Source of the DNA: an uncultured Clostridia bacterium
Lineage (GTDB): Bacteria > Bacillota > Clostridia > Christensenellales > UBA1242
DNA length: 64,000 nt
Assembly (NCBI GenBank): GCA_945921465.1
Contig: CAMEKS010000001.1
Coordinates: forward strand, 2,745-66,744
Reading direction: 5' to 3'
Shown here: positions 1 through 64,000 of the stretch, one piece after another
Layout: every line of letters begins with the position of its first letter
Numbering within the stretch: the stretch's first letter is position 1
Program-made: the position numbers and the translations under genes
Notes under the pieces: generated by a model
Database searches by the model: none
The model's input: the letters and a program-made list of their open reading frames with translations, nothing else
Told to the model about the DNA's origin: nothing

Positions 1-2377
1 ATCCTTCATTGCAAACAATTTCAACTTGGTCGCCAATATTTACACCTGTTGAAATAAGATCTTGAATTTGTTTATCCGTAAGTGAAGTTCCGTTTATTGC
101 AACTTTGCTAAAGTACCTGTTTTCTAACTCAATTTTTGCAGTTAGTTCAGCGTCAGCATTTGCTCCAGTAATATGTTTGGTAGCAATAGTACACTCATAG
201 TTTTTCGTGTCTAATTCGGTTGACAATTTCCATACCAAATCTTCGCTGCCATCAAAATAAACATCAAATGTTAATGGAATATCTATATCACCATACTTGG
301 CGTTGCCTGCAGTTGTTTTAAGTTCATAATCTCCCCATACAATTTGTGTGATTGTTGGTAGGGTTATTGTTAAGTCTCCTTCAGCAAGTGTTTTTGGTGT
401 AATTGTATACCAAATATAAGTATTATAATCATAATTTACACCATTCATATCAAAATAGTAATTTGTGTTTGTTAGAGTTGCGGTAGCGGCGTAAGAGCCA
501 TCAATTACATTAATCGCGCTATTATTAAAGGAAAGTGAATAATCTGTTCCTTTAATTAAATTTACATCTTTATTACTTAGTTTTGCGGCAACAGAAATTA
601 GATTGCCATCTGGAACAACTGGATTGCCGGTATATTCAAAACTTGTAGAACCAGTATAACTTAAAGTTGCTTGTGCTGGTGCTATTTCAACATGTCCATA
701 ACTAACAGCCCAAGTATTATCCGTATTGCCATAGAACATATAATTATTTACATCATTTAAGGTAAACTCTGCACGATAATAATATGTTCCTGCATTTTGT
801 AAAATTGTCGGAGATGTATAGGTATAATCGGTATAAGCCTTATATTCCAAACCTGCCAATTTAAGGATGTCGCTATTGCTAGGAATGTCTAAGGTAACAA
901 ATTCTTGTTCTTCTCCGTTATAAGTAAGGGACGAAATGTTTGTGTTCCAATTAAAATTATAATCTGATGTATAGATAACTTGTTTATCAATTGTAAATGA
1001 GCCTATATACGTTCCTGTATAGTTGCCAATACCCGTTATAGTGTAACTTGCATTGCCGGCATTTGTATTATTAGAATATACAATTGTGTAATCATTGTCT
1101 TTGACTAATACAATATTATTGTAATTCACATAACAATATACCGATCCTTGTAGAAATTGTTCACTTCCGTTGTAAGTATAAACTTGGCTATCTACTTGAA
1201 TTCTATTGGATATGCTTACAGGGCTAATAGTAAAGGATACTTCTATTGTGCCTGTATAATTGCCTGTGCCAACTATTTCAAATTTACCAGTTGTATTAGA
1301 TGTAGAAGCATTTGTGTTATCAATATTTACGCCAGATAACATATTGATGTTATAAGTTATGTCTTGCGACAAATTTGTTAAAATATATGCAATATCGCTT
1401 GCGGTGTAAGCATCATTCTTATATTTTACATCAATGTCAGCTATAGAGCTGCTGATGTTAAGAGTATTTATATCTAATTGTTCTATTACTACTGTAAATG
1501 TCTTGTCTGCTACAGGCATATAGCCGTATTCAACTTCGAAATGTGCGGTCGCTGTGTAAGTGCCAGCATCTTCAATCCAAGAATAAGAATCAAGTTGGCC
1601 GTCTTTTTGGAAAGTGTAACTTATATTGCGTATACCCACCAAAGAAGAAATATCTACGTCATCAACAATATCGTTGCTATGTGTTTGGCCATCATAGGCA
1701 ATAGTATAAGTATCCTTAAAGGTTGGCACATCAATATTCTTGCCTACAATATCAAAATAGAATAATGCACCTCCAGAATAAATTCCTTGTCCGCCACACT
1801 GAATAAATCCCTCACCTGTGCCAGTTGCCGAATTATATCCAGTAATTGTATAATCCAAAGTGTAGTCTGTATCTTTTACAAGAGCTGTCTCATTATTATA
1901 AATAAATGTAACACCTGAAAAATCATATATGCCTTCTGACGAATAAGTGTAATTTTCTCTAAGTCCCGAAATAGTTAAGTTATTCGCATCTAATTCGATA
2001 GGGGATATGGTTAAGTATAGACTAAACGAAAGTTCTTCATAGCCAAAGTCCAATCTATAATTACCTGGCAATAATTCGGTTGCTAATGTTTCAGACTCGC
2101 CCAACTTATAAATCTCTAATGAATAACCAGAATCAATAGTATTAGAACTGCCATCATCATACTTAAGCAGTAGAGTAAAATCGTTTGAGGCAAATGTCAG
2201 ATTTTCATCATATGTAATGTCTACCCCAAGTTCAAAATCATATATGCTATTTTTGTGGGACGCCTCAATAGCAATAAGTTTTGGCTCACCGTCGCCGCCT
2301 CCACAAGCAGTCAAGCAAGTCGCACCAGTCAAAACAAGAAAAAGAGTAACAATAAAATTTAATATTTTGTTTTTCAT
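1..2377 (-). CDS. Surface lipoprotein with repeated MBG-like modules; N-terminus complete, C-terminus runs off the left window edge
   Basis: Absent from the ORF track because it is open-ended. My reverse-strand translation from ATG 2377-2375 (AAGGAG 6 nt upstream) gives MKNKILNFIVTLFLVLTGATCLTACGGGDGEPK... with no stop down to position 1. Lipobox L-T-A-C. Later repeats of the type QVYTYNGSEQ...DYTIVYSNNTNAGNASYTITGIGNYTGTYIGSFTI. Confidence 0.8.
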   Translation of the reverse strand, partial: MKNKILNFIVTLFLVLTGATCLTACGGGDGEPKLIAIEASHKNSIYDFELGVDITYDENLTFASNDFTLLLKYDDGSSNTIDSGYSLEIYKLGESETLATELLPGNYRLDFGYEELSFSLYLTISPIELDANNLTISGLRENYTYSSEGIYDFSGVTFIYNNETALVKDTDYTLDYTITGYNSATGTGEGFIQCGGQGIYSGGALFYFDIVGKNIDVPTFKDTYTIAYDGQTHSNDIVDDVDISSLVGIRNISYTFQKDGQLDSYSWIEDAGTYTATAHFEVEYGYMPVADKTFTVVIEQLDINTLNISSSIADIDVKYKNDAYTASDIAYILTNLSQDITYNINMLSGVNIDNTNASTSNTTGKFEIVGTGNYTGTIEVSFTISPVSISNRIQVDSQVYTYNGSEQFLQGSVYCYVNYNNIVLVKDNDYTIVYSNNTNAGNASYTITGIGNYTGTYIGSFTIDKQVIYTSDYNFNWNTNISSLTYNGEEQEFVTLDIPSNSDILKLAGLEYKAYTDYTYTSPTILQNAGTYYYRAEFTLNDVNNYMFYGNTDNTWAVSYGHVEIAPAQATLSYTGSTSFEYTGNPVVPDGNLISVAAKLSNKDVNLIKGTDYSLSFNNSAINVIDGSYAATATLTNTNYYFDMNGVNYDYNTYIWYTITPKTLAEGDLTITLPTITQIVWGDYELKTTAGNAKYGDIDIPLTFDVYFDGSEDLVWKLSTELDTKNYECTIATKHITGANADAELTAKIELENRYFSKVAINGTSLTDKQIQDLISTGVNIGDQVEIVCNEG

Positions 2378-2809
2378 AAAAAACTCCTTATTAATTATTT
2401 TTGTTATTATTTCAATTGTGTTGTAATATTGGGCAATCATTAATATGTTTTATATGATTATATTTTAACATATTGTTAATAAGACAACAAACCAATTTGC
2501 AATTATAATCATTATATTGGGCTTAAGTTGCAATGGTTTATGCCTATAGCAAACAAGGATAAAATAATTTAATTACACAAATGTGTTGGCCTTTACCTTT
2601 TAGTTAATTTAATCAAAGGACCGCAAATGTGGCATATCTCACTAAAAGCTTTTATGGCACTAATAAGCCAAATATGTGTTTTTATTAATATATCAACCAT
2701 TTATTACAAAAGTGGCGACGTCGACACCAATTAACAGTTTTGCTCTAATAGTTGCTGTAGATGGATACATCAGCCACATTGTATTAAGAACTGCTAAATT
2801 AAATATAAA

Positions 2810-3496
2810 TCATCTATTAAAGGTAAATAAATATTTTAGTATTTCAAAGAAAGTATTTTTGCCTTCGGGAATAATAATTTTTACTACTCCAATTATATCG
2901 GTTGTTTTATATCCGCCTTGCATTTTGCTGTCTATAGAGTTAATTCGGTTGTCTCCAAGGGCGAAGACTGTGCCGTCGGGTACAATGTAATTGCCGTCAG
3001 AATCTATTTGGTCAGGGAAGTCTCTATATAGCGTGGCAAGCGGGTTATAACCACTTGGATCGGCGGTGCAGATATAATAGTTCTTTTTCAAGTTTTCCAT
3101 TAATTTAGCGGGAGTGATTATTTCTTTGGTGTATTCTTCTGTTACCGGCTCATTATTAATGAACAAAACATAACTTTCCGATACATTATCATACTGATAT
3201 CTAACCCTGTCACCGGCAATTGCGACGACTCGTTTGATAATTCCATTGTCGCCATTGCCAATCACGACTATGTCTCCCACGACAGGCGTGGCTGTGCGGT
3301 CATAATATACAATGTCGTGCTCTGTCGCCCCATTGGGGTTGAGGGTTGGCTGCATACTAATATCGTATACGGTCGAAGACGAGAAAAAAACAACAAACAA
3401 AACTACCCATACTGTTATGCTATAAACAATAGCGTCCAATACTTTGCTTTGCCAGTTAATTGTATTGTCGAGTTTTACATCGCAATAACATCTCAT
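2810..3496 (-). CDS. lepB: Signal peptidase I (S26 family)
   Basis: Has an N-terminal TM helix, the catalytic region DISMQPTL and the box GDNRINSIDS. The track ORF begins at TTG 3523, but AAGGAG-N6-ATG favours ATG 3496 (MRCYCDVK...). Confidence 0.85.
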   Translation of the reverse strand: MRCYCDVKLDNTINWQSKVLDAIVYSITVWVVLFVVFFSSSTVYDISMQPTLNPNGATEHDIVYYDRTATPVVGDIVVIGNGDNGIIKRVVAIAGDRVRYQYDNVSESYVLFINNEPVTEEYTKEIITPAKLMENLKKNYYICTADPSGYNPLATLYRDFPDQIDSDGNYIVPDGTVFALGDNRINSIDSKMQGGYKTTDIIGVVKIIIPEGKNTFFEILKYLFTFNR

Positions 3497-3563
3497 TGTC
3501 ATCTCCTTATATGATATTGTCAATAACTGCGGCTTATTGACACAAAACCCTAGTGCATAACGA

Positions 3564-4553
3564 CTATATCAAGTCAAAAATTTTTTGGATAGTAGATTTG
3601 ATTTCGTCTATTCTGTCTGATATATTAACTTCATTAAGAATAGTATATCTATTTATCCTTGGCTGCAAATTTCTAGCAACATCCAAGATTATTTCTTTGG
3701 TTATTTTGAATTTTGGAAACATCTTGTAATATCCCAAACGATTAAAAATGTTAAGCAGAGTAGTAATATCTCGCTTCTGCAATGTTAACCCAATCAGTAT
3801 ACCTATAGCTACAGCAATTCCATGAGGGACGCTAATCAGTGTTTCCAATTTTTTTGCAAATATATGTGATACTCCGCTACAAGCCCTACTGCAGCCCATA
3901 GCAATTGTTAGATCGCCCGTTACCCCCAAATTATTATACAACAAATCTATGTTGTTAAATTGGTTGGCGGTGTTGCTAAGATATTCAATGGTTAAATTAA
4001 GAGTTTTGGTGGCTAATTCTAATGCTGGCTTATTAATTACTTCGTTATTGTTTTTGCAAGCAATTTGCCAATCATATAGGGCGGTTTCCATGGCCAAAAT
4101 ATCTGCATAACCCAAAAGATTATATTGTGCTTTTGTCGCAAGATATTCTTTGTCTAGCAATATTTTGTCTGGCTCTGCGCAATCAACGGTTACCTCAGTT
4201 CCGTCTTTTAACAAAACACCTTTGTTAGTCGCAAAAGAGTTGTTAGACAATACAGTGGGCACGGTAGCATACGGAACATCTAGCATTTTTGCTATATATT
4301 TAGCAATGTCTATAGCGGCCCCGCCACCCATTCCATAAACATATTTGCAGTCTTGATATATATCAATAATATTGATGTATGCGTTATAATTTTTGCCTAT
4401 CTCTGATATAGGTGTCGATATAATTTTAGAGTTGGTTAACTTGCACATTATATCCGACTGCAATACATCGTCAAATATTAGCAAAACTTTACGAGTTTCT
4501 GCATTTAAGTATTTGACGATATCACATTCTATTGTTTTATTAACATATCCCAT
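3564..4553 (-). CDS. Iron-containing alcohol dehydrogenase superfamily protein, glycerol / glycerol-1-phosphate dehydrogenase-like
   Basis: Glycine-rich NAD motif GMGGGAAIDIAKYIA, then VPTVLSNNSFATN, and late His residues (SHIFAKK...VPHGIAVAIG) as in the GldA/AraM/EgsA family. RBS AAGAGGAAG. Substrate cannot be assigned from sequence. Confidence 0.6.
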   Translation of the reverse strand: MGYVNKTIECDIVKYLNAETRKVLLIFDDVLQSDIMCKLTNSKIISTPISEIGKNYNAYINIIDIYQDCKYVYGMGGGAAIDIAKYIAKMLDVPYATVPTVLSNNSFATNKGVLLKDGTEVTVDCAEPDKILLDKEYLATKAQYNLLGYADILAMETALYDWQIACKNNNEVINKPALELATKTLNLTIEYLSNTANQFNNIDLLYNNLGVTGDLTIAMGCSRACSGVSHIFAKKLETLISVPHGIAVAIGILIGLTLQKRDITTLLNIFNRLGYYKMFPKFKITKEIILDVARNLQPRINRYTILNEVNISDRIDEIKSTIQKIFDLI

Positions 4554-4861
4554 TATGCAACTTCCTCTTTGTTAATAGATCTTTTTATACCGAACAATAT
4601 TTGTAGCGCGCAATAATTAATTTGTAAGCGAAATATAGGGGAACTAAAATATCGAATTAATAGACACCAACAAAAACTACTTATATAACCGAAAAACCAT
4701 TACATCATAATGAATAGAATAAAATTGATGTTGAGGGTATATTGTCACTATTGCAAACAAATAATAGTTGGTTCGCAGTATTAAAATATATCTTTTTAAT
4801 CTAATATTTGCACCAAATCAATAGTCTATGTATATTGGAGCAAATGCACAGTCAATATATT

Positions 4862-5455
4862 TTATTTTCGTTTTGGTTTATTTAATTGAGACCACAATAT
4901 AATTGCGACTTGGGCGGGGATGCCTATTGTAAATATAAGCCATGGGTTATATTGAACAAATTGCAAATATGCACATATTAACAAGGACCACACAATTGCT
5001 GAAATGATAAAATAATTATTTCGAGTATTGCCCCAAATGCTATTAAATACTAACATTACGATGGCGGAAATTGGCACAGCGTACACAAAAGTAAGCCACA
5101 TCGTGTCAATTGGACACATCATCTGAACACATGCAAACAAAATAACGGCAATCAGCCAAACACAAGAAACTGAAAGTAAAGTAATAATCAACTTATTATT
5201 GCGGTTGTTTTTTGGCAAGATATAATGTTCCTTGTTGTCATCCGGATTGTCGGTCACCAGATAATCTAGAGTTACGCCAAAAAGTATTGAAATCTTTTTT
5301 AATGTTTCTATGTCTGGAGATGAATCACCATTTTCCCATTTAGACACAGCCTTGTCGGAGTAATTAAGTTTGTTTGCAAATTCCGTCTGTGTTAATTTGT
5401 TATTTTTTCGCAAATTAGCGATGTTGGTTCCAATAATTTTCTTTAAGTCTTCCAT
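4862..5455 (-). CDS. XRE-family HTH transcriptional regulator with C-terminal multi-TM domain
   Basis: HTH_3 signature LRKNNKLTQTEFANKLNYSDKAVSKWENGDSSPDIETLKKISILFGVTLDYL, followed by about 4 hydrophobic helices. Start placed at Met51 of the track ORF (MEDLKKIIG...), because the upstream extension looks non-coding. Confidence 0.75.
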   Translation of the reverse strand: MEDLKKIIGTNIANLRKNNKLTQTEFANKLNYSDKAVSKWENGDSSPDIETLKKISILFGVTLDYLVTDNPDDNKEHYILPKNNRNNKLIITLLSVSCVWLIAVILFACVQMMCPIDTMWLTFVYAVPISAIVMLVFNSIWGNTRNNYFIISAIVWSLLICAYLQFVQYNPWLIFTIGIPAQVAIILWSQLNKPKRK

Positions 5456-5726
5456 AATTTCATTGTACCACTTTTCATAATCATTCGCAAATAAAAAATA
5501 CCACTCTCTCATAAGTAGAGTGGTAGAATCGCCAATAATATATTTCTTAATATGCAACAAGAAGCAAAGCACAATTAAATATGACAATGAGCCCACATCA
5601 ATCAAAGTTAATTATGTGTCTTACCTTTCATCCGCTTTTTAGTAAAAACAAAAATGATTGTGATTATATGATTATGATTGAGCTCGGTTATTATAGTTCA
5701 AAAAAGAAGAGCGCCAATTTGTACAA

Positions 5727-6884
5727 TTATTTTTTTAGCAATGAGTGTATATAAGATACCCAGACTTGAGCAAAGAAATTGTCGGAAGTTAGCCTAATCT
5801 TATAATCATCACAGTGTAATTGCAAAACATTGCCAAATTCTACATATACTTTGAAAAACTCTGCCAACTGGTAGATTTCTGTGTTGCCATTGGAGGTAAT
5901 TTCTATTCGGTCGCAATATAATTTTGCGCCAGCATTTGTCTGGTTATGTTTGCGAAAATATCCATTGAGGTCAGCTTTGTTATAAATCAGGTTGTCTGCC
6001 TGCAAAATTACATCTGATGGATTAAATTTCTTTACATATTTGTCCAAGGCTTTGGTTTGAATTGCGTTCCACTGTACAAGGTCTGTTGCGTTGTCTGAGC
6101 CGACTACAAAATCATATTTGTCTAGAGTAAATGTGTGGTTGCAGTGTCTGCAATATACACTATTGCTACTGAATTTCAAATCTCCTATACTATTGCAATC
6201 TGGGCAGACGCAAAGGGCTCGCTCTAGATTGGCACAAGGCTCGATTCGATTAACCGGCATCAAGTTGGCCCTTTGCCAATCGTAATCGTTGACATACAGT
6301 TCGGTTTGCAAAATAGCGTCTAGTTCTGCAACGCTTAAGTTTTGCAATTCCTCTCTTGTTATTAGTCTTTTGAACTTAGTTTCTGACCTGTAATTGGCTT
6401 GGTGTTTTGCCCATCTGGGGCGGCCAAAAGTGGCACCATTGACATTAACCAACACGATGGGCATATCCAGTTTTTTGCAAAGTTTTGCAGTGCTTTCGCC
6501 AAATCGGATAGAGTCGTTGAAATAATTAATTCCACCTTCGGGATATATGCCTATACTTAAATTGCGCTGTTTTGCCCTAAATAATTCCTTGATGTATCCT
6601 ATATCTGTTTTGCTACAGCCTCGCTTAATTGTATCTATTAGGTGTTTGGCAATTAGCCTATACAGCCCCCTTCTATAGACCTCTTCGTGAACTACGAAAA
6701 CTATTCGTCTTTTGCAATGGACACGTAGTTTTAGTGCGTCTAAATTGCCTTGGTGGTTGCTTAGAAATAACACGGGTTCTTTTGGCAAAACAATGCCATT
6801 ATCATCAAACGACACTTTGGGGGACAGTTTGTACACTATGCGCATAATTATAGCTACGATACCTTGAAAAATTCGCCTAAACAT
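5727..6884 (-). CDS. PlsC-family lysophospholipid acyltransferase with C-terminal Cys4 zinc-ribbon-containing extension
   Basis: Acyltransferase motif I NHQGNLD (HX4D) and motif III YPEGG. The C-terminal half contains CPDCNS...CRHCNH. RBS GAGGAAA. Confidence 0.75.
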   Translation of the reverse strand: MFRRIFQGIVAIIMRIVYKLSPKVSFDDNGIVLPKEPVLFLSNHQGNLDALKLRVHCKRRIVFVVHEEVYRRGLYRLIAKHLIDTIKRGCSKTDIGYIKELFRAKQRNLSIGIYPEGGINYFNDSIRFGESTAKLCKKLDMPIVLVNVNGATFGRPRWAKHQANYRSETKFKRLITREELQNLSVAELDAILQTELYVNDYDWQRANLMPVNRIEPCANLERALCVCPDCNSIGDLKFSSNSVYCRHCNHTFTLDKYDFVVGSDNATDLVQWNAIQTKALDKYVKKFNPSDVILQADNLIYNKADLNGYFRKHNQTNAGAKLYCDRIEITSNGNTEIYQLAEFFKVYVEFGNVLQLHCDDYKIRLTSDNFFAQVWVSYIHSLLKK

Positions 6885-7149
6885 ATATATTTCCTCAATA
6901 ATATTCTTTGGGATAAGTTACAATGTTTTGTGTTAAATTTTGGTAAAATATTAATGTATTAACAAAGTTTGTGTGAAATTAATTATCTAAATACACTTTT
7001 TGTAAGTTTTGGGTTGAAATTAATATATTGTATTTTGTGGTTTACATAAATAATACAAATAATATTCCATTGCTCGGCGAAATATTAAATAAATATTAGA
7101 AAAAAGTAAATATATTTGTAACATAGTAGAGATAGTCTATCTGGGGCAA

Positions 7150-8262
7150 TTAAGCATTGCGAGACGGTAGCGATAAAGAAATTTGCATTGTGTTGCTTTG
7201 TCGATAGTAGGTCAATTGAATTGTTGTATTTGGCTGCAGCTTGTATATGGTCGACCGCAAATCGATTGCATTGTCTATAGTTTTCCCATTTATTTTTGTA
7301 ATAACATCTCCCTCTCGCAAGTAGCGACTAATTGGGCTTGCGGGATCTAAGTGTTCTACATAGAATCCGTTACTTAAGTCGCACAATTTGTTAAAATGTG
7401 CAATCTCGGCATCATATCCAATTATGCCCAAATATGGTATGTTATATAATTGGTCACTTATTGCTTTAGAAATCAAACCGATAATTACCTTGGCAGGTAT
7501 AGCGAATCCGATGCCCTCGCTGGAGGTGAGTTTGAGAGTGTTAATCCCAACGATTTGACCTTTGTTATTAAGCAATGGCCCGCCAGAATTACCCCTATTA
7601 AGCGAGGCGTCGTGCTGAATAAGATTGTGCATATAGCCCTCGCCAGATTCTGTGTTTACCGCAATTGTACGATTAATTGCACTGACAATGCCCTTGGTAA
7701 ATGTGTGTTTCAGATTAAGAGCAATTGGTGTACCAACAGCAATAACCTCGTCACCTATACACGAGTCGATGGTGCTGATCTCAAGATATGGCAATTCAAG
7801 TTCTGTGGAAAGTATGGCAAAATCTAACATCGTATCTTCAAATAAAACTACAGCACTGCCCCTTGTACCATCAGCAAGGTATAGCGCAATATCTGGATAG
7901 TCGTGCACCACATGCGAATTAGTAACCACAATGCCGCCCTCGGCAACACATACACCTGCTCCGACGCTTTGTTTGTATTCGTTGTGTGCCAAGACTCCCA
8001 CTATTGCCGGAGACACCATATCCGCCATATTATCTGCGGCATCAATTACAATTGGGTGTGGCGCAAACGAAGATAATGATGATGGCGTAAGTTGATTGAC
8101 CAGACCAGTTGTATCAAGCATTGTTGATGTCAATTGTTTGGACGCATCGATTACATATTGTGATGATAAATTCTTATTTAGCAAGCTTGGATATGACGAT
8201 TTGATTGGTGTTATGATGCCAAGTGCGGCAGCTACAATACCTAATATTATATTTGATTTCAT
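7150..8262 (-). CDS. HtrA/DegP-like trypsin-family serine protease with PDZ domain
   Basis: N-terminal signal/anchor, the catalytic Ser motif GNSGGPLLN, His region VVTNSHVV, and a C-terminal PDZ-like region (GDVITKINGKTIDN). RBS AAGGAG. Confidence 0.85.
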   Translation of the reverse strand: MKSNIILGIVAAALGIITPIKSSYPSLLNKNLSSQYVIDASKQLTSTMLDTTGLVNQLTPSSLSSFAPHPIVIDAADNMADMVSPAIVGVLAHNEYKQSVGAGVCVAEGGIVVTNSHVVHDYPDIALYLADGTRGSAVVLFEDTMLDFAILSTELELPYLEISTIDSCIGDEVIAVGTPIALNLKHTFTKGIVSAINRTIAVNTESGEGYMHNLIQHDASLNRGNSGGPLLNNKGQIVGINTLKLTSSEGIGFAIPAKVIIGLISKAISDQLYNIPYLGIIGYDAEIAHFNKLCDLSNGFYVEHLDPASPISRYLREGDVITKINGKTIDNAIDLRSTIYKLQPNTTIQLTYYRQSNTMQISLSLPSRNA

Positions 8263-8350
8263 ACTACTCCTTATTGGATGTTTGAGATTGACTAAATGGG
8301 ATTAATTGCCCATCATTTTAATTGGGAGTCTTATTTGTACCACACACTGT

Positions 8351-8379
8351 TTGCAAATTGCTGCAAAATGTGATACAAT
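8351..8379 (+). promoter_or_regulatory. Sigma-A type promoter candidate upstream of addBA (TTGCAA-17-TACAAT with TG extended -10)
   Basis: TTGCAA 8351-8356, a 17-nt spacer ending in TGA, and TACAAT 8374-8379. This leaves a leader of about 210 nt before the addB ATG. Confidence 0.5.
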
Positions 8380-8592
8380 TTTTCTACAACTATGATTAAT
8401 GGTAAATGATTTGTGATATGTGGACCGAGTTGACACACATTCAGATTACATAGATTGACGCATCGAAATTAATCAATGTGCCCGAGTGGCACAGTGTCCA
8501 CACACTATAAAAATATTATATTAAAAATTTAAGTAATTATACAAAACGAGTTATATAATTAAATGCAGCCAAAGGATACAAAAGGAGAAAAT

Positions 8593-11500
8593 ATGCAAGT
8601 CGATTTTTATTTGTCTAATATCAATTATTTTGCTAAGCGAGCAGCTTTGCAGTCTATTTGTATCAATAACGAAAAAATTAAGACCATTATTCTAACCCCA
8701 GATCGCAACACGCTTAATATAGAGAAAGAAGTGTTAGAAGACAACAACATTGCGGCAGCATTTAACCTAGATGTGATGACATTCAGTAGGCTTGCCAAGA
8801 ATTACTTAAAAAGCAAAGGGTTATATAAGAACATCTTGACCAAACACGCAGCAGTATCTTTGGTTAGTATGATTTTGCAAGAACAGCAAAACAATCTAAA
8901 ATTGTTTTCTAAGAATGTCAACCAAATAGGATTTGCTGAAAAAATATTTGAAACTATAAGTTTGTTCAAAAGTTGTCGAATTGCGCCGCAAGATATTGTG
9001 CTAGATAGCGATTATAAGTTGCTTCAACTAAAACTATGTGACCTTAAATTGATATATCAAGAGTATGAAAAAAAACTTGGCGAAAAATTTACGGACAGCT
9101 TTAATCAATTAGATGTCTTCTGTAGAGCAATTGATGCACAAGACTTTGCAAACGTTGATTTGGTGCTTGTCGATTTTGAGGATATAACGCCTGCAATTGC
9201 TAGGGTTTTAAGCAAACTAGCGACGGCTTGCAGATCGGTAAAAATATCAACAACATATTCCAAATCGGTCAAAAATTTGAGCAATGCAGATGTTTACAAC
9301 AACGAACTATTTTATACATTGAAAGATGCGTTTAGGACGAATGGAATAGAAAGCAACAATATATATGTCGAGCCTAGTGGAAATATCGGACAAATTAGCA
9401 AAAATATTTGTGGTAAGAATGATAAAAAAATTGGCGGAGTGTCAATGCGATTAATTGGCGCATGGGACAAGGAATCGGAAATAAAAAACGTCTGCAGCCT
9501 TATTAAAAAAGATATAATAGATGGGAAAGTATCTGTTGATAATGTTGCGATTGTTGCTTCGGATATAGATGGATACGGAGACCTGTTAGAAAAATGTTTG
9601 AACAAAGCAAATATTCCATACTACATAGATCGTAGCCAAAAACTATCAGACAACATCTTGGCAAAAGTGGTTGTTGGTATAATAGAAATAGTGCTTAATG
9701 GTGTAGACAAATACAACATAATCAAGTTGCTTGATAGCGGCATATTTGCACTAAATAATACTCAGTTAAATGCCTACAAAAGTTATATTAACAGAATTAA
9801 TGCCAAGGGTAAATATTTGTATAATAGCCCTGATGGATTAAAACAGAGTGGGGATGTAGAAACCGTCTTTGATAAACTTAAGCCTATTATGATGACACAA
9901 TCAGATAAATATACTATAGCTGGGCTGAAAGAAATAGTAGATAATGCCTTAGAGTCTATTGGCTATGATTCTTTTGCCGATATGATATATGAGAAATATG
10001 TGGCTATAGAAGATATTGCAAAGGCAAAGATGTTGACACAAAGCAAACGCATATTGTCAGAAATGTGGGAAGAGTTGACAATGTTATATGGCGATTATGA
10101 ATTCGAAGCTAAAGTGCTGTGGAAAATAATAGAGGCAATGGTGCAAGACATCAAGTTGACGTTGCCGCCAATTAAAGTTGGCAGCCTGGTTGTATACGAC
10201 TTCGATACCAGTTATATTCCTATGACTAAGCAATTATATTTCGTAGGTGCAGAAGATGGGGCTTTGCCAAAGTATAGCATAGAGTCAGCGCTGATTAATG
10301 ACAAAGAAATAAACAAGATGTCTAGTTGCAACAAATTATCGCCTACTATAGCAATTATAAACAAGCGAAAATCGATTAAGATAATAGAATCGGTGTGCAA
10401 GGCAATCGATCAAATAACTTTTAGTTATGTGTGTGCGGATTCTAATGGTGAGTCGGTTTATCCTGCGGCCATAGTTGGGGAATTGAGTAAAGTCCTAAGC
10501 GATGTGTCGACATTAATTGATGGAACAGCTGCTGTTGGTTGGGAAGACATTGCTGATGTGCCACTTGCCAATATAGTGCCGTCTTTTGCAGAGGATAATG
10601 TTATAGATGGAATAAGGCAATGGAATGTATATGGAGAATTGGCTGCTTATAGACGCAATATTACTAGCTTATATCAGGCCTTGCAAGATAATATTAGAAT
10701 TGATTATGTACACAACTTAAATATAAGCAACGAGGCGCCTAATCTGTCACTTTCTAGTAAGTTGTTTTTTCGAAGTGGTAGGGTCAGTCCAAGCCAGTTC
10801 GAGTCGTATGCGAGGTGTCCTTACTCGCATTATCTTACTTATGGCCTAAAATTACAAGAAGATATTAGTCCTAGAGTCTTAAGCAATGATATAGGTAATA
10901 TTATTCATAAGTATCTATACACAGTTATTTATGACTTAAATAATTATAAAGACGATGTAGAGTTTGTCGGCAATATTTCAGAATTTGTTAAATTTAATTT
11001 AGATAAAATATTTGAGAGAGATGAATATAAAAGATTGAAGCTTAATTCCGCCAATAACAATACCATCAAAGGGCTATATTTGGAGGTGGAACGGCTGACA
11101 ATGGCGATTATTGGTCAATTGCAAGACACCGATTTCGTGCCGACACACAGAGAGTTTGATTTTGGCAAGTCCGACAATGGATACACGATCACGCTAACTA
11201 GTGGCAAACAAATAACCATTAGTGGCAAAATTGATAGAGTAGATGAGTTTGGCGATCAGTTTATTATACTTGATTACAAGACTGGTTCGGCAGATGTTGG
11301 CGATTATACCGACCTTGCCTCTGGCAGAAAAATACAATTATTTACATATTGCTTATTATATAATCGGTTGTCCCAAAAGACTCCTGTAGGAGCATTTTAC
11401 TTGCCAATTAACAACAAATCAGATCTGTCAGTAATGAGGAAATATAGATACAAAGGATATGTGCTTAATGACCTAAGTGTGATGGGGCAGATAGATAACG

Positions 11501-11856
11501 AATTACAAAATTTTCCTGCAAAGGGTAAAATACTAAGAACAGAGAGAAATGGTAAAGGTGAGATTGTAAAACGAGGTAACTTTGCCAATCTAATGCTGGA
11601 CGCCCAAGACTGGAACGACGCGATAGGTTATCTGGTAGATTTGTATCGGGTTAGCGCGGAGAAGATTGTCTCAGGAGATATCTCTAAGAGACCGTTATTG
11701 ATTAACAAAACAAGCCCTTGTGCTCATTGTAATTATCGAGGGATTTGTAATTTTAATAAACTATATGGCAATAACTATAGGGTATTTGACAATATTAAGA
11801 CGATTAATGACTTAAAAGAATATGCAAAGAGGGAGGGAGCAAATAATGGAGAATAA
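8593..11856 (+). CDS. addB: ATP-dependent helicase/nuclease AddAB, subunit B
   Basis: Length, position upstream of addA, C-terminal PD-(D/E)XK nuclease (ILDYKTG) and Fe-S cysteines (RCPYSHY ... CAHCNYRGIC). Start at ATG 8593 behind AAAGGAG (Met11 of the track ORF). Confidence 0.9.
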   Translation: MQVDFYLSNINYFAKRAALQSICINNEKIKTIILTPDRNTLNIEKEVLEDNNIAAAFNLDVMTFSRLAKNYLKSKGLYKNILTKHAAVSLVSMILQEQQNNLKLFSKNVNQIGFAEKIFETISLFKSCRIAPQDIVLDSDYKLLQLKLCDLKLIYQEYEKKLGEKFTDSFNQLDVFCRAIDAQDFANVDLVLVDFEDITPAIARVLSKLATACRSVKISTTYSKSVKNLSNADVYNNELFYTLKDAFRTNGIESNNIYVEPSGNIGQISKNICGKNDKKIGGVSMRLIGAWDKESEIKNVCSLIKKDIIDGKVSVDNVAIVASDIDGYGDLLEKCLNKANIPYYIDRSQKLSDNILAKVVVGIIEIVLNGVDKYNIIKLLDSGIFALNNTQLNAYKSYINRINAKGKYLYNSPDGLKQSGDVETVFDKLKPIMMTQSDKYTIAGLKEIVDNALESIGYDSFADMIYEKYVAIEDIAKAKMLTQSKRILSEMWEELTMLYGDYEFEAKVLWKIIEAMVQDIKLTLPPIKVGSLVVYDFDTSYIPMTKQLYFVGAEDGALPKYSIESALINDKEINKMSSCNKLSPTIAIINKRKSIKIIESVCKAIDQITFSYVCADSNGESVYPAAIVGELSKVLSDVSTLIDGTAAVGWEDIADVPLANIVPSFAEDNVIDGIRQWNVYGELAAYRRNITSLYQALQDNIRIDYVHNLNISNEAPNLSLSSKLFFRSGRVSPSQFESYARCPYSHYLTYGLKLQEDISPRVLSNDIGNIIHKYLYTVIYDLNNYKDDVEFVGNISEFVKFNLDKIFERDEYKRLKLNSANNNTIKGLYLEVERLTMAIIGQLQDTDFVPTHREFDFGKSDNGYTITLTSGKQITISGKIDRVDEFGDQFIILDYKTGSADVGDYTDLASGRKIQLFTYCLLYNRLSQKTPVGAFYLPINNKSDLSVMRKYRYKGYVLNDLSVMGQIDNELQNFPAKGKILRTERNGKGEIVKRGNFANLMLDAQDWNDAIGYLVDLYRVSAEKIVSGDISKRPLLINKTSPCAHCNYRGICNFNKLYGNNYRVFDNIKTINDLKEYAKREGANNGE

Positions 11857-14800
11857 TACTAATCTTATTGATCGACCAGTAAGTGATATAATATTTCATC
11901 AGTTGACTCCCGAACAACTAGAATTTGTAACCGATTGCAACCACTCAATATTGGTATCTGCCAGCGCAGGTACTGGCAAGACCACAACTATGGTAAAGAA
12001 GATTATATATCTAATTGTGTATAAGAAGATAGATTTAGACCAAATGTTAATTGTTACTTATACAACCGCAGCGGCGAGCAAGTTGCGTCACGATATATAT
12101 AATATGCTGACAAGGTTAAAAGAAATCACAGAGTCAGAAGAATTGCAAAAAAGACTGGTTAGGCAGATGGAGATTTTGCCAAATGCAGACATTGGGACCA
12201 TTCATGCTTTTTGTAATAAATTAATCAAAAAATATTTTTACAAAATTGGCGTTGACCCCAATTATGTAATTCTATCAAATGACAAATTAACAGGATGTTT
12301 GCTGGACGAAGCCATGAATAATGTTTTTGAACGAGTGTCTAGTGAGGGAGATCTTGACTTCGAAAGATTATACGAGAGTTTTAATTCTAGTCGTAGTGAT
12401 GATAATCTAAAGGGATGTATTGCCAAATTGTACAATTATATTGCTTGTCGCAGAGACTCTGTAGCTAGATTGCAAAATAGTATTACAGAAGGTTATAATA
12501 TTCCTTCTCAATCTATGCAGTATGTGGCGCAATATTATAGGGATGAGTTGTTATCAACGCTGAGGCAATTAAAAGAGTGTTATGAAAAAGCAAAAATTGT
12601 AAATGAAGAAAAGATTGCTGCTTATGCTGCCCAGCGAATAGGATTGATTAATGAAATATCGGGAACAAATGACTGTATCAAGATAGCCAAGGCAATATGT
12701 AATAGAGAACTAGATGCAAAACCTAGTTGGAGCAAGAACAAAATTGATGAACTTGGTATTAAGGCTATTTTAGATGGCGTTAGTGAAGTATTTAAGGGCA
12801 TATATGATAAGGCAAAAAAGACATTGCAGTGGCTAATTGACGATACATATTCTGAAGACAATGAGATTAATCAAACAAACGCATCTAAGATGCTAGAAAT
12901 CACCATGGCTGTTGGCAGCGAATATGCTAGACTAAAGCGTGATAGGGGTTTGGTTGATTTTGGGGATTTGGAGAATTATGCAGCGAACATATTAGGATTT
13001 GTAGATGTTGTAGAAGAGTGTCGCAGAGACTATGCGTATGTATTTGTAGACGAATATCAAGATGTTAATCCAATGCAAGAAGAGATAATATCGGGTGTAT
13101 CTGGCAATAATAATCTATATATGATAGGAGACATTAAGCAGAGCATATATAGATTTCGTCAGAGTTCTCCAGAAATCTTTTTAAGCAAATATAATGACTA
13201 TAAGTCGCCACATAATGACAAAAAGGTTGTATTTTTTAACAAAAACTTTCGTAGCAATCCAGCGGTGCTTGGATTCGTTAATGATGTATTTGACAAAATT
13301 ATAACCAAGAAATATGTAGGAATAGACTATGCCCAAGAGGCAAGACTTGTTGCAGGCAAATCTGATGATACTAACACAAAAGCAATAGAACTATGTCTAA
13401 TAGATAGCGAAGCAATAGAGTTGGATGATGACACAACCAAGAGGAGTTATGAAGCAGAATTAATAGCGAGCAAGGTTGCTCAAGAGATTAATAATGGAGC
13501 CAAGTTTAGCGACATAGCGGTCTTGTTACGAGACAAGCAAGAGTTGGCTAGGGAAGTGTGGCTGACGCTGAAGAAATACAACATTCCGATTACCATCGGG
13601 CTGAAGGCCAATATATGGGATAGTGCTGAAATAAAAGTGTTGCTTGCATTGTGTCAATGCATTTATAATGAAAACAACGATATTGCTTTTGTTACCTTAC
13701 TGCATAGTCATATTATTGATATGACAGATGAGGAGTTGTCACTTATCAGATTATCAGATCCCGATACCGAGTCGTTCTATGCAGCTTGCCTATCAGCCAA
13801 GGCCAAAGGATTGCCTGTAGCAAAAAAAATATTGCAATTACAAGAAATTCTGCGAACATTAAGATTGCAATTGCAAGATGAAACTATATATTCGGTGATG
13901 GACAAATTTTTGCTGAAATCAGGTTTGTTCAATTACTACAGAAGTATGGTAGATGGTGCACAAAAAGAGTGCTATATTAATGAATTTCTTAATATTATCA
14001 ACAATCCTATGTACGAAAGGGATATGGCTAGATTGTTAGATTATATAGATTCTATCAAAGGTAAAGCTAGCGAAATCAATATCTCTATGGGGCATGATTC
14101 GGTTAAAGTGATGACGATGCACGCAAGCAAAGGACTAGATTATCCGATTGTCATCGTGGGCGGATTTGGTGAAAAAGTAGTCAAAAACAAATCTAATGGT
14201 CTATATCTAAACAAAGATCTTGGCATAGCCGTTAAGTCGGAAGATAGTGAGAATAAAACTGAAAATATTAACATCAATGCCAAAGCGATTACCATTAGAA
14301 ATTACAAGGAAGAATTAGAAGAATCTATTAGGCTATTGTATGTGGCGTTGACTAGACCCAAAAATAAGTTAATTATAACGGGCGTTGCTGATATTGGACA
14401 TATAGAGAAGAAAGATATAATAAAAGCCGACTCTTATCTTGATCTATATGTACTATCACTGTCATCTAATGAGATATCCGGCTTGCAAAACAATGGCAAT
14501 GCAAAGATTGTGCGAGACTGGGGCGAGTATGAAATAGAGATAGATAATGTAATTGTGACAAAAAAGATAAGAAATAATAACATTATATTGGATGTCGCAA
14601 ACCCTGTGATAGTGACCAGTTTGCAGAGATATTATAATTATACGCAGCCGAACTATAACAAGTATGCTCTTAAAAATTCTGTATCAAGTATTCTTAGAGA
14701 AGAGTCTGCTGATTATGACAACGCTTTAGATAATTTTAAGAAGTTGACGACAAAAGAAAGCCTGAATAGTAGTGATGCAATGGAGTTAGGAACTCAATAT

Positions 14801-15268
14801 CACGCTATTATGCAAAATGTTGACTGGAAAGATATTCGTCCTGCAAGTGCTATTATTAAGGATTGTGCTATGCGAGGAATTATTAATCCAATATACTTGC
14901 CTATGATTGATGCCTTGCGCATAGACCAAGCGATTGCAACAATTAGAGGGATTATAACCAATGGGGACAAAATAGTGCCAGAATATAACTTTCTGACATA
15001 TTATCCACACAATTTGTTGATAAGCGGGAGTGATTGTGACAAAAAGGTACTAATACAAGGCGTTATTGACCTATGCATAATTAGAGGCAAAGAAGCAATC
15101 ATTGTAGATTATAAGACTAACAAGAAGACTAATCCGAAGTACTATATAGATACATATCGCACACAATTAGAGTTATATGCCAAGAGCGTGGAATTGGCGT
15201 ATCAAACGAAAGTAACTAAGAAATATATTTATTCTTTCGAAATGGGTCAATTAATAGAAATTGAATAA
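11846..15268 (+). CDS. addA: ATP-dependent helicase/nuclease AddAB, subunit A (UvrD-like helicase plus nuclease)
   Basis: Walker A SASAGTGKTT, motif II VDEYQDVN, and a C-terminal nuclease VDYKTNK. ATG 11846 follows GGGAGGGAG and overlaps the addB stop by 11 nt. Confidence 0.9.
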   Translation: MENNTNLIDRPVSDIIFHQLTPEQLEFVTDCNHSILVSASAGTGKTTTMVKKIIYLIVYKKIDLDQMLIVTYTTAAASKLRHDIYNMLTRLKEITESEELQKRLVRQMEILPNADIGTIHAFCNKLIKKYFYKIGVDPNYVILSNDKLTGCLLDEAMNNVFERVSSEGDLDFERLYESFNSSRSDDNLKGCIAKLYNYIACRRDSVARLQNSITEGYNIPSQSMQYVAQYYRDELLSTLRQLKECYEKAKIVNEEKIAAYAAQRIGLINEISGTNDCIKIAKAICNRELDAKPSWSKNKIDELGIKAILDGVSEVFKGIYDKAKKTLQWLIDDTYSEDNEINQTNASKMLEITMAVGSEYARLKRDRGLVDFGDLENYAANILGFVDVVEECRRDYAYVFVDEYQDVNPMQEEIISGVSGNNNLYMIGDIKQSIYRFRQSSPEIFLSKYNDYKSPHNDKKVVFFNKNFRSNPAVLGFVNDVFDKIITKKYVGIDYAQEARLVAGKSDDTNTKAIELCLIDSEAIELDDDTTKRSYEAELIASKVAQEINNGAKFSDIAVLLRDKQELAREVWLTLKKYNIPITIGLKANIWDSAEIKVLLALCQCIYNENNDIAFVTLLHSHIIDMTDEELSLIRLSDPDTESFYAACLSAKAKGLPVAKKILQLQEILRTLRLQLQDETIYSVMDKFLLKSGLFNYYRSMVDGAQKECYINEFLNIINNPMYERDMARLLDYIDSIKGKASEINISMGHDSVKVMTMHASKGLDYPIVIVGGFGEKVVKNKSNGLYLNKDLGIAVKSEDSENKTENININAKAITIRNYKEELEESIRLLYVALTRPKNKLIITGVADIGHIEKKDIIKADSYLDLYVLSLSSNEISGLQNNGNAKIVRDWGEYEIEIDNVIVTKKIRNNNIILDVANPVIVTSLQRYYNYTQPNYNKYALKNSVSSILREESADYDNALDNFKKLTTKESLNSSDAMELGTQYHAIMQNVDWKDIRPASAIIKDCAMRGIINPIYLPMIDALRIDQAIATIRGIITNGDKIVPEYNFLTYYPHNLLISGSDCDKKVLIQGVIDLCIIRGKEAIIVDYKTNKKTNPKYYIDTYRTQLELYAKSVELAYQTKVTKKYIYSFEMGQLIEIE

Positions 15269-15269
15269 C

Positions 15270-15305
15270 AAAAAAAGTGCTCTATAACCTAGAGCGCTTT
15301 TTTGT
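15270..15305. terminator. Bidirectional rho-independent terminator between addA and the convergent transglutaminase gene
   Basis: An A-run, then the hairpin AGTGCTCTA-taacc-TAGAGCGCT, then a T-run. Confidence 0.75.
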
Positions 15306-15404
15306 TATTAAGCAGTATGCAAATAGTATAGTATATTACTGCGAAATTAATACTTGATTAGTAAACATTAATTGTTAAATGATAAAATTTGTTCGGGTCA
15401 ACTT

Positions 15405-18400
15405 CTAAATCCACTCTATTTGTAAAACAATATGAAAAGCATATTGTCCGCTATTGTATTCATAAAACTCACCATTGCCGGTGTATAGTACACTTACTGT
15501 ATTATTTAATGCTTCAAATTTGTTTGTAATGGCGGTTCTTTGTGAGGAGGTTGGAGTGGTGCTTGATGCAGAAGATGGGACCATGCTTGCCAGCAATTCT
15601 TTTGTCACCAAAAACTCTATATATGTATATTCCTTTTGCTTAACAATTTGCGATAAATTATTTAATTCTGTAGATGTACTTATTAACAAATCTTGTGTAT
15701 TTGTGGACAAGTCGCCTTGCCAAATTGTTTTATTAAATGCGTTATATGAAGTAGCTGGTGTAGCGTATAGAGAGTATTTGGTGTGGGCGGCATGTTGGAA
15801 GTGCGTCTCGGATACATAATTATCTGTAACCAAGAAATATTCATGTAACAGACATTCATTTTTGCCATTAGAAGTAGTGAGAAAGAACTCTGTCCAAGTA
15901 ATGTCAACCAGATAATAATTATTATCAACACATACTTTATTCCAAGCATGACCGCCTGAACCATTGCCTGTTTTTGCCTCGCCCGATATACGATAACAAT
16001 TGACACCCATCATATTGCATAGGAGCGAATAAGCTTTGCTAAATCCGTCACATACTGCCAGCCCGATGCCACCGTTAGTAGATTGGTCAATGTCTACTAG
16101 GAACACACCCTCTAGATAGAATGAAGGAACGGAGGTAGGGGAGGTCGAGCCTAAGCTGTTGGTGCCGGCGGTGTAATCATAAACTGTGTTAGCAGTAATC
16201 CAATCGAACAAAGTAAGTGCTATCTCATAATTACTCATAGCCGGCGAGATATATTCATTAATTACTTCCTTCGCCTTGTTGTAGACGGCTTCTGCCCGAC
16301 TACCCACTGCGCACACAGGCGTGTATCCGCCCTCTAGTGCCTTGTATAACTCTTCGGTTGTAGTAACTGGAACTTTAATCATTTTGCTATCAGAAACAAA
16401 ATTACTAGTATTGCTTCGCTTGCCATTGGTGGAATAATCGTAAATTGTATAGTAAGCATTATTAATATTATATTGAGAGTAGTGGTTTGGTGATATATTA
16501 TTATCTTCGTATACATCTAGCGTACATTCTGTCCCGCCAACATATGACACATCCATTCGTATGTACCCTTGAGAATATGATATAGTGCATCCGTAATAAC
16601 TTGTCTCTACAAACGAATCATATGCAGTGGCGATTGCAGTTGTGTACTGGCTTTTGTCTATAAAAGCACTATCAATACCTATTTCATATTCTGTTAATCT
16701 GGATATAAAACTATAATATACGAAGTGATTAAGTTCTTCTTGACTTTCGATATAATAGTCCGCCAATATTCCGTCAAATGCAAAGACTTGTGAATATTTA
16801 GTATAAGGTGTTGGATTGTAATAAGAAGGGATTAGGTTAGATGTGTAATATTTGTTAGCAACTTTGCACGCAATCACAATTGCCAATATCTCATTTCCTT
16901 CTAATCCCAACGCAGAGTAAATATCAGAAACGCTAACGTTAGATGTGGTTATCTGTGTCCACGAATAGCCTGCTTTATCGCAGTAAGTGGCCATATATGC
17001 GTTAGATATGCCGTTTGGCAAATCCCAAGTAATTATCCCGTTATTAATAGAATATTGTGCGCCCAATGTAGTGCTAGAATATACCGTGTTATCTAATATA
17101 AGGCTATAATCGCTAGCCGAATTGTCATAGACAATCGTGTTACTGAAGTCGCTATCATTATACAAATCACCGCTTGAATGAGCCAATACTTTGATGCTAT
17201 AATAATTGTTTTCGGTTATATAGTCTAAGATGTTGAAATTGGTGGAAGAGATATAACTGCCGAATAAAGCATTATTTATATAGACGGCGTAACTATCTGC
17301 ATTGTCCACTTCATCCCAACTAACTTCGCCTGTGCCATAATTAATGCTTATTGTAGGAGCAGTTAATGTACCCTTAATAGTAACAGTATATTCCACGCTA
17401 TTGCTAGCAGCGCTATTGATGTAATCTGTGTTTGTGGTTTGAGCAATAATGTATATATTATATGTATTTGCCGCCAAAGAGTAGTTGGACAGATTGATTA
17501 AATATGACTCTTCGGCGGCCTTTATTGTGTCAAGTAATTCGTCGTTGCAATAAATTAGATAATTGCTGGCTTCTGCCACATCGTCCCATGATAACAACGA
17601 GCCGGCAAGTTGAATTGTGGGGGATTGGATAGCTACTGGCGTGTAATTAGTGTCGGTAATAGTAAGTACGCAATTATATATTTTGGTTGGATTGGCGGCA
17701 GAGTTAAGATAGATTTGCTCATAAGTTCCACTATATTCTAATGAATATTCGCAGCCATTTTTGCCAAGTTTCTGCACGAACTCTGCCAATAGGGTGTTAA
17801 AATCACTGTTAGATATTACCGCGGACGACAGATTTAATTGCTCACTTATTAGTTCCTCGGCTATGCTTAAGTATACCTCGTGGTTAAGCATATTAGGGTT
17901 GTAGACGGCAAGTGTGCGATATACATTAATTATATCTTTCATTTCTTGTAATTCATCTGCCAATAATCCCGTCTGATATACCAACACCATATATGTGCCA
18001 TCTTTGGAGTAATCTATGAAGTTAAGCGAACCACCTATAGTATCGTAGTGTTGGGTAATTAGTTGTGGGCCAAACTTAACCGCACGCAATTCTTTTTGCA
18101 ACGCTTCCAAATATGTCTGTGCGTTGTACTTTGCTACTAGCGAATCAAGATAATCAATGTTAATCCTAAATTCAATAAATTCTTTGTCCGCATACACCTG
18201 ATAGTCTAGCACCGCCTTTAGATCGTCAGAATTGTCTACACTAAGGTCGCAGGATATATTGTTAGTGCCATTGGTGTATGTTAGGGTAGTGTGATCATAA
18301 TAATTATATTTGGATACAATAGGGGTGACATATTGATCGAACTTGGTTCTTGTTGCACATTCGATGTGGGAAGAAGATACAGTATATTCGGATATCAAGA

Positions 18401-20036
18401 AATATTTATGAGCCAAGAACTCTGATTTGCCAGCGTTGTCTGCGTCTAATATCTCTGTCCAAGTAATATCTACAAGATATGCGTTGCCGTCTATGACAAC
18501 TTTATTCCAAGCGTGACCGCCTTCGCCCGAAGCGGTCTTGGCGTCACCAGCAATACGGATACAATCTATTCCTTCCATATTGCATAGCAGCGAATATGCT
18601 TTGCTGAAGCCGTCGCACACAGCCACACCCTTAAGGAATACTCCCTCTAGATAATAACTACAATCTTGAGTAAAAACATAATTATTAGGATTATAATCCC
18701 CCGAATAATCATAAACAGTGTTGTAGGTTATCCAGTCGAAAATTGACAATGCTTTCTCGTACGTTGTCATATTAGGGGAGATAATTTTTCTTAAAACTGA
18801 CTTGGCCGCTTCATATATGTCTTCGGCTCTGCTACCGCTGGCAATAATTGGTGTAATATGTCCCTCTACTGCCTGATATAATTCGTCACTAGTTGCCACA
18901 TTTGCGGTTAAGAAATATTTATCTGAAGCAAAATTGTCATATGACAAACTACGCTTGCCATTTGTCGACCAGTCGTACGTTTTGTAATATTCTAACCCAG
19001 TGTCAGAGGTTGGATAAGTGTATCTAGTGTCAACATCTTTGTTAATGTTGCACTCGGTCACCCCGCAGAAATCCATTGCTATAACATATTCGTCAGTACT
19101 GATATTGCTGGCATTTGCCAGTTCTTTGTTGGCGAAAACATAATTAATATACTTTGTCTCGTAGAACGAATCAAAGGAGTCGTTAATGTCATTCTTAATA
19201 CGTCTATCTGAATTAAGCACACCCAACTGAGATACATAATCAGAATCAAATCTAACCGAGTATTCCCCATTTCTTTCGTTAAATTGATAGTACATTACTG
19301 TATTTAATTCATCTTTGCTGTTGATATAGTGGTCATATATTTTGCCGTCAAAGACCACAATATTTTCGGTGTATGTGCCCATATTATCAGGATTGTAATA
19401 ACTTATTCTAGGGGATAGCAGATTAATCTCGGTATCAGAGTCTGAAGTCAGATATCCTACATTCCAAGCAACAATTTCGTGCAGCGGAGTATTTAGGCTG
19501 CTTAGGTCAAAAGATGTAGTTGTAATTAGATTTTCTCTTAAACCAACTGTATTAGAATAAGTAGTTACTACATATTTGTAAGCACTTACTCTAGCAGTCC
19601 AGCTGATTATAGTTCCATCAATTGTGGCAGATGATGCCACGGACGTCGCATAGGTATAGCTATTGGTTCGTGGTGTGTAATCTAATATGACCGAATTGCT
19701 CATATTCCCAACTTTACCCGAATTAGATCTGGCACTGACAGTAAATGTCATATACGATTTGTTTGACAAATACTCCGATATATCGTAAGTAATCAAATCT
19801 TCGGTGGCCGTAGTCGAGCCAATCTCTTGGTTATTTAGATAAATAGAATAGTTGTTGTAATTATCCACCTTGTACCATTGCAGCTGCCCAGCATTGTGGT
19901 CTATATATATAGTTGGAGCCTTCGGCTTAGTCGCAAAAAAATTCAAATCGCAACTGCATCCACCCAACAAGCCCGTAGAGAGGATTATGACTAACATAAT
20001 CATTGGCAAAAATAATTTATGTAAAAATTTTTTCAT
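15405..20036 (-). CDS. Giant lipoprotein with two transglutaminase-like cysteine-protease cores (internal tandem duplication)
   Basis: Signal peptide with lipobox LLGGC. Two copies of AVCDGFSKAYSLLCNM...GGHAWNKV...YLVDITWTE (Cys-His-Asp core), each preceded by similar domains of about 400 aa. N-terminal Ig/Fn3-like modules. RBS AGGAGAAG. Confidence 0.8.
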   Translation of the reverse strand: MKKFLHKLFLPMIMLVIILSTGLLGGCSCDLNFFATKPKAPTIYIDHNAGQLQWYKVDNYNNYSIYLNNQEIGSTTATEDLITYDISEYLSNKSYMTFTVSARSNSGKVGNMSNSVILDYTPRTNSYTYATSVASSATIDGTIISWTARVSAYKYVVTTYSNTVGLRENLITTTSFDLSSLNTPLHEIVAWNVGYLTSDSDTEINLLSPRISYYNPDNMGTYTENIVVFDGKIYDHYINSKDELNTVMYYQFNERNGEYSVRFDSDYVSQLGVLNSDRRIKNDINDSFDSFYETKYINYVFANKELANASNISTDEYVIAMDFCGVTECNINKDVDTRYTYPTSDTGLEYYKTYDWSTNGKRSLSYDNFASDKYFLTANVATSDELYQAVEGHITPIIASGSRAEDIYEAAKSVLRKIISPNMTTYEKALSIFDWITYNTVYDYSGDYNPNNYVFTQDCSYYLEGVFLKGVAVCDGFSKAYSLLCNMEGIDCIRIAGDAKTASGEGGHAWNKVVIDGNAYLVDITWTEILDADNAGKSEFLAHKYFLISEYTVSSSHIECATRTKFDQYVTPIVSKYNYYDHTTLTYTNGTNNISCDLSVDNSDDLKAVLDYQVYADKEFIEFRINIDYLDSLVAKYNAQTYLEALQKELRAVKFGPQLITQHYDTIGGSLNFIDYSKDGTYMVLVYQTGLLADELQEMKDIINVYRTLAVYNPNMLNHEVYLSIAEELISEQLNLSSAVISNSDFNTLLAEFVQKLGKNGCEYSLEYSGTYEQIYLNSAANPTKIYNCVLTITDTNYTPVAIQSPTIQLAGSLLSWDDVAEASNYLIYCNDELLDTIKAAEESYLINLSNYSLAANTYNIYIIAQTTNTDYINSAASNSVEYTVTIKGTLTAPTISINYGTGEVSWDEVDNADSYAVYINNALFGSYISSTNFNILDYITENNYYSIKVLAHSSGDLYNDSDFSNTIVYDNSASDYSLILDNTVYSSTTLGAQYSINNGIITWDLPNGISNAYMATYCDKAGYSWTQITTSNVSVSDIYSALGLEGNEILAIVIACKVANKYYTSNLIPSYYNPTPYTKYSQVFAFDGILADYYIESQEELNHFVYYSFISRLTEYEIGIDSAFIDKSQYTTAIATAYDSFVETSYYGCTISYSQGYIRMDVSYVGGTECTLDVYEDNNISPNHYSQYNINNAYYTIYDYSTNGKRSNTSNFVSDSKMIKVPVTTTEELYKALEGGYTPVCAVGSRAEAVYNKAKEVINEYISPAMSNYEIALTLFDWITANTVYDYTAGTNSLGSTSPTSVPSFYLEGVFLVDIDQSTNGGIGLAVCDGFSKAYSLLCNMMGVNCYRISGEAKTGNGSGGHAWNKVCVDNNYYLVDITWTEFFLTTSNGKNECLLHEYFLVTDNYVSETHFQHAAHTKYSLYATPATSYNAFNKTIWQGDLSTNTQDLLISTSTELNNLSQIVKQKEYTYIEFLVTKELLASMVPSSASSTTPTSSQRTAITNKFEALNNTVSVLYTGNGEFYEYNSGQYAFHIVLQIEWI

Positions 20037-20592
20037 TTCTTCTCCTACAATATTTATCCACTACTTTATTCTATTATATTTGAACGCGTTTATTCTAATA
20101 TAGATTCCTTAAAACCTGCCACGGTGGCAAGTTTAGTATAATTTGTTATTTCATAATCAATATATTCAAAATTCAATTGTAATTTTATATAAAGATATGA
20201 AACAACTATACACATTTATTATATATTATTTTTCATTTTATTCCAATTATTTCGAATACAAGTACAGAAGTTGTTATTTTTGCCGCAATTACAACGATGA
20301 CATTTTGAGGCTGTGCATACTTGCTGCTTGGGGCACAATTAGTAACCATAGGCGCGACGCATTAAATAATATAAGAAGTTGCAAAAATTCTGCAAACCAT
20401 GGTTAATATGCCAAGAGGTTCACAAACCACAAAGTGCAACTAGGGTGATTTCTAAGTTGGTTAATAGAATCTAATATAGTGTAGAATAATATGTCTGCTA
20501 TATATGTTTAACGATTACAATTTAACAGATTGGTGATTGCAACATACTTTTTGCTTATGTGTATTGAGAGATAGAGGGCTACACAACAATAT

Positions 20593-21156
20593 TTATACAG
20601 AAGTTATATCTAGAATTGCGCGGTCTATATCCCATATAGTATACACATCTAAGTTGCTAGGAAGAAATTGGAAAATCACTATAAGCATACAAGGCGAGTC
20701 TCCGCTCAAGTTGCTCTCTGTAGTTATAGATTTTGCAAAGGATATTTCGGAATTATTTGTGACAAGTGCATTAAGATAATAATATCCGTCATCGTTCTTT
20801 TTCCAAATATCACTAGATATCCCAATGCCTTCTATTGGCGTGCCAGAATTGGCGTTAGCGACACTTGCTCGCACAAAATAATTTTGGTCCAATAATGAAG
20901 TCTTTAACTTAATATTTTGCTTGTATCTTACTCCAGATGGCGTGCTACTTGGATAATAAATCATACTTGTGATGATGTCTTGCTTTCCATCCCACTGCAC
21001 TGTAATATCCTGACCCAAATTGGTGCTATATGCTATATTATTGCGAGAAATCATCAACGCAATGCTGTACACTGCCAGCGCTATGTTCATAATGCCTAGC
21101 ATCACAATTATTCCTATTGCGATTATTAATTTTTTATTATTTACTATATTGCTCAT
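20593..21156 (-). CDS. Hypothetical membrane-anchored protein
   Basis: 187-aa ORF with one N-terminal TM helix (LIIAIGIIVMLGIMNIALAVYSIALMI). I recognise no motif. Confidence 0.55.
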   Translation of the reverse strand: MSNIVNNKKLIIAIGIIVMLGIMNIALAVYSIALMISRNNIAYSTNLGQDITVQWDGKQDIITSMIYYPSSTPSGVRYKQNIKLKTSLLDQNYFVRASVANANSGTPIEGIGISSDIWKKNDDGYYYLNALVTNNSEISFAKSITTESNLSGDSPCMLIVIFQFLPSNLDVYTIWDIDRAILDITSV

Positions 21157-21308
21157 ACTTATATTATTGCCATAGTAATACGCATTACATACTCGTTACT
21201 TTTGAAGTTATTAATGTAAAATGTTTGAAATATTATAATATCTGTTGTATACTAATATTGTTTATTAATATATATAAATAGTATATACTCTAATTATTAA
21301 GGAGCAAT

Positions 21309-24164
21309 ATGGCTAAGATAATAAAAGAAACCAATAGCAAAACAGTTGCAAGCAATGTAGATATTAATTCTACCAATGCGGATAAGATTGCTAAATTAAA
21401 TGCAGGTGATGATACAATGGTGGCAGCAAATAGGCTAGCAAAAGTAGATAAGAAATCATCAAAGAAATCAGTTAAAATGGTTGCAAACAACAATGCAACA
21501 ATGTCTGCAGATGTTAGTATAGAGAAATCGGATAGCGATTCTGCCAATAAGCCTAAGGCGAGTGTTAAGAAATTGGCTAAAGGAACAAAAGAACCCTCTA
21601 AAGCAGAGCCTATTAAGCCCAAAAGGGAACTGCAATTATTTGAAGTTAAGCGAAAGGACGACATTGAGGGACAGATAATAGAGACAAGAAAAGCGACAAG
21701 CAGGCCTATTAAGGCGAATAGGACAGACGACAAGAACAAAAATATTGTAATAGTTAAGCAAGGCAAAAACGAGATAGAAGTGCCCAGAATTAAGGCAAAT
21801 GTTGACACGGGGCTATCATATAAAGATGTTCAACAACGGACAGAACTAGGGCTAAACAATGTGGTGGAAGACAAGAACACCAAAACAATCAGTAAGATAT
21901 TAATTAGCAATATTTTTACATTTTTCAACTTGCTATGTTTAACTGTTGCTACGGCATTGATAGCTGTTGGCAAGATAACCGACTGCTTCTTTATGATAAT
22001 TGTGGCAGCCAATACTCTGATAGGAATTATACAGGAAGTAAGGGCCAAGAAGACCATGGAGAAGATTAGTTTGGTCAATTCGCCAACCACCAAAGTCGTT
22101 CGAGAGGGAGTAGAGACGGAGATACCCGTGACAGGACTTGTGCTAGACGATATAGCCATTTATAATACTGGTAGACAAATCAGTGCCGACTGCATAATTG
22201 TATCTGGCGAGGTAGAGGTTAACGAGAGTTTGTTGACAGGCGAGAGTGTGCCGGTTAAGAAAGGCGAAGGTGACATCCTATATAGCGGCAGTTTTATAAT
22301 CGGCGGCAAGTGTAGAGCCCGAGTAGATAAGGTGGGCAATAATAGCTATACTGCCAAATTGGCAGACAAAGCCAGGGAATATAAGAAGCCAAAGAGCGAA
22401 CTTTTGGCCAGCCTGAAAGCAATAATTACGGCTATAGGCGTTATCATTTTACCGCTGGCCACCCTAACTTTTATTAACAACTATGCCGAGACAGGGCGTA
22501 ATTTGGCAGAGACTGTAGGCAGCACAGCCACATCGGTAGTGGGTATGATACCTTCTGGAATGTTCTTGCTTACTAGTATGGCATTGGCTGTGGGTGTAGT
22601 GAAACTGGCAAAACGAAGAACGCTGGTTCAGGACTTATACAGCATAGAGATGTTGGCGAGAGCAGATGTGTTGTGCCTAGACAAGACAGGAACGATTACT
22701 GATGGCACGATGAAAGTAAATGCGGTCATTCAGCTAAATAATTACACCAAGCATACAATTGGGGACTTAGTTGGGTCTATGCTTACTGCTTTAGATGACA
22801 ACAATCAGACCAGTAGAGCACTGATTAATCACTTTGGCTATAGCAAGGCATTAACTGCCCGAGACATTTTGCCATTCAATAGTGCGAGAAAACTGAGTGC
22901 AGTTACTTTTAAGAATGGTGAGACCTATGTGATGGGTGCACCAGAATTTGTACTTAAGACCAAAAACAAAGATGTAGATGTGCTGGTTAAGCAATATGCC
23001 GAAAAAGGGTTTAGGGTGTTATTAATTGCCGAAGTAGATGGTGCTATAGACAAGGATAAATTACCTGCTAAGCGAACTCCAATTGCAATAATAGTAATAG
23101 AGGATCATATTAGAGAAGATGCTGTAGAGACATTGGCGTGGTTCAGAAACAATGGAGTAGATGTTAAGATAATTTCTGGCGATAATCCGCTAACAGTTAG
23201 CGAAGTCAGTAGACGAGTTGGCGTGGTTGGGGCAGAGAGATTTATTAGCCTAGAGGGATTAAATGAACAACAAGTAATAGATGCTGTAGACAAGTATGTG
23301 GTGTTTGGCAGAGTATCGCCCGAGCAGAAATGTATATTAGTTAAGGCGTTGAAATCCAAAGGACATAAAGTGGCAATGACTGGAGATGGCGTTAATGATA
23401 TTTTGGCGCTAAAAGAAGCCGATTGCTCTATAGCAATGGCAAGCGGAAGCGAAGCGACCAGACATGTTAGTCATTTGGTATTGCTAGATAGCAACTTCAG
23501 CAGTATGCCACAAGTTGTTGCTGAGGGAAGGCGTGTGGTTAATAACGTGCAGAATTCCTCATCGTTGTTTTTGATGAAAACAATATTTACCATATTGCTG
23601 ACTATATTCTGTTTGATTATGAAGATTAGATACACCTTCTCTTCTACCAAATTGATACTATTATTAGAGTTCTTTGTAATAGGCGTGCCATCGTTCTTCT
23701 TGGCGTTGCAGCCAAATTCGGAGCGGATTAAGGGTAAATTCTTAACTAATTTGTTGGCAAAATCTTTGCCAGCGGCATTGATATTTACTATAATGGTAAT
23801 TGGTATGTACCTACTTAATATTAGTGGGCTTATTAGCGAGATAGATTATCAGACGATGTCTTCTATCGCTGTAACCGCAGCGGGCTTGTTAGTTCTATTC
23901 AGACTATGTCAACCATTCAATGCGTATAGAACAATATTATTTATAGCGATGTTGTCACTAGTGCTATTAACGATGCTGGTACAACCATTGTATTTATTCT
24001 TGGGATATACTCAACTAAATCTTCAAAATATTCTATTTATAATAGTATTTGTACAGGTGGGATACCCTATCTACAATGCTTTTGTTAAATTTTTTGAGAG
24101 CAAATTAAATAAAGACTTCAAAGGAAAATTATATGAGCAAGATATACAATCTAGAGCAAATTAA
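21309..24164 (+). CDS. Cation-transporting P-type ATPase with a Lys-rich N-terminal extension of about 165 aa
   Basis: Phosphorylation motif CLDKTGTITDG, hinge MTGDGVNDILALKEADCSIAM and about 10 TM segments. RBS AAGGAG. The N-terminal 165 aa are low-complexity and K/S/N-rich. Confidence 0.9.
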   Translation: MAKIIKETNSKTVASNVDINSTNADKIAKLNAGDDTMVAANRLAKVDKKSSKKSVKMVANNNATMSADVSIEKSDSDSANKPKASVKKLAKGTKEPSKAEPIKPKRELQLFEVKRKDDIEGQIIETRKATSRPIKANRTDDKNKNIVIVKQGKNEIEVPRIKANVDTGLSYKDVQQRTELGLNNVVEDKNTKTISKILISNIFTFFNLLCLTVATALIAVGKITDCFFMIIVAANTLIGIIQEVRAKKTMEKISLVNSPTTKVVREGVETEIPVTGLVLDDIAIYNTGRQISADCIIVSGEVEVNESLLTGESVPVKKGEGDILYSGSFIIGGKCRARVDKVGNNSYTAKLADKAREYKKPKSELLASLKAIITAIGVIILPLATLTFINNYAETGRNLAETVGSTATSVVGMIPSGMFLLTSMALAVGVVKLAKRRTLVQDLYSIEMLARADVLCLDKTGTITDGTMKVNAVIQLNNYTKHTIGDLVGSMLTALDDNNQTSRALINHFGYSKALTARDILPFNSARKLSAVTFKNGETYVMGAPEFVLKTKNKDVDVLVKQYAEKGFRVLLIAEVDGAIDKDKLPAKRTPIAIIVIEDHIREDAVETLAWFRNNGVDVKIISGDNPLTVSEVSRRVGVVGAERFISLEGLNEQQVIDAVDKYVVFGRVSPEQKCILVKALKSKGHKVAMTGDGVNDILALKEADCSIAMASGSEATRHVSHLVLLDSNFSSMPQVVAEGRRVVNNVQNSSSLFLMKTIFTILLTIFCLIMKIRYTFSSTKLILLLEFFVIGVPSFFLALQPNSERIKGKFLTNLLAKSLPAALIFTIMVIGMYLLNISGLISEIDYQTMSSIAVTAAGLLVLFRLCQPFNAYRTILFIAMLSLVLLTMLVQPLYLFLGYTQLNLQNILFIIVFVQVGYPIYNAFVKFFESKLNKDFKGKLYEQDIQSRAN

Positions 24165-25059
24165 TCGAGAAATAGAGAATAATCCAAGGAAATTAATCTT
24201 AGATACCGAGAGTAGGTATCGAGGTCAACTATATCAGATAGCGTACAAGATAGCCAATGACAGAGAAATGAGAATGGTTTTGATGGCTGGACCATCGTGT
24301 GCCGGCAAGACCACATCGGCAAGGCTGCTAAAAGAGATATTAGAACGAATGGGACGAGACGTAATAACTATCAGCCTAGACGATTTCTTTATTGACCGAG
24401 CGCTGACGCCACTACTACCTGATGGCTCCAAAGACTATGATAGCCCACGAGCAATCAATACTGAGTTGATGAAAGAATGCTTTACTGAACTATTTACTGG
24501 CCGCAAAACAGGTTTCCCTATTTATGACTTCGTATCGGGACGCAGCATTAAGAACCATCACATATTAGAGTGCAAGTATAATACAATTATTATATTTGAA
24601 GGCTTGCATGTGCTTAATCCCCTAATCACCAAGTCATTAGGAACGGAAAAGTATTACAGTATTTATGTCAACGCAATGTCTACTTTTAAGTATGGTAAGG
24701 ATAGATTGAATACGCTAGACCTAAGGCTAATAAGACGAATTATTAGAGACGTTAGCCGTAGGAATTATAGCGTAAGACACACACTTAATGCGTGGTCAGA
24801 TGTGTGTGATGCGGAAAAGAAGTATATAAGCAAATATAAGACAAATTGCGATTCTATAGTAGATACCACTCACGAGTTCGAATTGGGAATTTTGCGAGCC
24901 GAAATGGAATTGCTGCAGCAAGACAAAGGGGTTAATTTCGGCAACGCCAAGGAATTAAAATTCTTGCAATATGCGACCGAGTTAGACAAATCATTGTTGC
25001 CAGATACCACTCTGATGTGGGAATTTGTAGATCCTTATAAGGAAGAAGAGGAGAAGTAA
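24133..25059 (+). CDS. Uridine kinase / PRK-family nucleoside kinase-like protein
   Basis: P-loop MAGPSCAGKTTSARLL and a IIIFEGLHVLNP segment. Overlaps the ATPase 3' end by 32 nt. RBS AAAGGAAA. Confidence 0.65.
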   Translation: MSKIYNLEQINREIENNPRKLILDTESRYRGQLYQIAYKIANDREMRMVLMAGPSCAGKTTSARLLKEILERMGRDVITISLDDFFIDRALTPLLPDGSKDYDSPRAINTELMKECFTELFTGRKTGFPIYDFVSGRSIKNHHILECKYNTIIIFEGLHVLNPLITKSLGTEKYYSIYVNAMSTFKYGKDRLNTLDLRLIRRIIRDVSRRNYSVRHTLNAWSDVCDAEKKYISKYKTNCDSIVDTTHEFELGILRAEMELLQQDKGVNFGNAKELKFLQYATELDKSLLPDTTLMWEFVDPYKEEEEK

Positions 25060-26432
25060 TGGACACTAAATTAACAATGGACAAGATAGTAAATCTGTGC
25101 AAGAGTCGTGGGTTCGTATTCCCAGGCAGCGACATCTATGGCGGATTTGCCAACACATGGGATTTTGGCCCAGTGGGGGTAGAATTAAAAAATAATATTA
25201 AGAAAGCATGGTGGAAGAGATTTGTTCAAGAATCACCCAATAGTTATGGTGTTGATGCCGCTATATTGATGAACCCAACCGTGTGGGATGCCAGTGGGCA
25301 CACTAAGTCGTTTGCCGATCCTAAGATGGATTGTAAGGTTTGCAAACAACGTTTTAGGGCAGATAATTTGATTGAAGATTACTCTAAGGGCACGGTCGTT
25401 CCTGACCAAATGACCAACGAGGAGATGCAAGCATATATTGCAGAACACAAAGTAAAATGTCCTAAATGTGGAAGTTATGACTGGACGCCTATTAGGCAAT
25501 TTAAGTTAATGTTTGAGACTAGTAGAGGGACTGTAGAGGGCGAGAAAGATGTGGTATATCTAAGACCAGAGACCGCCCAAGGCGAGTATGTCAATTTTCT
25601 TAATGTACAACGTACTGCTAGGGCCAAAGTTCCTTTTGGTATTGCACAAATAGGAAAATCATTCCGTAACGAAATAACCCCTGGGAACTTCTTGTTCCGA
25701 ACAATTGAGTTTGAACAAATGGAACACCAATTATTCTGCAAACCCGATCAAGCATTAGCAGAGTATGCCGAATACAAGGACAAGGCGTGGAAGTTTGCTA
25801 CAGATATTGGGCTAAAACCAGAGCATCTTAGATTTCACGATCATGACAAATTGGCACATTATGCTAGGGCTGCGTGCGATATTCAATACTTATTCCCAAT
25901 TGGTTGGCAAGAACTTAACGGCATTCATCATCGTGGAGATTATGACCTGTCTCGTCACCAAGAGTATAGTGGCAAATCTTTGCTATATCTTGATCCAATT
26001 ACCAATGAGAAATATTTGCCTAATGTGGTAGAATATTCTATTGGTGCAGATAGATTAACATTGGCTTTGTTATGCGAGGCGTACGATGAGGAAGCCCTTG
26101 AGGGCGGCGATACTAGAGTGGTGTTGCATCTTAATCCTTACATTGCACCATATAAGGTTGCAATTATGCCTCTACAGAAGAGTTTGAGCGAGAAAGCAAA
26201 AGAAGTATATAACAACCTTGCGAAATATTTTATGGCTGATTATGACGAAGCGGGTAGTATAGGTAAGCGTTATCGCAGACAGGATGAGATAGGCACTCCA
26301 TATTGTGTGACTATTGACTTCGACACACTAGAGGATAACACTGTAACCATAAGAGATCGTGACACAATGAAGCAAGAGCGTATAGCGATATCCGAATTAA
26401 AAGACTATATTTTAGACAAAATTGTTTTCTAA
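25059..26432 (+). CDS. glyQS: Glycine--tRNA ligase (homodimeric class II type)
   Basis: Typical GlyQS N-terminus (MDKIVNLCKSRGFVFPGSDIYGG), class II motifs (FRNEITPGNFLFRTIEFEQME; GADRL) and a C-terminal anticodon-binding domain. The start overlaps the upstream stop (TAATG). Confidence 0.92.
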   Translation: MDTKLTMDKIVNLCKSRGFVFPGSDIYGGFANTWDFGPVGVELKNNIKKAWWKRFVQESPNSYGVDAAILMNPTVWDASGHTKSFADPKMDCKVCKQRFRADNLIEDYSKGTVVPDQMTNEEMQAYIAEHKVKCPKCGSYDWTPIRQFKLMFETSRGTVEGEKDVVYLRPETAQGEYVNFLNVQRTARAKVPFGIAQIGKSFRNEITPGNFLFRTIEFEQMEHQLFCKPDQALAEYAEYKDKAWKFATDIGLKPEHLRFHDHDKLAHYARAACDIQYLFPIGWQELNGIHHRGDYDLSRHQEYSGKSLLYLDPITNEKYLPNVVEYSIGADRLTLALLCEAYDEEALEGGDTRVVLHLNPYIAPYKVAIMPLQKSLSEKAKEVYNNLAKYFMADYDEAGSIGKRYRRQDEIGTPYCVTIDFDTLEDNTVTIRDRDTMKQERIAISELKDYILDKIVF

Positions 26433-26688
26433 TTATTACTATAGACCATTATTATATGAAATATAACTTCAAAAAATATTATGCTTTTGGGGGATAAATA
26501 TCATATTAGTGGTCTTATTTTTTCTTTTAAAAATATTAATAAAATTATAAAGTGTTGTATTTTGTAATAAAAAATGGATATTTGTTTTTTTATAGTATTA
26601 TAGACAAAGAATTGGTGGTTGTTCGACAATTATTGACAAGTTCAGACAAATGTAGTTTTTTTTCGCCTTTATTTGTGTGCAGATAATC

Positions 26689-26717
26689 TTGAAAAATCTA
26701 TCGGGTTACTGTAAAAT
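26689..26717 (+). promoter_or_regulatory. Sigma-A type promoter candidate (TTGAAA-17-TAAAAT) for the two small genes
   Basis: TTGAAA 26689-26694, an exact 17-nt spacer, and TAAAAT 26712-26717, about 30 nt upstream of the 26749 ATG. Confidence 0.5.
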
Positions 26718-26748
26718 CTAAGTAGTAATATAAGGAGGGATAATATTA

Positions 26749-26889
26749 ATGAACGGAATTATTGAATGTATATTGGCAGCGATGAGATTTGAATTAGATA
26801 ATGTTATCAATATAACAAATGAAGGCATTACAGTAATTGCTTCTGACGGAACAAAACTAATGGTTCATTTAAGAAAGGGAGAGGTGTAA
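26749..26889 (+). CDS. Small hypothetical protein (46 aa), first gene of a coupled pair
   Basis: Below the ORF-track size cutoff. Strong RBS AAGGAGG 8 nt upstream of the ATG. Translation: MNGIIECILAAMRFELDNVINITNEGITVIASDGTKLMVHLRKGEV. Its stop lies 3 nt before the next ATG. Confidence 0.55.
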   Translation: MNGIIECILAAMRFELDNVINITNEGITVIASDGTKLMVHLRKGEV

Positions 26890-26892
26890 AAT

Positions 26893-27096
26893 ATGAATGA
26901 TTATGTAATTAATCACAATTTCGATTCGTGGGAGTCTGATAAAACAATAAAAAAATTAAAAATAAGAAATATTAATGATTTGCGCACATATCTAGATTTG
27001 CTGTTGCTAGACATATTTGACGGAAAAATTTCTAATAACTCTATAGTGCTATCTAATGGAGAATCATACACAATAGACATTGCAGTCAATGAATAG
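26893..27096 (+). CDS. Small hypothetical protein (67 aa), second gene of a coupled pair
   Basis: Track ORF. The RBS GGAGAGGTG lies inside the end of the upstream small gene. I recognise no motif. Confidence 0.55.
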   Translation: MNDYVINHNFDSWESDKTIKKLKIRNINDLRTYLDLLLLDIFDGKISNNSIVLSNGESYTIDIAVNE

Positions 27097-27370
27097 AGAA
27101 ATTAAATCAATAGTAAAATAATTGAAATTATATTCCTTATATATTTTAACCAGTGCGGACATTTGTTCAATCTATGAGTTTGTCATTAATAAAATTGTGG
27201 GAATTATAATAAATTATACCAATAATCTTAAGATAATATTTTTATTATACTGCTTTTAATGTTGTCTACAACAAGAAGATGTGTAAAGCATAGGAAATAT
27301 TAAAAACAGTAAAATATGATATAATTAGACATAATTAAAGGATATACTTACATATGCTTAAGCTTGTAAC

Positions 27371-27409
27371 AAAAAATATCACTAAGTATTAATCTTAGTG
27401 ATATTTTTT
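27371..27409. terminator. Bidirectional rho-independent terminator
   Basis: AAAAATATCACTAAG-tattaat-CTTAGTGATATTTTT, a perfect 15-bp stem flanked by an A-run and a T-run. It lies between the small-gene pair (+) and the GLUG protein gene (-). Confidence 0.85.
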
Positions 27410-27458
27410 GTCAAGAAATGGATAGTAATTGTCATTATCATACGCCAACAATAACATT

Positions 27459-30400
27459 CTAGATATTGTTAGATGTAGGGCTCTTGTATCCTTTTTGAGC
27501 ACAAGTTGATGTTACATATCTAGAGTAAATGCTGCTCCAGTTAGCTGGGAAAGTAGCAGTGGAGAATATTGCCCCACTTATTACTCTACCGCAACCGCCT
27601 GCTGCATAGGTAAATACACCTGTGGCAGATATATAACATATAGATGTCAATTTGTTATTAGTTGCTTTGCCACCGTTGAACATAGCACCAATAATTCCAC
27701 CAGCATATGCCTCTGTGGCGTTGTACTTAGAGCATTTTGCTACAATCTCACCAGTTGAATGAGTGTTGTTAGTAATAGTTCCTGACTTATATACCTTACC
27801 AACTACACCACCTGCTAGTGCATTGCACTTGGTATCGGATGTGATAGCAGATATATTGCCACTATTGATGTTAGATTTCACATAACCATCAGTCATCATA
27901 GCAACTATACCAGCGGATTGGTAGTTAGAACTAATAGTTCCTGAGTTAGAGTTGTTCTGAACGGTTCCTATAGTTAAATAACCTACGATACCAGCAGCGT
28001 TGCCGCCATTATTGCTTCCAGATACGCAGCAAGTAATTTTGCCACGATTATTACAATCTTCTACCAATTGTCTAGAGTTGCCATTCATTAAGCCTACGAT
28101 ACCAGCACTGATTACTGTGCCGTGTTCGATAATGTCATACTCGTCTACTGATGTAGATGTGTTATTTATGTTACCAATGTTGTTACAATCTGTGATTGTG
28201 CCTGCCTCGAAGTTTGCCACGATACCAGCGACAAATTGAGTCTTTGCAGTGATATTTGCAGAGTTGTCGCAATTAGTGATTTGGCCATCTTGCATATTAC
28301 CTACGATACCAGCGACACCTATTTTAGCAATTTTGCTGAAATTGATAGTGCCAGATACTTCGCAGTCTGAGATAAAGCCGCAAGATTCGTTAGCAATACC
28401 GCCAAAGTAATTAGAATTGTTCAATGATCTAACTGTAGGGCTGCTATATTTTACGGTCAAGTTGTTAATTGTTGCAGTGTCTGCTACTTGGTCAAACAAT
28501 GCAAAATCATATAATGTGCCTTTAACGATGATTGTATAACCGTTGCCATTGAATGTTCCTGCAAAGTTTTCGCAAGGTAGGAATTTCGATGTAACTGTAA
28601 AGCTGTTGGCTAGCGCAAAGGTTAAATTCTCGTTGTCACCATAGTTGACAACATATTCATTCCAAGAATCTGTGTCGGAGATGATATAGTCACCTTCTAC
28701 ATCAGTGTCAGGAGTGTAATTAGGATTATTATTGTTAGAGTATATTACATATATAGTTAGATTTTCGTTAGGCATCTTGGATGTGTTGTAATAAGGAATG
28801 CCTGTGCCATCTTGGTTAGTTGCAAATCTGATATATGCATAACTGCTATATTGCTTGGTTATTGTGTTGATGTAACTAGCGATGCTTTCACCCTCTGTTA
28901 CAGTAGCAGTTAATTTAGTTTTGCCGGTAGTTGCATCAATAATTGTCAGATTGTGCCTAGTGCTACGGAACCAAATGTCTAGACTAGTATCACCATTGAC
29001 AACATTGTTGTTAGCAACGATTTCTTCATTTATTTCAAATGAGTTGAATTTGTAATTAGAACTAACATTTTCGAAAGTGATTGTATAGAATGCTTTGCCA
29101 TCTAGGTTGTAGATAATTACAGAATTATTAGTGATATTAACCCTAAAGCCTTCAGCGACCCCTAGTGCATAACTTGCACTATTAGTAGAAGCAACTACTT
29201 TGTTATTAGAGTCTTTTACTACAATAGTAGCGATTTTTCGGATAGCATCTTTTTCGTTGATATCTCCTTGAGAGATAACAAATTCGTAAGCATTTACAAT
29301 CTCGAAGTCGGTAGTGATACCGTCTTCGGCATCGTCTTGCATAGTATATGTAAGGGTAGGGAATCCATTGTTAACTGCAGTACTGATATTCCAAACATTG
29401 CCAAAATCCCAATTGCCAGCGATTTCTCTAGTTGCTAACAAATTGCCAGTAGTAGAATATGTTTTAACTACTCTCTTGCCAGGGACGAATGAAGATTGCA
29501 ATCTCATATTGGCAGAAGTTAGCCCTTGTACAAAGCCTGCTTTCTCGGCAGTAGTTACTTCGCTAACAGTTTTGTCGGCCAACATATTTCTGCCTACGCC
29601 AGCAAATCTCTTAACAGTTGCACTCTCAGAAACGTTAAGATTTTCTTTGTTATAATATAGCCCACTTAGGTTATTGGTGTTAGATTCTAGACTGATTTTG
29701 CCATTAGTAACAATCTCTATAGCATCCAAGTTTTGACCAATCACACCACCGATAGTCTCGTTAGCACTTGCGTCAACTTTGGCTGTATATAGATTAATAG
29801 CACTATAACTATTGCAAACTATAGCAGCACTTATCATAGTAGAATTACCTTGGCTAAGAGTGGCGAATTGGTTGTCTCCAACTATTCCACCAAATGTAAT
29901 TTTGCTACCAGCTAGATATACACGACCAATAGCATAAGTGTTGTCGATTTTGCCACCTATATTTTTAGCAGCAATGCCACCGATAATGCCGTTAACGCCA
30001 GTGTATTCATAATTTACGCCTTTGTCAGTTACACTTTCGGTCTGACCAATGATTACATTAGACGAGCATTTGCTTATAGTAGCAATATTGACAGAGTCAA
30101 TACCATTGGTAGAGATATTCTTGCCCACAACACCACCAATTGCGTCAGCAGTAACATTAAGGAATGCGTCTCTAATCTCGATACGCTCTACTAGACCATA
30201 GTTAATCGCAGCAATTGTTCCGAAATTATCAAATTCACCAACTGCATAATAGTTCGCCAACTTTAGATTGTACACTTTGCCATTAGCAGCGATGGTATTA
30301 ATAAGACCACCGTTGCTGAAATCAATAGAAGTGTCAGTAGAATTATTAACAAGATAAGAATCCTTATCTATGTCTATATTAGAGATTGTAAAACCATTGC

Positions 30401-30896
30401 CATCTAGTATGCCACTAAATTCGTTGATAGGTGCCCAGAATCCATTGTTAACATTAGACATATCTAGATTGGCTACCAATTTGTAACAAGCATCAGCAGG
30501 ATATTCATCACTACGACCAATCATAGCCAATTGCTCTGGCTCACTAATGTAATAAGGATTATCTATAGAACCATCGCCAACCAAGACATCGCAGAATAGA
30601 TTACGATATCGGCTATTAGTTGTAGTAAAAGTTACTCTAGCCACACCACCAGCTTTGGCCACAAATAAACCGCTGCTGAAGTCTACTATTGATGTATCGT
30701 TGGTAGAATTAGTTATAGATGTAGTTTTCTTAGGGTTCTTACGTATTACATCAATGCTGAATTCGTCGCCCACATTAACATACATTACCTCTGCGGAAAG
30801 AGAAATAGTCTCTCTGGTAACTACTACAAAAATCATAGATACAGATACTACTATTGCCACAAATACGCTGAAGAATAATACCCAAAACTTTTTCAT
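27459..30896 (-). CDS. Large surface protein: N-terminal signal anchor, Ig-like domain, many GLUG-type repeats and Listeria-Bacteroides (flg_new-like) repeats
   Basis: Repeats of the form xAGIVGxxxxGxIxNCxNxGxI / GGIAAKNIGGKIDN (GLUG-like). The central segments HNLTIIDATTGK...IRFATNQDGTGIPYYNTSKMPNENLTIYVIYS resemble flg_new repeats. Start at Met9 (MKKFWVLFF) behind GGAGGAAA. Confidence 0.75.
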   Translation of the reverse strand: MKKFWVLFFSVFVAIVVSVSMIFVVVTRETISLSAEVMYVNVGDEFSIDVIRKNPKKTTSITNSTNDTSIVDFSSGLFVAKAGGVARVTFTTTNSRYRNLFCDVLVGDGSIDNPYYISEPEQLAMIGRSDEYPADACYKLVANLDMSNVNNGFWAPINEFSGILDGNGFTISNIDIDKDSYLVNNSTDTSIDFSNGGLINTIAANGKVYNLKLANYYAVGEFDNFGTIAAINYGLVERIEIRDAFLNVTADAIGGVVGKNISTNGIDSVNIATISKCSSNVIIGQTESVTDKGVNYEYTGVNGIIGGIAAKNIGGKIDNTYAIGRVYLAGSKITFGGIVGDNQFATLSQGNSTMISAAIVCNSYSAINLYTAKVDASANETIGGVIGQNLDAIEIVTNGKISLESNTNNLSGLYYNKENLNVSESATVKRFAGVGRNMLADKTVSEVTTAEKAGFVQGLTSANMRLQSSFVPGKRVVKTYSTTGNLLATREIAGNWDFGNVWNISTAVNNGFPTLTYTMQDDAEDGITTDFEIVNAYEFVISQGDINEKDAIRKIATIVVKDSNNKVVASTNSASYALGVAEGFRVNITNNSVIIYNLDGKAFYTITFENVSSNYKFNSFEINEEIVANNNVVNGDTSLDIWFRSTRHNLTIIDATTGKTKLTATVTEGESIASYINTITKQYSSYAYIRFATNQDGTGIPYYNTSKMPNENLTIYVIYSNNNNPNYTPDTDVEGDYIISDTDSWNEYVVNYGDNENLTFALANSFTVTSKFLPCENFAGTFNGNGYTIIVKGTLYDFALFDQVADTATINNLTVKYSSPTVRSLNNSNYFGGIANESCGFISDCEVSGTINFSKIAKIGVAGIVGNMQDGQITNCDNSANITAKTQFVAGIVANFEAGTITDCNNIGNINNTSTSVDEYDIIEHGTVISAGIVGLMNGNSRQLVEDCNNRGKITCCVSGSNNGGNAAGIVGYLTIGTVQNNSNSGTISSNYQSAGIVAMMTDGYVKSNINSGNISAITSDTKCNALAGGVVGKVYKSGTITNNTHSTGEIVAKCSKYNATEAYAGGIIGAMFNGGKATNNKLTSICYISATGVFTYAAGGCGRVISGAIFSTATFPANWSSIYSRYVTSTCAQKGYKSPTSNNI

Positions 30897-30990
30897 AAAT
30901 TTTCCTCCATTTCTCAACAAAACTTAATTTATTTTCAAAAACAGCATTATTTCTCTTGACAAAATTTATATTTTTATATAAACTTACCCT

Positions 30991-31019
30991 ATTTTAGCAC
31001 AAGCAAATATGGTTGTCAA
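30991..31019 (-). promoter_or_regulatory. Sigma-A type promoter candidate (TTGACA-17-TAAAAT) for the GLUG protein gene
   Basis: The reverse complement of 30991-31019 reads TTGACA-accatatttgcttgtgc-TAAAAT. Confidence 0.55.
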
Positions 31020-31266
31020 TACCCATTTTTACAAAAAAACTAGTATTTTATGTATTGATAAATATATATAATAAATTAGCAATTTTTGCCATCATTGTGG
31101 TGTGTATTGAATTCTTTTGTTAAACTGTTGACATTATTTTATTACTAATTGTCAAAAACCATTATAATCGTCGTGCAATTGCGTCAGATTGTAGCAAATT
31201 GATAATTATTGGTTGCTGTTTGTTATTAACAGCATCAGTTTGCAGACGTACATATGCATATTTAGC

Positions 31267-31322
31267 AAAAAAAAGCATACCCCAATTCAGGTGCATTATT
31301 TGCATCTATATGTATGCTTTTA
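31267..31322 (-). terminator. Rho-independent terminator candidate downstream of ORFan 31417..32118
   Basis: On the minus strand, AAAAGCATAC ... GTATGC followed by T8. The loop is long and contains a second small hairpin. Confidence 0.5.
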
Positions 31323-31416
31323 TTATTATAAATTATAGTTTGCTAATATTAATAATCAGAATCTGTTTATGTACACCCTGTATAATTATGACAAAATACA
31401 AATTACATTCATTATT

Positions 31417-32118
31417 TTAGTCTAATACAAGTTCGTTGCCGTCAATTATTTTGCCGTTGTTTTCTATGGTTACTGTACAAGTTCTGCCTGCAATTTCTTT
31501 AGTCTCTACTGTTTGTTTATGGCTATTGACATTATTAGTCCTAAAATCATAAAATTCGTGAACCGCTCTTTCGATATTAGAGTTGTATTGGTCACGACTG
31601 GCTGATCTAAACTCGTATGTGTCGGCATTTTTAACCAAATTATTTAGGTCTACGCTCTCTTGATTGGTGTAAGTATATGTTTCTATCTCTTTATGATTTT
31701 CTATGCCTATGCCTGTAGAGATTTCTCTAGTAACTTTTTTTACATTTGCAGTAAGCATATCGCCCTTGTATTCATAATCCAAAGTGGTCTGAGAAACAAC
31801 ACCAATAGACATTTCGCTAAATATAACTTGATGGGGTTTTTGCAACCTAAGCATTTCTTCATTGCCATATTCTTTGATGCAATTACGATAATGTCCATCT
31901 TTGAAATTCAATGCCTTGGTTGTTCTAATTACAGTAGGGTTAATTTCGTCATTTCGATTGTAGATTCTTGTTGTCTTAATCCCGTCATTAGTTTTTGTGT
32001 CGATATGAATTGCACTGCCATCGAAATAAGTAATTACTTCCTTGCCATCAACTTTTTTTTGGTTAGGGCGAGTAATTGTGCCATATTTAACTGTTAGTAG
32101 AATATCTTTTATATTCAT
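31417..32118 (-). CDS. Hypothetical cytoplasmic protein (ORFan P1)
   Basis: Start moved to Met25 (MNIKDILLTVKYGT...) behind GGAGGA. No signal peptide and beta-rich composition. Its N-terminal motif is shared with the 32475..33350 protein. Confidence 0.6.
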   Translation of the reverse strand: MNIKDILLTVKYGTITRPNQKKVDGKEVITYFDGSAIHIDTKTNDGIKTTRIYNRNDEINPTVIRTTKALNFKDGHYRNCIKEYGNEEMLRLQKPHQVIFSEMSIGVVSQTTLDYEYKGDMLTANVKKVTREISTGIGIENHKEIETYTYTNQESVDLNNLVKNADTYEFRSASRDQYNSNIERAVHEFYDFRTNNVNSHKQTVETKEIAGRTCTVTIENNGKIIDGNELVLD

Positions 32119-32474
32119 TATTTTTATCCTCCGATATTTACTTTGTAATTTAGGTCTAGACATAATAACACAACTATTTTGCAATTTCAATACCTAACTT
32201 AACAAAATTGATAAATTTTTACCAGATTTTACTTTGACCTGTTGAATTATTAATTATAGAACATTGTTGTCTTAATTTGTGGGATGCTTGAATTGTCTAT
32301 TTGGGCGTAATTTAGTACAACTAGTTTAGTTATGAAGATTATATAATGCATAACTTCTAGTAAAATAATGGAATTTATTATAGAGTCGCAGTAGCGGGAA
32401 AAATTGCTTCCGATTGTGTAATTAAATTTTGTAGTAATTGTGAGGAAGTTAAAAGGTTAGTTATATTATTGAAA

Positions 32475-33350
32475 TTAGTTTAATTCTGGAGAATTGTTAT
32501 CATTTATGTCTGATTGCTTATCGTCGTTAATGATTTGAGTGTCTACTATATATGCTTTGCCACCAACCTCTATATATCTAGGATCTAAAGTGTTGGACAC
32601 CTTAATAGGTCTGAATTTGCTTATGGTAGTGGTTGCTACTTGAGATCGAGAATCATTGTTGGCACTAGCGTAGTTGGTCGTAGTGATCTGGCTAGACATT
32701 TCTTTTGCCATATCCATAGGGTTGCCTATAACACTTTGCATTTTTCTGTTATTATTATAAGAATATTTATCAATAATCTGGCACTTATCTATTCCATATT
32801 CAAGGTCGTACTCGCTTTTTCGAACTAGGGATGACACTTGTGTTGGGTCGTCTCCATTAATATCAAATATTATTGTATCTTCAATCAAATTAGGAATACT
32901 CGACATTTTTTTGGGCTCTAGATTAGGTATAAGATGCATTAAATTAAATGTAGGAACGGGGCCTTCAACTATTTTATCGATTTCGTATTCATTAACCAGC
33001 TGTTGAGGACAATTCTTTATATAAGAATAGAGATTGTTATACAAATAATGTTGGCGCGCGATAGGGGATGTCACATCACTATATTCAATAGTTTTTTCTA
33101 TCTTTAATGGCTCGCCATCTGTATTATCTTGAAAAGTAAGGTTAACCACAGTGCAATGACTATCACTTTTGTCTATAATTGCATATTCGTGTATCAAATT
33201 GTCTTCGAAATATGTCTTAGATTCGGCTGTTCCCATATTGCCTTGCTTTGCTAAATAATTCATTAGTGGGCTATTGATACTCTTTGGATTTTCTTTAGTT
33301 CCGTACTTTATTTCGTTTATTTTTAATTCTATTTTGTCTTTGATTGTCAT
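32475..33350 (-). CDS. Hypothetical cytoplasmic protein (ORFan P2, possible distant paralog of P1)
   Basis: 291-aa ORF beginning MTIKDKIELKINEIKYGT..., compared with P1 MNIKDILLTVKYGT. No signal peptide and no motif I recognise. Confidence 0.6.
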   Translation of the reverse strand: MTIKDKIELKINEIKYGTKENPKSINSPLMNYLAKQGNMGTAESKTYFEDNLIHEYAIIDKSDSHCTVVNLTFQDNTDGEPLKIEKTIEYSDVTSPIARQHYLYNNLYSYIKNCPQQLVNEYEIDKIVEGPVPTFNLMHLIPNLEPKKMSSIPNLIEDTIIFDINGDDPTQVSSLVRKSEYDLEYGIDKCQIIDKYSYNNNRKMQSVIGNPMDMAKEMSSQITTTNYASANNDSRSQVATTTISKFRPIKVSNTLDPRYIEVGGKAYIVDTQIINDDKQSDINDNNSPELN

Positions 33351-33737
33351 TTTGTTTCCATTTCCTTTTTTATATAATTTATATTAACCGTGCTATTGTA
33401 TCATAGTCAGATTACAAATATCAATACCCTATTTCAAAAAAATTTAATATTTTATTATCTTATAATTCAATTATTATTCACACAATATATTAACCCAATA
33501 TTGGTCAACAGTAGCCCTAATTATATTGTTATTGAATGTAATGCTATATGAAAAGTAGTAGATATGAGTAGGATTTGTTTTTTACAATATTGTTTTATCG
33601 AAATCGGGTTTTATTTAATTTTGTTATGGTTGAATAGATATAAATTTCTTAAAAAACAGCACAATATAAAAATTTTTGTGCTGTAGTACTTGTTTTTTTG
33701 TTAAATTTTTGATACATTATATTCGTTAACTTAATAT

Positions 33738-33812
33738 TGGAGTGTAGCCAAGCGGTAAGGCCCGGGATTCTGACTCCCGTATGCGTAGGTTCGAATCCTA
33801 CCACTTCAGCCA
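33738..33812 (+). tRNA. tRNA-Gln (anticodon CUG), CCA encoded
   Basis: Hand-folded cloverleaf. Acceptor stem TGGAGTG/CACTTCA, anticodon stem CGGGA/TCCCG with loop TTCTGAC, T arm GTAGG-TTCGAAT-CCTAC, discriminator G followed by CCA. Confidence 0.9.
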
Positions 33813-33820
33813 AAAAAATT

Positions 33821-33846
33821 AAACACCTAATGGTGTTTATTTTTTG
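33821..33846 (+). terminator. Rho-independent terminator after tRNA-Gln
   Basis: AAACACC-taat-GGTGTTT followed by ATTTTTT. Confidence 0.75.
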
Positions 33847-34067
33847 TCATTGGCTTAAGCGAAGAATGGGTGATACTTGTCAAGGACGCCATCAATTGCT
33901 TAAAAAATATTATCGGTGGAGACATTCACAATTTTGTTATTGACCAAGTATAACAAAAGAAGTCTAGTTATTTTTCAGTGTCACTATGATGACACTTCAT
34001 TTTTAGGCCTCTTTTGTTTTACTATTAAATTCCTTAATGGTGCAATATTGCTAATCAATAATATCTA

Positions 34068-34730
34068 TTAAAATTCCATATTTTCATTAAAGTATGGTTT
34101 GTTATTTTCGGTTTTTGAATTTGAAGTGGATTTTGGGGTGTGTAATATGGCATTTAATTCGTCTTCGCATTGAATTATTTTGCTTTTGGATAACCAAGTA
34201 GATGTATCGATTTGTTTTATACTCCAATACGTAATAGACTTATCCTGATACTTAACTATACTATTATATCCTACTATTTTATATTCTAGTGAAGACTTTT
34301 GCGAAGAATTAACAGTGTTGCCAGCAAGCAAATCAATTGAAATACTATGTACCAAATAGTTGCCTTCGGCATAATTTGAGATGTAATTGTTTACGGCATA
34401 AGGATTATCTACTTCTCTCTGACGATACTGAAATTCAGTGCGTTCATATGATCTGTCTGTGTCGGCAGGTATTACAAGAGGCAGAATCAATAGTTCTTTG
34501 TTATTTGTTTTTGCGGTATATATATCTAAATATACTAATTTGTGATCAAATTTTTCGTTGTAAGATCGGATTATGTTCTTATCTTTATTTTTGCTATTAA
34601 TAATATATATTGAGTCGTCACTAATTAACTTAACTTTATTTTTTTGATTGTTTGTTATGGCAAATCTCAAGTCTCCGTCTTTCATAGTTATATACAAATC
34701 TTTGTATTGACAATAGTAATCATTATTCAT
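34068..34730 (-). CDS. Hypothetical cytoplasmic protein (ORFan P3)
   Basis: Track ORF 34068..34736. The AGGAG spacing favours the second ATG, at 34730. No signal peptide and no recognisable motif. Confidence 0.55.
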   Translation of the reverse strand: MNNDYYCQYKDLYITMKDGDLRFAITNNQKNKVKLISDDSIYIINSKNKDKNIIRSYNEKFDHKLVYLDIYTAKTNNKELLILPLVIPADTDRSYERTEFQYRQREVDNPYAVNNYISNYAEGNYLVHSISIDLLAGNTVNSSQKSSLEYKIVGYNSIVKYQDKSITYWSIKQIDTSTWLSKSKIIQCEDELNAILHTPKSTSNSKTENNKPYFNENMEF

Positions 34731-35041
34731 ATTCATTTCTCCTAATTTTGTTATCGTAGGGCATTACAAACGGCAAACCCTAATTTAATTTGTTGCTTGG
34801 TATGTATAATAGTAAATATTTTCAATATAATTATTCTTGTGCTTATATTATTTCTCAGTAATTTTCAAATTGTCAATACCTCAATAATTTAAGACAACAC
34901 TATGACATTTCCCTTTTGTGCAAAATAGATAATTAACGAAAAACCAATAAATTATTGCAGTCAATAATATGATAATTGAATAAAAGCAATCGGCTTTGGC
35001 AATAATTTTTCCACAATGACTGAAGATGTGTGGAGGAATAT

Positions 35042-36298
35042 ATGAACAAAGTCAACCCTTTTTTTGAAAAAAACGCTATAGGCGTAGACAGGTGGGCTAG
35101 TGTAGACGATTACAGCCCCAAACCTTATGACAAATTAAAAGTATCGCCTTATACCAAAACTAGAGTGATACTGATGAATGGTACAGAATTTGAGCAAAAT
35201 TGGTTCTTGCATCAATTTAGTCGTAATTGTAATAACAACGACCTTAGGCGAGAAATTGCAATGATTAGGCGGCACGAACAACAACAACAAAAGACAATTT
35301 CTGGCTTGAAACCGCTAGACGAAAACAACCTAGAGACAACTATTTCTTACGAGCAACTGGCAATAGATTTGACCGCAATTTTGGCAAGGCACGTCAAAGA
35401 TGATTATGTCAAAAACGCCCTTAATTTCGCCCTATTAGAAGATTTTGACCACTTGTACAGATATGCCAATTTGCTAGAAACCGAACAAGGCACAGATGCC
35501 AATATGTTGACTGGCGGCTATACCGAAATTACACCTGGCAGGCCCACTATTGCCGAGCCAAGACATCCCTTTGACGAAATCAATAGACATATTGCGGATG
35601 AAATTGCAGATCCATTTACCAAATTGGTTGTGGGGATAATTACGGCTGCAGAACAACAAACATTAAATTATTATATGAATATAGCGGGCTTTCACCCAAC
35701 CGAAAATGGTAAACGATTGTATAACGAAATTGCTATGATAGAAGAGCAACACGTTACCGAATATGGTAGCTTAATGGATACAACTTGCAGTTGGTTAGAA
35801 AATTGGCTAATGCACGAATACACTGAGTGCTACCTGTATTATTCGTGCTATGTAGACGAGAGCGATAAAGATATCAAAAATATTTTTTATCAACATTATT
35901 TGCAGGAATGTGGACATCTGCAATATGTTGCAGAACTTTTGCAAAAATATGAGGGTAAGCCTTGGCAAGCATTGTATCCATGTGGGGGAGACTTTCCGGA
36001 ATTGTTGCATTTTGAAGGTAATATAGATTATATCCGAGGGGTGTTAGCAAAGACGGTCAATTACACAAGACACAATGAAGACTATACGACTATAGACAGA
36101 CTGCCAGACAAAGCGAACTATTATAAATATCAAAAGGCGAATATTAAGAAAGTAGAGTCTTTGCCATCTCACAAAGTAATAGTGGACCATATCAAAAAAT
36201 TTGGAAGCGATTATAGATTTGAGACAAAACACAACCCAGTTACTGCTCTACAAGATCGTACTACTGACAACACAAATGTTGGTCGCAAGAAATCTTAA
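35042..36298 (+). CDS. Ferritin-like (di-iron carboxylate type) protein of unknown function
   Basis: Several helix-embedded E/ExxH motifs (RRHEQQQ, LLEDFDH, AAEQQ, IEEQHV, LQECGH). ATG 35042 follows GGAGGA (the track ORF starts at GTG 35030). Confidence 0.6.
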   Translation: MNKVNPFFEKNAIGVDRWASVDDYSPKPYDKLKVSPYTKTRVILMNGTEFEQNWFLHQFSRNCNNNDLRREIAMIRRHEQQQQKTISGLKPLDENNLETTISYEQLAIDLTAILARHVKDDYVKNALNFALLEDFDHLYRYANLLETEQGTDANMLTGGYTEITPGRPTIAEPRHPFDEINRHIADEIADPFTKLVVGIITAAEQQTLNYYMNIAGFHPTENGKRLYNEIAMIEEQHVTEYGSLMDTTCSWLENWLMHEYTECYLYYSCYVDESDKDIKNIFYQHYLQECGHLQYVAELLQKYEGKPWQALYPCGGDFPELLHFEGNIDYIRGVLAKTVNYTRHNEDYTTIDRLPDKANYYKYQKANIKKVESLPSHKVIVDHIKKFGSDYRFETKHNPVTALQDRTTDNTNVGRKKS

Positions 36299-36471
36299 AA
36301 TATTGGGGCAGAGTAACATACACAACCAAAAGTTGGATTATATAGAGACAATGATAATTCAATTAGGACAACGCCGAATATAGAGCAATTGTGATTGCGA
36401 ACTGAGATGCGCGCAATAAAGTGGTCAATAAATATTGAATAAATTGTAATAATTCGAATATACAAAATTAC

Positions 36472-36511
36472 GCACAAAGCCTTAGATTCCTCTTAGGCTT
36501 TGTGTTTTTTA
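36472..36511 (+). terminator. Rho-independent terminator after the ferritin-like gene
   Basis: ACAAAGCC-ttagattcctctta-GGCTTTGT followed by a T-run. Confidence 0.65.
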
Positions 36512-36880
36512 TAGTTCCATTGTAACACAAAAATAAACAATGCAATATTAATCGACAAAATTCGAAAGTTTTGTATGTGTTATTAATATAAAGTTTAAGT
36601 AAAATAATTTTACATAAAATAAATAATATAGTATTATATATAATACATATAGCATTAGGTTAGCGTTAAATTTGTCTTGATTGTAGTCGTGGCCTAATTT
36701 CGTTAGACTATTATGTGTGGGTTAACAATTTTTTAGGAATAAAGTGTTGGATTCGTTATTGATGTAGTACTAATTTGGTGCAACATTATTTCTGTACTAA
36801 TTGTTGATTGAAATCAATTAAATTAAAATATATAACGAAAAAATCTAATAATTATTAAGTAAATAGCGAGGTATAAAGTT

Positions 36881-39800
36881 ATGTCAACTGCTACTATTGT
36901 TAATATTGCTTTGACGGGAGTTGTTGGGCTATTTGTGCTAGTGGGTGCCATTGTAGGTGCCGTTAGAGGTGTTAAGAAAACACTAGTGCGAGGTGTATGG
37001 CTAGGAATATGGACGGTCATATTGGTGTTGTTTCTATCCGGAATAATAACCAACCTAATAATGAATATTAAGTTTACTGCCAATGTTGGTGGCGTAGAAT
37101 GTACCGGAATCAAAGAAATAGTTACAGAACTAATAATGGCTAGTGGGGTAGATATGTCTAGCTTGGGTGAAAATGCGGATGCTGTTATCCAGGTTATTGT
37201 GGGCTATACAGACATAATACTAAATTCGGTTGTGTTTGTACTGTTATTCTGGTTACTAAAGTGGCTGCTGTTACCTATCAATGCATTAATTTATCGTGTA
37301 CTTCCTTGGGGTAAGGCGGAGCGAAAATATAAAAAAGAAAAGAAAGCGTATGATAAGTATGTAAAGGAATATAAGAAATTACACAAGGGCGAAATCCCAG
37401 TCGAGGCAATGGGATTTGCCGACCTTAGCGATGATGAGAAGATACTTGCTGGAAAAATAAGTGAGATTAAGCAGAAGACGGCTTTGGATAGCCTAAGAGA
37501 AGCAAGGGCGTCGATAGAAAATAACGAAAAAATTATTAAGAACGAGAAGTTGGGGCTAGATATCGACAAGTCGGCTGTGGTGCAAGAAAACATCAAGGAA
37601 GAAAATAATAAAACTGAAGAAACCTTTATACCAAAAGAAGAGTATCAGCCAAAACAAGAAGAAGTAGTAGACTTGACTCCGGTAACAAAACCAAAAAAAT
37701 TAAAAAAACATAGACTGCTGGGTATGTTGGTTGGTGGCGTAATGGGAATATTCATTGGTGCTATTACTTTGTCACCTGCCTTGGGCATATTATCTCTAGC
37801 AAATGACATCAACTCTAATAACGAGATAGAATTAGAGGACGGGACCAAGAAGGGCTTGGTGGATTATCTGACTCAAGATATGTTCAGCCAAATCAATGAA
37901 TATTATGAAGATTCTATAGGCTCTAAGGCCCTTACATATACCGGCGGAGAGTGGGTGGCTACGGCCACTTTTGGGGCATTGACTCGTGGAAAAGTAGATG
38001 GACAAGTTGCAGATCTTGCCGAGGATGCTAAGAATATAGTAGCGATAGCGTCATTGGTTAATACGATAACCGACCAAGTCAAGGAATTAGAAGAGAGCAA
38101 TTATCAGCCCGATGTTTTACGAAAAATAATTAAAAATATAGACAAGATTATAGATTATGCATTTAATATTAGCGTAGTCAACGTGTTAGCACCATATACT
38201 ATGCAGATTCTGGCCGACGAGATAGAAAAAACAGCGAACGACAACACGACTGCTTTGGCAGAAAATGAGAATTCTACTGAGGCAAATGACGATATTAATA
38301 AAATATTGGTCAAGTTCGCCCAAACTGTAGCGACATTTGAAGACGCAAGTACAATTAAGAGCGAATTAAAATCTTTTATTAAGATAGTAGAGATGCTTAA
38401 TTATGGTGTAAATATCAATACAATCGATGGCGTTAGATCAACATCATTGCTGTCCGAAATATTGAAGTCTAGCGACAATTCCAAGAATTCAGAAGTGACC
38501 AGAACTATTCAAAAATTGAATTACGAATATTATACAACCAACCAAAAGATGTACTTTACCTCATTAATAGAGAAGTGTTATAGCGTAGATGGTTACGAGA
38601 CTAAGGCTGTGCCAGAGGTTATGCCAATGGGCATAGAAGTGGTGCTTAAGGCTTTGCTGCAAGAAGCAGGAGTGACCAATGCGGGTGAAATATTAGCAGG
38701 CGATTCTAAAGAAACTGTAAAAAATTTCTTGATGTCAACATTTAACGAAGTATTTGCGGTTCTGCTAGAACTTAATACTGGCTACGATGCTAATAACAAT
38801 ATGGTGTATATAGAGTATGAGACCGAAGACGACTGGGGCAACATTACATTGGGCAAGATTAGCAAAAATATGTTTACATCTTTGGGTAAAATACTTGACA
38901 ACATCGCTGGATTGGTTAATGAAGAAGTGTACAAAGATGCTATTGCATCAGTTGCAAAGAACCTTAATAATATAGCAACCGAAGGGCTGAAAGAAATGAT
39001 GGGCGAAGATCCTGCGTCTAAGGTCGGCGCTAATCTTGAATCAGCGCTTAATGCTTTGACCGGCGAAGGTGCGTTCGCCAAAGAATTGACTGCAGTTGGC
39101 GAAGTATATCAAACAATCTTTAACAACAATGGACTATTTAAGGGCGAATTTGCACTCAACGACAAAGACAATTGGCAATGGCAAATTAATAATCTTTCGG
39201 CACTTGGCAACGCATTAGATGCTTTACAAGAGACAACTCTTTTGGGATATGTCAATACAGGAGACAAATACAACACCATTAATATTATATTCACCGCAAT
39301 GCTAGATAAGGTTAAAACTGATATGGTTGACACAAATAGTTTATCGCTAGATTTGAACGGATACATTGAGTCTCCTTCAGTTATGGAGCATGCTGTATAT
39401 AATATTATCAATCTAATAAATTATAACATTTCTAATCAATGTATCAACGGCAAAGTTGATTGGAGTAACACATTTGATAAGTGCGCCAAGGCTATAGGTG
39501 TGATTACTGACATAATTAATGCCGAAAAAACAGACGATGTTGACTCTATAGATATGGTGTTAGAAATCTTAGGCAAGCATACCTCTATCGAGCTGGATGG
39601 AAATGCCAATGAAGTAATCAAGGGTGCCTTAGATGAGATTAATATTACTAGTAACACAATCTTCACTGGATTGGTTAGTCGCGTGTTGACCGACTTCAGA
39701 TCGGTGTTAAATTCGCAAATCTCAGCAGCAGATAATAAGCAGGTAAATACAATTATTAATGCATTGTTTGATACATTGTCAGGGGTTGGCACTAGTACAA

Positions 39801-41881
39801 AACCAAGGAACACTTATCAGTATCACCTTAATACACTAAAAGAAGTTTATGATTATATTACTAACGAAGAATACGGACTTGGTGGATTAGATAACATCGA
39901 ATTCGATACCAAAGATTTGGGTAAGTTGGGAGAATTGTTAAATATTATAACCAAAAGCAATTCTAACGAAACCGATGCAATTCCGCTAGTAAGCAATAGC
40001 ACTATTTGTGAAATTATTGCAGACATTATGCAAGAACAATTAATTGATGGAAGCAACGGAATAGAGTCTATGATATCCGACTCAGATATTAGCGGTGCTA
40101 TGAAAGATTTTGTAACAACATTAATTGCTAATATACGCAATAGCGTTCCATTCAGATACACCCCAACCAACGGATGGGTAGGCGTAACAGAGGCATTGAG
40201 TTATATTATTAACAATTGTCTAGATGGCGGTAATATAGATTTTGCTGATACAGATGCCACATCTACCATAATTGGCAAAATGATGGATGTGCTATCTGGC
40301 AAGGACTTTGTGATAGGAACTGGGGCAGATGCCAAGACTTATAACGCTAAGTTTGTAGAGCCAAAAGATGTCAAACTGCTGTTGGGTAAAATTATTGCTA
40401 AGAAGATGTCTAATATGTCAATTGATGCAAAAATCAAAGATGCTATAATGGGAGCAACATTTAGCTTAGCCAGTGATACAACATACAATATCTATGCCAA
40501 GGCAATTAATCTATATGTTTATGGCGAAGCTGAGACAACTAAGGACATATTTAACGACAATAAGGTGTCACTTGTCAATGTCGAAGGCCAGACATATACT
40601 CTTAACGGAATATGTGATAAAATATTCAATTTTAACAACAACGCCTATAGTTGGGAAGTTGCGTTAAAGACGCTGCTTAATTTAACCAATACAAACTTTG
40701 CAAGTGCAGGTTTGGGCAACTTTAGTAATATTAATCACACTTATTATAGTGCAGATACTGTCGAAATCAGCGGATTTGGAGAAACATTAGATAATATATT
40801 AATCAATCAATGGGAAATGGCAGAGAGTGTCAACATTATCACTTTGGATCAAATCAAATATATAATGAGTTCGACGATTGCAAATGAATTAGAAGATGTA
40901 ACTGACACTGATGTTAGGGGTGCTCTTGATACAATCGTTAACAACATCAACAAAATTACAGAATCAGAAGTTAAGGCTACACTTAAGACGGTCGCCAATG
41001 ATTGGACCGGTGCGTATTTCGATACTCAGACTAAGGCAATGCAATATGCAATAGATATCCTTAATGGCTACACTAGCGCAACCGACCAAGACGCATATAT
41101 TGCAGACTTGGGAGTATATCTAGACGAAATAGATAAGGTTGTTTTAACTAATGGGTTAGGCAAGACATTTACTATCACCATTCTTAATAAAATAGGCAAT
41201 GACGAAGATTCTGATAGTATTGCAACTACCATTAACACAGCAGTGGCCAAGTTGCGAGGCGAAGAAAGTGTTACAAAAGTATTCTTGCAAAACAATAATG
41301 ACAGAGTTAACAATTTGTATAATGGCAAAAATAACGAAGAAGTATACGCTTTGTTAAGCGAATTGAAGAGCACATTAAATGGAATTACATTCAGTAATTT
41401 TGAATTAACGTTGGGTGGAGAAACTACCATCTCTTCTGATAAATACAATGAAATGCGTAACAATTTGGTGAACATTTCTATAACTATTCAGCAGTTGCAA
41501 AGCAACCCAATAGTTGGTGCAAAAGATGCTAGATATATAGCAATTGCAGTAATAAATAAGTTGGTTACTAGTATGGACAATTTGATTACTTCAGTTAACT
41601 ATTCTAATAATGTCAATAGAGCATATGGGCACAAAACTGGAACAACAGCAGATGGATATAAGCAATATTTGATTGATAGAATAGCGGTGACTGATGAGGA
41701 AGAAGAATATGCGACACTAGTCGCAGGCTCTACTACTGATTATGAAGTGCCATATTATGTTGATAATAATGGTGATTCTAATGTAGAAACTGCAGAATAT
41801 GCTTATCTATATCAAACTCAAAAGTATATAATAGTCTACTTATTAGATGATTATTATAATTTAATAACAAAATCAAATTAA
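36881..41881 (+). CDS. Giant (1666 aa) membrane protein: CvpA-like N-terminal TM region, K/E-rich coiled segment, another TM helix, then about 1350 aa of helical sequence of unknown function
   Basis: N-terminal helices (IVNIALTGVVGLFVLVGAIVGAV..., WLGIWTVILVLFLSGII..., VVFVLLFWLLKWLLLP), a charged segment at residues 150-270, and a TM helix LLGMLVGGVMGIFIGAITL. The rest has no motif I recognise. Confidence 0.7.
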   Translation: MSTATIVNIALTGVVGLFVLVGAIVGAVRGVKKTLVRGVWLGIWTVILVLFLSGIITNLIMNIKFTANVGGVECTGIKEIVTELIMASGVDMSSLGENADAVIQVIVGYTDIILNSVVFVLLFWLLKWLLLPINALIYRVLPWGKAERKYKKEKKAYDKYVKEYKKLHKGEIPVEAMGFADLSDDEKILAGKISEIKQKTALDSLREARASIENNEKIIKNEKLGLDIDKSAVVQENIKEENNKTEETFIPKEEYQPKQEEVVDLTPVTKPKKLKKHRLLGMLVGGVMGIFIGAITLSPALGILSLANDINSNNEIELEDGTKKGLVDYLTQDMFSQINEYYEDSIGSKALTYTGGEWVATATFGALTRGKVDGQVADLAEDAKNIVAIASLVNTITDQVKELEESNYQPDVLRKIIKNIDKIIDYAFNISVVNVLAPYTMQILADEIEKTANDNTTALAENENSTEANDDINKILVKFAQTVATFEDASTIKSELKSFIKIVEMLNYGVNINTIDGVRSTSLLSEILKSSDNSKNSEVTRTIQKLNYEYYTTNQKMYFTSLIEKCYSVDGYETKAVPEVMPMGIEVVLKALLQEAGVTNAGEILAGDSKETVKNFLMSTFNEVFAVLLELNTGYDANNNMVYIEYETEDDWGNITLGKISKNMFTSLGKILDNIAGLVNEEVYKDAIASVAKNLNNIATEGLKEMMGEDPASKVGANLESALNALTGEGAFAKELTAVGEVYQTIFNNNGLFKGEFALNDKDNWQWQINNLSALGNALDALQETTLLGYVNTGDKYNTINIIFTAMLDKVKTDMVDTNSLSLDLNGYIESPSVMEHAVYNIINLINYNISNQCINGKVDWSNTFDKCAKAIGVITDIINAEKTDDVDSIDMVLEILGKHTSIELDGNANEVIKGALDEINITSNTIFTGLVSRVLTDFRSVLNSQISAADNKQVNTIINALFDTLSGVGTSTKPRNTYQYHLNTLKEVYDYITNEEYGLGGLDNIEFDTKDLGKLGELLNIITKSNSNETDAIPLVSNSTICEIIADIMQEQLIDGSNGIESMISDSDISGAMKDFVTTLIANIRNSVPFRYTPTNGWVGVTEALSYIINNCLDGGNIDFADTDATSTIIGKMMDVLSGKDFVIGTGADAKTYNAKFVEPKDVKLLLGKIIAKKMSNMSIDAKIKDAIMGATFSLASDTTYNIYAKAINLYVYGEAETTKDIFNDNKVSLVNVEGQTYTLNGICDKIFNFNNNAYSWEVALKTLLNLTNTNFASAGLGNFSNINHTYYSADTVEISGFGETLDNILINQWEMAESVNIITLDQIKYIMSSTIANELEDVTDTDVRGALDTIVNNINKITESEVKATLKTVANDWTGAYFDTQTKAMQYAIDILNGYTSATDQDAYIADLGVYLDEIDKVVLTNGLGKTFTITILNKIGNDEDSDSIATTINTAVAKLRGEESVTKVFLQNNNDRVNNLYNGKNNEEVYALLSELKSTLNGITFSNFELTLGGETTISSDKYNEMRNNLVNISITIQQLQSNPIVGAKDARYIAIAVINKLVTSMDNLITSVNYSNNVNRAYGHKTGTTADGYKQYLIDRIAVTDEEEEYATLVAGSTTDYEVPYYVDNNGDSNVETAEYAYLYQTQKYIIVYLLDDYYNLITKSN

Positions 41882-41899
41882 TGATAATGACAGTAAGTA

Positions 41900-41940
41900 A
41901 AATATAGAGATGTCAATAACAACATCTCTATATTTTTTTG
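41900..41940 (+). terminator. Rho-independent terminator after the 1666-aa gene
   Basis: ATATAGAGATGT-caataaca-ACATCTCTATAT followed by T7. Confidence 0.85.
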
Positions 41941-42141
41941 ATTATATATTTATTAGTATTTTTAGTTTTCCATCTATATTCTTCATTATGTCTAATCATT
42001 ATAATATTTTATTATAATATTTGTTACTATTGTGGTTATGTAATAATTGTGGTTATGTAATAATTACAAAAGAAAACCATATTAATATTTTATCTATAAT
42101 ATAATTCTGCATTGTTCTAACAATGCTGTATGCGGGCTGTC

Positions 42142-42177
42142 AAAAAAAAAAATTATTCCCTAGACATAGGGAATAAT
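42142..42177 (-). terminator. Rho-independent terminator after recR
   Basis: On the minus strand, ATTATTCCCTA-tgtc-TAGGGAATAAT followed by T10. Confidence 0.85.
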
Positions 42178-42236
42178 GTATAATTTTTAACACTTTAGTT
42201 TTAATACTCGCTTAATATATTGCAATTGTCTAATAC

Positions 42237-42830
42237 TTATAGTGGTCTTCTCTCCTCAATCGCCTTAGTTAGCGTAATTTCATCGGCATACTGCAGATCG
42301 CTGCCCATTTGTATTCCTTGTGCCAGCCTAGTAACTTTAATTCCAAGCGGTTTTAATAATTTGGCTATGTAGGTGGCAGTCACTTCGCCTTCGACATCTG
42401 GGTTAGTTGCAACTATTACTTCTTCTATATCGCCAGCCTGCACTCTTTCTACTAGTTCTTTTATTCTAATATCATTAGGTCCTTTATTATCCAATGGACT
42501 AATAGTTCCGTGCAACACATGATATAGTCCACGATAATGCTTAGATTTCTCTATTGCCCGCACATCCTTAGGTTCCTTAACTACACAGATAGTGTCGCTG
42601 GTGCGACTGCTGCAAATATTACAAATATCCTTGTCTGTAAAGTCACCACAAACTTTGCAATAATGTATTTGGTCTTTTGCATTAATTAGCGAATTGGCAA
42701 AAAACATTACTGCATCTCTGTCCATATTGATAATAGAATATGCATATCTTTCTGCAGTCTTAGCCCCTACAGATGGTAGCGTCGTAAATGCGTTGATAAG
42801 ATTTTGCAATGCGTCACATTGGTCGCTCAT
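42237..42830 (-). CDS. recR: Recombination protein RecR
   Basis: LINAFTTLPSVGAKTAERYAY (HhH), the zinc finger CKVCGDFTDKDICNIC and a Toprim region. Start at Met13 of the track ORF, which removes the overlap with ybaB. Confidence 0.92.
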   Translation of the reverse strand: MSDQCDALQNLINAFTTLPSVGAKTAERYAYSIINMDRDAVMFFANSLINAKDQIHYCKVCGDFTDKDICNICSSRTSDTICVVKEPKDVRAIEKSKHYRGLYHVLHGTISPLDNKGPNDIRIKELVERVQAGDIEEVIVATNPDVEGEVTATYIAKLLKPLGIKVTRLAQGIQMGSDLQYADEITLTKAIEERRPL

Positions 42831-42840
42831 TATTTTTGTC

Positions 42841-43197
42841 CTAGAACATTCCTGCAGGAAGTCCACTATTTCCTTTTAATTTCTTTTCTAATTCATCAGC
42901 TTTTGCAATAGCCTCATTAACAGCAGCCGTAATCATATCTTCTAACATCTCAGCATCGTCTGGGTCTATTGCGGCAGGGTTAATCTTGATACCAGTTATC
43001 TTCTTGTTGCCCAGTATAGATACCTCTACCATACCTCCACCCGAAGTCGCAGTCAAAGTTGTGGCTGCTAATTCTTCATCGGCCGCCTTAATTTTTTCTT
43101 CCATATCAGCCTGCATTTTCTGTGCCTGTTTCATTAGATTCTGTATGTTCATATTGCCACCACCGAATCCACCCATTCCTGGTCTAAACATAATCAT
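42841..43197 (-). CDS. ybaB: Nucleoid-associated protein YbaB/EbfC
   Basis: NIQNLMKQAQKMQADMEE...TATSGGGMVEVSILGNKKITGIKINP is typical of the family. It sits in the conserved dnaX-ybaB-recR order. Confidence 0.9.
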   Translation of the reverse strand: MIMFRPGMGGFGGGNMNIQNLMKQAQKMQADMEEKIKAADEELAATTLTATSGGGMVEVSILGNKKITGIKINPAAIDPDDAEMLEDMITAAVNEAIAKADELEKKLKGNSGLPAGMF

Positions 43198-43415
43198 TTA
43201 TCTCCTTTGATTAAATTATATTTAAGATATATTAGTTGTAGTACTTGTATTAAATTGCCAAATTATCAGCAGTTAGATGTCATTATGACACACAATTAGG
43301 TGTAGGCCAAATGTTTGCTTATATGAGTCCAAAATACTTAACTTGCTACAATTAATACAATATATACAGATATAGAGTTTTGCTTAATAATATACACAAT
43401 CTTTGTTAAGTATTA

Positions 43416-44027
43416 CTACTCTACAATCTTAACAAGGTCTCCCAATTCAGCGCGAAGTTTACGCACGTTTGCTTCTCTAATTTCGTCACTCTTGTCTTCT
43501 AATAATTGTACACTAAGTACAAGGTTGCAGTCAATTTCTTTAAGGGTTGTAACGATAAAATCATTTATGTTTTTTGACAAAATATCTTCATAGTTTGATA
43601 TTTGGTCACAAACAATTCTAAATTCATTGCCTGCTATATCATATGATTTGATATTAGATATAATAGCAAAAAGCAAACTGTTGCCACTCTTCCTAGCGTT
43701 CTTCATTAGATTGCCAATTATCATATCTTTTGATAAGGATTTGCCCTTAGGGAGATTGCTATTGGTTGTTGGACCACTGCCAAATACATCAGTAATATTA
43801 TTGCTGGCAGTTGTGTTAAATTGTCTTTGCGAGACCATCTTGTCGTTGGCGATGGTGCCATAGTTAACGTCTAACGCAATGTTTTCGCCGCCGCTTGTAT
43901 TTTTGTCTAATTGTGTGTCTGCAATACTATGACAAACTTCCGTACGATTAATGCCATTATCTCTGTGCGAGATTTTTGTTTTTTGGCCGTATTCATCCCA
44001 ATTATCAATGTTGTCGACACCGAGCAT
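43416..44027 (-). CDS. dnaX: DnaX (tau) C-terminal region-like ORF (variable low-complexity segment plus a conserved C-terminal domain), in the +1 frame relative to dnaX
   Basis: 203-aa ORF directly after dnaX, with no RBS in front of its ATG. Its frame stays open upstream to 44108 and overlaps the dnaX 3' end. Low-complexity N/S/T/G region, then LLFAIISNIKSYDIAGNEFRIVCDQ...IVTTLKEI, laid out like tau domains IV-V. Assignment rests on position and architecture only. Confidence 0.5.
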   Translation of the reverse strand: MLGVDNIDNWDEYGQKTKISHRDNGINRTEVCHSIADTQLDKNTSGGENIALDVNYGTIANDKMVSQRQFNTTASNNITDVFGSGPTTNSNLPKGKSLSKDMIIGNLMKNARKSGNSLLFAIISNIKSYDIAGNEFRIVCDQISNYEDILSKNINDFIVTTLKEIDCNLVLSVQLLEDKSDEIREANVRKLRAELGDLVKIVE

Positions 44028-44076
44028 AGGGTTATTGTCAACAACCTCTATAGTTTTGGCAGAGATGTTTTTGGCT

Positions 44077-45234
44077 TTAGGGACAGTCTCCTGATATAAT
44101 TTTTGACTCTAGTGCTTTGATTCGTTGTTCTAGTTTTTCTATTCGGTCTTCGTCGTTCAGCAAACCTAATACATTGATTTCGAACAAAGCACGGGAATCG
44201 GTTGTGTATCTAAATTCTTGTTCGAGACTAGATAACCTAGACATTATCTTAATTAATATCGCGTTATCGCAAGACTGTGCAATTGCTTGGCAACGCGAGT
44301 AGATATCGTCTGGCATAGACAGTAAAGATTGAGCATTATTGCAGTTTTTGATAATACTGATGTCTCTGACAAAATTAACCAAATCACGATTAAGTTGTCC
44401 AAAGTTTTTGCCTTTGTCTGCAAGTGCCTTAAGGTATGATAGCAAATTCGTACAGTCTCTAGTTATTATATATTCGCATATTGTGGCAAGTGCGTCTTTG
44501 CTTGTTATACCTGTTATCTCTGTAACTGAATCATATGTAATATTATTGTTAGAGAATGTAATACAAGATTCAGCGATGGACAGTGTATCTCTGACGCTTC
44601 CTTCACCAAGAGATGCAATTAATTTTAAGGCTTCTTCTTCGTATTTTACACCTACTTGGTCGAATATTTTTTGCAATTGACCAACTAATGTCTCAATGCT
44701 GACTAATTTGAAATCAAATCTAATGCAGCGGCTAAGTATGGTCTGTGGCAATTTGTGTACTTCGGTAGTTGCGAGTATGAACACCACATATGTTGGTGGC
44801 TCTTCTAATGTCTTAAGTAGGGCGTTAAAAGCACTCTCAGATAGCATATGAACTTCGTCAATAATATATACTTTGTACTTAGATATAGTTGGTGGATAGA
44901 TTACCGACTCCTTAATATCTCTAATATTATCTACTCCATTATTAGATGCGGCATCTATTTCTATTATATCTAAATTGTCTGGATTATTAAGTGCAATGCA
45001 TGCAGGACATTTGCCACAAGCAATACCATTTTGGGGTTCGGTGCAGTTGATTGCTTTGGCGAATATCTTAGCAATACTAGTTTTGCCAGTTCCTCTAGTG
45101 CCAGAGAAAAGATATGCGTGCGATATCTGATTGCTAACAATTTGATTCTTTAGCGTGGTTACGATATGGTCTTGTCCGATTACCTCATCAAATGTTTTGG
45201 GTCGAAATCTTCGATATAGTGCTTGATGTTCCAT
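44077..45234 (-). CDS. dnaX: DNA polymerase III subunit gamma/tau, domains I-III (terminates early relative to typical tau)
   Basis: Walker A GTRGTGKTS, zinc module CGKCPACIAL, Walker B IIDEVHML and sensor SRC (TILSRCIRFDF). Start at Met19 (MEHQALYRRFRPKTFDEV). Confidence 0.92.
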   Translation of the reverse strand: MEHQALYRRFRPKTFDEVIGQDHIVTTLKNQIVSNQISHAYLFSGTRGTGKTSIAKIFAKAINCTEPQNGIACGKCPACIALNNPDNLDIIEIDAASNNGVDNIRDIKESVIYPPTISKYKVYIIDEVHMLSESAFNALLKTLEEPPTYVVFILATTEVHKLPQTILSRCIRFDFKLVSIETLVGQLQKIFDQVGVKYEEEALKLIASLGEGSVRDTLSIAESCITFSNNNITYDSVTEITGITSKDALATICEYIITRDCTNLLSYLKALADKGKNFGQLNRDLVNFVRDISIIKNCNNAQSLLSMPDDIYSRCQAIAQSCDNAILIKIMSRLSSLEQEFRYTTDSRALFEINVLGLLNDEDRIEKLEQRIKALESKIISGDCP

Positions 45235-45284
45235 AGTTACTCCTGTTATTATGCTAATTTGTATATATGCATTATTGATTCTAG

Positions 45285-45881
45285 TCACAAATCTATTTTT
45301 GTTTTTATTCTTGCTACTGCATTCTCTACACTCTTAATATTAATATGCAGAGTTTCTGCAATCTCTTTGTTATTGCATCCGCTTATTTTAAGCTTAAGAA
45401 TATCAAATTCCATATCGCTTAATTTTAGTCCCAACTCTCTTAAAGTATAGGATAGACTCTCTTCGTCTATCAATTCCGACTCTGGTGTTTTAGTGTTAAA
45501 TTCATAAGGTACTGTCATAGTATCACCATTGTCTCCGGTCATTTCCACTTCGCCTTGATTGTTAAGTGGTAATGTATTGCTATTAATCTTTTGCTTTTGG
45601 GTATTTAGCTTTTTAAGATAGTTAATTAATTCATTATCTATTATATGATTGACAAATGTGTCAAATGAAGCATTGCGTCTATCGTTGTAGGCAAGTATTC
45701 CTTTGTATACTGCCAGTCTACCACACTGCAATAATTCTTGATAATCGTCGCTATAATAGAAATAGCCTTTTGCCTTAACCTTTTGCTCGATTATATTCTC
45801 ATACGTTTTTATTATTTGGTTACAAGCATACGTATCGCCATCTTTTGCGGCTTGCAACATAGATTTGTCGATGTCTATCAT
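45285..45881 (-). CDS. sigH: Sigma-70 family RNA polymerase sigma factor, SigH-like by synteny
   Basis: Region 2-like N-terminus (YENIIEQKVKAKGYFY...LLQCGRLAVYKGILAY) and a region 4 HTH (LSDMEFDILKLKISGCNNKEIAETLHINIKSVENAVARIK). It lies downstream of mrnC-rlmB, as in Bacillus. Confidence 0.65.
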   Translation of the reverse strand: MIDIDKSMLQAAKDGDTYACNQIIKTYENIIEQKVKAKGYFYYSDDYQELLQCGRLAVYKGILAYNDRRNASFDTFVNHIIDNELINYLKKLNTQKQKINSNTLPLNNQGEVEMTGDNGDTMTVPYEFNTKTPESELIDEESLSYTLRELGLKLSDMEFDILKLKISGCNNKEIAETLHINIKSVENAVARIKTKIDL

Positions 45882-46006
45882 CTTGTCCCTTTTTATAATT
45901 AATGATTTTTATCAATATTAATTTTTGTCTATATAGTGTTTGTTGCACAATTATATATTGTTTGTCATATCTATCGTTGTTTCTGACAATAACCATATGC
46001 CAATTG

Positions 46007-46738
46007 TCATTTGTTGTTTTTCTTAGTAAATATCGTATTGATTGCTATGCCAGTTGCGACAGATGCATTAAGTGAATTGATATGACCACACATAGGTATA
46101 GATACACGCTTGTCACATAATTTCAGCGTCAACGCCGATGTGCCGAAACCTTCTGAACCAATAACTAATGCAACACCGCCGCCAAAGTCGGTCTTATTGA
46201 TATCTTCTCCGCCCAATTCGCAGCCATATACCCAGATATTGTGTTGTTTTAATTCTTCAATTGTTTGATTAATATTGGTTACCTTGGCCACCTTGACATA
46301 TGCAGTAGCCCCTGCCGAAGTTTTGATAACTGTTTCGTTAACATTGCAGGCACGATTCTTGCCAATTATTATTCCATCTACACCAAAGCATTCGCAAACT
46401 CTTATTATACTACCAAGATTGTGTGGGTCTTCTATTCCGTCTAGTATCAATATAAATGGGTCGGTGCCTTTAGACTTGGATACTGCTAGGATTTCTGGCA
46501 ATGTAGCATAGTCATAATCGGCAGTCTCTGCTATAATGCCTTGGTGCTTGCCAGTTTTACTAGTTCGGTCTAGTGTAGAATTGTCTACCCATTGCAATTT
46601 TATTCGCTTAGATTTTGCCAAGTCAATTATTTCTTGGAAAGTGTTGTCGTGAGTTGACTTGCTTGCCAATATTTTTTCAATTTTTTCTCCATTGCGCAGA
46701 GCTTCTCGCACTGCATTCCTACCCTCTATTAGTAGCAT
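46007..46738 (-). CDS. rlmB: TrmH/SpoU-family 23S rRNA 2'-O-methyltransferase (RlmB-like)
   Basis: N-terminal substrate-binding domain IEGRNAVREAL and SpoU motifs (LDGIEDPHNLGSIIR, LVIGSEGFG, SLNASVATGI). Confidence 0.85.
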   Translation of the reverse strand: MLLIEGRNAVREALRNGEKIEKILASKSTHDNTFQEIIDLAKSKRIKLQWVDNSTLDRTSKTGKHQGIIAETADYDYATLPEILAVSKSKGTDPFILILDGIEDPHNLGSIIRVCECFGVDGIIIGKNRACNVNETVIKTSAGATAYVKVAKVTNINQTIEELKQHNIWVYGCELGGEDINKTDFGGGVALVIGSEGFGTSALTLKLCDKRVSIPMCGHINSLNASVATGIAINTIFTKKNNK

Positions 46739-47153
46739 TATTCTCTAACTCCTTATGTATTGTATCGTAGCCAACATTCAATATCTCGTCTAGTCGAGGT
46801 TGGTTGCCTATAAGATATAAATAACCAATTAATGCTTCGAATCCAGTGGCACGTTTATAGTCTATTACCTTGGCATTTTTAGCTATATTGTTAGTTTTGT
46901 AATTTCGTGCTCTCTTAAAGATTTTAGTCTCTTCTTCGGTTAACATCTTAGATATCTTGGATATAATTTCACTCTGTCCGCTTGCTTTGACAAAGTTGGT
47001 TGTCAACTTGTGTTGCAGATTAACATTAACCTCTTCGTCTAGTACAATTCTTTGTCTAATGTAAAGGCTAAAAACAGCATCACCCACAAAAGCCAGGCTC
47101 TGAGGATTAAGATTGATGGCTATTGATTTGTCAATATTGTTGATATCAAACAT
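46719..47153 (-). CDS. mrnC: Mini-ribonuclease III
   Basis: LAFVGDAVFSLYIRQ and FKRARN...ATGFEALIGYLYL are typical of Mini-III. It overlaps the rlmB start. Confidence 0.85.
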   Translation of the reverse strand: MFDINNIDKSIAINLNPQSLAFVGDAVFSLYIRQRIVLDEEVNVNLQHKLTTNFVKASGQSEIISKISKMLTEEETKIFKRARNYKTNNIAKNAKVIDYKRATGFEALIGYLYLIGNQPRLDEILNVGYDTIHKELENNATNRG

Positions 47154-47573
47154 ATTATTTTGACCTAATGTAAAATTTTATATTTTTTTTAGCAAGTTAT
47201 ATTGTGACGGCCTTGCAATCAATATACTATACCAATATTAGACACACTGGTCAGTATGTACCACTATAGATTAAATGATATATATATACAAATATATATT
47301 ATCATAACATAGGTATCAAAGTCCACAATTTTTGTTGTTATTTTGATGGCTTAACAGATAAACGAATTTTAGATAGTTCAACGGACGATTATTTATTTTT
47401 CAGGCGAAGATAGTCGACTTGAATACAAGGTGGTAAGAATTAGACTACAGTTCAATTATGTATTTAAGGGCAATAAGCGCAAGTGTAATATTGTCGAGCA
47501 TTGCCAAAATTGTTTGCCAACGGGTAAGGAAATATGAGATAATATAATGTGTCTTTTGGGGACAAATGTGATT

Positions 47574-47818
47574 TGATATTGAATTAACATCAGCTTTGCT
47601 TGAATATACTCTCGCTTTGCTTCGTGTGCATTCATACAAAACTTCCGATAATATAATCTATGTGATGTTGCTTTGCTCACTTTGTTCGCAAATCAATTTG
47701 CTAAATGCAAATCCGTTGTCACAACGGCATCCTGATTGAATTAACATCGGTTATATACAAGAGAACCTATCGGGTATGTTTGTTTATAACTTCCGATATT
47801 ATAATTATTCGGAATGTA
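47574..47818 (+). repeat. Structured modular repeat, locus A (variant X module, then L, then X); flank 47440-47573 may hold degenerate remnants
   Basis: Hand alignment to loci B, C and D. Shares TTTGCTCACTTTGTTCGCAA, GGCATCCTGATTGAATTAACATC, ..GTTTGT.T.TAACTTCCGATATTATAAT. The strand given is the one favoured by G-U pairs. Confidence 0.8.
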
Positions 47819-47892
47819 TGAAACATATTGTAGAACAATGAAATTACAAAAGCCAAAGGCACAATGTGCAACAAAGGAAATTGAAGAAAATT

Positions 47893-50076
47893 ATGGAAAT
47901 TAATGAATTATTGGCTCAAGAATTTAGTATGTCACTTAATCACGCAAACAATATTATTGCGCTGATGGATGAGGGGGCGACTATCCCATTCATCGCCAGA
48001 TATCGTAAGGAGATGACGGGCAGTTGTGACGATCAGACTTTGCGTGCGTTTTACGACAGGCTTAATTACTTAAGGAACTTAAATGAGCGTAAAGAATCGG
48101 TTATTGGCATTATTACCGAACAGGGCAATATGACCGAAGAAATAATGAATGCATTGAACAATGCCGCCACCCTAACCGAGATAGAAGATATATATAGACC
48201 ATTTAAGCCAAAGCGAAAGACGAGGGCGACAGTGGCTGTGGCAAAGGGTTTGCAACCATTAGCGGACGCAATTATTAAGCAGGACAAGTCGGTTGATTTG
48301 ATGGCATTGGCAGAGACTTTTGTGTCTGAAGAGAAAGATGTTAAGAGTTCCGAGGAAGCATTGCAAGGTGCTAAGGACATTGTGGCAGAGTCTATTTCGG
48401 ACAACGCAAATTTGCGAAAAATTTTGCGTGAAATGCTGCAGAAAAAAGGTTTTGTGCAATGCAAGTTGGTCGAAGAAGAAGAGAATGCTCCTACTTATGA
48501 GATGTACAAAGATTATAATTCACCAATTGACAAAATGCCATCTCACCGAATTTTGGCAATCAATCGTGGAGAGAATGAGAAGTGCTTGAAGGTCAGCTTG
48601 ACATTGAATGAAGAATTGGCATTGGGGGAGATATACAAAGAGACTATTAAGAAAAATTCGCCATATGAACAATTGTTAAAAGAAATATGTCAAGATTCTT
48701 ATGACAGGTTGATTTTCCCTAGTATCGAGAGAGAAGTAAGAAATGAAATGACCGATCGTGCTAACGAGCAAGCAATTAAGATGTTTGAGGTTAATCTAAG
48801 ACCTCTTTTGATGCAGGCACCTCTAAAAGATAAAGTTATTTTGGGATTGGATCCTGCATACAGAACAGGTTGCAAGATTGCAGTTATAGATAATCACGGC
48901 AATGTGCTAGATACAGCTGTTGTATATCCCACACCACCCCAAAACAAGATAGAAGAAGCAGAGGCCACTCTAACCAAATTGATTATGAAACACGATGTTG
49001 ACATAATATCTATTGGCAACGGAACTGCGACCAAAGAGAGTGAAATTTTTGTAGCCAATTTGATTAAGAAGTTGCCAAGGAAAGTGACATATGCAGTAGT
49101 TAATGAAGCAGGTGCATCGGTATATTCTGCTAGCAAATTAGGTGCTGCTGAATTCCCTACATTTGATGTTGCATTGCGTAGTGCGGTTAGTATTGCTCGT
49201 AGGTTGCAAGATCCATTGGCAGAGTTAATTAAAATAGATGTCAAATCAATTGGCGTAGGACAATATCAGCACGATATGCCTCAGAACCGATTAACCGAAG
49301 TGTTGGAGGGAGTGGTAGAAGACTGCGTTAACTCGGTTGGCGTAGATGTTAATACTGCCAGCCCTAGCCTGCTAGGCTATGTGTCGGGACTTAATAGCGG
49401 AATAGCCAAGAGCATAGTAGAGTATCGCAAAGAGAATGGCAAAATTAACAATAGGCAGACGCTATTAAAAGTTAACAAATTGGGAAATAAAGCATTTGAA
49501 CAATGTGCAGGTTTCTTGCGAATAGTAGACGGTGATAATGTGCTTGACAATACCGGAGTACATCCTGAGTCTTATGAGGCGGCAAATAAATTGTTGAAAT
49601 TATTCGGAATGACTACCAGCGATGTATCTAACGGAAATGTAAAACATTTGGCAGAGTTGGTTGCTGCTAAGGGCGAAGAGTCAGTTGCCAAGGAGATTGG
49701 TGTAGGAGTTCCTACTTTGACAGATATTGTTAACGACTTAATTAAACCAGGTAGAGATATAAGGGATGAGTTGCCTAAGCCAGTACTGAAGAGCGAATTG
49801 TTAGGAATAGAAAATTTGAAACCTGGTATGGTTATAGATGGCGTAGTGCGTAATGTAATTGATTTCGGTGTATTCGTGGATATATCTGTGCATCAAGATG
49901 GCTTGGTTCATATATCTGAGATTAGCAAAGATTATATCAAGCACCCAAGTGAAGTATTGAAGGTTGGCGATATAGTTACTGTTAAGGTAATAGGAGTAGA
50001 CCTGGCCAAGAAACGAATATCTCTAACCATCAAGGGAGTCACCGAAGAAGACCTTGCTAACAAGGTGGGGAATTAA
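47893..50076 (+). CDS. tex: Tex-like transcription accessory protein (YqgF/HhH/S1 domains)
   Basis: N-terminus TIPFIARYRKEMTG, a YqgF-like core and a C-terminal S1 domain (GMVIDGVVRNVIDFGVFVDI...GLVHISE). Start at ATG 47893 (Met10 of the track ORF). Confidence 0.9.
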   Translation: MEINELLAQEFSMSLNHANNIIALMDEGATIPFIARYRKEMTGSCDDQTLRAFYDRLNYLRNLNERKESVIGIITEQGNMTEEIMNALNNAATLTEIEDIYRPFKPKRKTRATVAVAKGLQPLADAIIKQDKSVDLMALAETFVSEEKDVKSSEEALQGAKDIVAESISDNANLRKILREMLQKKGFVQCKLVEEEENAPTYEMYKDYNSPIDKMPSHRILAINRGENEKCLKVSLTLNEELALGEIYKETIKKNSPYEQLLKEICQDSYDRLIFPSIEREVRNEMTDRANEQAIKMFEVNLRPLLMQAPLKDKVILGLDPAYRTGCKIAVIDNHGNVLDTAVVYPTPPQNKIEEAEATLTKLIMKHDVDIISIGNGTATKESEIFVANLIKKLPRKVTYAVVNEAGASVYSASKLGAAEFPTFDVALRSAVSIARRLQDPLAELIKIDVKSIGVGQYQHDMPQNRLTEVLEGVVEDCVNSVGVDVNTASPSLLGYVSGLNSGIAKSIVEYRKENGKINNRQTLLKVNKLGNKAFEQCAGFLRIVDGDNVLDNTGVHPESYEAANKLLKLFGMTTSDVSNGNVKHLAELVAAKGEESVAKEIGVGVPTLTDIVNDLIKPGRDIRDELPKPVLKSELLGIENLKPGMVIDGVVRNVIDFGVFVDISVHQDGLVHISEISKDYIKHPSEVLKVGDIVTVKVIGVDLAKKRISLTIKGVTEEDLANKVGN

Positions 50077-50236
50077 CCAAAAAACTATTTTATTAATATC
50101 GTAAGATATTTATAATCGCACCTGCAAAGAAGATTGTATATAGCTGATGTTAATTAATTTTTGGATATTATTGTCCTGCTGCAGATTTTTGATAAATTGC
50201 AATAGAATTAGAAATAGAATATTTGAATAATATACA

Positions 50237-50278
50237 AAAGCCATTATTAGAGAGTGCTCTAATAATGGCTTTTTTTTG
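50237..50278 (+). terminator. Rho-independent terminator after tex
   Basis: GCCATTATTAGAG-agtg-CTCTAATAATGGC followed by T8. Confidence 0.85.
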
Positions 50279-50345
50279 TTACTATATTTGATGACCTACA
50301 ATTTTATTTAAGTCGGTTGTGTTTTAGCAAATGGGGAATATATAT

Positions 50346-50828
50346 TTATTGAGTCTTTTTGTTAAGATATGCCATTAGTTTAGCAGTGGCATCGCTGCTA
50401 GTATGGGTAGATTCTTCTTTGTTAACTAGCCTTTCAATTTCCCACATACATTTTACAAATCTATTTAATTTGTAAGTCGTAGTCTCGGTGTCTGCATCGA
50501 GCGTAATTATGCCATCTGCAAATTGGCACTTGTATTTATTACAGGCGTCTGCGACAATGTCATCAATTCTAACTACGTTGGCAAATTTTTCTACCACTGC
50601 GCCAAGGTCTGTAATGGTGTATTCGTCGGATGTGCTTAATAGTCCCATATTTTCTTGCTCTTCGCTACGCTCTAGCACTACTTCGGTTTCATTTTCTATC
50701 TTAATTGCGATAGTTATAGCGGTGCCGTCTTCGTAGTAAGCGGGATATGCCAACATATATAGCCCATTGCCATAATTAAGCTTATATATGCTTTGATTAA
50801 TTTTTTCTAAAATATCATTTATTTTCAT
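50346..50828 (-). CDS. Hypothetical protein, possibly DUF1828-like
   Basis: 160-aa ORF. N-terminal pattern ...YPAYYEDGTAITIAIKIE...EYTITDLGAVVEKF recalls DUF1828 proteins as I remember them. Weak call. Confidence 0.5.
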   Translation of the reverse strand: MKINDILEKINQSIYKLNYGNGLYMLAYPAYYEDGTAITIAIKIENETEVVLERSEEQENMGLLSTSDEYTITDLGAVVEKFANVVRIDDIVADACNKYKCQFADGIITLDADTETTTYKLNRFVKCMWEIERLVNKEESTHTSSDATAKLMAYLNKKTQ

Positions 50829-51237
50829 AATTACCCCATTATGTTTTAATTTTATGATAACAATTTATAATAACAAATCTACGAGATGTTAACTTGCTTA
50901 TGCGTCTGCCTGTATCTCAATCTGACAATTGCAATTTTGATATAGTAGCGGCACACTGAGTTAATAACCTAGAGATATATACAAGTAATGCTACGCATAT
51001 ATCTATTTATAGTTACCAAAAAATATTAATTTAATATCATATTAATATTATAAACAGACAATCAAAATATTATCTGTTTCCTCAGTTGCTCACATTTTGC
51101 ATAGCGACAATCATCAAATCATAATATTACTTATGATTGCAAGTATACAGTTACAATTATATTCTATCACAATATTTGCAGTAATATATAGCAGTAATTC
51201 ACTATTTTTAATTTTTTCAATTTGATAAATCAAGGTC

Positions 51238-52365
51238 TTAGTTGCGTTCCATTTCTTCTTTGGAATGGAAGAATGTCGCTATCTGCGGAGCGGTAAACGA
51301 AGCGCTTGATTTTTTTAATTCAGCATTGCTATTGATTCGGTCAATTTGCTCGTGACATCTACCTTCGAATGAACCCATTTTGCCAGAATATTTTAGTAGT
51401 GGAATAACAGTTTCGGAGATTGGATTGAAGCTATCTGCACTGCTAAATACGGGCTCGCTACTAGGTATATTTGCAGCGTTGCGAACAGCAAGTAGTGTCT
51501 GGCCAAAAGTCAACTCTACATCTCTACCTACACTCATTGCATCTGTGTGGTTATATGAATAAGGTTTGAACGCTACTCCCATAGCGTTAGGTAAATGAAT
51601 ATGAGAACCATATACATCTACGCCGTGTTTTAATACTTGACTATTGCTTTTGTCTAAGAAATTCTTGTGTGGTGCTACTGGGTTATAATCACATCGATAT
51701 AATTCTACAGGGATTAATGTGTCTTCGCCAACATCATTGTGACCATTAATAAATGCCTTAAGTGTGGTTGATGCACCAGTAACTGGGTAGTCAACAGTGC
51801 TGCCTGTTATACGGAACTGGCTGCCTGCAATAGGAATAGCGATGGTTTCCTTAAATAATACTAAGTTGCCTTCGACATTACCGGCGAACCAATTGGTATA
51901 ACAATCTAGATATGTATCTGTTTTGCGTACCGTATCGCCATATAGATCGGCTTTTGGAACAGAGTGGAAATATGTAGTTGGGCACAACTTTATTTTGTCG
52001 CACGCCAACATTTTCTCATACTGTAGTTGAGTAAAAGGCATAGGATATACTTGTTTGTCTTCTTTTACATACTTTAGAGTTTGCGGGATGGAATGCATAG
52101 ACATATCGTTACTCAATCCATAACCTTTGGATATTTTTAATCCTAACTTACCGCTTACAAAACTGCTTATTTCATCCAAACATTTTTGTACATGAGTCAA
52201 GCACCAATCTACATATTCTTGCGATCGATTTTGTTTATAATAATTAGTCTTGTTGTTGTCGTTAATTAGGCTTTGGCGAAAAGCGGTTGTGCAAAGTTCA
52301 TTCCATTCTTTTTCGCTTAAATTTTTTTTGGTTAGTGTGGTTATGTCTATTTCTTTTTTAGTCAT
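51238..52365 (-). CDS. Hypothetical protein (375-aa ORFan) downstream of repeat locus B
   Basis: Clean ORF with RBS GAGGG. No motif I recognise, and no RuvC/HNH/RT/recombinase signatures. Confidence 0.6.
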   Translation of the reverse strand: MTKKEIDITTLTKKNLSEKEWNELCTTAFRQSLINDNNKTNYYKQNRSQEYVDWCLTHVQKCLDEISSFVSGKLGLKISKGYGLSNDMSMHSIPQTLKYVKEDKQVYPMPFTQLQYEKMLACDKIKLCPTTYFHSVPKADLYGDTVRKTDTYLDCYTNWFAGNVEGNLVLFKETIAIPIAGSQFRITGSTVDYPVTGASTTLKAFINGHNDVGEDTLIPVELYRCDYNPVAPHKNFLDKSNSQVLKHGVDVYGSHIHLPNAMGVAFKPYSYNHTDAMSVGRDVELTFGQTLLAVRNAANIPSSEPVFSSADSFNPISETVIPLLKYSGKMGSFEGRCHEQIDRINSNAELKKSSASFTAPQIATFFHSKEEMERN

Positions 52366-52547
52366 TCTCGCCCTCGCTTATATATTAGGATTTTATCATA
52401 TTCGCTTACTAATTGCAAGTAGTTATTTTATAATTGAGACGTCAAAAAGACTACTAGTATAATCAATTTTCAATGATTTGTTCGTTATAATAATTCGAAA
52501 TATAAATAAGACTTTTTGAGTTAATACAAATATAAATGCATTATTAA

Positions 52548-52924
52548 CGGTAGTGCATATTGGGCGATAGCCCCATATTGTATAGATAATAAGTATATAT
52601 CATCCAATGCAGCTAGTCGTAGATTGTGCTCGAGGAAATATTATCCAAAGTAGTCGCAAGACACCTTGAGATAATATGACGAAGGAAACAATCTATGTGT
52701 CAGACGACGCTAGTCGGCTGGGATGCACGGTAGTGCATATTGGGCGATAGCCCAATTACACATAGATTATAATATCGGAAGTTAGAGACAAACGTACCCG
52801 ATAGGGTCGCTTGTATATAACTGATGTTAATTCAATCAGGATGCCGCTAGTATTAGCGGTAGGTTGCGATTAGCGAACTGAGTTGCGAACAAAGTGAGCA
52901 AATCTACATCTCATAGATTATAAT
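52548..52924 (-). repeat. Structured modular repeat, locus B (L-X-Y-Z-truncated Y, read on the minus strand)
   Basis: The reverse complement aligns base-for-base with locus D over about 330 nt (L, X, Y, Z and the first half of the second Y). See findings. Confidence 0.9.
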
Positions 52925-52926
52925 TG

Positions 52927-52955
52927 TTGACAAAATGCTAAAATGTTGCTAAATT
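52927..52955 (+). promoter_or_regulatory. Sigma-A type promoter candidate for glnS (TTGACA-17-TAAATT)
   Basis: TTGACA 52927-52932, an exact 17-nt spacer, and TAAATT 52950-52955, 34 nt upstream of the glnS ATG. It starts immediately after repeat locus B. Confidence 0.6.
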
Positions 52956-52988
52956 ATTAACATAATTTTGCAACATTTGCGAGGAAAT

Positions 52989-54659
52989 ATGTGGGATAAT
53001 ATTGTACCAGATAATTTTATAGAAGAAGAGATACTAAAAGATTTGAAATCGGGAAGAGCCAAAGAGGTGATTACTCGTTGTCCGCCAGAGCCAAGTGGCT
53101 ATTGGCATATTGGTCATTGCAAAGCATGGATAATAGATTTTGAGACGGCGAAGAAGTTCGGTGGATATACTAATTTGCGTATGGACGACACCAACCCTAC
53201 CAAAGAGGATGGTGACTTTGCGAACTCTTATGTTAATGACTTAGAATGGCTAGGATATACGCCTAAGAATGTAATCTATGCTAGCGAAGCATATTTTGAA
53301 GATATATATAAAATTGCCGAAGATATGATACGTGACGGCAAAGCATATGTATGTGAATTGTCGGCAGAAGAGGTGTCTCAGACCAGGGGTACATTGTCGG
53401 AGCCTGGTATCGAGAGCCCATATAGGAACCGAAGCGTAGAAGAGAATTTGAAGTTGTTTCACGATATGCGAGATGGCAAGTTTGAAGATGGAAAGGCGAC
53501 ACTTCGTGCCAAGATAGATATGGCTCATCCTAATATGAATATTAGAGACCCTGTGATGTATCGGGTAATGAGAGCAACTCACTACAAGACGGGCGACAAG
53601 TGGTGCATCTATCCTATGTATGATTTTGCTCATCCTATGGAGGATGCTCTTGAGGGTGTGACTTATAGTCTATGCGATATCAGTTTTGAGGATCATAGGC
53701 CTCTATATGACTGGTTTATTGCAAATGGTTGGAAAGGTGAATATCCTCCTAGGCAGATTGAATTTTCTAAACTTAATTTAGAGAATGTTTTACTAGGCAA
53801 GAGATATCTTAAGAAGTTAGTTAACGAAGGCAAGGTAATGGGTTGGGATGACCCAAGATATTTAACAATTGTTGGGATGCGTAGGCGTGGTTATACAGCA
53901 GAGGCAATCAAGGAATTTATTAAGTCTTTGGGTTTGTCGAAATGTGATAGCACCATTCCATTCAATGCTCTAGAATATTATATTCGTGCCGACCTTAATA
54001 TGAAGGCGACTCGTGCAATGGCTGTGCTTGATCCTCTAAAGGTTGTAATAACCAATTATAGTGGAAGCGAAGAAATAGAAATTGCAAATAATCCTAATGT
54101 TGAGAATGCGGGCTCACATACTTCGCGATTCTCTAATACTATATATATTGATGCCGATGATTTCTCACTTAACCCTCCTCCAAAATACAATAGATTGGTG
54201 CGAGGTGGAATGGTTAGATTGAAAGGTGCATACATTATTCGTTGTAATGATGTTGTATACAAAGACGATGGCTCTATTGATCATTTGGTTTGTGAATATT
54301 TACCTAACACCAAGAGTGGAAACGACACTAGCGGAATTAAGGTTAAGGGAACAATACATTTTGTTTCACAAGACAACTGCACCGAAGTCACTATTCGAAA
54401 TTTCAAGAATTTAATCAAAGATGAGTATTTAGACCCAAGCAAAGCGTTGGCAGATGGTGTAGATGTAGATGAACTGCTTACCCCAGACTCGCTAACTGAA
54501 ACAACAGCGTTGGTAGAGAATTATTTGCTAAGTGCTAAACCTGAAGATAAATTTCAATTTATGCGCAAAGGTTATTATACACTAGACAAAGATTCAACTG
54601 CAGATCACTTAATATTTAATAACACTATTTCTCTAAAAGACGGATACAAGCCTCAATAA
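52989..54659 (+). CDS. glnS: Glutamine--tRNA ligase
   Basis: Class I HIGH motif (PEPSGYWHIGHCKA), GlnRS-type catalytic and beta-barrel anticodon-binding domains, and typical length. ATG 52989 follows GAGGAAAT (the track ORF starts at an upstream TTG). Confidence 0.9.
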   Translation: MWDNIVPDNFIEEEILKDLKSGRAKEVITRCPPEPSGYWHIGHCKAWIIDFETAKKFGGYTNLRMDDTNPTKEDGDFANSYVNDLEWLGYTPKNVIYASEAYFEDIYKIAEDMIRDGKAYVCELSAEEVSQTRGTLSEPGIESPYRNRSVEENLKLFHDMRDGKFEDGKATLRAKIDMAHPNMNIRDPVMYRVMRATHYKTGDKWCIYPMYDFAHPMEDALEGVTYSLCDISFEDHRPLYDWFIANGWKGEYPPRQIEFSKLNLENVLLGKRYLKKLVNEGKVMGWDDPRYLTIVGMRRRGYTAEAIKEFIKSLGLSKCDSTIPFNALEYYIRADLNMKATRAMAVLDPLKVVITNYSGSEEIEIANNPNVENAGSHTSRFSNTIYIDADDFSLNPPPKYNRLVRGGMVRLKGAYIIRCNDVVYKDDGSIDHLVCEYLPNTKSGNDTSGIKVKGTIHFVSQDNCTEVTIRNFKNLIKDEYLDPSKALADGVDVDELLTPDSLTETTALVENYLLSAKPEDKFQFMRKGYYTLDKDSTADHLIFNNTISLKDGYKPQ

Positions 54660-54752
54660 CATTTTTGGATAAATATGGCATAGTATGTAGTGTATTGTGT
54701 GCACAGTAACCTGTTATTAGTGGCGAGGTCAAAAACTTGTCAGTTTAGAAAA

Positions 54753-54790
54753 ATATCAGACATAGGCAATTCCTGTGTCTGATATTTTTG
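54753..54790 (+). terminator. Rho-independent terminator after glnS
   Basis: ATATCAGACATAGG-caatt-CCTGTGTCTGATAT followed by a T-run. Confidence 0.8.
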
Positions 54791-54991
54791 TATTAATTGT
54801 GGTTAATTGTATTTTTTAATCTGATTATAATTGATTAGCGAATTATCCGAGATATTGTGAATAAATATTAATTCGTAGAAGATAAATCAAAAGAATTAAA
54901 ATGCTGGTTAGTGGTAAAAAGTATACATTAAGATGTAATTATGACAGTAGATTATGCAGTAAATGGTGGCTTTTTGGCAAATAATCAGCAG

Positions 54992-55207
54992 TTATCCACA
55001 ATTTCACAAGTTTTGTTTATTAATTTTTTTGAATTATTATGCAAAAATTAAAAATTTGAAAAATTTTTGTGAAAAAATGTCGAAAATCACCAAAGTTATC
55101 CACTTATCCACCACTTATCCCCGAGTTATCCACAGCCAATGTTCGTAAAATGTTTTATAACGACGTGTTTTTATGTCACAAAGATGTGTTTTGAATAGTT
55201 ATCCACA
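54992..55207 (+). promoter_or_regulatory. DnaA-box cluster with AT-rich spacer (candidate oriC segment or DnaA-titrating cluster)
   Basis: TTATCCACA at 54992-55000, 55126-55134 and 55199-55207. TTATCCACT 55096-55104, TTATCCACC 55104-55112 and TTATCCCCG 55115-55123. All are on the same strand. 55001-55095 is AT-rich with reiterated GAAAAAT-type motifs. Confidence 0.75.
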
Positions 55208-55223
55208 TAGTTGTACACAAGTT

Positions 55224-56699
55224 TTATGGACATACATATGTTGGGATTGTGTCAAATAAGAAATCCGTACCCATATTTAGTGTGGCAGTTTCGTCATCTA
55301 TTATTGGAATATCTGGGATATTGTCTTCTACGCCTTCGATCACAATACCCGCTTGTGGCTGATATATTTCGTGTCGTATTTCTTTGCGGTCTATTACCTC
55401 ACCATTGCGAGAGGTAATAAGATATGATTTGACATCAAATCCTCCTCTAGGGTAGGTTAATCTATAAGTCTCGCCCTTAAACAAAACCTTGTCTGTATAT
55501 TCCTTATTCACGTCTGGAACTATTCGATCAGGCAGTGGTGATAAGGTGGCTAATGTTTCGCTCTCTGTGCTGTATTCTACGTCTAGTGGGTAAGAGTATA
55601 TCTCTACAGTAACGTCATCTGCAGTGCTGCTGGTTTTGATAAATATTGGGTGCTCAGATGTGTTAGTAAATTTTAGGTCTGAAGCGCCGGATACCATTGC
55701 ATCTAGGGCTAGAGGTACATATCTAACTGGGAGCGTGTGCTTATGAACTTCGTCTATTTGTATGCCAGATAGCAGTAGTGCATTGTATAGGGTGGTGCTG
55801 GCTTGGCACACACCTCCGCCAATTCCGTCAACAAACCTGCCATTTTGTATAATTGTAGCGATTTGATATCCATTATCTAGTGTATGTGGCGAGGTGACTT
55901 CGTTAAAAGAAACTGACTGGTTTGGTTCTATTCTCATTCCGTTAAATTTGGATAGTGCTAATTTTACATTGTTTTTTCTTCCACCAGTACTGTCACCGAC
56001 CGATGTGGAGAATTTGGCGATTCTATTGGTTAATGATTGATTGTATTCTTCACTAATTTTAGGTTCGGCATCTTCTAGCTCTAGTTCAATCAATATGTTA
56101 TTAGTTATAGCAAATTGCTTATTGATATTGCTATACAATTTGTCCCTATTTATTACTTTTCCACTAGCAGAAGGCGTAATCTGCCACATATTTGCCTCTG
56201 TCGGTGAAAATGTAATGGTAGAATCTATGGCAGGTGTCTCTATGGACTGACATATTTCTTCTATCTTTTGGTCTAGACCTTGAAAAATATAGTTAAATGC
56301 AATAGTTGTGGAACCGTCGGAAGTTGAGATTAATCCCATAGACTCTAACTTAGAAGCATAGTCGCTGTTAGAATCAGATAATTCTAATATAGATCTAACA
56401 TCAGGATTGATAGTGTAATCATCTTGGTCTATGATAAATATTTGGTCGCCTTTTTTTAGCGTCAGACTGAAGTTGTTGGCTTTGTCTGCAATGTATGACG
56501 ATACTTTTTCATATGCTTCGGCGCTAGTAATTCCTTTTAGATTAATTCCATTAATTTGGGTGTTGAATTCGCTTGAGTACGTATTGCGAAAAACATTGAG
56601 TTTGCATAGTAATATTATTAATACAACTGCTATAGCAATTATTAGTGTAGTTATAATCATCCAAAATGTTCGTGATTTTTTGCTCTTTGATGTAGACAT
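55224..56699 (-). CDS. VanW-family protein with N-terminal TM anchor
   Basis: TM helix FWMIITTLIIAIAVVLIILL and the VanW core GIGGGVCQASTTLYNALLLSG. Confidence 0.8.
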   Translation of the reverse strand: MSTSKSKKSRTFWMIITTLIIAIAVVLIILLCKLNVFRNTYSSEFNTQINGINLKGITSAEAYEKVSSYIADKANNFSLTLKKGDQIFIIDQDDYTINPDVRSILELSDSNSDYASKLESMGLISTSDGSTTIAFNYIFQGLDQKIEEICQSIETPAIDSTITFSPTEANMWQITPSASGKVINRDKLYSNINKQFAITNNILIELELEDAEPKISEEYNQSLTNRIAKFSTSVGDSTGGRKNNVKLALSKFNGMRIEPNQSVSFNEVTSPHTLDNGYQIATIIQNGRFVDGIGGGVCQASTTLYNALLLSGIQIDEVHKHTLPVRYVPLALDAMVSGASDLKFTNTSEHPIFIKTSSTADDVTVEIYSYPLDVEYSTESETLATLSPLPDRIVPDVNKEYTDKVLFKGETYRLTYPRGGFDVKSYLITSRNGEVIDRKEIRHEIYQPQAGIVIEGVEDNIPDIPIIDDETATLNMGTDFLFDTIPTYVCP

Positions 56700-57089
56700 A
56701 TTGTTAATACCTCGATGTACTTATCTTTTGTTATTATTGTGTATTTTTTTATACAAATTATGCAAAGGATGCGAGTAATAATAGTGTAATAGTTATATTA
56801 CATATTTTATATAAAATTGTTTTTACAGTAGTTATTAGTCCATTATATGACAATTGTAGATTTTGGGTGGTTTATAATATTTAGATTAATTTAGCAAAAC
56901 ACAACAAAAGCAATATATAGAATAGGTGTCAATATTTAGGATGTATATCTATATGCAAAAGAGTAGTATTACTGATACGATCTATAAACTTTTAATTCCT
57001 TTCTGATATAAAATAAGATTAAGAATCCTAGTTATAATTGTAGCAACATAATACTAGACTATATAAGTTATCAAGAGAATAAATGTACT

Positions 57090-57323
57090 TTATTTATTAT
57101 TGCCTTGCTTCTCAATCATAGACTTAAGCACTTCACGCTTAGCGTCTTCTTTTATTAACCTTATTATCCCTACGAATAGCGAAATGTAGTCCTGCTCGGT
57201 TATGGCGGGTGCAGATGGAAAAGTAAGAATAGATTTGTTTATGGGGCGGAATCTATATATAATATTATTACCTGTATTTGGTGAATTATGATTTCTAAGT
57301 TTGTTGGTTTTGAATAATTTCAT
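57090..57323 (-). CDS. Small hypothetical protein (77 aa)
   Basis: Isolated ORF in a 1.2-kb AT-rich intergenic stretch. Weak RBS and no motif. Coding status uncertain. Confidence 0.3.
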   Translation of the reverse strand: MKLFKTNKLRNHNSPNTGNNIIYRFRPINKSILTFPSAPAITEQDYISLFVGIIRLIKEDAKREVLKSMIEKQGNNK

Positions 57324-57896
57324 TTTTACCTGCTTTGTAATAATTTATTAATTTAAGTTATAGTTAATTTGATGCATAGTAGTTTTGCGATAATTCAACT
57401 GAGGCGCAAATGACAGCCAAGCAAATCAAAAGAATATAGTGTGTCATACAATAATATTTGGTGTTGACCATACCGGATTGTAGTTTTTTTAGATTTTAAT
57501 ATCGTAAGCTATATACCAATGCGGACAATATGTCATTTGTATAAAAACTGATAATTTGATTTAATTAAATAATTATTGATAATCTAAAAAAATATGTGAC
57601 ATTATCTTTATTTATTAATAACACGCAATAATTGTTGGCCGATTACTTTAATTTAATACCAAACCAATTTGACAAAAAGATATAGATTGTGTCGAATAAG
57701 TAGTCCTATATTATTAGTTATTAGCATAATAATATAATAGTTGAGCGTGCTTGCTTGATTATAATTGTAACATTTAAGAATAATTAGATGTGTTGGTTGT
57801 TAACCAAATTATAATCAATTGGCATAATAAAATTATTAAGTTTACGCACCAATAGTATAAACTCAGCATTAATTAAAGAAAAGTAAGGAGAAAAAT

Positions 57897-58835
57897 ATGA
57901 AATCAATTTGCCACTTTGTGTCTACAATAGAATATGACTTGTTGATTAATGGCGAATATATAGCTAGAGGGAAAGAAGACAGTATAGATGTGGTAATAAC
58001 CAGTGCCGAAGTGAGTGTAATGTGTGTGCCTCTTGCGACAGGGTATGGGATAGTATCTGCCAAGGTGCAGAATATCAAAAACTCTATTCTAGTCAATAGC
58101 AATGATATATCAGTTGTTCCTATGGGTAGAGGACACTGGCAGATAGAGATCAATTTTCGAAAAACATATGTGGACGCGGATTGTGATATTATTGCTACAT
58201 CAATATCCGGCAAAAACAATATTTGTATATATAACAATCCTATGGGTGTAATTGATATTTCAACTGGTTCTCTTCTTAGATTAAGAAAGAATTGTGACAA
58301 AATAGTCGCTGCCGAAATTGACATTGTGTCTGGGTGCAATGTAATAAAGTGTCAACTTATTGACAACAAGTATTATATTATTGTCATAGATGACAAATGT
58401 AAAATACTTTTTGATACTATATGTAATAGTTATGAAACTAATGAAAATAAGTGTAAAACTATTGCAGAAGTATGTGATATAGCAGGCCATGGAGTTGTCA
58501 AAACATTTGATATGACAGACAAAACTATAGATTGTTATGCCGTGTATACTGGAGAAGTAAGATATGCCAGTAGTGATAGATTAGTGCCTATGGCTATGCT
58601 GCAGAGTCTAATGGTCGGTGATAATAAATTAGCAAAATCATATTTGTGTGCAGAAATGCAAAGTATAAGTGATGATAAATTGCAACAATATTTTGGCAAA
58701 TTTGATAGAGTAGTTTATAACAGATATATTGCTGATGGCACAATTAATTATACGGTATGTGGGGAGGATTATCGTAATTACGATTTTGTAATTAAGAATG
58801 GAAGAATAGATGATATAGTAGAGGTTGTAGGATAA
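57897..58835 (+). CDS. Hypothetical protein (312-aa, Cys-rich ORFan)
   Basis: Strong RBS AAGGAG. No signal peptide and no motif I recognise. Confidence 0.6.
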   Translation: MKSICHFVSTIEYDLLINGEYIARGKEDSIDVVITSAEVSVMCVPLATGYGIVSAKVQNIKNSILVNSNDISVVPMGRGHWQIEINFRKTYVDADCDIIATSISGKNNICIYNNPMGVIDISTGSLLRLRKNCDKIVAAEIDIVSGCNVIKCQLIDNKYYIIVIDDKCKILFDTICNSYETNENKCKTIAEVCDIAGHGVVKTFDMTDKTIDCYAVYTGEVRYASSDRLVPMAMLQSLMVGDNKLAKSYLCAEMQSISDDKLQQYFGKFDRVVYNRYIADGTINYTVCGEDYRNYDFVIKNGRIDDIVEVVG

Positions 58836-59005
58836 AGTATAAATAAAATGCATATACAAGCATAGAAATACTTTGATAAAATCAATGACTTGTAGTAAAA
58901 TAAACATAGGCGATGTTGTTTTGCAATTATTAATATTTAAGTAATATTTATTCAATGCTTGTTGCAACTGTGACATCGCAAGTTGGTCTATCTATAGTTA
59001 AGTAT

Positions 59006-59155
59006 GTATAATATCTGAAGTTAGAGACAAACATACCCTAAGGGATCGCTTATATATAACTGATGTTAATTCAATTGGGATGCCGCAATCATTTGCTGAG
59101 GGTTGTGACAGAGACCACAGAGGCGAGCGAAAACGTAAGAAAATCTACATTGCAT
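59006..59155 (-). repeat. Structured modular repeat, locus C (L-X only, read on the minus strand)
   Basis: The plus strand reads ...CTGAAGTTAGAGACAAACATACCCTAAGGGATCGCTTATATATAACTGATGTTAATTCAATTGGGATGCCGC..., homologous to the X and L modules of locus B. The L part is the most diverged copy. Confidence 0.8.
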
Positions 59156-59214
59156 AAATTAAATTATAGATTTAATTGATAATAACTATAGATTTTTAAC
59201 TACAAGGGGAAGAA

Positions 59215-59898
59215 ATGTTATATATTATATTAGGGGTAATAATCTTATACTGCATAATTTTTGTGGTATCTATATTTAATTCTAATGATACACTCCAAAA
59301 ATTATATGCTAAGTATGTGAATATTCCCAATAACAAAAATTGGCAAGGAATGAATGTGGCTTTTGACGCCAGAAGATATTTTGGATTAGATGTAAAAGTG
59401 GCTATGCGCAAAGGAATAATGACTGATGCGTATAGCATTAAGGATAGAATAATAATCATTAGCGAGGATGTCTGTTATAACAATTCGATTGCGGCAGCGG
59501 CCATTGTGGCACACGAGGTCGGACACGCTGTACAGCACAAGAATAAATCCTTATTATTAGGACTTGTTAGATTTACCACTAAGTTTTGCGATATATTTTG
59601 TCGATTTGTTTTGCCTTTGTTATTGGCTGGTGCAATATTGCGACTAGCCGAAATTAATGTGGAGGTTGGCAATATATTATTAATAATTGCATTATCTCTA
59701 TGTGGGTTGAATATTATAGACAACTTCTTAAATATTCCATTAGAGAGTGGTGCTAGTAGAATAGGTTTTCGCTATCTAAAAGATAATAAAATTATATCTA
59801 AAAAAGATTATGGCAAAGTTAAGAGATTATTGAGTGTAGCAAGTAAAACATATATGGCACATTGGCTAAGAACATTGTTGCCAATTAGGAGGAAGTGA
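59215..59898 (+). CDS. Membrane zinc metallopeptidase (YugP-like family), paralog 1
   Basis: HEVGHAVQH zinc motif flanked by TM helices. RBS AAGGGGAAG. Confidence 0.8.
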   Translation: MLYIILGVIILYCIIFVVSIFNSNDTLQKLYAKYVNIPNNKNWQGMNVAFDARRYFGLDVKVAMRKGIMTDAYSIKDRIIIISEDVCYNNSIAAAAIVAHEVGHAVQHKNKSLLLGLVRFTTKFCDIFCRFVLPLLLAGAILRLAEINVEVGNILLIIALSLCGLNIIDNFLNIPLESGASRIGFRYLKDNKIISKKDYGKVKRLLSVASKTYMAHWLRTLLPIRRK

Positions 59899-59899
59899 T

Positions 59900-60607
59900 A
59901 TGATAGAATACTATGCAGCGTTGGTTGTATTTGTGCTTGCGTTGATTATAGGAACGTATGCCAATATCAAGGTTAGTACATGTTATAACAAATATTCTAA
60001 GGATGTGGCACAATCGGGGATTGTCGCTAGTGTGTTGGCAAGGCAATTGCTAGATGCATCGAATTTGAATGATATAAAAATTGCGAGAGTGTCTGGCAAT
60101 ATGACAGACTACTACGACCCACGCAAGAAAGTAATTGCGTTATCTGAGGGCGTATATGATAGTGGCTCAATTGCTGCACTTGGCATAACCGCACACGAGT
60201 TTGGGCATGCTTTGCAATACAAAGACGGCAATGCCCTTGTGAAATTAAGGAATATTCTCGTACCAATTTCTAATTTGATGTCTACGTTGGTTTGGCCAAT
60301 GCTAATAATTGGTGTATTACTAGATTTTGTATGGTTCTCTGAATCAACAATTGGACTTATTTTCATAATGGTGGCTGTAGGGGCATTTGCATTAAGTACA
60401 TTACTTAGTCTGATTACTCTGCCAATAGAGAGAGATGCCAGTAGGCGAGCGGTTAGGGTGTTGGAGCAAACGGGTACATTGACCGAAGAAGAGCTGGTTG
60501 GTGCCAAAGCGATACTAAGTGCCGCAGGTCTAACATATGTGGCGGGGCTGTTGTCGTCGGTTGCAAACTTGCTAAGGATATTGGCAATATTTGGCAGAAA
60601 CAAATAG
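59900..60607 (+). CDS. Membrane zinc metallopeptidase (YugP-like family), paralog 2
   Basis: HEFGHALQY zinc motif with the same architecture as the upstream paralog. RBS AGGAGG. The ATG lies 1 nt after the upstream stop. Confidence 0.8.
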   Translation: MIEYYAALVVFVLALIIGTYANIKVSTCYNKYSKDVAQSGIVASVLARQLLDASNLNDIKIARVSGNMTDYYDPRKKVIALSEGVYDSGSIAALGITAHEFGHALQYKDGNALVKLRNILVPISNLMSTLVWPMLIIGVLLDFVWFSESTIGLIFIMVAVGAFALSTLLSLITLPIERDASRRAVRVLEQTGTLTEEELVGAKAILSAAGLTYVAGLLSSVANLLRILAIFGRNK

Positions 60608-60792
60608 AGATAATATTGCAAAAGGCTATATTAACAATAGAAAAAGATCTCAGCAATTCGTAATAAAAATAGTATTAGACACGAACAAAAGTCAAAAAGT
60701 TAATAAAAATTGGCAATTATTATGAATTTGTTGACATTAAGTGGGGATTTGTTGGTATTTATAACATAGATGTGTTAGCATTTGAACAAAAA

Positions 60793-60828
60793 AACCAAGG
60801 CGATTATTAGGTTGCCTTGTTTTTTTTG
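60793..60828 (+). terminator. Rho-independent terminator candidate after the metallopeptidase pair
   Basis: CAAGGC-12 nt loop-GCCTTG followed by T8. Confidence 0.6.
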
Positions 60829-60887
60829 ATGCAATTATATGTATTATAATATTTGATCGAATACAATAACTTATGAAAAGTTGAGTT

Positions 60888-61338
60888 GGTTTGCCTTAGT
60901 CTGCAATTCAATTTGCTATCGCAAACACCGCCATTACTAGCGGCATCCTGATTGAATTAAAATCAGTTATATACAAGCGATCCATACTGGATACGTTTGT
61001 CTCTAAATTCCGATATTATAATCTATGTGTAATTGGGCTATCGCCCAATATGTACAGCCGTGCATCCCAGCCGACTAGCGTCGTCTGACACGTAGATTGT
61101 TTCCTTCGTCATATTATCTCAAGGTGTCTAGCGACTACTTTGGATAATATTCCTCGGGCACAATCTATTACTGGCTGCAGTGAATAGAATATATTTTTTA
61201 TCTTCACAATAGGGGGCTATCGCCCAATATGCACTATCGTGCATCCCAGCCGACTGGCGTCGTCTGACACATAGATTGAATTAACATCAGTTATATACAA
61301 GCGACCCATATTGGGTACGTTTGTCTCTAACTTCCGAT
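60888..61338 (+). repeat. Structured modular repeat, locus D (longest copy: L-X-Y-Z-Y-X)
   Basis: Contains two X modules (60948-61019, 61278-61338) and two Y modules (61020-61098, 61211-61277) as direct repeats around a unique Z segment (61099-61210). Confidence 0.9.
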
Positions 61339-61424
61339 AATATGTCATATTGCGATTAATGTTTTTGAAAAAGTAAGGGGGAATAGATTAAAAGTTATCC
61401 TAGTTATAATTGTTCTAGACTTTT

Positions 61425-62285
61425 TCAGTGTATTTTCTGGTCTTTGTTATTTGAAAAGCAGTACTCTGTTATCACATTAGATAGTGTAACTAATTGTGCA
61501 GCCGATAACGCTTCGCCACGTATTCCTTGAGGGAGTCCGCTTATAGATAGGATATTAGTGGTTGTGTCAGAGTCAAATCCGAAAGACGATTTTAGATTAT
61601 TAGCCAATGTCTTGCGACGCATTGCAAATGCAGCCCTGATAGTACGACGAAGAATTGATTGATCTACAACATCATATTTGTTAGGCACTATATCTATCCT
61701 AACGATTGCACTATCTACATTTGGTGCAGGGGTGAACATATGCCTACTAATGCGTTTCACAATTCTGGCATTGCCCATGGTTGCGATAGCGGCGGTTATT
61801 GCTCCATAGTTAGCAGTATTTTCTTTTGCGACCAGCCGCTCTGCAACTTCTAATTGTACCATAATGGTTAATGATTGTAGTTTAGTAGCATTGTCTAGGA
61901 ACTTAAAAATTATTGGCGTGGTTATGTAATAAGGAAGGTTTGCAATCATAGAATAGTTGCCATTGAAGTTAGCTTCGATGTCAGCCATCGTTTGTAGCAT
62001 AATATCTCCAAAAACTAATTTGACATTGGGTTTGGATGCAAACTTGTTGGTTAGGTACGGCTGCAGATTAGTATCTATCTCATAACTAACTACGTACTTA
62101 GCAGTATCGGATATTACATCAGTCAGTGTGCCTGCACCAGTGCCAATTTCTAGAACCTGCGATTGATTATCTATTCCCGCACATGCTACTATAGATCGTA
62201 GTAAATTTGTGTCAAAAATAAAATTTTGACCAAATTTCTTATTAAAATTGAAATTATATGCTTTTAATTCGTCTAGTATAGCCAT
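61425..62285 (-). CDS. rsmA: 16S rRNA (adenine1518/1519-N6)-dimethyltransferase
   Basis: KKFGQNFIFD, the SAM motif VLEIGTGAGTLT and NLPYYITTPI are typical of KsgA/RsmA. Confidence 0.92.
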   Translation of the reverse strand: MAILDELKAYNFNFNKKFGQNFIFDTNLLRSIVACAGIDNQSQVLEIGTGAGTLTDVISDTAKYVVSYEIDTNLQPYLTNKFASKPNVKLVFGDIMLQTMADIEANFNGNYSMIANLPYYITTPIIFKFLDNATKLQSLTIMVQLEVAERLVAKENTANYGAITAAIATMGNARIVKRISRHMFTPAPNVDSAIVRIDIVPNKYDVVDQSILRRTIRAAFAMRRKTLANNLKSSFGFDSDTTTNILSISGLPQGIRGEALSAAQLVTLSNVITEYCFSNNKDQKIH

Positions 62286-62433
62286 AATGCTCCTATATTT
62301 TTTTTATTTATGCGATTAATTAATCTAAAACAATTTACCTACAACCAGCGGCATTAATTAAAAATATAATATTCTGTGCCATAATTAATATTTAAGAAAC
62401 AATGTTAGAATAACTGTATAATATTTTCTATGA

Positions 62434-63219
62434 TTATTCGTTGAACTTAGGGAATATTCGCCTTAAGTTATTATGTGTTACGCTAGCTAGAGTTTCTAAT
62501 TCTACTCCCTTGATTTCACATACTTTCTCAGCAATTATCTTGATGTTTTTTGGCTCATTTGTTGTACCACGAATTGGTTCGGGAGCCATAAATGGACAAT
62601 CGGTCTCTAACACTATATCAGACAGTTCTGCTGCTTGTACTACCTCATTCAATTTTTTAGAATTCTTAAATGTTATTACTCCACCTACCCCAATAGCGAA
62701 CCCTAATTTCTTAAATATCTTAAATGAATCTACTGATTCGCTAAAGCAGTGAATTACTCCGCCGTGATTGAGATATTGTCTGTTGGCATTAAGGATATCA
62801 ATCATATCTTTGCATGCATCTCTTAGGTGAATCATAATAGGCAAATTTAATTTGTCTGCCAGTTTAATCTGAGATATTAATACTTCTTGCTGCTTTAACT
62901 TAGTGGCAACATCTTCAGAAGATATGCGATGATAGTCTAGTCCGATTTCCCCAATGCCAATAACTTTTGGATTAGTTGCCAATTCTGCCAACCTTGCCTC
63001 AGTCTCCTGATTATAATCTGCGATATCGTCTGGATGTATGCCTATAATGGCATAAATGTGAGAATACTTATTTGCTATTTCTACCGATTGTATAGAAGTC
63101 TCTAGATTATATCCCACTGCAAAAACATTGGAAATACCATTGTATTCCCAATGTTGCTGTAATATTGATATATTATTAAAGAATTCGTCTGTAAGATGTG
63201 CGTGCGAATCTATTAGCAT
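62434..63219 (-). CDS. tatD: TatD-family metal-dependent DNase/hydrolase
   Basis: MLIDSHAHL, GEIGLDY, and the HLRDA and VLETDCPFMAP motifs. Lies in the conserved metG-tatD-rsmA order. Confidence 0.9.
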   Translation of the reverse strand: MLIDSHAHLTDEFFNNISILQQHWEYNGISNVFAVGYNLETSIQSVEIANKYSHIYAIIGIHPDDIADYNQETEARLAELATNPKVIGIGEIGLDYHRISSEDVATKLKQQEVLISQIKLADKLNLPIMIHLRDACKDMIDILNANRQYLNHGGVIHCFSESVDSFKIFKKLGFAIGVGGVITFKNSKKLNEVVQAAELSDIVLETDCPFMAPEPIRGTTNEPKNIKIIAEKVCEIKGVELETLASVTHNNLRRIFPKFNE

Positions 63220-64000
63220 ACAACACTGCCGTCCTTCATAACATCGATAGGGGAGATTAGACTAAGATCATCACCATTGCAAGCACACAAAATCATACCT
63301 TCGGAAAGAATACCACGTAGTTTTACAGGTCTCAGATTGGTTACAACAACTACTTGCTTGCCGACAATGTCTTCTGGGTTGTAATGCTTTGCAATTCCGC
63401 TGACGATTGTGCGATTGACACCATTAATTCGGACGGTGTTCTTAAGTAGTTTGTCGGCCTTCTCAACTTTCTCGCTAGCGATAATTGTGCCCACCTCTAA
63501 TTTGATTCTGTCGAAGTCTTCAATAGTAATTTCTTGTATTTCGTCTGTTTTTGTCTGCTCGGTCTTGACTTCTTTGGTAGTGTCGGGGGAGGTGTTGGAC
63601 TCTTGATTAAGGAATTCCAACTCTTTGGCAATGTCTAGTCTAGGGAAGATTGATTCTCCCTTAGTGACAACTCCTCCGTAATTCTTAATATCAAACACAA
63701 TGGCACTATCTATGGTTTTTTTGTCAACAGATGTACCCAATTTGTCAAAAATTTTATTCGGAATTTCTATTAAGAATGCCTGTAGGTAACAAGTGCAAAT
63801 TCTTATAGTCTCGGCCAGAGTATATAGAACAGTTGCTAGTCTATCCTTATCCGTCTTTGCTAGCACCCAAGGAGTGGTAATATCTATATATTTGTTGGCA
63901 TATCTGATCACATCAAATATTTCTCTTAGTGCGATGTCAACTCGCTCATCATCCATAGCGGTTTCTAGTTTGGTGTTAAGACCATTACACATATCTATCA
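63213..64000 (-). CDS. metG: Methionine--tRNA ligase, C-terminal part (anticodon-binding helices plus Trbp111/EMAP-like tRNA-binding domain); N-terminus lies beyond the right window edge
   Basis: ANKYIDITTPWVLAK and a C-terminal OB-fold (IEDFDRIKLEVGTIIASEKVEKADKLLK...VVVVTNLRPVKLRGILSEGMIL). The frame stays open to position 64000, so the track Met at 63992 is internal. Confidence 0.88.
   Translation of the reverse strand, partial: IDMCNGLNTKLETAMDDERVDIALREIFDVIRYANKYIDITTPWVLAKTDKDRLATVLYTLAETIRICTCYLQAFLIEIPNKIFDKLGTSVDKKTIDSAIVFDIKNYGGVVTKGESIFPRLDIAKELEFLNQESNTSPDTTKEVKTEQTKTDEIQEITIEDFDRIKLEVGTIIASEKVEKADKLLKNTVRINGVNRTIVSGIAKHYNPEDIVGKQVVVVTNLRPVKLRGILSEGMILCACNGDDLSLISPIDVMKDGSVVC

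What the first reader, a model, noticed from the sequence alone, without database searches (positions are those of the whole stretch)
44025..44111. dnaX is split; the junction looks like a prfB-type programmed +1 frameshift site (AGGAG-N5-CCC-UAA)
dnaX (domains I-III) ends at TAA 44079-44077. The next ORF (43416..44027) has tau domain IV-V-like architecture and no RBS, and it is in the +1 frame. That frame is open back to 44108, with TAG at 44111-44109.

The minus-strand sequence is AUU AUA UCA GGA GAC UGU CCC UAA AGC CAA AAA. It contains a Shine-Dalgarno-like AGGAG (44092-44088) 5 nt upstream of a CCC codon that is immediately followed by a stop.

Slipping tRNA-Pro from CCC to CCU (+1) would bypass the stop. 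Translation would continue as ...SGDCP-KAKNISAKTIEVVDNNPMLGVDN..., giving a tau of about 600 aa, a normal length.

The RF2 autoregulatory site has the same logic: an internal SD, a slippery codon and a stop. CCC followed by a stop has been reported as +1 shift-prone in E. coli.

If this is real, termination would yield a gamma-like product and frameshifting would yield tau. That is the reverse of the E. coli -1 mechanism. Alternatives are a sequencing indel, a true pseudogenisation or split gene, or independent initiation at ATG 44027.
Basis: partly seen in the sequence, partly recalled or inferred. Interest (0 to 1): 0.7.

Follow-up and report, generated by a model that had tools for sequence, protein, structure and literature searches.

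The report
Conserved +1 frameshift site in dnaX
The clamp-loader gene dnaX of this gut Clostridia bacterium stops after a rare CCC proline codon, and its missing tail lies in the +1 frame; the same arrangement in ten distant relatives suggests ribosomes are programmed to slip forward one base to make the full-length tau protein.

Summary
dnaX (minus strand, ATG 45234) ends at CCC-TAA (44082-44077). An AGGAG lies 5 nt upstream. The +1 frame stays open from 44108 to 43416.

This is not a sequencing error. An independent NCBI assembly has the same junction. Ten DNA-verified lineages, whose DnaX is only 55-72% identical to this one, all carry CCC followed by TAA or TGA, and all continue in the +1 frame for 119-220 codons where the contig allows. 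CCC makes up only about 10% of proline codons here.

A G-rich Shine-Dalgarno-like motif (GGAG or GGUG) is kept upstream, partly through unusual G-ending codons. In two lineages the frame overlap is only two codons, which pins the shift to the CCC. In one lineage the +1 ORF has no start codon for 82 codons, so it cannot be translated on its own.

The +1 ORF ends in a domain homologous to the C-terminus of uninterrupted DnaX proteins (hhalign E 1.4e-22).

Best reading: a programmed, prfB-like "shifty stop" +1 ribosomal frameshift. Termination gives a gamma-like 385-aa protein; slippage gives a 605-aa tau.

dnaX recoding and CCC-stop +1 sites are each known, but I found no report of the two together. 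No experiment supports it yet.

The parts
44077..45234 (-). dnaX zero-frame ORF. It encodes 385 aa covering domains I-III and includes the TAA stop. This would be the gamma-like termination product.
   Evidence: Searches give the ORF. Pfam finds DNA_pol3_delta2, DNAX_ATPase_lid and DNA_pol3_gamma3. NCBIfam finds NF004046 and TIGR02397.
44088..44092 (-). Internal Shine-Dalgarno-like AGGAG, 5 nt upstream of the CCC. It is the proposed 5' stimulator.
   Evidence: Read directly from the sequence. A GGAG or GGUG sits at the equivalent place in all 10 lineages. In clade B it is made by the G-ending codons TTG, TCG, CAG or CTG followed by GTG.
44080..44082 (-). CCC proline codon, the proposed slip site. 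P-site tRNA-Pro would re-pair from CCC to CCU.
   Evidence: CCC is invariant in 10 of 10 lineages. It accounts for about 10% of Pro codons (45 of 432) in the window's long ORFs.
44077..44079 (-). Zero-frame stop codon TAA immediately after the CCC (the 'shifty stop').
   Evidence: In relatives the stop is TAA in 8 lineages, TGA in 2 and never TAG.
44109..44111 (-). TAG that closes the +1 frame upstream. It defines a 10-codon overlap window, 44108-44079, within which the shift must occur.
   Evidence: In relatives L100 and L101 the overlap is only 2 codons.
43416..44078 (-). The +1-frame continuation: 220 codons plus a TAG stop. It consists of a variable linker followed by the tau C-terminal domain.
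   Evidence: The only sequence homologues are short stand-alone ORF calls in relatives.
43419..43748 (-). Conserved C-terminal domain of about 110 aa. It is homologous to the C-terminal domain of uninterrupted DnaX/tau proteins.
   Evidence: hhalign of A3 against A4 gives probability 99.5%, E 1.4e-22 over 108 columns. The AlphaFold model has pLDDT 81. Its weak best PDB matches include DnaA domain I and E. coli tau C-terminal chains.
44025..44027 (-). First ATG in the +1 ORF. This is the start used by gene callers and the rival initiation site.
   Evidence: There is no Shine-Dalgarno sequence at normal spacing, and the position of the first start codon is not conserved among relatives.

Best explanation
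dnaX in this organism is decoded by a programmed +1 ribosomal frameshift at a 'shifty stop'.

Proposed steps:
1. The ribosome arrives with peptidyl-tRNA-Pro on CCC in the P site and the stop codon UAA in the A site.
2. Termination is slow compared with sense decoding.
3. An upstream Shine-Dalgarno-like AGGAG, paired with the 16S rRNA tail a few nucleotides behind the P site, favours forward movement.
4. tRNA-Pro re-pairs from CCC to the overlapping CCU.
5. The next codon read is AAA (Lys), and translation continues for 220 codons.

Termination yields a 385-aa gamma-like clamp-loader subunit carrying domains I-III. Slippage yields a 605-aa tau carrying a linker and the C-terminal domain that in other bacteria binds the polymerase.

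Shown here: the sequence anatomy, its conservation, and the homology of the two parts to a single uninterrupted DnaX. Inferred: that ribosomes actually shift, at what efficiency, and that the GGAG/GGUG element acts through rRNA pairing.
For: 1. The junction is real. An independent assembly (GCA_019973165.1) has it, and that assembly differs from the window at two other sites in 6 kb. The 71%-identical relative P0005 is 385 aa on 24 contigs from different samples.

2. The slip site is conserved. Ten lineages at 55-72% DnaX identity all have CCC + TAA/TGA. CCC is 4-18% of Pro codons in those loci, and the product of the fractions is about 1e-10. Twenty-six of the 120 best DnaX clusters end in Pro at this position.

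3. The frame relation is constant. The continuation is always in the +1 frame and runs 119-220 codons in the nine loci that reach its end; L100's contig ends after 52 codons. This holds despite a linker that varies greatly in length and sequence.

4. The shift site is pinned. The overlap window shrinks to 2 codons (AAT CCC) in L100 and L101.

5. Independent initiation fails in one lineage. L002 has no ATG, GTG or TTG in the +1 ORF until codon 82, which lies inside the conserved domain. Elsewhere the first start codons lie at variable positions. A total of 236 stop-free codons lie between the junctions and the first start codons.

6. The upstream motif is selected at nucleotide level. Clade A has GGA GAS and clade B has NNG GTG, made with G-ending Leu, Ser and Gln codons. 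L093 has GGG GTG.

7. The +1 ORF is the rest of DnaX. Its C-terminal domain is homologous to that of uninterrupted DnaX. The relative L098 reads through in frame at the same spot: GGG AGT TGT CCC CAG.

8. There is precedent. CCC_UGA and CCC_UAA are documented +1 shift-prone sites, used by Listeria phages, phages Q54 and SPP1, and some antizymes (PMC3082878, PMC5009743).
Against: - There is no protein, ribosome-profiling or reporter evidence.
- CCC_UGA alone gives generally not more than 2% frameshifting in E. coli (PMC3082878). An essential tau would need much more, and the efficiency of the stimulator is unknown.
- By my own alignment to the E. coli/Bacillus anti-Shine-Dalgarno sequence, the SD-like element would pair 1-2 nt further upstream than in E. 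coli prfB.
- Sister clades (L097, L104) encode the same C-terminal domain as a truly separate gene with its own start. A stand-alone domain may therefore be viable.
- The window genome does have an ATG 17 codons downstream of the junction.
- The lineages are related, so the 1e-10 figure overstates their independence.
Confidence: 0.82

Rival explanations
1. This is a true split gene. The 385-aa DnaX and the downstream ORF are two separate polypeptides. The second is initiated independently at ATG 44027 or by some form of translational coupling, and CCC-stop is incidental.
For: Sister clades do exactly this. In L104 and L097 the C-terminal domain ORF is separated from dnaX by stops in every frame and has its own GTG or ATG. 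In L104 that start follows AGGTGA. Gene callers annotate two genes in every relative. L082 has a GGAG 6 nt before a TTG at codon 8.
Against: It does not explain why a rare CCC is invariant before the stop, why the frame relation is always +1 with overlap, or why G-ending codons maintain GGUG upstream. L002 has no possible start for 82 codons. First start codons are at non-conserved positions and mostly lack a Shine-Dalgarno sequence. Several called proteins start inside the conserved domain (P0139, P0144, P0145). The ATG at 44027 has no SD at normal spacing.
Confidence: 0.12
2. Sequencing or assembly indel: one extra C in a C-run splits what is really a single ORF.
For: Deleting one C would restore exactly the same 605-aa protein.
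Against: An independent assembly has the identical junction. So do 24 contigs of a relative and 10 divergent lineages from different studies and assemblers. A run of three C is not an error-prone homopolymer.
Confidence: 0.01
3. Recent pseudogenisation or decay of the tau C-terminus. The +1 ORF would be a remnant that is no longer expressed.
For: The linker is very divergent, and no Pfam or NCBIfam model matches the ORF.
Against: The +1 ORF stays open for 119-220 codons in all nine lineages whose contigs reach its end. Its last ~110 residues are conserved across lineages whose DnaX is only 55-70% identical and remain recognisably DnaX-like. A dead remnant would accumulate stops and frame changes.
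Confidence: 0.02
4. Transcriptional slippage rather than ribosomal slippage: RNA polymerase deletes one C, or otherwise realigns, at the site.
For: dnaX of Thermus and the poly-A type genes use transcriptional realignment (PMC3711429, PMC5009743). Neighbouring clades here have A9-A10 runs.
Against: By established knowledge, slippage needs homopolymers of about 7-9 or more. Here the run is CCC (CCCC in L002), and the flanking A-runs are only 5 long. The conserved adjacent stop codon and the SD-like element are hallmarks of a ribosomal mechanism.
Confidence: 0.03

Closest known systems
prfB (release factor 2) programmed +1 frameshift: SD - 3 nt - CUU UGA C
   Same: An in-frame stop sits in the A site directly after a P-site codon whose tRNA can re-pair one base forward. 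A Shine-Dalgarno-like sequence lies a few nt upstream. No 3' structure is needed. The frameshift product is the full-length functional protein.
   Different: The slip codon is CCC (Pro) rather than CUU (Leu). The stop is mostly UAA rather than UGA. The site is at two-thirds of the gene rather than codon 26. The termination product is a complete functional module (gamma-like) rather than a short peptide. There is no obvious autoregulatory loop, because the product is not a release factor. By my own alignment to the anti-SD, the SD duplex would sit 1-2 nt further from the P site.
CCC_UGA / CCC_UAA 'shifty stop' +1 frameshifts in Firmicute phages (Listeria PSA, A118 and A500 tsh; phages Q54 and SPP1) and some antizymes (PMC3082878, PMC5009743)
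   Same: The slip site is identical, in low-GC hosts where CCC is rare. A fraction of ribosomes extend the protein with a C-terminal module.
   Different: Those are phage structural genes or eukaryotic antizyme. Here it is a core chromosomal replication gene. A 5' SD-like element is conserved here, and no 3' pseudoknot or hairpin was detected.
dnaX recoding. E. coli uses a -1 frameshift at A_AAA_AAG with an SD and a hairpin to make gamma. Thermus uses A9 transcriptional slippage. The 'two-ORF' dnaX type needs a -1/poly-A event to make tau (Antonov et al. 2013, PMC3711429).
   Same: Same gene, and the recoding site sits at the same domain III/IV boundary. The outcome is the same: a short and a long product sharing the N-terminus. 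As in the 2013 two-ORF type, the zero frame gives the short product and recoding gives tau.
   Different: The direction is +1, not -1. The site is CCC-stop, not an A-run or heptamer. All 17 genes of the 2013 cluster are -1 at the DNA level. I found no report of a +1 dnaX in the held literature.

Membership tests
DnaX (DNA polymerase III gamma/tau), N-terminal clamp-loader module | AAA+ domains I-II plus domain III that pass the curated family cut-offs | tested here: met
   TIGR02397 scores 454 bits against a cut-off of 250. NF004046 scores 517 bits against a cut-off of 400, covering model positions 2-386 of 567. Pfam finds PF13177, PF22608 and PF12169.
DnaX tau C-terminal domain | Homology of the downstream ORF to the C-terminal domain of uninterrupted DnaX proteins | tested here: met
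   hhalign of A3 against A4 gives probability 99.5%, E 1.4e-22 over 108 aligned columns. BLASTP against P0072 residues 432-510 gives E 9e-6.
DnaX tau C-terminal domain | Fold like tau domain V / DnaA domain I, and binding to the polymerase alpha subunit | tested here: inconclusive
   The model has pLDDT 81. No Foldseek PDB match reaches E<=0.001. The top matches include DnaA domain I (4tps; TM 0.66-0.71 normalised to the target), DciA (8a3v) and E. coli tau chains (5fku_E, 2aya). Binding cannot be tested here.
prfB-type programmed +1 frameshift | A zero-frame stop codon immediately 3' of a P-site codon whose tRNA can re-pair in the +1 frame | tested here: met
   CCC UAA allows re-pairing to CCU. 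It is invariant in 10 of 10 lineages.
prfB-type programmed +1 frameshift | A conserved Shine-Dalgarno-like stimulator a few nt 5' of the shift codon | tested here: met
   GGAG lies at -9..-6 in clade A, including the window. GGUG lies at -7..-4 in clade B and is kept through G-ending synonymous or non-synonymous codons. Its function is inferred. By my alignment to the anti-SD, its register is 1-2 nt further upstream than in E. coli prfB.
prfB-type programmed +1 frameshift | The +1 frame encodes the remainder of the functional protein and cannot be expressed on its own | tested here: met
   Homology is shown. L002 lacks any start codon for 82 codons, and start positions are not conserved. In the window itself an ATG exists 17 codons downstream, so this feature rests on the relatives.
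prfB-type programmed +1 frameshift | Autoregulation: the product's own activity at the stop codon sets the frameshift level | not testable with these tools
   The product is not a release factor, so no direct feedback is expected. Sensitivity to RF1/RF2 level is plausible but untested.
prfB-type programmed +1 frameshift | Frameshift product demonstrated experimentally | not testable with these tools
   These are uncultured organisms known from metagenome assemblies, and no proteomic data are available here.
Classical dnaX -1 recoding (E. coli type or poly-A type) | An A_AAA_AAG heptamer with a 3' hairpin, or an A-run of 7 or more at the junction, with the continuation in the -1 frame | tested here: not met
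   The longest A-runs near the junction are 5. The -1 frame closes after 9 codons. No stable 3' structure is found: z-scores run from -1.7 to +1.0 in 10 lineages. Sister clades L007, L015, L020, L022, L023, L028, L029 and L047 do meet it.

The most novel reading that the evidence does not exclude
A whole clade of uncultured gut Clostridia (Christensenellales-like) makes its essential tau subunit only by an efficient +1 ribosomal frameshift at SD-N(3-5)-CCC-UAA. This would be a cellular bacterial housekeeping gene with obligatory prfB-style +1 recoding.

Because the choice is termination versus slippage on tRNA-Pro, the gamma:tau ratio, and hence replisome composition, would be tied to release-factor activity and to tRNA-Pro supply and modification. 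That would link replication to the state of the translation apparatus.

The domain III/IV boundary of dnaX in this group would also be a hotspot. Fused, truly split, -1/poly-A and +1/CCC-stop solutions have replaced one another there.
Probability: 0.3. Interest if true: 0.85.

Novelty: new variant of a known kind. Interest (0 to 1): 0.72.

Why it matters
dnaX is a textbook case of recoding, with a -1 frameshift in E. coli and transcriptional slippage in Thermus. A conserved +1 'shifty stop' solution would be another independent route to the same gamma/tau pair, alongside proteolysis in Caulobacter. That strengthens the case that having both products is itself selected.

It would also add a core replication gene to the very short list of bacterial chromosomal genes using +1 programmed frameshifting.

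There is a practical consequence for annotation. In these genomes dnaX is called as a truncated gene plus a hypothetical protein. Pipelines that know only prfB-type and -1 dnaX exceptions will keep mis-calling it.

The set of natural variants offers ready material for dissecting how 5' rRNA pairing and stop-codon identity set +1 efficiency in Firmicutes. The variants include GGAG versus GGUG, UAA versus UGA, different E-site codons, and fused and split relatives.

Tried and rejected
- Metagenome scan. I used an alignment of the last 125 DnaX residues. It matched 203 stretches but none was confirmed, so relatives were fetched one protein at a time instead.
- Genome scan. It did reveal the poly-A and other sister types.
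- Family searches on the +1 ORF. Pfam and NCBIfam found nothing.
- Word-index homologue searches on the +1 ORF. They returned only itself or 15 short ORFs. The exhaustive search found 9 further short proteins.
- Fold search of the predicted C-terminal domain against PDB. No hit was significant; the matches to DnaA domain I and tau chains are only suggestive.
- 3' stimulatory RNA structure. Folding 60 nt after the stop in 10 lineages showed no stability beyond shuffles. L002 folds at 0 kcal/mol. I rejected a hairpin or pseudoknot stimulator.
- prfB and tRNA-Pro in the window. I wanted the organism's own +1 site and tRNA set for comparison. Neither is present; the only tRNA is tRNA-Gln.
- Motif statistics within the window alone. 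They are not significant.
- Stop-codon readthrough. Rejected, because the zero frame hits TGA 12 codons later.
- A -1 shift. Rejected, because the -1 frame closes after 9 codons.
- Literature. Searches for a +1 dnaX frameshift found none.
Full report
**1. The observation**

On the minus strand, dnaX starts at ATG 45234, preceded by AGGAG, and runs 385 codons to TGT CCC TAA. The CCC is at 44082-44080 and the TAA at 44079-44077.

The product carries the full clamp-loader core. Pfam finds DNA_pol3_delta2, the ATPase lid and gamma domain III. NCBIfam NF004046 is matched over positions 2-386 of 567, so the last third of a normal Firmicute DnaX is missing.

The +1 frame is closed by TAG at 44111-44109. 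It is then open for 230 codons down to 43416. AGGAG lies at 44092-44088, 5 nt before the CCC. Skipping the T of TAA gives a 605-aa protein reading ...ISGDCP-KAKNISAK....

Downstream come ybaB (42841-43197) and recR. This is the usual dnaX-ybaB-recR order.

**2. It is not an error**

The 203-aa downstream ORF and the 385-aa DnaX are on record from two assemblies. The second is GCA_019973165.1, contig JAIFIH010000878.1. Over 6 kb it is 99.97% identical to the window. It differs by one SNP and one intergenic A-run indel, and it has the identical junction.

The best DnaX homologues point the same way. At 69-72% identity, 12 clusters are 382-385 aa long and end ...G[ED/V][CYH]P. A further 13 clusters at 54-57% identity end ...[LV][LN]P or similar. 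One of them, P0005, is encoded identically on 24 contigs from different samples.

**3. Comparative anatomy of the junction**

I fetched DNA for ten distinct lineages. All ten have CCC followed directly by a stop: TAA eight times, TGA twice and TAG never. All ten continue in the +1 frame. The continuation runs 119-220 codons in the nine loci that reach its end; the L100 contig stops after 52 codons.

The junctions read as follows.

| Locus | Junction |
|---|---|
| window / L001 | GGA GAC TGT CCC TAA A |
| L002 | GGA GAG TGC CCC TAA G |
| L082 | GGA GAG TAT CCC TAA G |
| L092 | GGA GAG CAT CCC TAA G |
| L093 | GGG GTG CAT CCC TAA G |
| L094 | TTG GTG TTA CCC TGA A |
| L096 | TCG GTG TTA CCC TAA C |
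| L100 | TTG GTG AAT CCC TAA C |
| L101 | CAG GTG AAT CCC TGA A |
| L102 | CTG GTG CTT CCC TAA C |

- **Rarity of CCC.** It is a minor proline codon here: 45 of 432 Pro codons in the window's long ORFs, and 4-18% in the relatives' loci. The product of those fractions is about 1e-10. That figure overstates independence, but at 55-70% protein identity synonymous sites are effectively randomised. dnaX is the only one of the window's 35 ORFs of 150 aa or more (counted from the first ATG) that ends CCC-stop.
- **Neighbouring codons.** The codon before CCC (TGT, TGC, TAT, CAT, TTA, AAT, CTT) and the base after the stop (A, G or C) vary freely.
- **Upstream motif.** A G-rich element is kept. Clade A has GGAG at -9..-6. 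Clade B has GGUG at -7..-4. In clade B it is built from whatever codon ends in G (TTG, TCG, CAG or CTG) followed by GTG. That pattern shows selection on nucleotides rather than on amino acids. L093 (GGGGTG) has both elements.
- **Pairing register.** This point rests on my own alignment to the E. coli/Bacillus 16S 3' end. GGAG and GGUG are adjacent parts of the full complement AAGGAGGUGAUC, and their offset there is 3 nt. The two clades would therefore pair the rRNA tail in registers only 1 nt apart, and 1-2 nt further from the P site than in E. coli prfB.
- **Overlap window.** The stretch in which both frames are open is 10 codons in the window but only 2 codons (AAT CCC) in L100 and L101. This pins the shift to the CCC.

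**4. What the +1 ORF is**

An exhaustive HMMER search of 1.84 billion representatives found only short stand-alone ORF calls of 74-169 aa as homologues. A profile search of the word-indexed database gave the same picture.

Several of these calls begin upstream of the junction and read ...[IV]PK[KR]... That is the +1-frame translation of nnT/nnC CCC TAA R. Examples are P0125, P0126, P0127 and P0129. This suggests four further lineages with the same site.

The last ~110 residues form a conserved domain (alignment A3). A profile-profile comparison with the C-terminal 110 residues of 14 uninterrupted DnaX proteins of 494-599 aa from related Clostridia gives probability 99.5%, E 1.4e-22, over 108 columns covering almost the whole domain.

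The AlphaFold model has mean pLDDT 81 and is a small alpha/beta domain. No Foldseek PDB match is significant. The top of the list contains DnaA domain I (4tps), DciA (8a3v) and E. coli tau C-terminal chains (5fku_E, 2aya). That is suggestive only.

In the uninterrupted relative P0018 (L098) the same spot reads GGG AGT TGT CCC CAG ATA. It has the same ...GSCP motif and continues in frame.

**5. Rivals**

- **Sequencing error.** Excluded by section 2.
- **Pseudogene remnant.** Excluded by the intact, conserved +1 ORF in every lineage whose contig reaches its end.
- **Transcriptional slippage.** Unlikely. The run is three C, and the nearest A-runs are five long.
- **Readthrough or a -1 shift.** Both lead quickly to stops.
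- **A true split gene with independent initiation.** This is the serious rival, because sister clades do exactly that. In L104 (dnaX ends ...KLK TAG) and L097 (...KLNK TAG) the domain ORF is cut off from dnaX by stops in all frames. It has its own GTG or ATG, and in L104 that start follows AGGTGA.

In the CCC-stop clade the evidence runs the other way.
- L002 has no ATG, GTG or TTG in the +1 ORF until codon 82, inside the conserved domain.
- First start codons lie at 6 to 82 codons from the junction, mostly without a Shine-Dalgarno sequence.
- Gene callers sometimes start inside the domain (P0139, P0144, P0145).
- The 236 codons between junctions and first start codons contain no stop.
- A split-gene model also gives no reason for the CCC, the fixed +1 overlap or the GGNG element.

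**6. Mechanism**

I conclude, at about 0.8 confidence, that this is a programmed +1 ribosomal frameshift of the 'shifty stop' type. Peptidyl-tRNA-Pro on CCC waits opposite a slowly decoded stop codon and re-pairs to CCU. It is helped by a 5' Shine-Dalgarno-like duplex, as in prfB.

No 3' structure appears to take part. Folding 60 nt after the stop gives z-scores from -1.7 to +1.0 in the ten lineages, and 0 kcal/mol in L002.

Termination gives a gamma-like 385-aa protein, and slippage gives tau. The efficiency is unknown. CCC_UGA alone gives generally not more than 2% in E. coli, and up to 15-60% with 5' stimulators (PMC3082878). The GGAG/GGUG element would therefore have to contribute substantially if tau is needed in quantity.

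**7. Relation to what is known**

- CCC_UGA and CCC_UAA are documented +1 sites. They are used by Listeria phages PSA, A118 and A500, by phages Q54 and SPP1, and by a few antizymes (PMC3082878, PMC5009743).
- dnaX recoding is classic. E. coli uses a -1 frameshift and Thermus uses A9 transcriptional slippage.
- Antonov et al. 2013 (PMC3711429) described a 'two-ORF' dnaX type in which tau requires recoding. All 17 of those genes are -1 at the DNA level, and 12 have poly-A runs. That type is present in neighbouring clades here: L007, L015, L020, L022, L023, L028, L029 and L047 carry A9-A10 runs followed by a stop and a -1-frame ORF of 108-174 codons.
- I found no report of a +1 frameshift in dnaX in five full-text searches.

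The finding is therefore a new variant, a known slip site in a known recoded gene, rather than a new kind of mechanism.

**8. Limits**

- Everything rests on sequence comparison of metagenome-assembled genomes.
- The organism is an uncultured Clostridia lineage. The nearest named records are 'Clostridia bacterium' and Christensenellales MAGs from animal guts.
- The window contains neither prfB nor a tRNA-Pro gene. I could not compare the site with the organism's own prfB site or check which tRNA reads CCC.

Noticed in passing
L007, L015, L020, L022, L023, L028, L029, L047 (dnaX match starts near locus position 3001; stop near 4090-4100): Neighbouring Clostridia clades (48-54% DnaX identity) end dnaX with an A9-A10 run followed within two codons by a stop (usually ...AAAAAAAAAC TAA). 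The tau C-terminal domain follows in the -1 frame for 108-174 codons. This is the poly-A 'two-ORF' dnaX type of Antonov et al. 2013. Different recoding solutions therefore sit at the same domain boundary in related lineages.
   Followed up: partly
L097 3647-4032; L104 3144-3519: In the clade whose DnaX ends ...KLNK, ...KLK or ...KVNR (about 56% identity, many clusters), the tau C-terminal domain is a truly separate 121-aa gene. It has its own ATG or GTG, and stops close every frame between it and dnaX. How a detached domain would tether the polymerase to the clamp loader is unexplained.
   Followed up: partly
L016 4090-4620: Another relative (49% identity) has dnaX ending ATT TTT CCC AGA TAA. 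A +1 ORF of 158 codons overlaps it by 22 codons. Here CCC is not adjacent to the stop, so this may be a different +1 site (CCC_AGA or the T-run). I did not analyse it.
   Followed up: no
L098 about 3130-3160 (gene 2001-3491): The uninterrupted relative P0018 keeps GGGAG-TTGT-CCC at the homologous position but continues in frame with CAG. The SD-like element and CCC therefore exist in a fused gene as well. The direction of evolution, fused to frameshifted or the reverse, is open.
   Followed up: no
window 36881-41881 (+): A 1666-aa ORF lies next to recR and converges on it. No Pfam hit is on record for it, and large ORFs of 1686-2031 aa also without Pfam hits sit in a similar position next to this gene cluster in relatives.
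   Followed up: no
window 45905 (intergenic, between the SpoU-type methylase gene and the sigma-like gene): This is the only indel between the window and the independent assembly L001: an A-run of 5 versus 6. There is also one SNP at window 46136, inside the methylase gene.
   Followed up: no
window 45285-45881 (-) and the syntenic genes in L082-L104: A small sigma-70-like gene (182-198 aa; Sigma70_r2 in all, usually with Sigma70_r4_2 and/or GerE hits) lies immediately upstream of dnaX in every relative fetched from these clades. In most loci a mini-RNase III gene and a SpoU methylase gene come before it. The block RNase III - SpoU - sigma - dnaX - (tau C-terminal ORF) - ybaB - recR is conserved.
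   Followed up: no

Follow-up and report, generated by a model that had tools for sequence, protein, structure and literature searches.

The window, that is, the whole 64-kb stretch of DNA that was analysed, carries four intergenic loci, A, B, C and D, composed of modules designated L, X, Y and Z. According to blastn comparisons of the individual loci with the window and to MAFFT alignments, locus A comprises a variant X, L and X; locus B, L, X, Y, Z and half a Y; locus C, L and X; and locus D, L, X, Y, Z, Y and X. The same four loci and module combinations had been proposed in a sequence-only reading of this DNA, and the alignments bear them out. The host is an uncultured gut-type Clostridia bacterium with a 35% GC genome, and the genes flanking the four repeat-bearing spacers are ordinary housekeeping genes. 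The repeats occur in both orientations and in spacers of all kinds (divergent, tandem and convergent), and intact and decayed copies are both present. Modules are arranged head to tail, with a short common motif, AATC(TATGTG) / (CACATA)GATT, at the junctions. Loci B and D have ~349 nt in common, at 89% identity and in inverted orientation, and blastn aligns the L-X portion of loci A and B at 85% identity over 157 nt.

The X module is captured by the pattern ATTGAATTAAMATCRG-N30-60-TTCMGATAWTAT, which has six matches in the window (47578+, 47735+, 52769−, 59008−, 60951+ and 61275+) against 0.00 expected. On the X covariance model R1, the canonical X of locus A (47732..47805, +) scores 93.4 bits, the X of locus B (52766..52839, −) 105.3 bits, the X of locus C (59005..59078, −) 91.5 bits, and the first and second X of locus D (60948..61022, + and 61272..61346, +) 99.3 and 95.6 bits, the latter being linked to the second Y of the locus via a common GATT. 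The variant X of locus A (47575..47657, +; R1 29.9 bits, pattern match and alignment) keeps the 5′ box ATTGAATTAACATCAG and the 3′ box AACTTCCGATAATAT, with the central hairpin swapped for another. X is a quasi-palindrome whose own reverse complement scores 29.5 bits on R1. Its 3′ end had earlier been drawn to include AATCTATGTG; that placement was wrong, as AATCTATGTG is part of the next module, L or Y. Spacers neighbouring the four loci contain two or three decayed X relics that retain just the two terminal boxes. One (57493..57563, −; R1 29.2 bits, E = 0.002 over 15 kb) lies within the AT-rich VanW/312-aa spacer, with both conserved boxes still discernible, and another (50090..50161, −; 24.7 bits, E = 0.012) lies directly downstream of Tex, with a blastn match of 22 nt at 95%. 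The third (50956..51027, +) is doubtful, at only 16.8 bits and E = 0.27, with 65% identity in the repeat search.

The L module of locus A (47655..47732, +; alignments and blastn to locus B) begins with AATCTATGTG and ends in a CCG...CGG hairpin followed by CATCC. Blastn against the window and alignments place the other L copies at 52840..52920 (−) in locus B, 59079..59157 (−) in locus C and 60880..60947 (+) in locus D, with that of locus C the most diverged. L always lies ahead of X and as a whole module is not palindromic, which simple palindrome units, the kind of repeat favoured below, do not account for. In the Y of locus B (52686..52770, −; 111.7 bits on the Y covariance model R2), the inverted repeat AATCTATGTGT / ACACATAGATT closes three hairpins in the consensus fold; the terminal inverted repeat of Y is 11–13 bp long. 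The second Y of locus B is present as its first half only (52527..52592, −; R2 28.3 bits, alignment). Locus D contains two Y modules, at 61018..61102 (+; 107.7 bits) and 61197..61281 (+; 89.3 bits); the left arm of the second has diverged so that its own closing stem is broken, and this is the one copy in which 6 of the 13 pairs of the closing helix depart from pairing. Z, delimited by the B/D alignment and by folding, spans 52593..52688 (−) in locus B, where a long hairpin closed by TAGATTGT / ACAATCTA is followed by two small hairpins, and 61100..61200 (+) in locus D. X and Y are each an imperfect DNA palindrome, as are the initial portion of Z and the L hairpins. The longest ORF inside any repeat is 43 aa, and the repeats are without coding capacity.

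Related genomes have the same gene order without the repeats. The mini-III/Tex spacer measures 170–205 bp in relatives (eight loci, retrieved via four Tex proteins of 84–85% identity) versus ~740 bp here, the KsgA/Zn-peptidase spacer 71 bp versus 818 bp, and the Zn-peptidase/317-aa spacer 93 bp versus 380 bp, and the repeats are absent from all three syntenic spacers of the relatives. These comparisons show that the repeats are additions to spacers which, in relatives, are short and free of them; they are thus lineage-specific insertions. The sole other public assembly, GCA_019973165.1, which is 99.7–100% identical to this genome, contains the same loci (L001, L090 and L091). The repeats have no match in 185,579 GTDB species genomes or in JGI metagenomes, and searches for a plasmid, phage or viral contig match returned none. 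All known copies lie within 14 kb of the ~78 kb of genome covered (the 64-kb window and ~14 kb from L090 and L091), and an intergenic-weighted permutation of this local clustering gives p ~0.06 for the four loci and ~0.004 for seven including relics. Pfam scans of all window ORFs of at least 120 aa and of shorter ORFs beside the loci revealed no transposase, recombinase, reverse transcriptase or nuclease gene, in agreement with the earlier claim that none adjoins the repeats. No parent element is known, and neither a related IS nor a definable target-site duplication was found at the repeats; these absences, with that of a transposase or recombinase, count against a mobile family.

The loci had also been described as dense in hairpins, and the hairpin density of locus D is indeed far over chance, with a predicted MFE of −152.4 kcal/mol on the element strand versus −107.6 ± 6.0 kcal/mol for shuffles (z = −7.5). 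So stable a fold would suit a new family of structured ncRNA, in which the modules are genes or domains read from the element strand and Y adopts a stem-closed three-hairpin (four-way junction) fold, a reading that we consider unlikely. Several features of the alignments point toward it: the compensatory change reported earlier in the inner X hairpin, hairpin 2, is real (C-G in D copy 2, U-A in D copy 1; alignment columns 34/44), a G-U pair is conserved in 5/5 X copies, and four further one-sided transitions in X hairpin 2 still pair, as G-U, on the element strand. In Y, the loop positions vary and the stems of hairpins 2–4 are almost invariant, and TATAAT is found 7–8 nt upstream of the L start in loci A and B. 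However, the opposite strand folds equally well or better. The z scores of locus D are −7.5 and −7.3 by strand, the reverse versus element strand MFEs are −159.3 versus −152.4 kcal/mol for D, −123.4 versus −122.4 kcal/mol for B and −59.4 versus −52.2 kcal/mol for A, and the strands are on a par at 4/4 loci. On either strand, RNAalifold of the B/D alignment yields three compensatory changes, six or seven one-sided changes that keep pairing and no broken pairs, and thus the G-U evidence arises from picking the structure on the tested strand. Individual helices disagree: the element strand is preferred by X hairpin 2 and the Z stem, the opposite strand by the terminal X helix and the helices of L. 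The G-U pairs to which the sequence-only reading had appealed are therefore present, with the same counts on the reverse strand, but single out neither strand, and together with the kept stems they do not argue for an RNA from the strand it had assigned. Covariation across homologous copies comes from one or two changes and is no different from that of shuffles: 211 of 500 reach the observed value for X and 159–280 of 500 the observed values for Y. Between loci B and D, differences occupy 12 of 196 paired and 47 of 187 unpaired columns, and either strand gives this result; the labels derive from a structure predicted from the B and D sequences themselves, with the unpaired differences located mostly in the diverged L. 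Moreover, promoter and terminator scans place no −35 box or intrinsic terminator at the bounds of the units, their orientation is inconsistent relative to flanking genes, promoters, terminators and transcription units, no Rfam family matches the repeats (as had been claimed), and no relative carries the family, in contrast to what a conserved functional RNA would show. A new RNA is not demonstrated, and the RNA interpretation is not supported.

The conserved signals around the loci bear on how copies would be transcribed. A probable ancestral Tex promoter (47514..47547, +) was identified by promoter scan as TTGCCA-18-TGAGATAAT; relatives have TTGGCA-17-TGCGATAAT ~60 nt upstream of Tex. This promoter lies upstream of locus A, which would therefore sit in the Tex 5′ UTR. 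Locus D lies between the KsgA stop codon and an ancestral bidirectional terminator (60796..60819; terminator scan) that is common to the Zn-peptidase and KsgA genes and is context rather than repeat; the homologous 71-bp spacer of the relative L094 holds such a terminator only. Judged by position relative to these conserved elements, the likely transcribed strand would be the element strand at locus A and the opposite one at locus D.

The X 3′ box resembles the extended −10 promoter element of the lineage, a likeness that bears on a regulatory origin or role. The repeats might be duplicated cis-regulatory cassettes of promoter and leader, in which the X 3′ box CCGATAWTATAAT supplies a portable −10 element and the hairpins serve the gene downstream as attenuators or stabilisers, but we judge this improbable. 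The −10 region of the presumed native Tex promoter, GATAATATAAT (47533–47547), is identical to the variant X 3′ box, relatives having TGCGATAAT at the same place; in locus A, ~90 nt separate the last X box from the Tex start codon downstream, similar to the spacing of the native promoter in relatives; the long Z hairpin arms also bear CTTGAGATAATAT / CTTTGGATAATAT; and promoter creation or altered expression is known for BOX and Correia elements (PMC3049150). On inspection, however, the X box has no acceptable −35 box at 16–18 nt and no TG extension, and X boxes match none among the 60 promoter-like sites listed of the 88 found by the scan, where 72 were expected, TATAAT-like strings being common at 35% GC. 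In addition, loci C and D face gene 3′ ends, not a start codon, and locus B is upstream of both flanking promoters. That the inverted copies B and D (also A and B, and C and D) serve as recombination sites for inversion of the intervening DNA, making the repeat a switch, is very improbable: the 349-nt, 89% identical B(−) and D(+) repeats flank 8 kb and GlnRS orientation relative to Tex is reversed in relatives, but KsgA, Zn-peptidase, 317-aa and VanW have the same order and orientation in the repeat-free relatives L094 and L095, so that the B–D segment is not inverted relative to the ancestral state, Pfam scans of window ORFs found no recombinase gene, and both public assemblies have one orientation.

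BOX, RUP, SPRITE, BIME and Correia elements are modular, form stem-loops, often lie between convergent genes and are passively transcribed (PMC3049150; PMC2817692; PMC3733652), and by analogy their published behaviour is the same in kind as that of the repeats here. BOX elements, found in Streptococcus pneumoniae and S. suis, have a boxA-boxB(n)-boxC organization, with boxD/E/F modules in S. suis (PMC3049150). Like BOX, the present repeats occur in Firmicutes, are non-coding and intergenic, combine a handful of 45–130-nt modules in variable number and combination, are predicted to form stable stem-loops on transcription, occur in both orientations, convergent-gene spacers included, and are without their own transposase or a clear target-site duplication (PMC3049150). 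A sequence relationship to BOX is not shown, and BOX has fixed terminal A and C modules and a repeated middle module, whereas here L leads, X is next and Y/Z/Y/X are appended, the modules being individually palindromic and linked by the common AATC/GATT motif. BOX is present in >100 dispersed copies per genome, in contrast to the four loci and relics known here, within 14 kb of the ~78 kb examined; genome-wide, high-copy occurrence is the hallmark of such families, and the local set known here counts against membership.

The REP, BIME and REPIN elements of Proteobacteria are mobilised by RAYT transposases; REPs lie predominantly downstream of coding regions and are plausibly passively transcribed, and the survey cited reports no GTAG/CGTC REPs from Firmicutes (PMC2817692, PMC3733652, PMC3116915). 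Similar to REP/BIME, the repeats are extragenic imperfect palindromes that share mosaic clusters with other short motifs and have G-T pairs in their stems (PMC2817692, PMC3733652, PMC3116915). REPs, however, are 20–40 bp long, bear an unpaired, conserved tag (GTAG or CGTC) and alternate in orientation, whereas the units here are 75–100 nt long and all run the same way within a locus, GTAG is not conserved (1/3 Y right arms, 2/4 L starts), and no RAYT gene is seen among the window ORFs. The bacterial MITEs compared were Correia/NEMIS, RUP, Nezha and bcr1, the last an example from B. cereus. Like these, the repeats are short, non-coding and intergenic, fold into long hairpins through terminal inverted repeats, and are at times nested or adjacent; MITEs can supply promoters or RNase sites (PMC3049150; see also the review PMC10969869). 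Unlike MITEs, they have no target-site duplication or related IS that could be found, and clean terminal inverted repeats occur in Y only; the multi-module architecture is nearer BOX than a single MITE.

We therefore regard the loci as probably a new family of modular, BOX/BIME-like intergenic repeats that are probably mobile or recombining. The earlier reading of a modular, hairpin-dense intergenic repeat family is supported, and its likeness to BOX/BIME mosaic repeats holds. The family looks like a lineage-specific, species-specific, non-coding, non-autonomous, “junk-like” bacterial repeat of the BOX/BIME/MITE kind. Its spread would occur at the DNA level, either by transposition in trans, with the enzyme encoded elsewhere in the genome, or by homologous recombination and gene conversion among copies. 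The hairpin ends and common junction motif would be consistent with a mechanism that prefers certain sites, such as a single-strand or HUH-type one, and the stems may be kept because the spreading machinery recognises hairpins or simply because palindromes get copied. A copy within a transcription unit, such as locus A (element strand, Tex 5′ UTR) or locus D (opposite strand, KsgA 3′ UTR), would be a passive passenger, a highly structured UTR that may alter mRNA stability or termination.

The repeats occupy four intergenic loci, whose positions and module make-up were recovered nearly to the base as the sequence-only reading had described them. As delimited by reading, blastn, and MAFFT, locus A (47574–47818, +) contains a variant X, L, and X; locus B (52547–52924, −) contains L, X, Y, Z, and the first half of Y; locus C (59005–59157, −) contains L and X; and locus D (60880–61346, +) contains L, X, Y, Z, Y, and X. 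The strand given for each locus is the one assigned in that reading and is termed here the element strand. Loci B and D have ~349 nt in common at 89% identity, in inverted orientation, and a degenerate X pattern matches the six X copies and no other site, with 0.00 matches expected in shuffles. A second assembly of this organism, GCA_019973165.1, has these loci with unchanged module make-up, at 99.7–100% identity, on three contigs (L001, L090, and L091), which rules out an assembly artefact confined to a single data set. Covariance models were built from the X and Y copies; that of X (the X model) also detects decayed copies, or relics, in nearby spacers at 57493–57563 (−, 29.2 bits) and 50090–50161 (−, 24.7 bits), and a doubtful one at 50956–51027 (+, 16.8 bits). 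The X relics keep both terminal boxes (AATTAACATCAG.TATATACAA and CTTaCGATATTA), and their central hairpin has drifted. Small ORFs or toxin–antitoxin peptides in the modules were ruled out, as the longest ORF within the repeats has 43 aa and none is conserved across copies.

Every module is an imperfect palindrome. On the element strand, X folds into two hairpins, and its ends are inverted repeats of each other, so that the reverse-complemented module reaches 29.5 bits when scored with the X model; in a manual alignment, ~19 of 30 terminal positions of this quasi-palindrome match. Y is composed of three tetraloop hairpins within an inverted repeat, AATCTATGTGT / ACACATAGATT, and these inverted ends, of 11–13 bp, are found in two of its three full copies. 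In Z, the initial 75 nt fold into a single long hairpin closed by the stem TAGATTGT / ACAATCTA, the arms of which bear CTTGAGATAATAT / CTTTGGATAATAT, similar to the 3′ box of X. L has the lowest conservation and structure among the modules, with the last hairpin alone common to its copies, and neither L nor the L-X unit has inverted ends. One boundary had to be moved: the string AATCTATGTG, previously taken as the end of X, belongs to the next module, L and Y both starting with it. GATT is common to both sides of the Y-to-Z and Y-to-X junctions, so that a short AATC/GATT motif stitches neighbouring modules to each other. On inspection of the sequence to either side of every X, Y, and L-X unit, no direct repeat was consistently found that would represent a target-site duplication; the empty sites of relatives are too diverged for alignment with the repeat-bearing spacers.

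The host is an uncultured, Christensenellales-like member of the Clostridia, and the window is ordinary chromosome of ~35% GC. Its nearest Tex proteins, with 84–87% identity, belong to MAGs that bear the label Clostridia or Clostridiales, and the GlnRS of the nearest GTDB species representative is just 74% identical. The spacer between mini-RNase III (mini-III) and Tex, which holds locus A, measures 170–205 bp in eight related loci versus ~740 bp in the window. Two further loci of relatives, L094 and L095, were reached through the nearest KsgA relative (67% identical) and have the gene order of the window, MetRS-TatD-KsgA, two Zn-peptidases, and a 317-aa protein. In both, the KsgA/peptidase spacer is 71 bp long with one bidirectional terminator inside, compared with 818 bp in the window; the spacer from the peptidase to the 317-aa gene measures 93 bp versus 380 bp. 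Judged from these spacer comparisons, the repeats are insertions particular to this lineage, its relatives sharing the gene order without them. An inversion mediated by the repeats of loci B and D, an idea prompted by their inverted arrangement around 8 kb and by the direction of GlnRS versus Tex in relatives, was rejected, because the repeat-free relatives share the D-side order and orientation with the window and the B–D segment has thus kept its ancestral orientation.

Two other observations concern the surroundings of locus A. A stretch of ~380 bp of unique AT-rich DNA (47154–47533) separates the start of mini-III from the promoter of Tex; it has no counterpart in relatives and matches no repeat module. 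On L091, the contig of the second assembly that carries SpoU, mini-III, and locus A, identity to the window (99.7%) continues until ~15 nt past the Tex ATG; beyond this junction (L091 7159–7182, corresponding to window 47884–47907) the contig reads into an internal stretch of a MetRS-like gene (translation ...IDYDDFIRTTEPRHTK...). The simplest reading is that this junction is probably an assembly chimera, and it could alternatively be a real rearrangement beside locus A in a co-existing strain.

The repeats sit among housekeeping genes, namely those for mini-RNase III, Tex, a DUF1828 protein, a 375-aa protein, GlnRS, VanW, two Zn-peptidases, and KsgA. The Tex–GlnRS interval (50346–52365) differs in gene content in each relative; here it holds the DUF1828 protein and the 375-aa protein, which has no Pfam domain, and is flanked by X relics and locus B. 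The idea that loci A and B enclose a defence or mobile island was rejected, the sole PADLOC match being a weak one of the DUF1828 protein to PDC-M24B (E = 8.5e-4). A 1.2-kb spacer of 29% GC from VanW to a 312-aa gene (56700–57896) contains a 77-aa ORF and an X relic; in L094 and L095, an 811-aa LeuRS-like gene, missing from this spacer, stands between a 70-aa ORF and VanW. The Zn-peptidase genes (59215–60607) are tandem Zn_peptidase_2 paralogs of 227 and 235 aa, a pair kept in the related loci L092–L095. Elsewhere in the window, a 1543-aa transglutaminase-like gene (15405–20036, −) contains a 127-nt direct repeat of 73% identity (15934–16060 and 18499–18625) and a second, shorter repeat family (15883/18448) with equal 2565-nt spacing, which are probably internal protein-domain repeats. 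Two very large ORFs lack Pfam domains, one of 1153 aa (27459–30920, −) and one of 1666 aa (36881–41881, +); relatives encode a domain-less protein of 1683–1686 aa at the position matching the latter.

No search extended the family outside the window. Neither blastn nor covariance models found modules in 93 related loci (~1.6 Mb; including 8 Tex, 80 GlnRS, and 4 KsgA loci), and exact and degenerate X patterns had no match in 185,579 species genomes, in JGI metagenomes, or in IMG/VR viral contigs. Locus D had no blastn match among plasmids and phages. A 642-aa pseudo-protein made from six-frame module translations, aimed at spurious ORFs called over other module copies, had no match among 5.8 billion predicted proteins, and ~14 kb more of the same genome (L090 1–7110 and L091 1–7158) contained no extra copies. 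At gathering thresholds, the sole match to Rfam 15 in the whole window is a tRNA at 33738–33809; in keeping with the earlier reading, no known RNA family reaches its threshold in the modules. A permissive search of 47000–62000 gave four sub-threshold matches, none within modules. The best of those nearby, Prevotella-2 at 60769–60886 (+; 25.5 bits versus a threshold of 72.1, E = 7.2), is most likely a chance match; its position overlaps the terminator of the Zn-peptidase gene, immediately upstream of locus D.

Hairpin density in the repeats is far beyond chance on both strands, with z = −7.5 on the element strand and −7.3 on the opposite strand of locus D. At each of the four loci the minimum free energies of the two strands are on a par: on the element and reverse strands they are −52.2 and −59.4 kcal/mol for locus A, −122.4 and −123.4 for B, −25.9 and −25.1 for C, and −152.4 and −159.3 for D. 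The sequence-only reading had argued for a transcribed RNA on the element strand from G-U pairs that would be A-C mismatches on the other strand. Such pairs are indeed present in X hairpin 2 and the Z stem, but in the L helices and the terminal X helix the asymmetry favours the reverse strand. With RNAalifold, the B/D alignment yields three compensatory changes, 6–7 one-sided pair-preserving changes, and no broken pairs on either strand, and mirroring the structure of one strand onto the other breaks 6–7 pairs. The same outcome for both strands indicates that the G-U evidence is a product of choosing each structure on the very strand under test. X and Y each show one compensatory pair, a level of covariation indistinguishable from that of shuffles, the observed values being reached by 211 of 500 shuffles for X and by 159–280 of 500 for Y, in samples of 3–5 copies per module that are too small for a verdict. 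Loci B and D differ in 12 of 196 paired columns and 47 of 187 unpaired columns, a contrast that may be inflated, since the labels come from a structure predicted on B and D themselves and the unpaired differences are mostly in the diverged L. Gene conversion between the copies would fit this pattern, as would constraint on the hairpins, whether in DNA or in RNA from one strand or the other.

The loci have no consistent strand or placement with respect to transcription units. A presumed ancestral Tex promoter, TTGCCA-18-TGAGATAAT (47514–47543; TTGGCA-17-TGCGATAAT in relatives), lies upstream of locus A, which probably places A in the Tex 5′ UTR with the element strand as sense. Locus D has the stop codon of KsgA on one side and the retained bidirectional terminator (60796–60819) on the other, and would thus be transcribed on the opposite strand as KsgA 3′ UTR. 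Locus B is upstream of both flanking promoters, and locus C is downstream of a convergent gene. The possibility of a free-standing sRNA gene, complete with promoter and terminator, was rejected, as the modules have no −35 box and no terminator at their ends. The inconsistent strand and position are also the pattern of BOX, RUP, and SPRITE, parasitic or neutral repeats that are over-represented between convergent genes and passively transcribed (PMC3049150).

The repeats are a genuine, so far undescribed family, and all tests that were possible place it, as the likely reading, among the modular, palindromic, non-autonomous intergenic repeats already known from bacteria. The nearest in architecture are the BOX elements of streptococci: like these, the repeats are intergenic and non-coding, form stem-loops, and consist of distinct modules that vary in number and in combination; because the host lineage is far from Streptococcus, homology to boxA, boxB, or boxC is not expected. 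They also show features of BIMEs and MITEs. The inverted ends of Y and the quasi-palindrome of X have no equivalent in L or L-X, and without a target-site duplication the repeats fall outside the classic MITE definition.

All copies lie within 47.5–61.4 kb, with none in the first 47 kb of the window; weighted by intergenic length over the 78 kb examined, the probability of such clustering is ~0.06 for the four loci and 0.004 with the three relics added. Within these 78 kb of genome, the clustering hints at local spread, via local hopping or recombination among neighbouring copies. The absence of mobility genes near the loci, part of the original description, was upheld: window ORFs of at least 120 aa contain no transposase, integrase, reverse-transcriptase, or HUH domain, including Y1_Tnp, the domain of the RAYT transposases associated with REP/BIME, and no IS lies within the window. 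REP elements, palindromes of 20–40 bp with a conserved unpaired GTAG/CGTC tag, were ruled out, since the units here are 75–100 nt and GTAG is restricted to the first Y of locus D (CACGTAGATT) and to the beginning of L in B and C (ATGTAGATT), always inside a stem, with ATAG or GTTG in other copies.

Two other options are, even taken together, improbable. According to the first, a new mobile system, single-strand hairpin elements driven by some enzyme could insert at AATC/GATT junctions beside existing copies, which would account for the tandem mosaics as well as for the clustering of the loci. According to the second, a new structured RNA family whose Y domain is a four-way junction could act on the neighbouring genes for mini-RNase III, Tex, GlnRS, and KsgA, all involved in RNA metabolism; no strand-specific support was found for a structured RNA, which may nonetheless exist.

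Small repeats of modular build are well known from streptococci, enterobacteria, pseudomonads, and neisseriae; to our knowledge, they have hardly been described in uncultured gut Clostridia or Christensenellales-like lineages. The present family shows that genomes of these lineages also hold fast-evolving, species-specific palindromic repeats. Its copies enlarge intergenic spacers three- to eleven-fold and probably put hundreds of hairpin nucleotides into the UTRs of the housekeeping genes Tex and KsgA. Such repeats can break or confuse metagenome assemblies, and with fold z-scores near −7 on both strands they could pass as novel RNAs when screens rely on structure. Just two features, the junction motif and the local clustering, may indicate an unusual mechanism of spreading.

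Follow-up and report, generated by a model that had tools for sequence, protein, structure and literature searches.

The stretch of DNA analysed here, 64,000 nt long and referred to below as the window, carries genes for Tex, GlnRS, KsgA, TatD, MetRS, AddAB and RecR, which point to its being part of a Clostridia chromosome. Positions 53832-64000 are identical to contig JAIFIH010001161.1 of the MAG GCA_019973165.1, and the closest relatives of its KsgA are 67% identical. Two of the intergenic spacers differ in length from those of related lineages: the one between the KsgA and Zn-peptidase genes measures 817 nt here as against 47-70 nt in L002, L003, L007 and L008, and the one between the Zn-peptidase gene and a gene for a 312-aa protein measures 379 nt as against 71-92 nt in relatives that lack the repeat family described below.

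A first-pass annotation of this sequence had described a 79-nt module, here called Y, that folds into a cloverleaf-like four-way junction, with complete copies at 52690-52768 (-) and 61020-61098 (+). The positions and sequences of both agree with our own analysis, and the four-way junction is the minimum free energy (MFE) structure as well as the centroid structure of both full copies in ViennaRNA. The picture of Y as a stand-alone module did not survive: by comparing the window with itself we recognised a mosaic spread over four intergenic loci (A to D; Table 1), in which Y is one domain of a larger repeat that also occurs in truncated and decayed copies. In every case Y, or a variant of it that we call V, precedes a conserved hairpin, Z. 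The two domains together measure about 146 nt and form a unit that has TATAA on either side, with the layout TATAA / AATCTATGTGT, three hairpins, ACACATAGATT / GAATWAAC / ATCAGTTA, distal hairpin, TAACTTCCGAT / AATATAA. The unit is non-coding, the lists of open reading frames showing no gene inside it, and it is found in both orientations relative to the flanking genes.

Variant V of locus A has the same 5' arm as Y (AATCTATGTG), other inner hairpins and a degenerate 3' arm (CATCCTGATT); the consensus fold of V has support for its last hairpin only, and a V homologue in the related genome L005 (13362-13445) retains a closing helix of 9-10 bp. The Z of the same locus consists of the conserved linker GAATTAAC, a basal helix ATCAGTTA/TAACT(TCC)GAT, the distal hairpin and a tail, ATTATAA. 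The filler W is made of degenerate pieces of the family, an inverted pair of the Z-tail-like GGATAATAT that yields a long hairpin and a CGAC-TAGC-TGC remnant of hairpin 3. Domains are chained as Z-Y, Z-V and Y-Z. Over about 300 nt, loci C and D match each other at 91-94% identity and run in opposite directions; they are one duplicated composite, a segmental duplicate and not two independent insertions. At least four loci and four decayed copies of the family lie in the window, all within 47.5-61.4 kb, and neither self-comparison nor the covariance models R1 and R2 found a copy in the remaining 47 kb.

Table 1. Members of the repeat family and dif-like junctions in the window (CM, covariance model)
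Feature	Position	Strand	Description	Evidence
Locus A	47655-47805	+	V then Z	
Locus C	52547-52925	-	V, Z, Y, filler W, truncated Y	
Locus B	59005-59156	-	V then Z	
Locus D	60870-61345	+	V, Z, Y, filler W, truncated Y, second Z	
Y copy C	52690-52768	-	Complete four-way junction	MFE fold z = -8.3; CM R1 108 bits
Y copy D1	61020-61098	+	Complete junction, two G.U substitutions	Fold z = -7.2; CM R1 104 bits
Y copy D2	61213-61277	+	Three hairpins and 3' closing arm, 5' arm replaced	Alignments, pair counts; fold z = -1.8
Y fragment	52548-52577	-	Hairpin 1 and 5' half of hairpin 2 only	Alignment; CM R1 30.8 bits
Z, locus A	47734-47805	+		RNAalifold and pair counts; CM R2 88 bits
Z, locus C	52766-52837	-	Continuous with Y copy C	CM R2 100 bits
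Z, locus B	59005-59076	-		CM R2 88 bits
Z1, locus D	60950-61021	+	Continuous with Y copy D1	CM R2 91 bits
Z2, locus D	61274-61345	+	After Y copy D2	CM R2 94.5 bits
V, locus A	47655-47737	+	Homologous to L005:13362-13445	Alignments
V, locus C	52834-52919	-		Alignments
V, locus B	59073-59156	-	Site and orientation as L005:13362-13445	
V, locus D	60870-60953	+	5' end degenerate	Alignments
W filler, locus D	61099-61212	+	Between Y D1 and Y D2	Read from sequence; folded
W copy, locus C	52578-52689	-		
Decayed Z	47577-47656	+	Upstream of locus A	CM R2 39 bits
Decayed Z	50091-50160	-		CM R2 36 bits
Decayed Z	57494-57566	-		CM R2 27 bits
Decayed Z	50958-51026	+	Weak	CM R2 21 bits
Z-tail/V-head junction	47641-47668	+	ACTTCCGATAA-TATAAT-CTATGTGATGT	Best dif-like 28-mer, 22/28
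Equivalent junction	52782-52755	-		
Equivalent junction	61006-61033	+		

Copy C of Y has the architecture first described for it, an 11-bp closing helix around hairpins of 6-7, 6 and 8 bp (the last with one C.U mismatch), each closed by a 4-nt loop. Its predicted stability is -37.0 kcal/mol and that of copy D1 -34.7 kcal/mol, and in neither case did any of 200 shuffled sequences fold as stably. The substitutions reported between the copies, A>G in the closing helix and C>U in hairpin 2, were all found, as were the loop variants UACC/AGCC/UAUC and UAGC/UGGC. The copy at 61199-61277, previously listed as partial, does keep its three hairpins, with the outer 2 bp of hairpin 1 missing, but not the 5' closing arm, where pairing is left to AUCU alone; with that arm replaced, copy D2 has no closing helix.

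These observations in themselves say little about whether the fold is maintained. Among the window copies four loop changes stand against two stem changes, which are small counts, and no pair has changed on both sides. Since a transition in a Watson-Crick pair always yields G.U on exactly one of the two strands, finding both G.U pairs on the same strand has a probability of 0.5, and the two transitions on which the claim of a maintained fold had been based are uninformative. The claim itself was borne out by a homologue from another genome. Scans with exact patterns for the 3' half of Y and the 5' half of Z gave no match each in genome contigs and no match each in metagenome contigs, the Z pattern being too strict (L005 differs from it at TTATACGAAAA); in viral contigs two patterns gave no match and a third 23 chance matches, all without the Z body. 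As these scans were empty, we retrieved the syntenic regions of KsgA and GlnRS relatives and scanned them with covariance models, an approach that the first-pass annotation had proposed. Model R1, built on the three window copies of Y, found a homologue with compensated helices (60 bits, E = 1e-16) in L005 (JGI 3300029305), a genome whose KsgA is 65% identical to that of the window.

The sequence of this homologue (L005:4869-4946) is AATCTATGTAT-AG-TTGTTC(TATC)GAACAA-T-GAATAC(TATC)GTATTC-TA-GTGCTGTT(TTC)AACAGCAC-ACACATAGATT. Its architecture equals that of the window Y, down to junction spacers of 2/1/2/0 in both, and a Z domain directly follows. In its hairpin stems 23 of 40 bases (57%) have changed, and all 20 hairpin pairs are intact and Watson-Crick, with 11 two-sided compensatory changes across the three hairpins in the model-fitted alignment. 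This number was reached by none of 500 shuffles, slid controls gave 0-4, and the L005 hairpins are perfect palindromes independently of that alignment. All 11 changes come from one sequence set against the window group, i.e. they represent one comparison at 11 independent positions. The closing helix, by contrast with the hairpins, differs at only 1 of 22 bases, two loops are identical to those of the window (UAUC), and in all the conserved blocks comprise 60 nt, beside stems changed by 57%. Hairpin 3, whose C.U mismatch was said to be kept in every copy, indeed has it in all window copies of Y and has a C-G pair in its place in L005. Thus, the four-way junction of Y is a real and evolutionarily maintained fold. 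Its junction bases are not conserved (AA/U/CC in the window, AG/U/UA in L005), which disfavours a ribozyme-like or tRNA-like core, and a loop-to-tail pseudoknot (CUAUCG with CGAUA) would be sterically unlikely given the 4-nt loops.

The same division into conserved and free parts was observed for Z. The consensus of seven copies is a long hairpin with the basal helix ATC-AGTTA / TAACT-(TCC)-GAT and, beyond an internal loop, a distal stem with the cap C-UAUC-G. Seven of its pairs covary, with both sides changed, 92.5% of cells are paired, and none of 500 shuffles reached the covariation score. Over the whole unit, three blocks hardly differ between L005 and the window, namely the 5' arm, the 3' arm together with linker and Z base, and the Z tail; these are mutually complementary, while the distal stems are free to vary in sequence with pairing kept. 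Given complementary blocks that are conserved and paired hairpins that vary freely, the impression is of basal helices that serve for recognition and of hairpins that are structural caps, needed only in a single strand. Taken together, we consider it probable that the repeats form an interspersed family whose single-stranded fold is under selection.

Across about 11 related lineages, covering some 300 kb in total, models R1 and R2 found the family in two, the window genome and L005, and these are the only carriers among the genomes sampled. Nothing was found in nine other lineages (L002-L004, L007-L010, L034-L042), among them the closest relative of L005, GCA_964434145.1, which was sampled over 35 kb. 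A 17-bit match of R1 in L004 is a duplication of a tRNA 3' end unrelated to Y. BLAST against plasmids and phages gave no match, and a protein search with the 312-aa neighbour returned only that protein itself. A second unit in L005 (13362-13509) consists of V and Z and lies between a gene for a 313-aa protein and a Zn-peptidase gene, the same site and orientation as locus B of the window. Such a shared position could mean that a useful element has long been retained by vertical descent, and not that it is mobile. Copies from one genome are more similar to each other than to copies from the other genome, this shared site included. The family's chains, its truncated and decayed copies, its patchy distribution and its similarity within genomes are those of a mobile or concertedly evolving repeat and not of a conserved RNA gene. 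No transposase or recombinase gene was found in the window (Pfam, 27 open reading frames), and an integrase near the unit L005-1 is part of an island at tRNA-Glu. We describe Y as the domain with the four-way junction in an interspersed, non-coding repeat of two domains, and read this repeat as a non-autonomous element that is or once was mobile, a reading to which we give an even chance.

Evidence on the sense in which the fold might act is divided. The first-pass annotation had named a favoured sense for Y, but in 14 of 16 modules it is the reverse complement that has the slightly more stable fold; for copy C it reaches -39.2 kcal/mol (z = -6.6), a stability that is equal or better. G.U pairs favour the original sense in copy D1 and in the Z stems of the window and the other sense in L005, where an A.C in the original sense is a G.U in the reverse. 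At one position of the Z stem, the window copies have G.T where those of L005 have A.C. At four of six loci the reverse sense is on the transcribed strand: L005-1 is enclosed by the DegV stop codon and a canonical terminator, locus D by the stop codon of KsgA and a bidirectional terminator (60796-60819), and locus B and L005-2 lie within co-directional gene pairs. Loci A and C are in divergent (promoter) regions. A strand preference is thus not established.

This evidence bears directly on the best of the rival explanations, that the unit is a cis-acting RNA element within neighbouring mRNAs, in the manner of REP, BOX or ERIC elements, with a compact multi-helix fold that, in 3' UTRs and operon spacers, blocks 3' exonucleases or gives RNases a site for processing. 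It would then be active as the reverse complement of the sense first favoured, and the explanation is compatible with a mobile origin. It would account for the transcribed strand at the four loci just named, for the slightly greater stability of the reverse complement, whose loops become C(GNUA)G, a GNNA-type tetraloop, and for the compensatory changes, which show selection on pairing. Set against it are the lack of a uniform orientation, with loci A and C in promoter regions, and wobble pairs that speak for different senses in D1 and the window Z than in L005. Furthermore, basal helices conserved without covariation next to variable junction bases are the reverse of what most structured RNAs display, and truncated or decayed copies, like the family's absence from most relatives, speak against the element being indispensable. 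On balance we regard a cis-acting RNA as conceivable though not probable. A T-box or other leader upstream of GlnRS was rejected, as Rfam gave no match and the orientation is inconsistent.

All intact 5' ends are preceded by TAT, which gives TATAAT with the first AAT of the unit, and three of five solitary 3' ends terminate in TATAA. At tandem junctions a single TATAAT is common to both units, so that the junction reads ACTTCCGATAA-TATAAT-CTATGTGTAAT; joining the right end of a unit to its left end gives the same, L005 included. This arrangement resembles dif, the known sites for comparison being ACTTCCTAGAATATATATTATGTAAACT in B. subtilis (PMC3025954) and ACTTCCGATAATATATATTATGTAAACT in Macrococcus and ACTTCCGATAATAGATATTATGTTGCCT in Desulforudis (PMC3025954 supplement). 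The Z tail ACTTCCGATAA equals the predicted XerC arm of Desulforudis and Macrococcus at 11 of 11 positions (PMC3025954 supplement), and the first 15 nt of the junction are those of the Macrococcus dif; the right arm retains TATGT and is otherwise weak. Each position of 308 kb was scored against 15 Firmicutes dif variants. The junction at 47641 was the single best of the 308 kb, with a score (22/28) that was reached or exceeded in none of 40 shuffled windows, and the one at 52782 was joint second (21/28). Compared with the B. subtilis dif alone the junctions match at 18-20 of 28 positions, which is within chance (0.26 such matches per shuffled window). In addition, when the middle block of the unit is reverse-complemented, 17-19 of 26 positions agree with the end-to-end junction, which means that each unit carries an inverted, imperfect second copy of the junction. 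The flanks of solitary units are not dif-like, with 2-5 of 11 matches to the XerC arm on the left and 4 of 11 to the XerD arm on the right.

We believe that these features are best brought together as follows. The element would insert at TATAA, accumulate head to tail and decay in place. Its joined right and left ends would form a dif-like core in which an XerC-type arm is followed by an AT-rich centre of 6 bp and then a weaker arm of the XerD type, with the repeated TATAA at the presumed position of strand exchange, and this combination makes a tyrosine recombinase of the Xer type the likeliest driver. Such a recombinase may act on a circular or folded single-stranded form, as for CTXphi attP(+) or integron attC. 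A circular form of the unit would have the junction ACTTCCGATAATATAATCTATGT; in the circle, or in a tandem array, the junction (Z tail, TATAAT centre and 5' arm of Y) could pair with the middle block, its inverted copy. The resulting stem, about 26 bp long and mismatched at its centre, would give a dumbbell capped by the Y hairpins on one end and the distal hairpin of Z on the other, and cleavage would be placed at the border between ACTTCCGATAA and TATAAT. The model would account for the sequence conservation of the basal helices, for caps that need only to pair and for TATAA as the boundary of the unit. Its parts deserve different degrees of trust. That the element is or was mobile through target-specific insertion seems to us about as probable as its opposite, and insertion at TATAA via a folded or circular intermediate and a tyrosine recombinase is the most likely mechanism for the unit. 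The dif-like joined ends suggest, by resemblance, insertion of the Xer type; involvement of Xer specifically is a tentative proposal, which we would consider unlikely taken by itself. The full picture of a gene-free miniature integrative element of about 146 nt, a dumbbell that a host Xer inserts at TATAA-containing secondary sites across the neighbourhood, is speculative and, as a whole, unlikely.

Other routes are possible, namely a Y1/HUH transposase acting 3' of TATAA, or plain duplication of a sequence useful at the RNA level. Transposition of single-stranded DNA by an HUH/Y1 enzyme, with the unit as a palindrome-associated derivative of IS200/IS605 or a REP/RAYT-like element, would place insertion 3' of TATAA and make Y the left-end and Z the right-end structure. 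It would fit the TATAA at the left flank and right terminus, the head-to-tail tandem chains and the C-TANC-G common to the hairpin tips, and hairpins maintained by compensation do require a single-stranded form. However, there is no Y1 or RAYT gene in the window, the left and right structures are dissimilar, which sets them apart from the ends of IS608-type elements, both orientations occur within 14 kb although such transposons are strand-biased, and the dif-like junction is left unexplained, so that we find this origin distinctly unlikely.

A further rival, a small RNA gene in its own right or a tRNA-like substrate for processing (the latter raised by the first-pass annotation), has in its favour a stable and conserved fold and a TATAAT directly 5' of every intact unit. 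Yet no consistent -35 box lies upstream of that TATAAT and no terminator follows the unit, and a start downstream of the TATAAT would also cut off part of the 5' arm. The likeness to tRNA amounts to a four-way junction of about 79 nt: Y has an 11-bp closing stem, three 4-nt loops and no D-loop or T-loop motifs, and it was missed by ARAGORN, whose sole tRNA in the window is tRNA-Gln at 33738-33812, and by the Rfam tRNA model RF00005. Rfam searches in gathering and E-value modes gave no match at any copy of Y and nothing within 47300-61500, the two matches elsewhere being at chance level. With variable junction bases, truncated copies and a patchy distribution added to this, we consider such a gene very improbable. 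Neutral leftovers of local duplications, whose palindromes arose by chance and have no selected structure, would suit a duplicated composite (C and D) and window copies confined to 14 kb. They are scarcely credible given that L005, with a KsgA only 65% identical to the window's, has compensated 11 pairs and kept all 20 hairpin pairs, and that conserved blocks totalling 60 nt adjoin stems changed by 57%.

If the Xer reading were true, the unit would be the smallest known element exploiting Xer and the first of its kind not tied to dif. It would provide a minimal, directly testable substrate for site-specific recombination on folded DNA as well as a way in which the genomes of gut and rumen Firmicutes could be rearranged locally. 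Apart from this reading, the repeats constitute a previously undescribed structured family in uncultured Clostridia with clear compensatory evolution across lineages, illustrating that a strong intergenic fold with covariation need not mean an RNA gene.

BOX, REP/BIME, ERIC and MITEs such as RUP and Correia are modular or palindromic interspersed repeats (reviewed in PMC3184786), and the unit resembles them in being short, non-coding, intergenic, multi-copy and a mosaic of modules with a strong fold, found in either orientation, restricted to certain lineages and inflating spacers. It differs in that it matches no searched sequence, combines a four-way junction with a long hairpin in place of a simple stem-loop, and has basal helices conserved in sequence across genera next to covarying distal stems. 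Compared with MITEs, it is likewise small, multi-copy, non-coding and intergenic, but terminal inverted repeats do not surround the whole element: the 11-bp repeat AATCTATGTGT/ACACATAGATT bounds only the Y domain, the unit extends through Z, and its two ends are not inverted copies of each other. A candidate target-site duplication, TATAA, is present at both ends of intact units but is identical at every site. REP/BIME are GC-rich palindromes of 20-40 nt with a 5' GTAG, whereas the unit has about 146 nt and five helices, with no RAYT or Y1 gene in the window.

The loop and stem of hairpin 3 contain TAGCGT, which presumably resembles the CS-6 motif; a single-strand origin of a rolling-circle plasmid is a misfit for Y in its multi-copy chromosomal setting.

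With integron attC sites the unit shares conserved basal boxes, a variable but paired distal structure, unpaired bases in the stem, an expected function in folded single-stranded DNA and lineages that differ in sequence with structure kept. It is not an attC site: the order of boxes is wrong (GTTA...TAAC at the base of Z as against RYYYAAC...GTTRRRY), orientations are mixed and not uniform, the flanking genes are syntenic housekeeping genes instead of a cassette array, and there is no integron integrase nearby.

The closest parallel is with CTXphi and IMEX. In CTXphi attP(+), two inverted att sites pair in single-stranded DNA and XerC alone exchanges strands, with specificity resting on the bases adjoining the XerC arm, and in TLCphi a degenerate XerD arm is tolerated (PMC4246890). 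The unit likewise has a dif-like XerC arm and centre with a degenerate XerD arm, two inverted imperfect copies predicted to pair within one strand around a mismatched centre, tandem arrays and no integrase of its own. Unlike these elements it measures about 146 nt without genes or replication function, and in the predicted folded form its XerC-like arm is poorly paired, being interrupted by the TCC bulge. It also lies at no fewer than four different ordinary intergenic sites whose flanks are not dif-like; integration at the chromosomal dif is the defining feature of IMEX, so that the unit is not one of them and the likeness would be one of working principle only. Among bacterial repeats its layout is unusual, with conserved, complementary basal helices joined to paired caps that are free to vary, and with ends that, once joined, rebuild a dif-like site.

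Compared with L034 and L007, two relatives with no copy of the repeat family in the regions sampled, the block encoding the 160-aa protein, the 375-aa protein and GlnRS (window 50346-54659) has the opposite orientation, with copies of the repeat lying close to the breakpoints of the rearrangement. The NfeD and Band_7 genes, which in the relatives stand between VanW and this block, are missing from the window. The composite loci C and D are inverted repeats of each other (see table), and the 8.2-kb segment between them carries GlnRS, VanW, a 312-aa gene and two Zn-peptidase genes; the inverted copies could mediate inversion of this segment. The 375-aa protein (51238-52365), which adjoins locus C and whose position is kept across the clade, has no Pfam domain and is fast-evolving: the syntenic proteins of L034 and L005 are 28-34% identical to it.

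Features of the window, with coordinates
Feature	Position	Details
Composite copies C and D	52547-52925 and 60870-61240	V-Z-Y-W-truncated Y (Y, four-way junction; V, its variant; Z, hairpin; W, filler); inverted repeats, 91-94% identical
Decayed Z copy	47577-47656	Covariance model, 39 bits
Decayed Z copy	50091-50160	Covariance model, 36 bits
Decayed Z copy	57494-57566	Covariance model, 27 bits
Decayed Z copy	50958-51026	Covariance model, 21 bits
Intrinsic terminators	60796-60819 and 50236-50273	Bidirectional; A-run before and T-run after each stem
tRNA-Gln (CUG) gene	33738-33812	Sole RNA gene detected in the window
Direct repeat, 127 nt	15934-16060 and 18499-18625	73% identity; within a 1543-aa transglutaminase-like ORF

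The four decayed copies of the Z domain, detectable only with the covariance model, are evidence of older insertions into other spacers within the same 14 kb. As to transcription across the repeats, the first of the two terminators stands between the Zn-peptidase operon and locus D, and would be where a KsgA transcript stops after crossing them.

Elsewhere in the window, the 127-nt direct repeat is probably an internal protein repeat, and the very large ORFs at 27459-30920 (1153 aa) and 36881-41881 (1666 aa) gave no Pfam match, as was the case for several of their neighbours. Among the relatives, L005, which carries the repeat family, has a tyrosine-integrase island (2795-4269) adjoining tRNA-Glu and tRNA-Met; the same tRNA pair is found in L004 (825-1154), whose sampled region holds no copy of the family. 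In L004 the 3' end of the tRNA (CCCCTTGGGACTACCA) occurs a second time, about 180 nt downstream, as a duplicate that looks like an att remnant. Both the island and the duplicate are unrelated to the repeat family.

Nearly all Y and Z hairpins, in the window genome as in L005, are capped by C-UANC-G (e.g. 52736-52741, 52720-52725 and 52703-52708), the loop consensus being UAUC (GNUA on the opposite strand), and this type of loop is complementary to the Z tail, CCGATAA. In the distal stem of Z, the pair at columns 28/48 of the alignment of Z copies is G.T in each of the five copies from the window and A.C in the two from L005; this one stem position retains a transition mismatch on either strand reading. 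At locus A, the right flank (window 47791-47814) completes a near-palindrome, TTCCGATATTATAATTATTCGGAA, whose sequence amounts to two halves, face to face, each resembling the XerC arm of a dif-type recombination site.

Follow-up and report, generated by a model that had tools for sequence, protein, structure and literature searches.

A conserved cluster of co-oriented DnaA boxes with a predicted intrinsic bend, probably a non-origin element, in uncultured gut- and rumen-type bacteria

How the pool of active DnaA protein is controlled is little known outside E. coli and its relatives. In Bacillus subtilis six DnaA-box clusters (DBCs) are found outside oriC, and their combined deletion leads to early initiation (PMC3245932). 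It was proposed that these clusters restrain initiation via binding or inactivation of DnaA (PMC3245932, PMC4447404). Clear regulation of initiation was seen for two of the six only, without any structural mark that would set these two apart (PMC3245932), and a box cluster is therefore no guarantee of this function. One of the six, the gcp-ydiF cluster, lies downstream of both its neighbours, i.e. between convergent genes (PMC4447404, Table 1). B. subtilis is without datA, DARS, Hda and IHF (PMC13220808), and the authors of the DBC study expected non-origin DnaA-box clusters to be common in Bacillota (PMC3245932).

In E. coli the minimal datA carries boxes in the same direction at optimised intervals, and a bend site separates box 2 from box 3. 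The bend is induced by IHF and joins the bound DnaA molecules, by which ATP hydrolysis is stimulated (PMC5742627). The E. coli loci DARS1 and DARS2 are likewise small non-coding clusters, with a three-box core at fixed spacing, in which box I is opposite to boxes II and III (PMC5742627).

The DNA analysed here, called the window, is a stretch of 64 kb from a Bacillota-like host genome of about 35% G+C. At positions 54992-55207 of the + strand it holds five DnaA boxes with at most one mismatch within 216 bp, three of them perfect. The cluster sits in a 564-bp gap between the convergent genes glnS (+) and a VanW/G5 gene (-), and no DnaA domain was found among 36 window ORFs (all long and mutually non-overlapping) scanned against Pfam. 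Both the convergent placement and the lack of a dnaA gene in the window had been stated in an earlier, sequence-only reading of this DNA, and the Pfam scan bears them out. The features of the region are the following:

52968-54659, + strand: glnS (Pfam tRNA-synt_1c), a variable neighbour which is not part of the element
54749-54789, no strand assigned to the feature: hairpin with an 18-pair stem, the glnS terminator (called on the + strand by the terminator scan); left limit of the non-coding region
54990-55000, + strand: box 1 (B1), AG plus a perfect DnaA box TTATCCACA, the box starting at 54992
55000-55008, + strand: box 1' (B1'), degenerate DnaA box AATTTCACA, one base shared with B1
55013-55040, no strand: AT-rich block TTGTTTATTAATTTTTTTGAATTATTAT, 28 bp, conserved columns in the alignment
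55041-55095, no strand: right half of the B1-B2 spacer, variable in sequence, helically phased A/T tracts kept
55096-55112, + strand: boxes 2 and 3 (B2, B3), TTATCCACTTATCCACC, one T common to both
55115-55123, + strand: weak sixth box TTATCCCCG, two mismatches, outside the conserved element
55126-55134, + strand: box 4 (B4), perfect TTATCCACA, 22 bp after B3
55135-55198, no strand: B4-B5 spacer, 64 bp, weak conservation (tTCgA.AAa..tT)
55199-55207, + strand: box 5 (B5), perfect TTATCCACA, 73 bp after B4 and 16 bp from the VanW stop codon
55224-56699, - strand: VanW/G5-domain gene (Pfam VanW, 5e-43), its 3' end facing B5

The two one-mismatch boxes are B2, TTATCCACT at 55096, and B3, TTATCCACC at 55104. 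The earlier reading had counted six boxes. Its three perfect and two one-mismatch boxes stand; the sixth, TTATCCCCG, is not conserved, being found in the window and in a degenerate form in its closest relative (L083) and absent from the other loci described below. The conserved degenerate box B1' was missing from that list. The spacer between B1 and B2 is indeed 95 bp long, as had been noted, with 82% A+T and reiterated (G)AAAAAT(T) motifs. The hairpin behind glnS is preceded by an A-run and followed by a T-run and, as read from the sequence, is apparently bidirectional.

Could box-like words have piled up here by chance, in an intergenic region rich in A+T? The high A+T content of the genome and the frequent one-mismatch boxes of the window, 31 where 24 are expected, would speak for it. 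The density of the cluster was, however, never reached when the 64 kb were simulated 400 times with a first-order Markov model, the maxima being 3 boxes with at most one mismatch and 2 perfect boxes; the observed numbers are 5 and 3. By a Poisson estimate the probability of such a cluster is about 1e-9 per 216-bp window, and the only other perfect box of the 64 kb, at 15001, stands isolated. The comparison of box density with the background had been set as a check in the sequence-only reading; the cluster lies far above the simulations and also above about 1.4 Mb of unrelated glnS loci, in which no 300-bp window has more than three boxes. As will be seen, 12 independent lineages also share these boxes and the distances between them. 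Simulations and recurrence together refute a chance origin, to which we give a practically negligible probability.

Relatives of the locus were gathered via VanW orthologues, using one metagenome contig scan and one protein search from which the encoding contigs were fetched. The set comprises 12 species-level loci: the window, L082, L083, L084, L086-L092 and L094 (L085 is a second contig of the L084 protein). L082, the sole locus from the metagenome scan, gave the first sign of conservation. Every one of the loci retrieved has the element, at VanW identities of 47-75%, and the order of the boxes and their strand relative to vanW are constant. The start-to-start spacings are 73-74 bp for B5-B4, 22 bp for B4-B3, 8 bp for B3-B2 and 104-107 bp for B2-B1, the last one being 96 bp in L090 only. 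Searched with nhmmer, a profile of the element matches each locus exactly once over its full length (E 1e-39 to 1e-47) and has no comparable match elsewhere in 1.65 Mb. Among the long contigs bearing the element are JBANSA010266877.1 (673 kb, with the element near position 268,000), JAZTWI010000013.1 (221 kb) and CAYBJB010000017.1 (218 kb).

The boxes themselves are almost invariant. In the family alignment their conserved form, B5 included, is AGTTATCCACA, and that of B1 is aAGTTATCCACA; B1 is a perfect TTATCCACA with AG directly before it in 12/12 loci. The pair B1/B1' has the same 8-bp register as B2/B3. B1' is kept as the consensus '.TT.CACA' and reads ATATGCACA, with 2 mismatches, in L089 and L090, while B2.B3 is kept as AAGTTATCCACTTATCCAC. 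A search of the literature for the double-box string gave only an unrelated match. B4 (alignment form ttATCCACA) is found at the same distance from B3, perfect or with one mismatch, in 10 of the 11 related species-level loci; in L092 there is no recognisable box at this position. B5 is perfect, or reads TTATGCACA in L087, L089, L090 and L094, and the B4-B5 spacer has a length of 63-65 bp in all 11 sequences examined. The DNA of the element as a whole is 51-81% identical to the window copy. Given this identity, the invariance of the boxes points to selection on the boxes. The AT-rich block is conserved as well, with the family consensus T.TTTATaAATTTTT.TGAAT.tTTAT in the 11-sequence MAFFT alignment; as read from the sequences it consists in some relatives of ~10-bp repeats of TTTAT[A/G]AAT.

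The genes around the element are less constant. It lies directly 3' of the VanW orthologue in 11 of the 12 loci and is separated from it by one gene in L091. On the B1 side the neighbour is a convergent glnS in the window and L083, NfeD-Band7 in L084, L086 and L088, adh_short-aspS-asnS in L087, L089 and L090 and other genes in L082, L092 and L094, and in L091 there is a convergent gene beyond the element; DUF1256 is another gene which occupies the glnS position among the related loci. Since the B1-side gene varies and L091 has its intervening gene, one regulated neighbour cannot explain the conservation. Judged from these sequences the element is a genuine conserved DnaA-box cluster, present across 12 distantly related uncultured bacteria of gut or rumen type. 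Two further candidates were discarded: a small protein, as no ORF over the element is conserved across loci, and a structured RNA, the only Rfam match being sub-threshold (c-di-GMP-I-UAU, 20.7 bits against a threshold of 65.9).

The spacings of the boxes are near whole helical turns. The three AG-prefixed boxes B1, B2 and B5 are co-oriented and about 104 bp apart, which is roughly ten turns, and from B2 to B4 there are 30 bp, about three turns. The sole large change in spacing is a deletion of 10 bp in L090 (96 bp against 106 bp in its close relative L089). This is about one turn, and the helical phase is therefore retained.

The A/T tracts of the B1-B2 spacer are phased in a similar way. The strongest period is 10-10.5 bp, where the summed power reaches 19.8 as compared to 2.0 in shuffled sequences; at periods outside the 9.5-10.5 bp peak it is at most 6.2. 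A wedge model, in which the angles are reportedly those of Bolshoy et al. from 1991, predicts a curvature of 95.7 degrees per 63 bp at 55065. This is the maximum of the 64-kb window, where the 99.9th percentile is 89.6. In each of the 11 other loci the curvature predicted at the cluster is within the top 0-0.26% of positions, and in 10 of these 11 the predicted peak is inside the B1-B2 spacer. It should be added that the A/T phasing result is independent of the angles used in the wedge model.

Our preferred reading, held with moderate confidence and built on the arrangement of the boxes, is that the element is a negative regulator of initiation which would act by DnaA sequestration, possibly together with inactivation, in the manner of datA and the DBCs. 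The model postulates a cis-acting DNA element of ~220 bp on which DnaA assembles in a defined geometry. The strong AGTTATCCACA boxes would be B1, B2 and B5, B1 and B2 each having an overlapping partner box, and co-orientation together with whole-turn spacing would bring the strong boxes to the same side of the helix. By its curvature the spacer of 95 bp would then fold the DnaA bound at B1/B1' onto B2-B3-B4 and a looped head-to-tail DnaA oligomer could be formed. Such a complex would keep DnaA from oriC and might stimulate hydrolysis of DnaA-ATP, so that re-initiation is restrained. From the perfect consensus boxes and the established box specificity we infer that DnaA would bind the element with high affinity; we also infer that a loop may form and that the effect on initiation would be negative. 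That the cluster titrates DnaA in a datA- or DBC-like way was one of the proposals of the sequence-only reading. It is the one we favour, and the box order, orientation and spacing in the related loci have strengthened it.

The likeness to the DBCs of B. subtilis is that of intergenic high-affinity box clusters outside oriC in a Bacillota-type genome, and in the window the element is found downstream of both its neighbours, a placement which the sequence-only reading had counted against a simple oriC and for which the gcp-ydiF cluster is a precedent. There is no homology in sequence or position and the neighbouring genes are others. The element also differs in keeping its box number, orientation, spacing and curved spacer where VanW is only about 47-50% identical, and whereas the function of the DBCs has been tested experimentally that of the element is predicted from sequence.

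With datA the element shares its compactness (183-262 bp for the minimal E. coli locus, about 216 bp here), and in both the essential boxes are co-oriented and the intervals constrained. The bend in datA is made by IHF at a specific site, whereas in the element an intrinsic bend is predicted from the phased A/T tracts; the IHF consensus WATCAANNNNTTR has no exact match in the 12 elements and no conserved one-mismatch site. It should also be kept in mind that datA belongs to a different phylum and is without sequence homology to the element, and that for the element ATP hydrolysis is only a proposed activity. The more specific proposal that the element is a Clostridia-type functional counterpart of datA, i.e. 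a catalytic DnaA-inactivating (less likely reactivating) locus in which the loop is made by curved DNA and not by IHF, is one we regard as possible but rather doubtful. The DARS loci may be compared at B2, B3 and B4 with respect to the three-box core, but box I of DARS is inverted and the boxes of the element are all co-oriented, so the DARS fit fails.

The sequence-only reading had also proposed that the cluster is part of oriC. In a wider form this explanation says that it is oriC, or a functional auxiliary origin or unwinding module, where B1/B1' serve as a tandem pair of the type found in the basal unwinding system (BUS) and the AT-rich block is melted. The layout has some appeal. A consensus box is followed by a weaker box, with a conserved T-rich/AT-rich block ~11 bp after B1, which resembles the BUS as described (PMC8287927, PMC10721633). 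Element and BUS have in common tandem boxes, closely packed and in one orientation, of which the consensus box is the upstream one (B1/B1' and B2/B3), and AT-rich DNA beside B1/B1'. The basal unwinding system requires, however, a DnaA-trio array beside the boxes (PMC8287927, PMC10721633), in the form 3'-GAT-5'/3'-AAT-5', and no clear array of this kind is seen in the element. Strict [CT]T[AT] trio runs after any box are 0-3 triplets long, as compared to 6 in the C. difficile oriC2 control sequence (taken from PMC7561715); a microvirus with the same double box also has a strict trio run of 6. On a permissive count, which asks for three or more NAN triplets within 16 bp of a box, B1 qualifies in 12/12 loci, but so do 63% of random AT-rich windows, and the permissive trio runs equal the background of AT-rich DNA. 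Finally, the element differs from the BUS in that its AT-rich DNA has a periodicity of 10 bp and not of 3 bp.

In the sequence-only reading the AT-rich spacer was suggested as the unwinding element. This idea was rejected: the nearest-neighbour duplex stability of the spacer is unremarkable for an AT-rich genome, the least stable spacer windows of 27-100 bp ranking within the top 1.3-5% with a dozen intergenic sites less stable, and this also speaks against oriC. With its phased A/T tracts and the curvature predicted by the wedge model, the spacer makes better sense as a linker with an intrinsic bend than as an unwinding element. The conservation of the 28-bp AT-rich block exceeds what curvature explains, and the block could be a site for another protein or a melting region.

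The genes of the window include addB-addA, glyS, dnaX-ybaB-recR, a mini-RNase III/rlmB/sigma-factor group, tex, rsmA-tatD-metG and one tRNA-Gln. Two of these groups, dnaX-ybaB-recR and metG-tatD-rsmA, are origin-proximal in Bacillus-type genomes, which counts in favour of oriC. Together with tilS, spoIIE and yabPQ in L087 they match origin-proximal regions of Bacillota, and an origin-proximal position of the surrounding genes is plausible as judged from this gene content. In Bacillota oriC is usually linked to dnaA and dnaN. Both genes are absent within 55 kb to the left and 12 kb to the right of the cluster and from the 10-kb flanks of the related loci, where the Bac_DnaA matches are 310-aa DnaI/IstB-like loader proteins only.

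The third-codon GC skew (GC3 skew), from which the leading strand was assigned over 10-55 kb of flanking sequence, has the same sign pattern on either side of the element in the window and in the seven loci with informative genes on both sides; three further loci have no informative genes on one side. In the window the values for + genes are +0.11 to the left and +0.20 to the right, those for - genes -0.22 and -0.20, and the cumulative skew rises through the site of the cluster. An origin would invert the pattern, and the result is therefore against one. Furthermore, the inferred leading strand bears TTATCCACA in the window group and the complementary strand bears it in L087, L089 and L090; the orientation of the element relative to fork movement is therefore not conserved between lineages. 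The last three loci also have several consecutive co-oriented genes on both sides. With no switch of GC3 skew in the window or the seven informative loci and no clear DnaA-trio array, the oriC proposal did not hold up and we consider it very improbable. The cluster is probably a non-origin element and not the replication origin, as far as skew, trios and gene content tell. A plasmid origin was also considered and discarded, there being no similar DNA in PLSDB.

Another explanation is that the cluster is mainly transcriptional: bound DnaA would repress or activate a promoter in or beside it, or block read-through from vanW. A precedent exists in B. subtilis, where DnaA works as a transcription factor at several of the DBCs, among them sda, ywlC and yydA (PMC3245932, PMC4447404). 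In most loci B5 is found 16-25 bp past the VanW stop, which is too tight for a terminator, and transcription of vanW therefore probably enters the cluster. The position of terminators relative to the cluster varies, however, with one ahead of it in L091 and L092 and one behind it in L084, and on this ground a read-through or 3'-UTR role was rejected. With respect to promoters, a promoter-like TTGCCA-18-CATAAT is present on the - strand immediately left of B1, the first hexamer being TTGACA in L084, and a viral contig has a B2.B3-N12-B4 module directly upstream of a consensus TTGACA-17-TATAAT promoter. Inspection of the alignment gave no -35/-10 pair conserved across the 12 loci, and a conserved promoter in either spacer was rejected on the same inspection. 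The gene beyond B1 varies or is convergent (the latter in the window, L083, L091 and L094) and there is therefore no common transcriptional target. Nor does this explanation account for the ~104-bp spacing of three boxes or for the curved 95-bp spacer. We find it unlikely as the main role.

A further set of possibilities is that the element is a DnaA-dependent landmark, such as a site for recruitment of DnaD/DnaB-type proteins, an anchor for the origin domain of the chromosome or a sporulation-linked checkpoint site. Organisation of chromosome domains has been raised as a possible role of the DBCs (PMC3245932). A Spo0A-box-like TGTCGAA is present in the B1-B2 spacer at 55078-55084 and is found as TGNCGAA in the two closest relatives keeping the motif, but it is missing from the deeper lineages. 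L087, L089 and L090 have DnaB_2 (DnaD/DnaB-like) and IstB/Bac_DnaA (DnaI-like) genes 4.5-7 kb away, while the window group is without such dnaD/dnaI-like neighbours. No parS site, sought as a marker of the origin domain, was found in the 64-kb window, and no sequence feature points specifically to any of these roles, which we hold to be quite unlikely.

Returning to the favoured DnaA-sequestering element, it should be noted that non-origin DnaA-box clusters are already known as a kind. What is new, at the level of sequence and prediction, is the locus in an uncultured clade, the rigid architecture over deep divergence and the predicted intrinsic bend. A strict rule is followed across a broad uncultured clade: five co-oriented boxes, whole-turn spacing, two overlapped pairs and a curved linker of 95 bp. 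If the element is a counterpart of datA, it would be the first DnaA-regulatory locus of Bacillota to be defined by its sequence and conserved over deep divergence, and it would supply the defined architecture that the work on B. subtilis DBCs could not find. If it is a titration site only, it would belong to a known class as an ordinary, though well-defined, case. The element offers a concrete 220-bp substrate for the biochemistry of binding, looping and ATP hydrolysis, and its architecture is a signature with which comparable loci in other Bacillota can be searched for.

For the glnS of the window, the best matches among 185,579 species representatives reach an identity of only 51-53%. The cluster is absent from all of 80 distant glnS loci (about 50% identical). 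An identical stretch is present in the MAG contig JAIFIH010001161.1 of GCA_019973165.1.

Left of the element, the conserved five-box cluster (B1-B5) between glnS and the VanW-family gene, about 200 bp of non-coding DNA (54790-54990) reach from the glnS terminator to B1. A good match to a promoter lies directly beside B1, and a heptamer resembling a Spo0A box lies in the AT-rich spacer on the other side:

54980-54951, - strand: promoter-like site, TTGCCA-18-CATAAT
55078-55084, in the B1-B2 spacer: TGTCGAA, perfect Spo0A-box-like heptamer

The related locus L084 reads TTGACA where the window has TTGCCA. Judged from the sequence, a short leftward transcript could possibly start at this site and stop at the hairpin at 54749-54789. 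In three related loci (L084, L086 and L088) it is an NfeD-Band7 operon that lies in the leftward direction of the promoter-like site.

At the position of the Spo0A-box-like heptamer, L083 has TGCCGAA, L088 has TGGCGAA and L084 has a version with one mismatch; in a comparison of B1-B2 spacers the deeper lineages were without the heptamer. The length of the spacer also differs, the distance from the start of B1 to the start of B2 being 96 bp in L090 (11658-11762) versus 106 bp in its close relative L089 (6538-6652). The 10 bp deleted in L090 relative to L089 correspond to approximately one helical turn, and the phasing of the boxes is thus kept.

Similar box modules occur in two viral sequences:

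L093 (IMGVR_UViG_3300037067_003513), 9940-10011: triple-box module and promoter
L095, 599-740 (record ~3864-4005): DnaA boxes and trios, intergenic, after the replication-initiator gene

The first contains AAGTTATCCACTTATCCACA-N12-AGTTATCCACA, the same triple-box module as B2.B3-N12-B4 of the element, followed 6 bp downstream by a consensus promoter, TTGACA-17-TATAAT. Module and promoter lie within a 1.7-kb viral stretch without any ORF of at least 100 aa, and 9940-10011 looks like a DnaA-controlled phage promoter.

L095 is PQ006958.1, bajarodmic virus 735 of the Microviridae, a 4.4-kb ssDNA phage. Its region contains four tightly spaced DnaA boxes in one orientation (AAGTTATCCACATAATCCACAAGTTATCCACAAGTTATCCACA); about 40 bp beyond these follows AAGTTATCCACTTATCCACA-CACC-(TTA)x6 and then AT-rich DNA. 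By its motifs this arrangement is the textbook layout of a basal unwinding system, with tandem boxes, a short GC spacer and six 3'-AAT-5' trios. We know of no description of it.

The GC3 skew indicates that the + strand is the leading strand across the whole window (1-64000). This strand carries only ~45% of the coding DNA of the window, and both dnaX-ybaB-recR and metG-tatD-rsmA are on the lagging strand. Among genomes of the Bacillota type, a gene-strand bias this weak is unusual. The same ~50:50 split is found in L084, L086 and L088, which are the closest relatives.

Some further features of the window and of related loci should be mentioned:

15001, + strand: isolated perfect DnaA box, inside addA
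15015, - strand: inverted one-mismatch box TTATCAACA, inside addA
27459-30920, 36881-41881 and 15405-20036: three very large ORFs
59215-60607: two tandem paralogues, putative neutral zinc metallopeptidase (Zn_peptidase_2)
L087 18694-21122, L089 11134-13495 and L090 16245-18633: gene pair, DnaB_2 (DnaD/DnaB-like) and IstB/Bac_DnaA (DnaI-like helicase loader)

The two addA boxes, 14 bp apart (15001-15023), are probably a chance occurrence. In one sub-lineage, 4.5-7 kb separate the element from the DnaB_2 and IstB/Bac_DnaA pair. A Pfam search gave no match for the 1153-aa and 1666-aa ORFs and a transglutaminase core as the sole match for the 1543-aa ORF, a 1561-aa counterpart of which is found near the element in L094. 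The Zn_peptidase_2 pair is conserved in L084, L086 and L088, where it adjoins the gene for the VanW-family protein.
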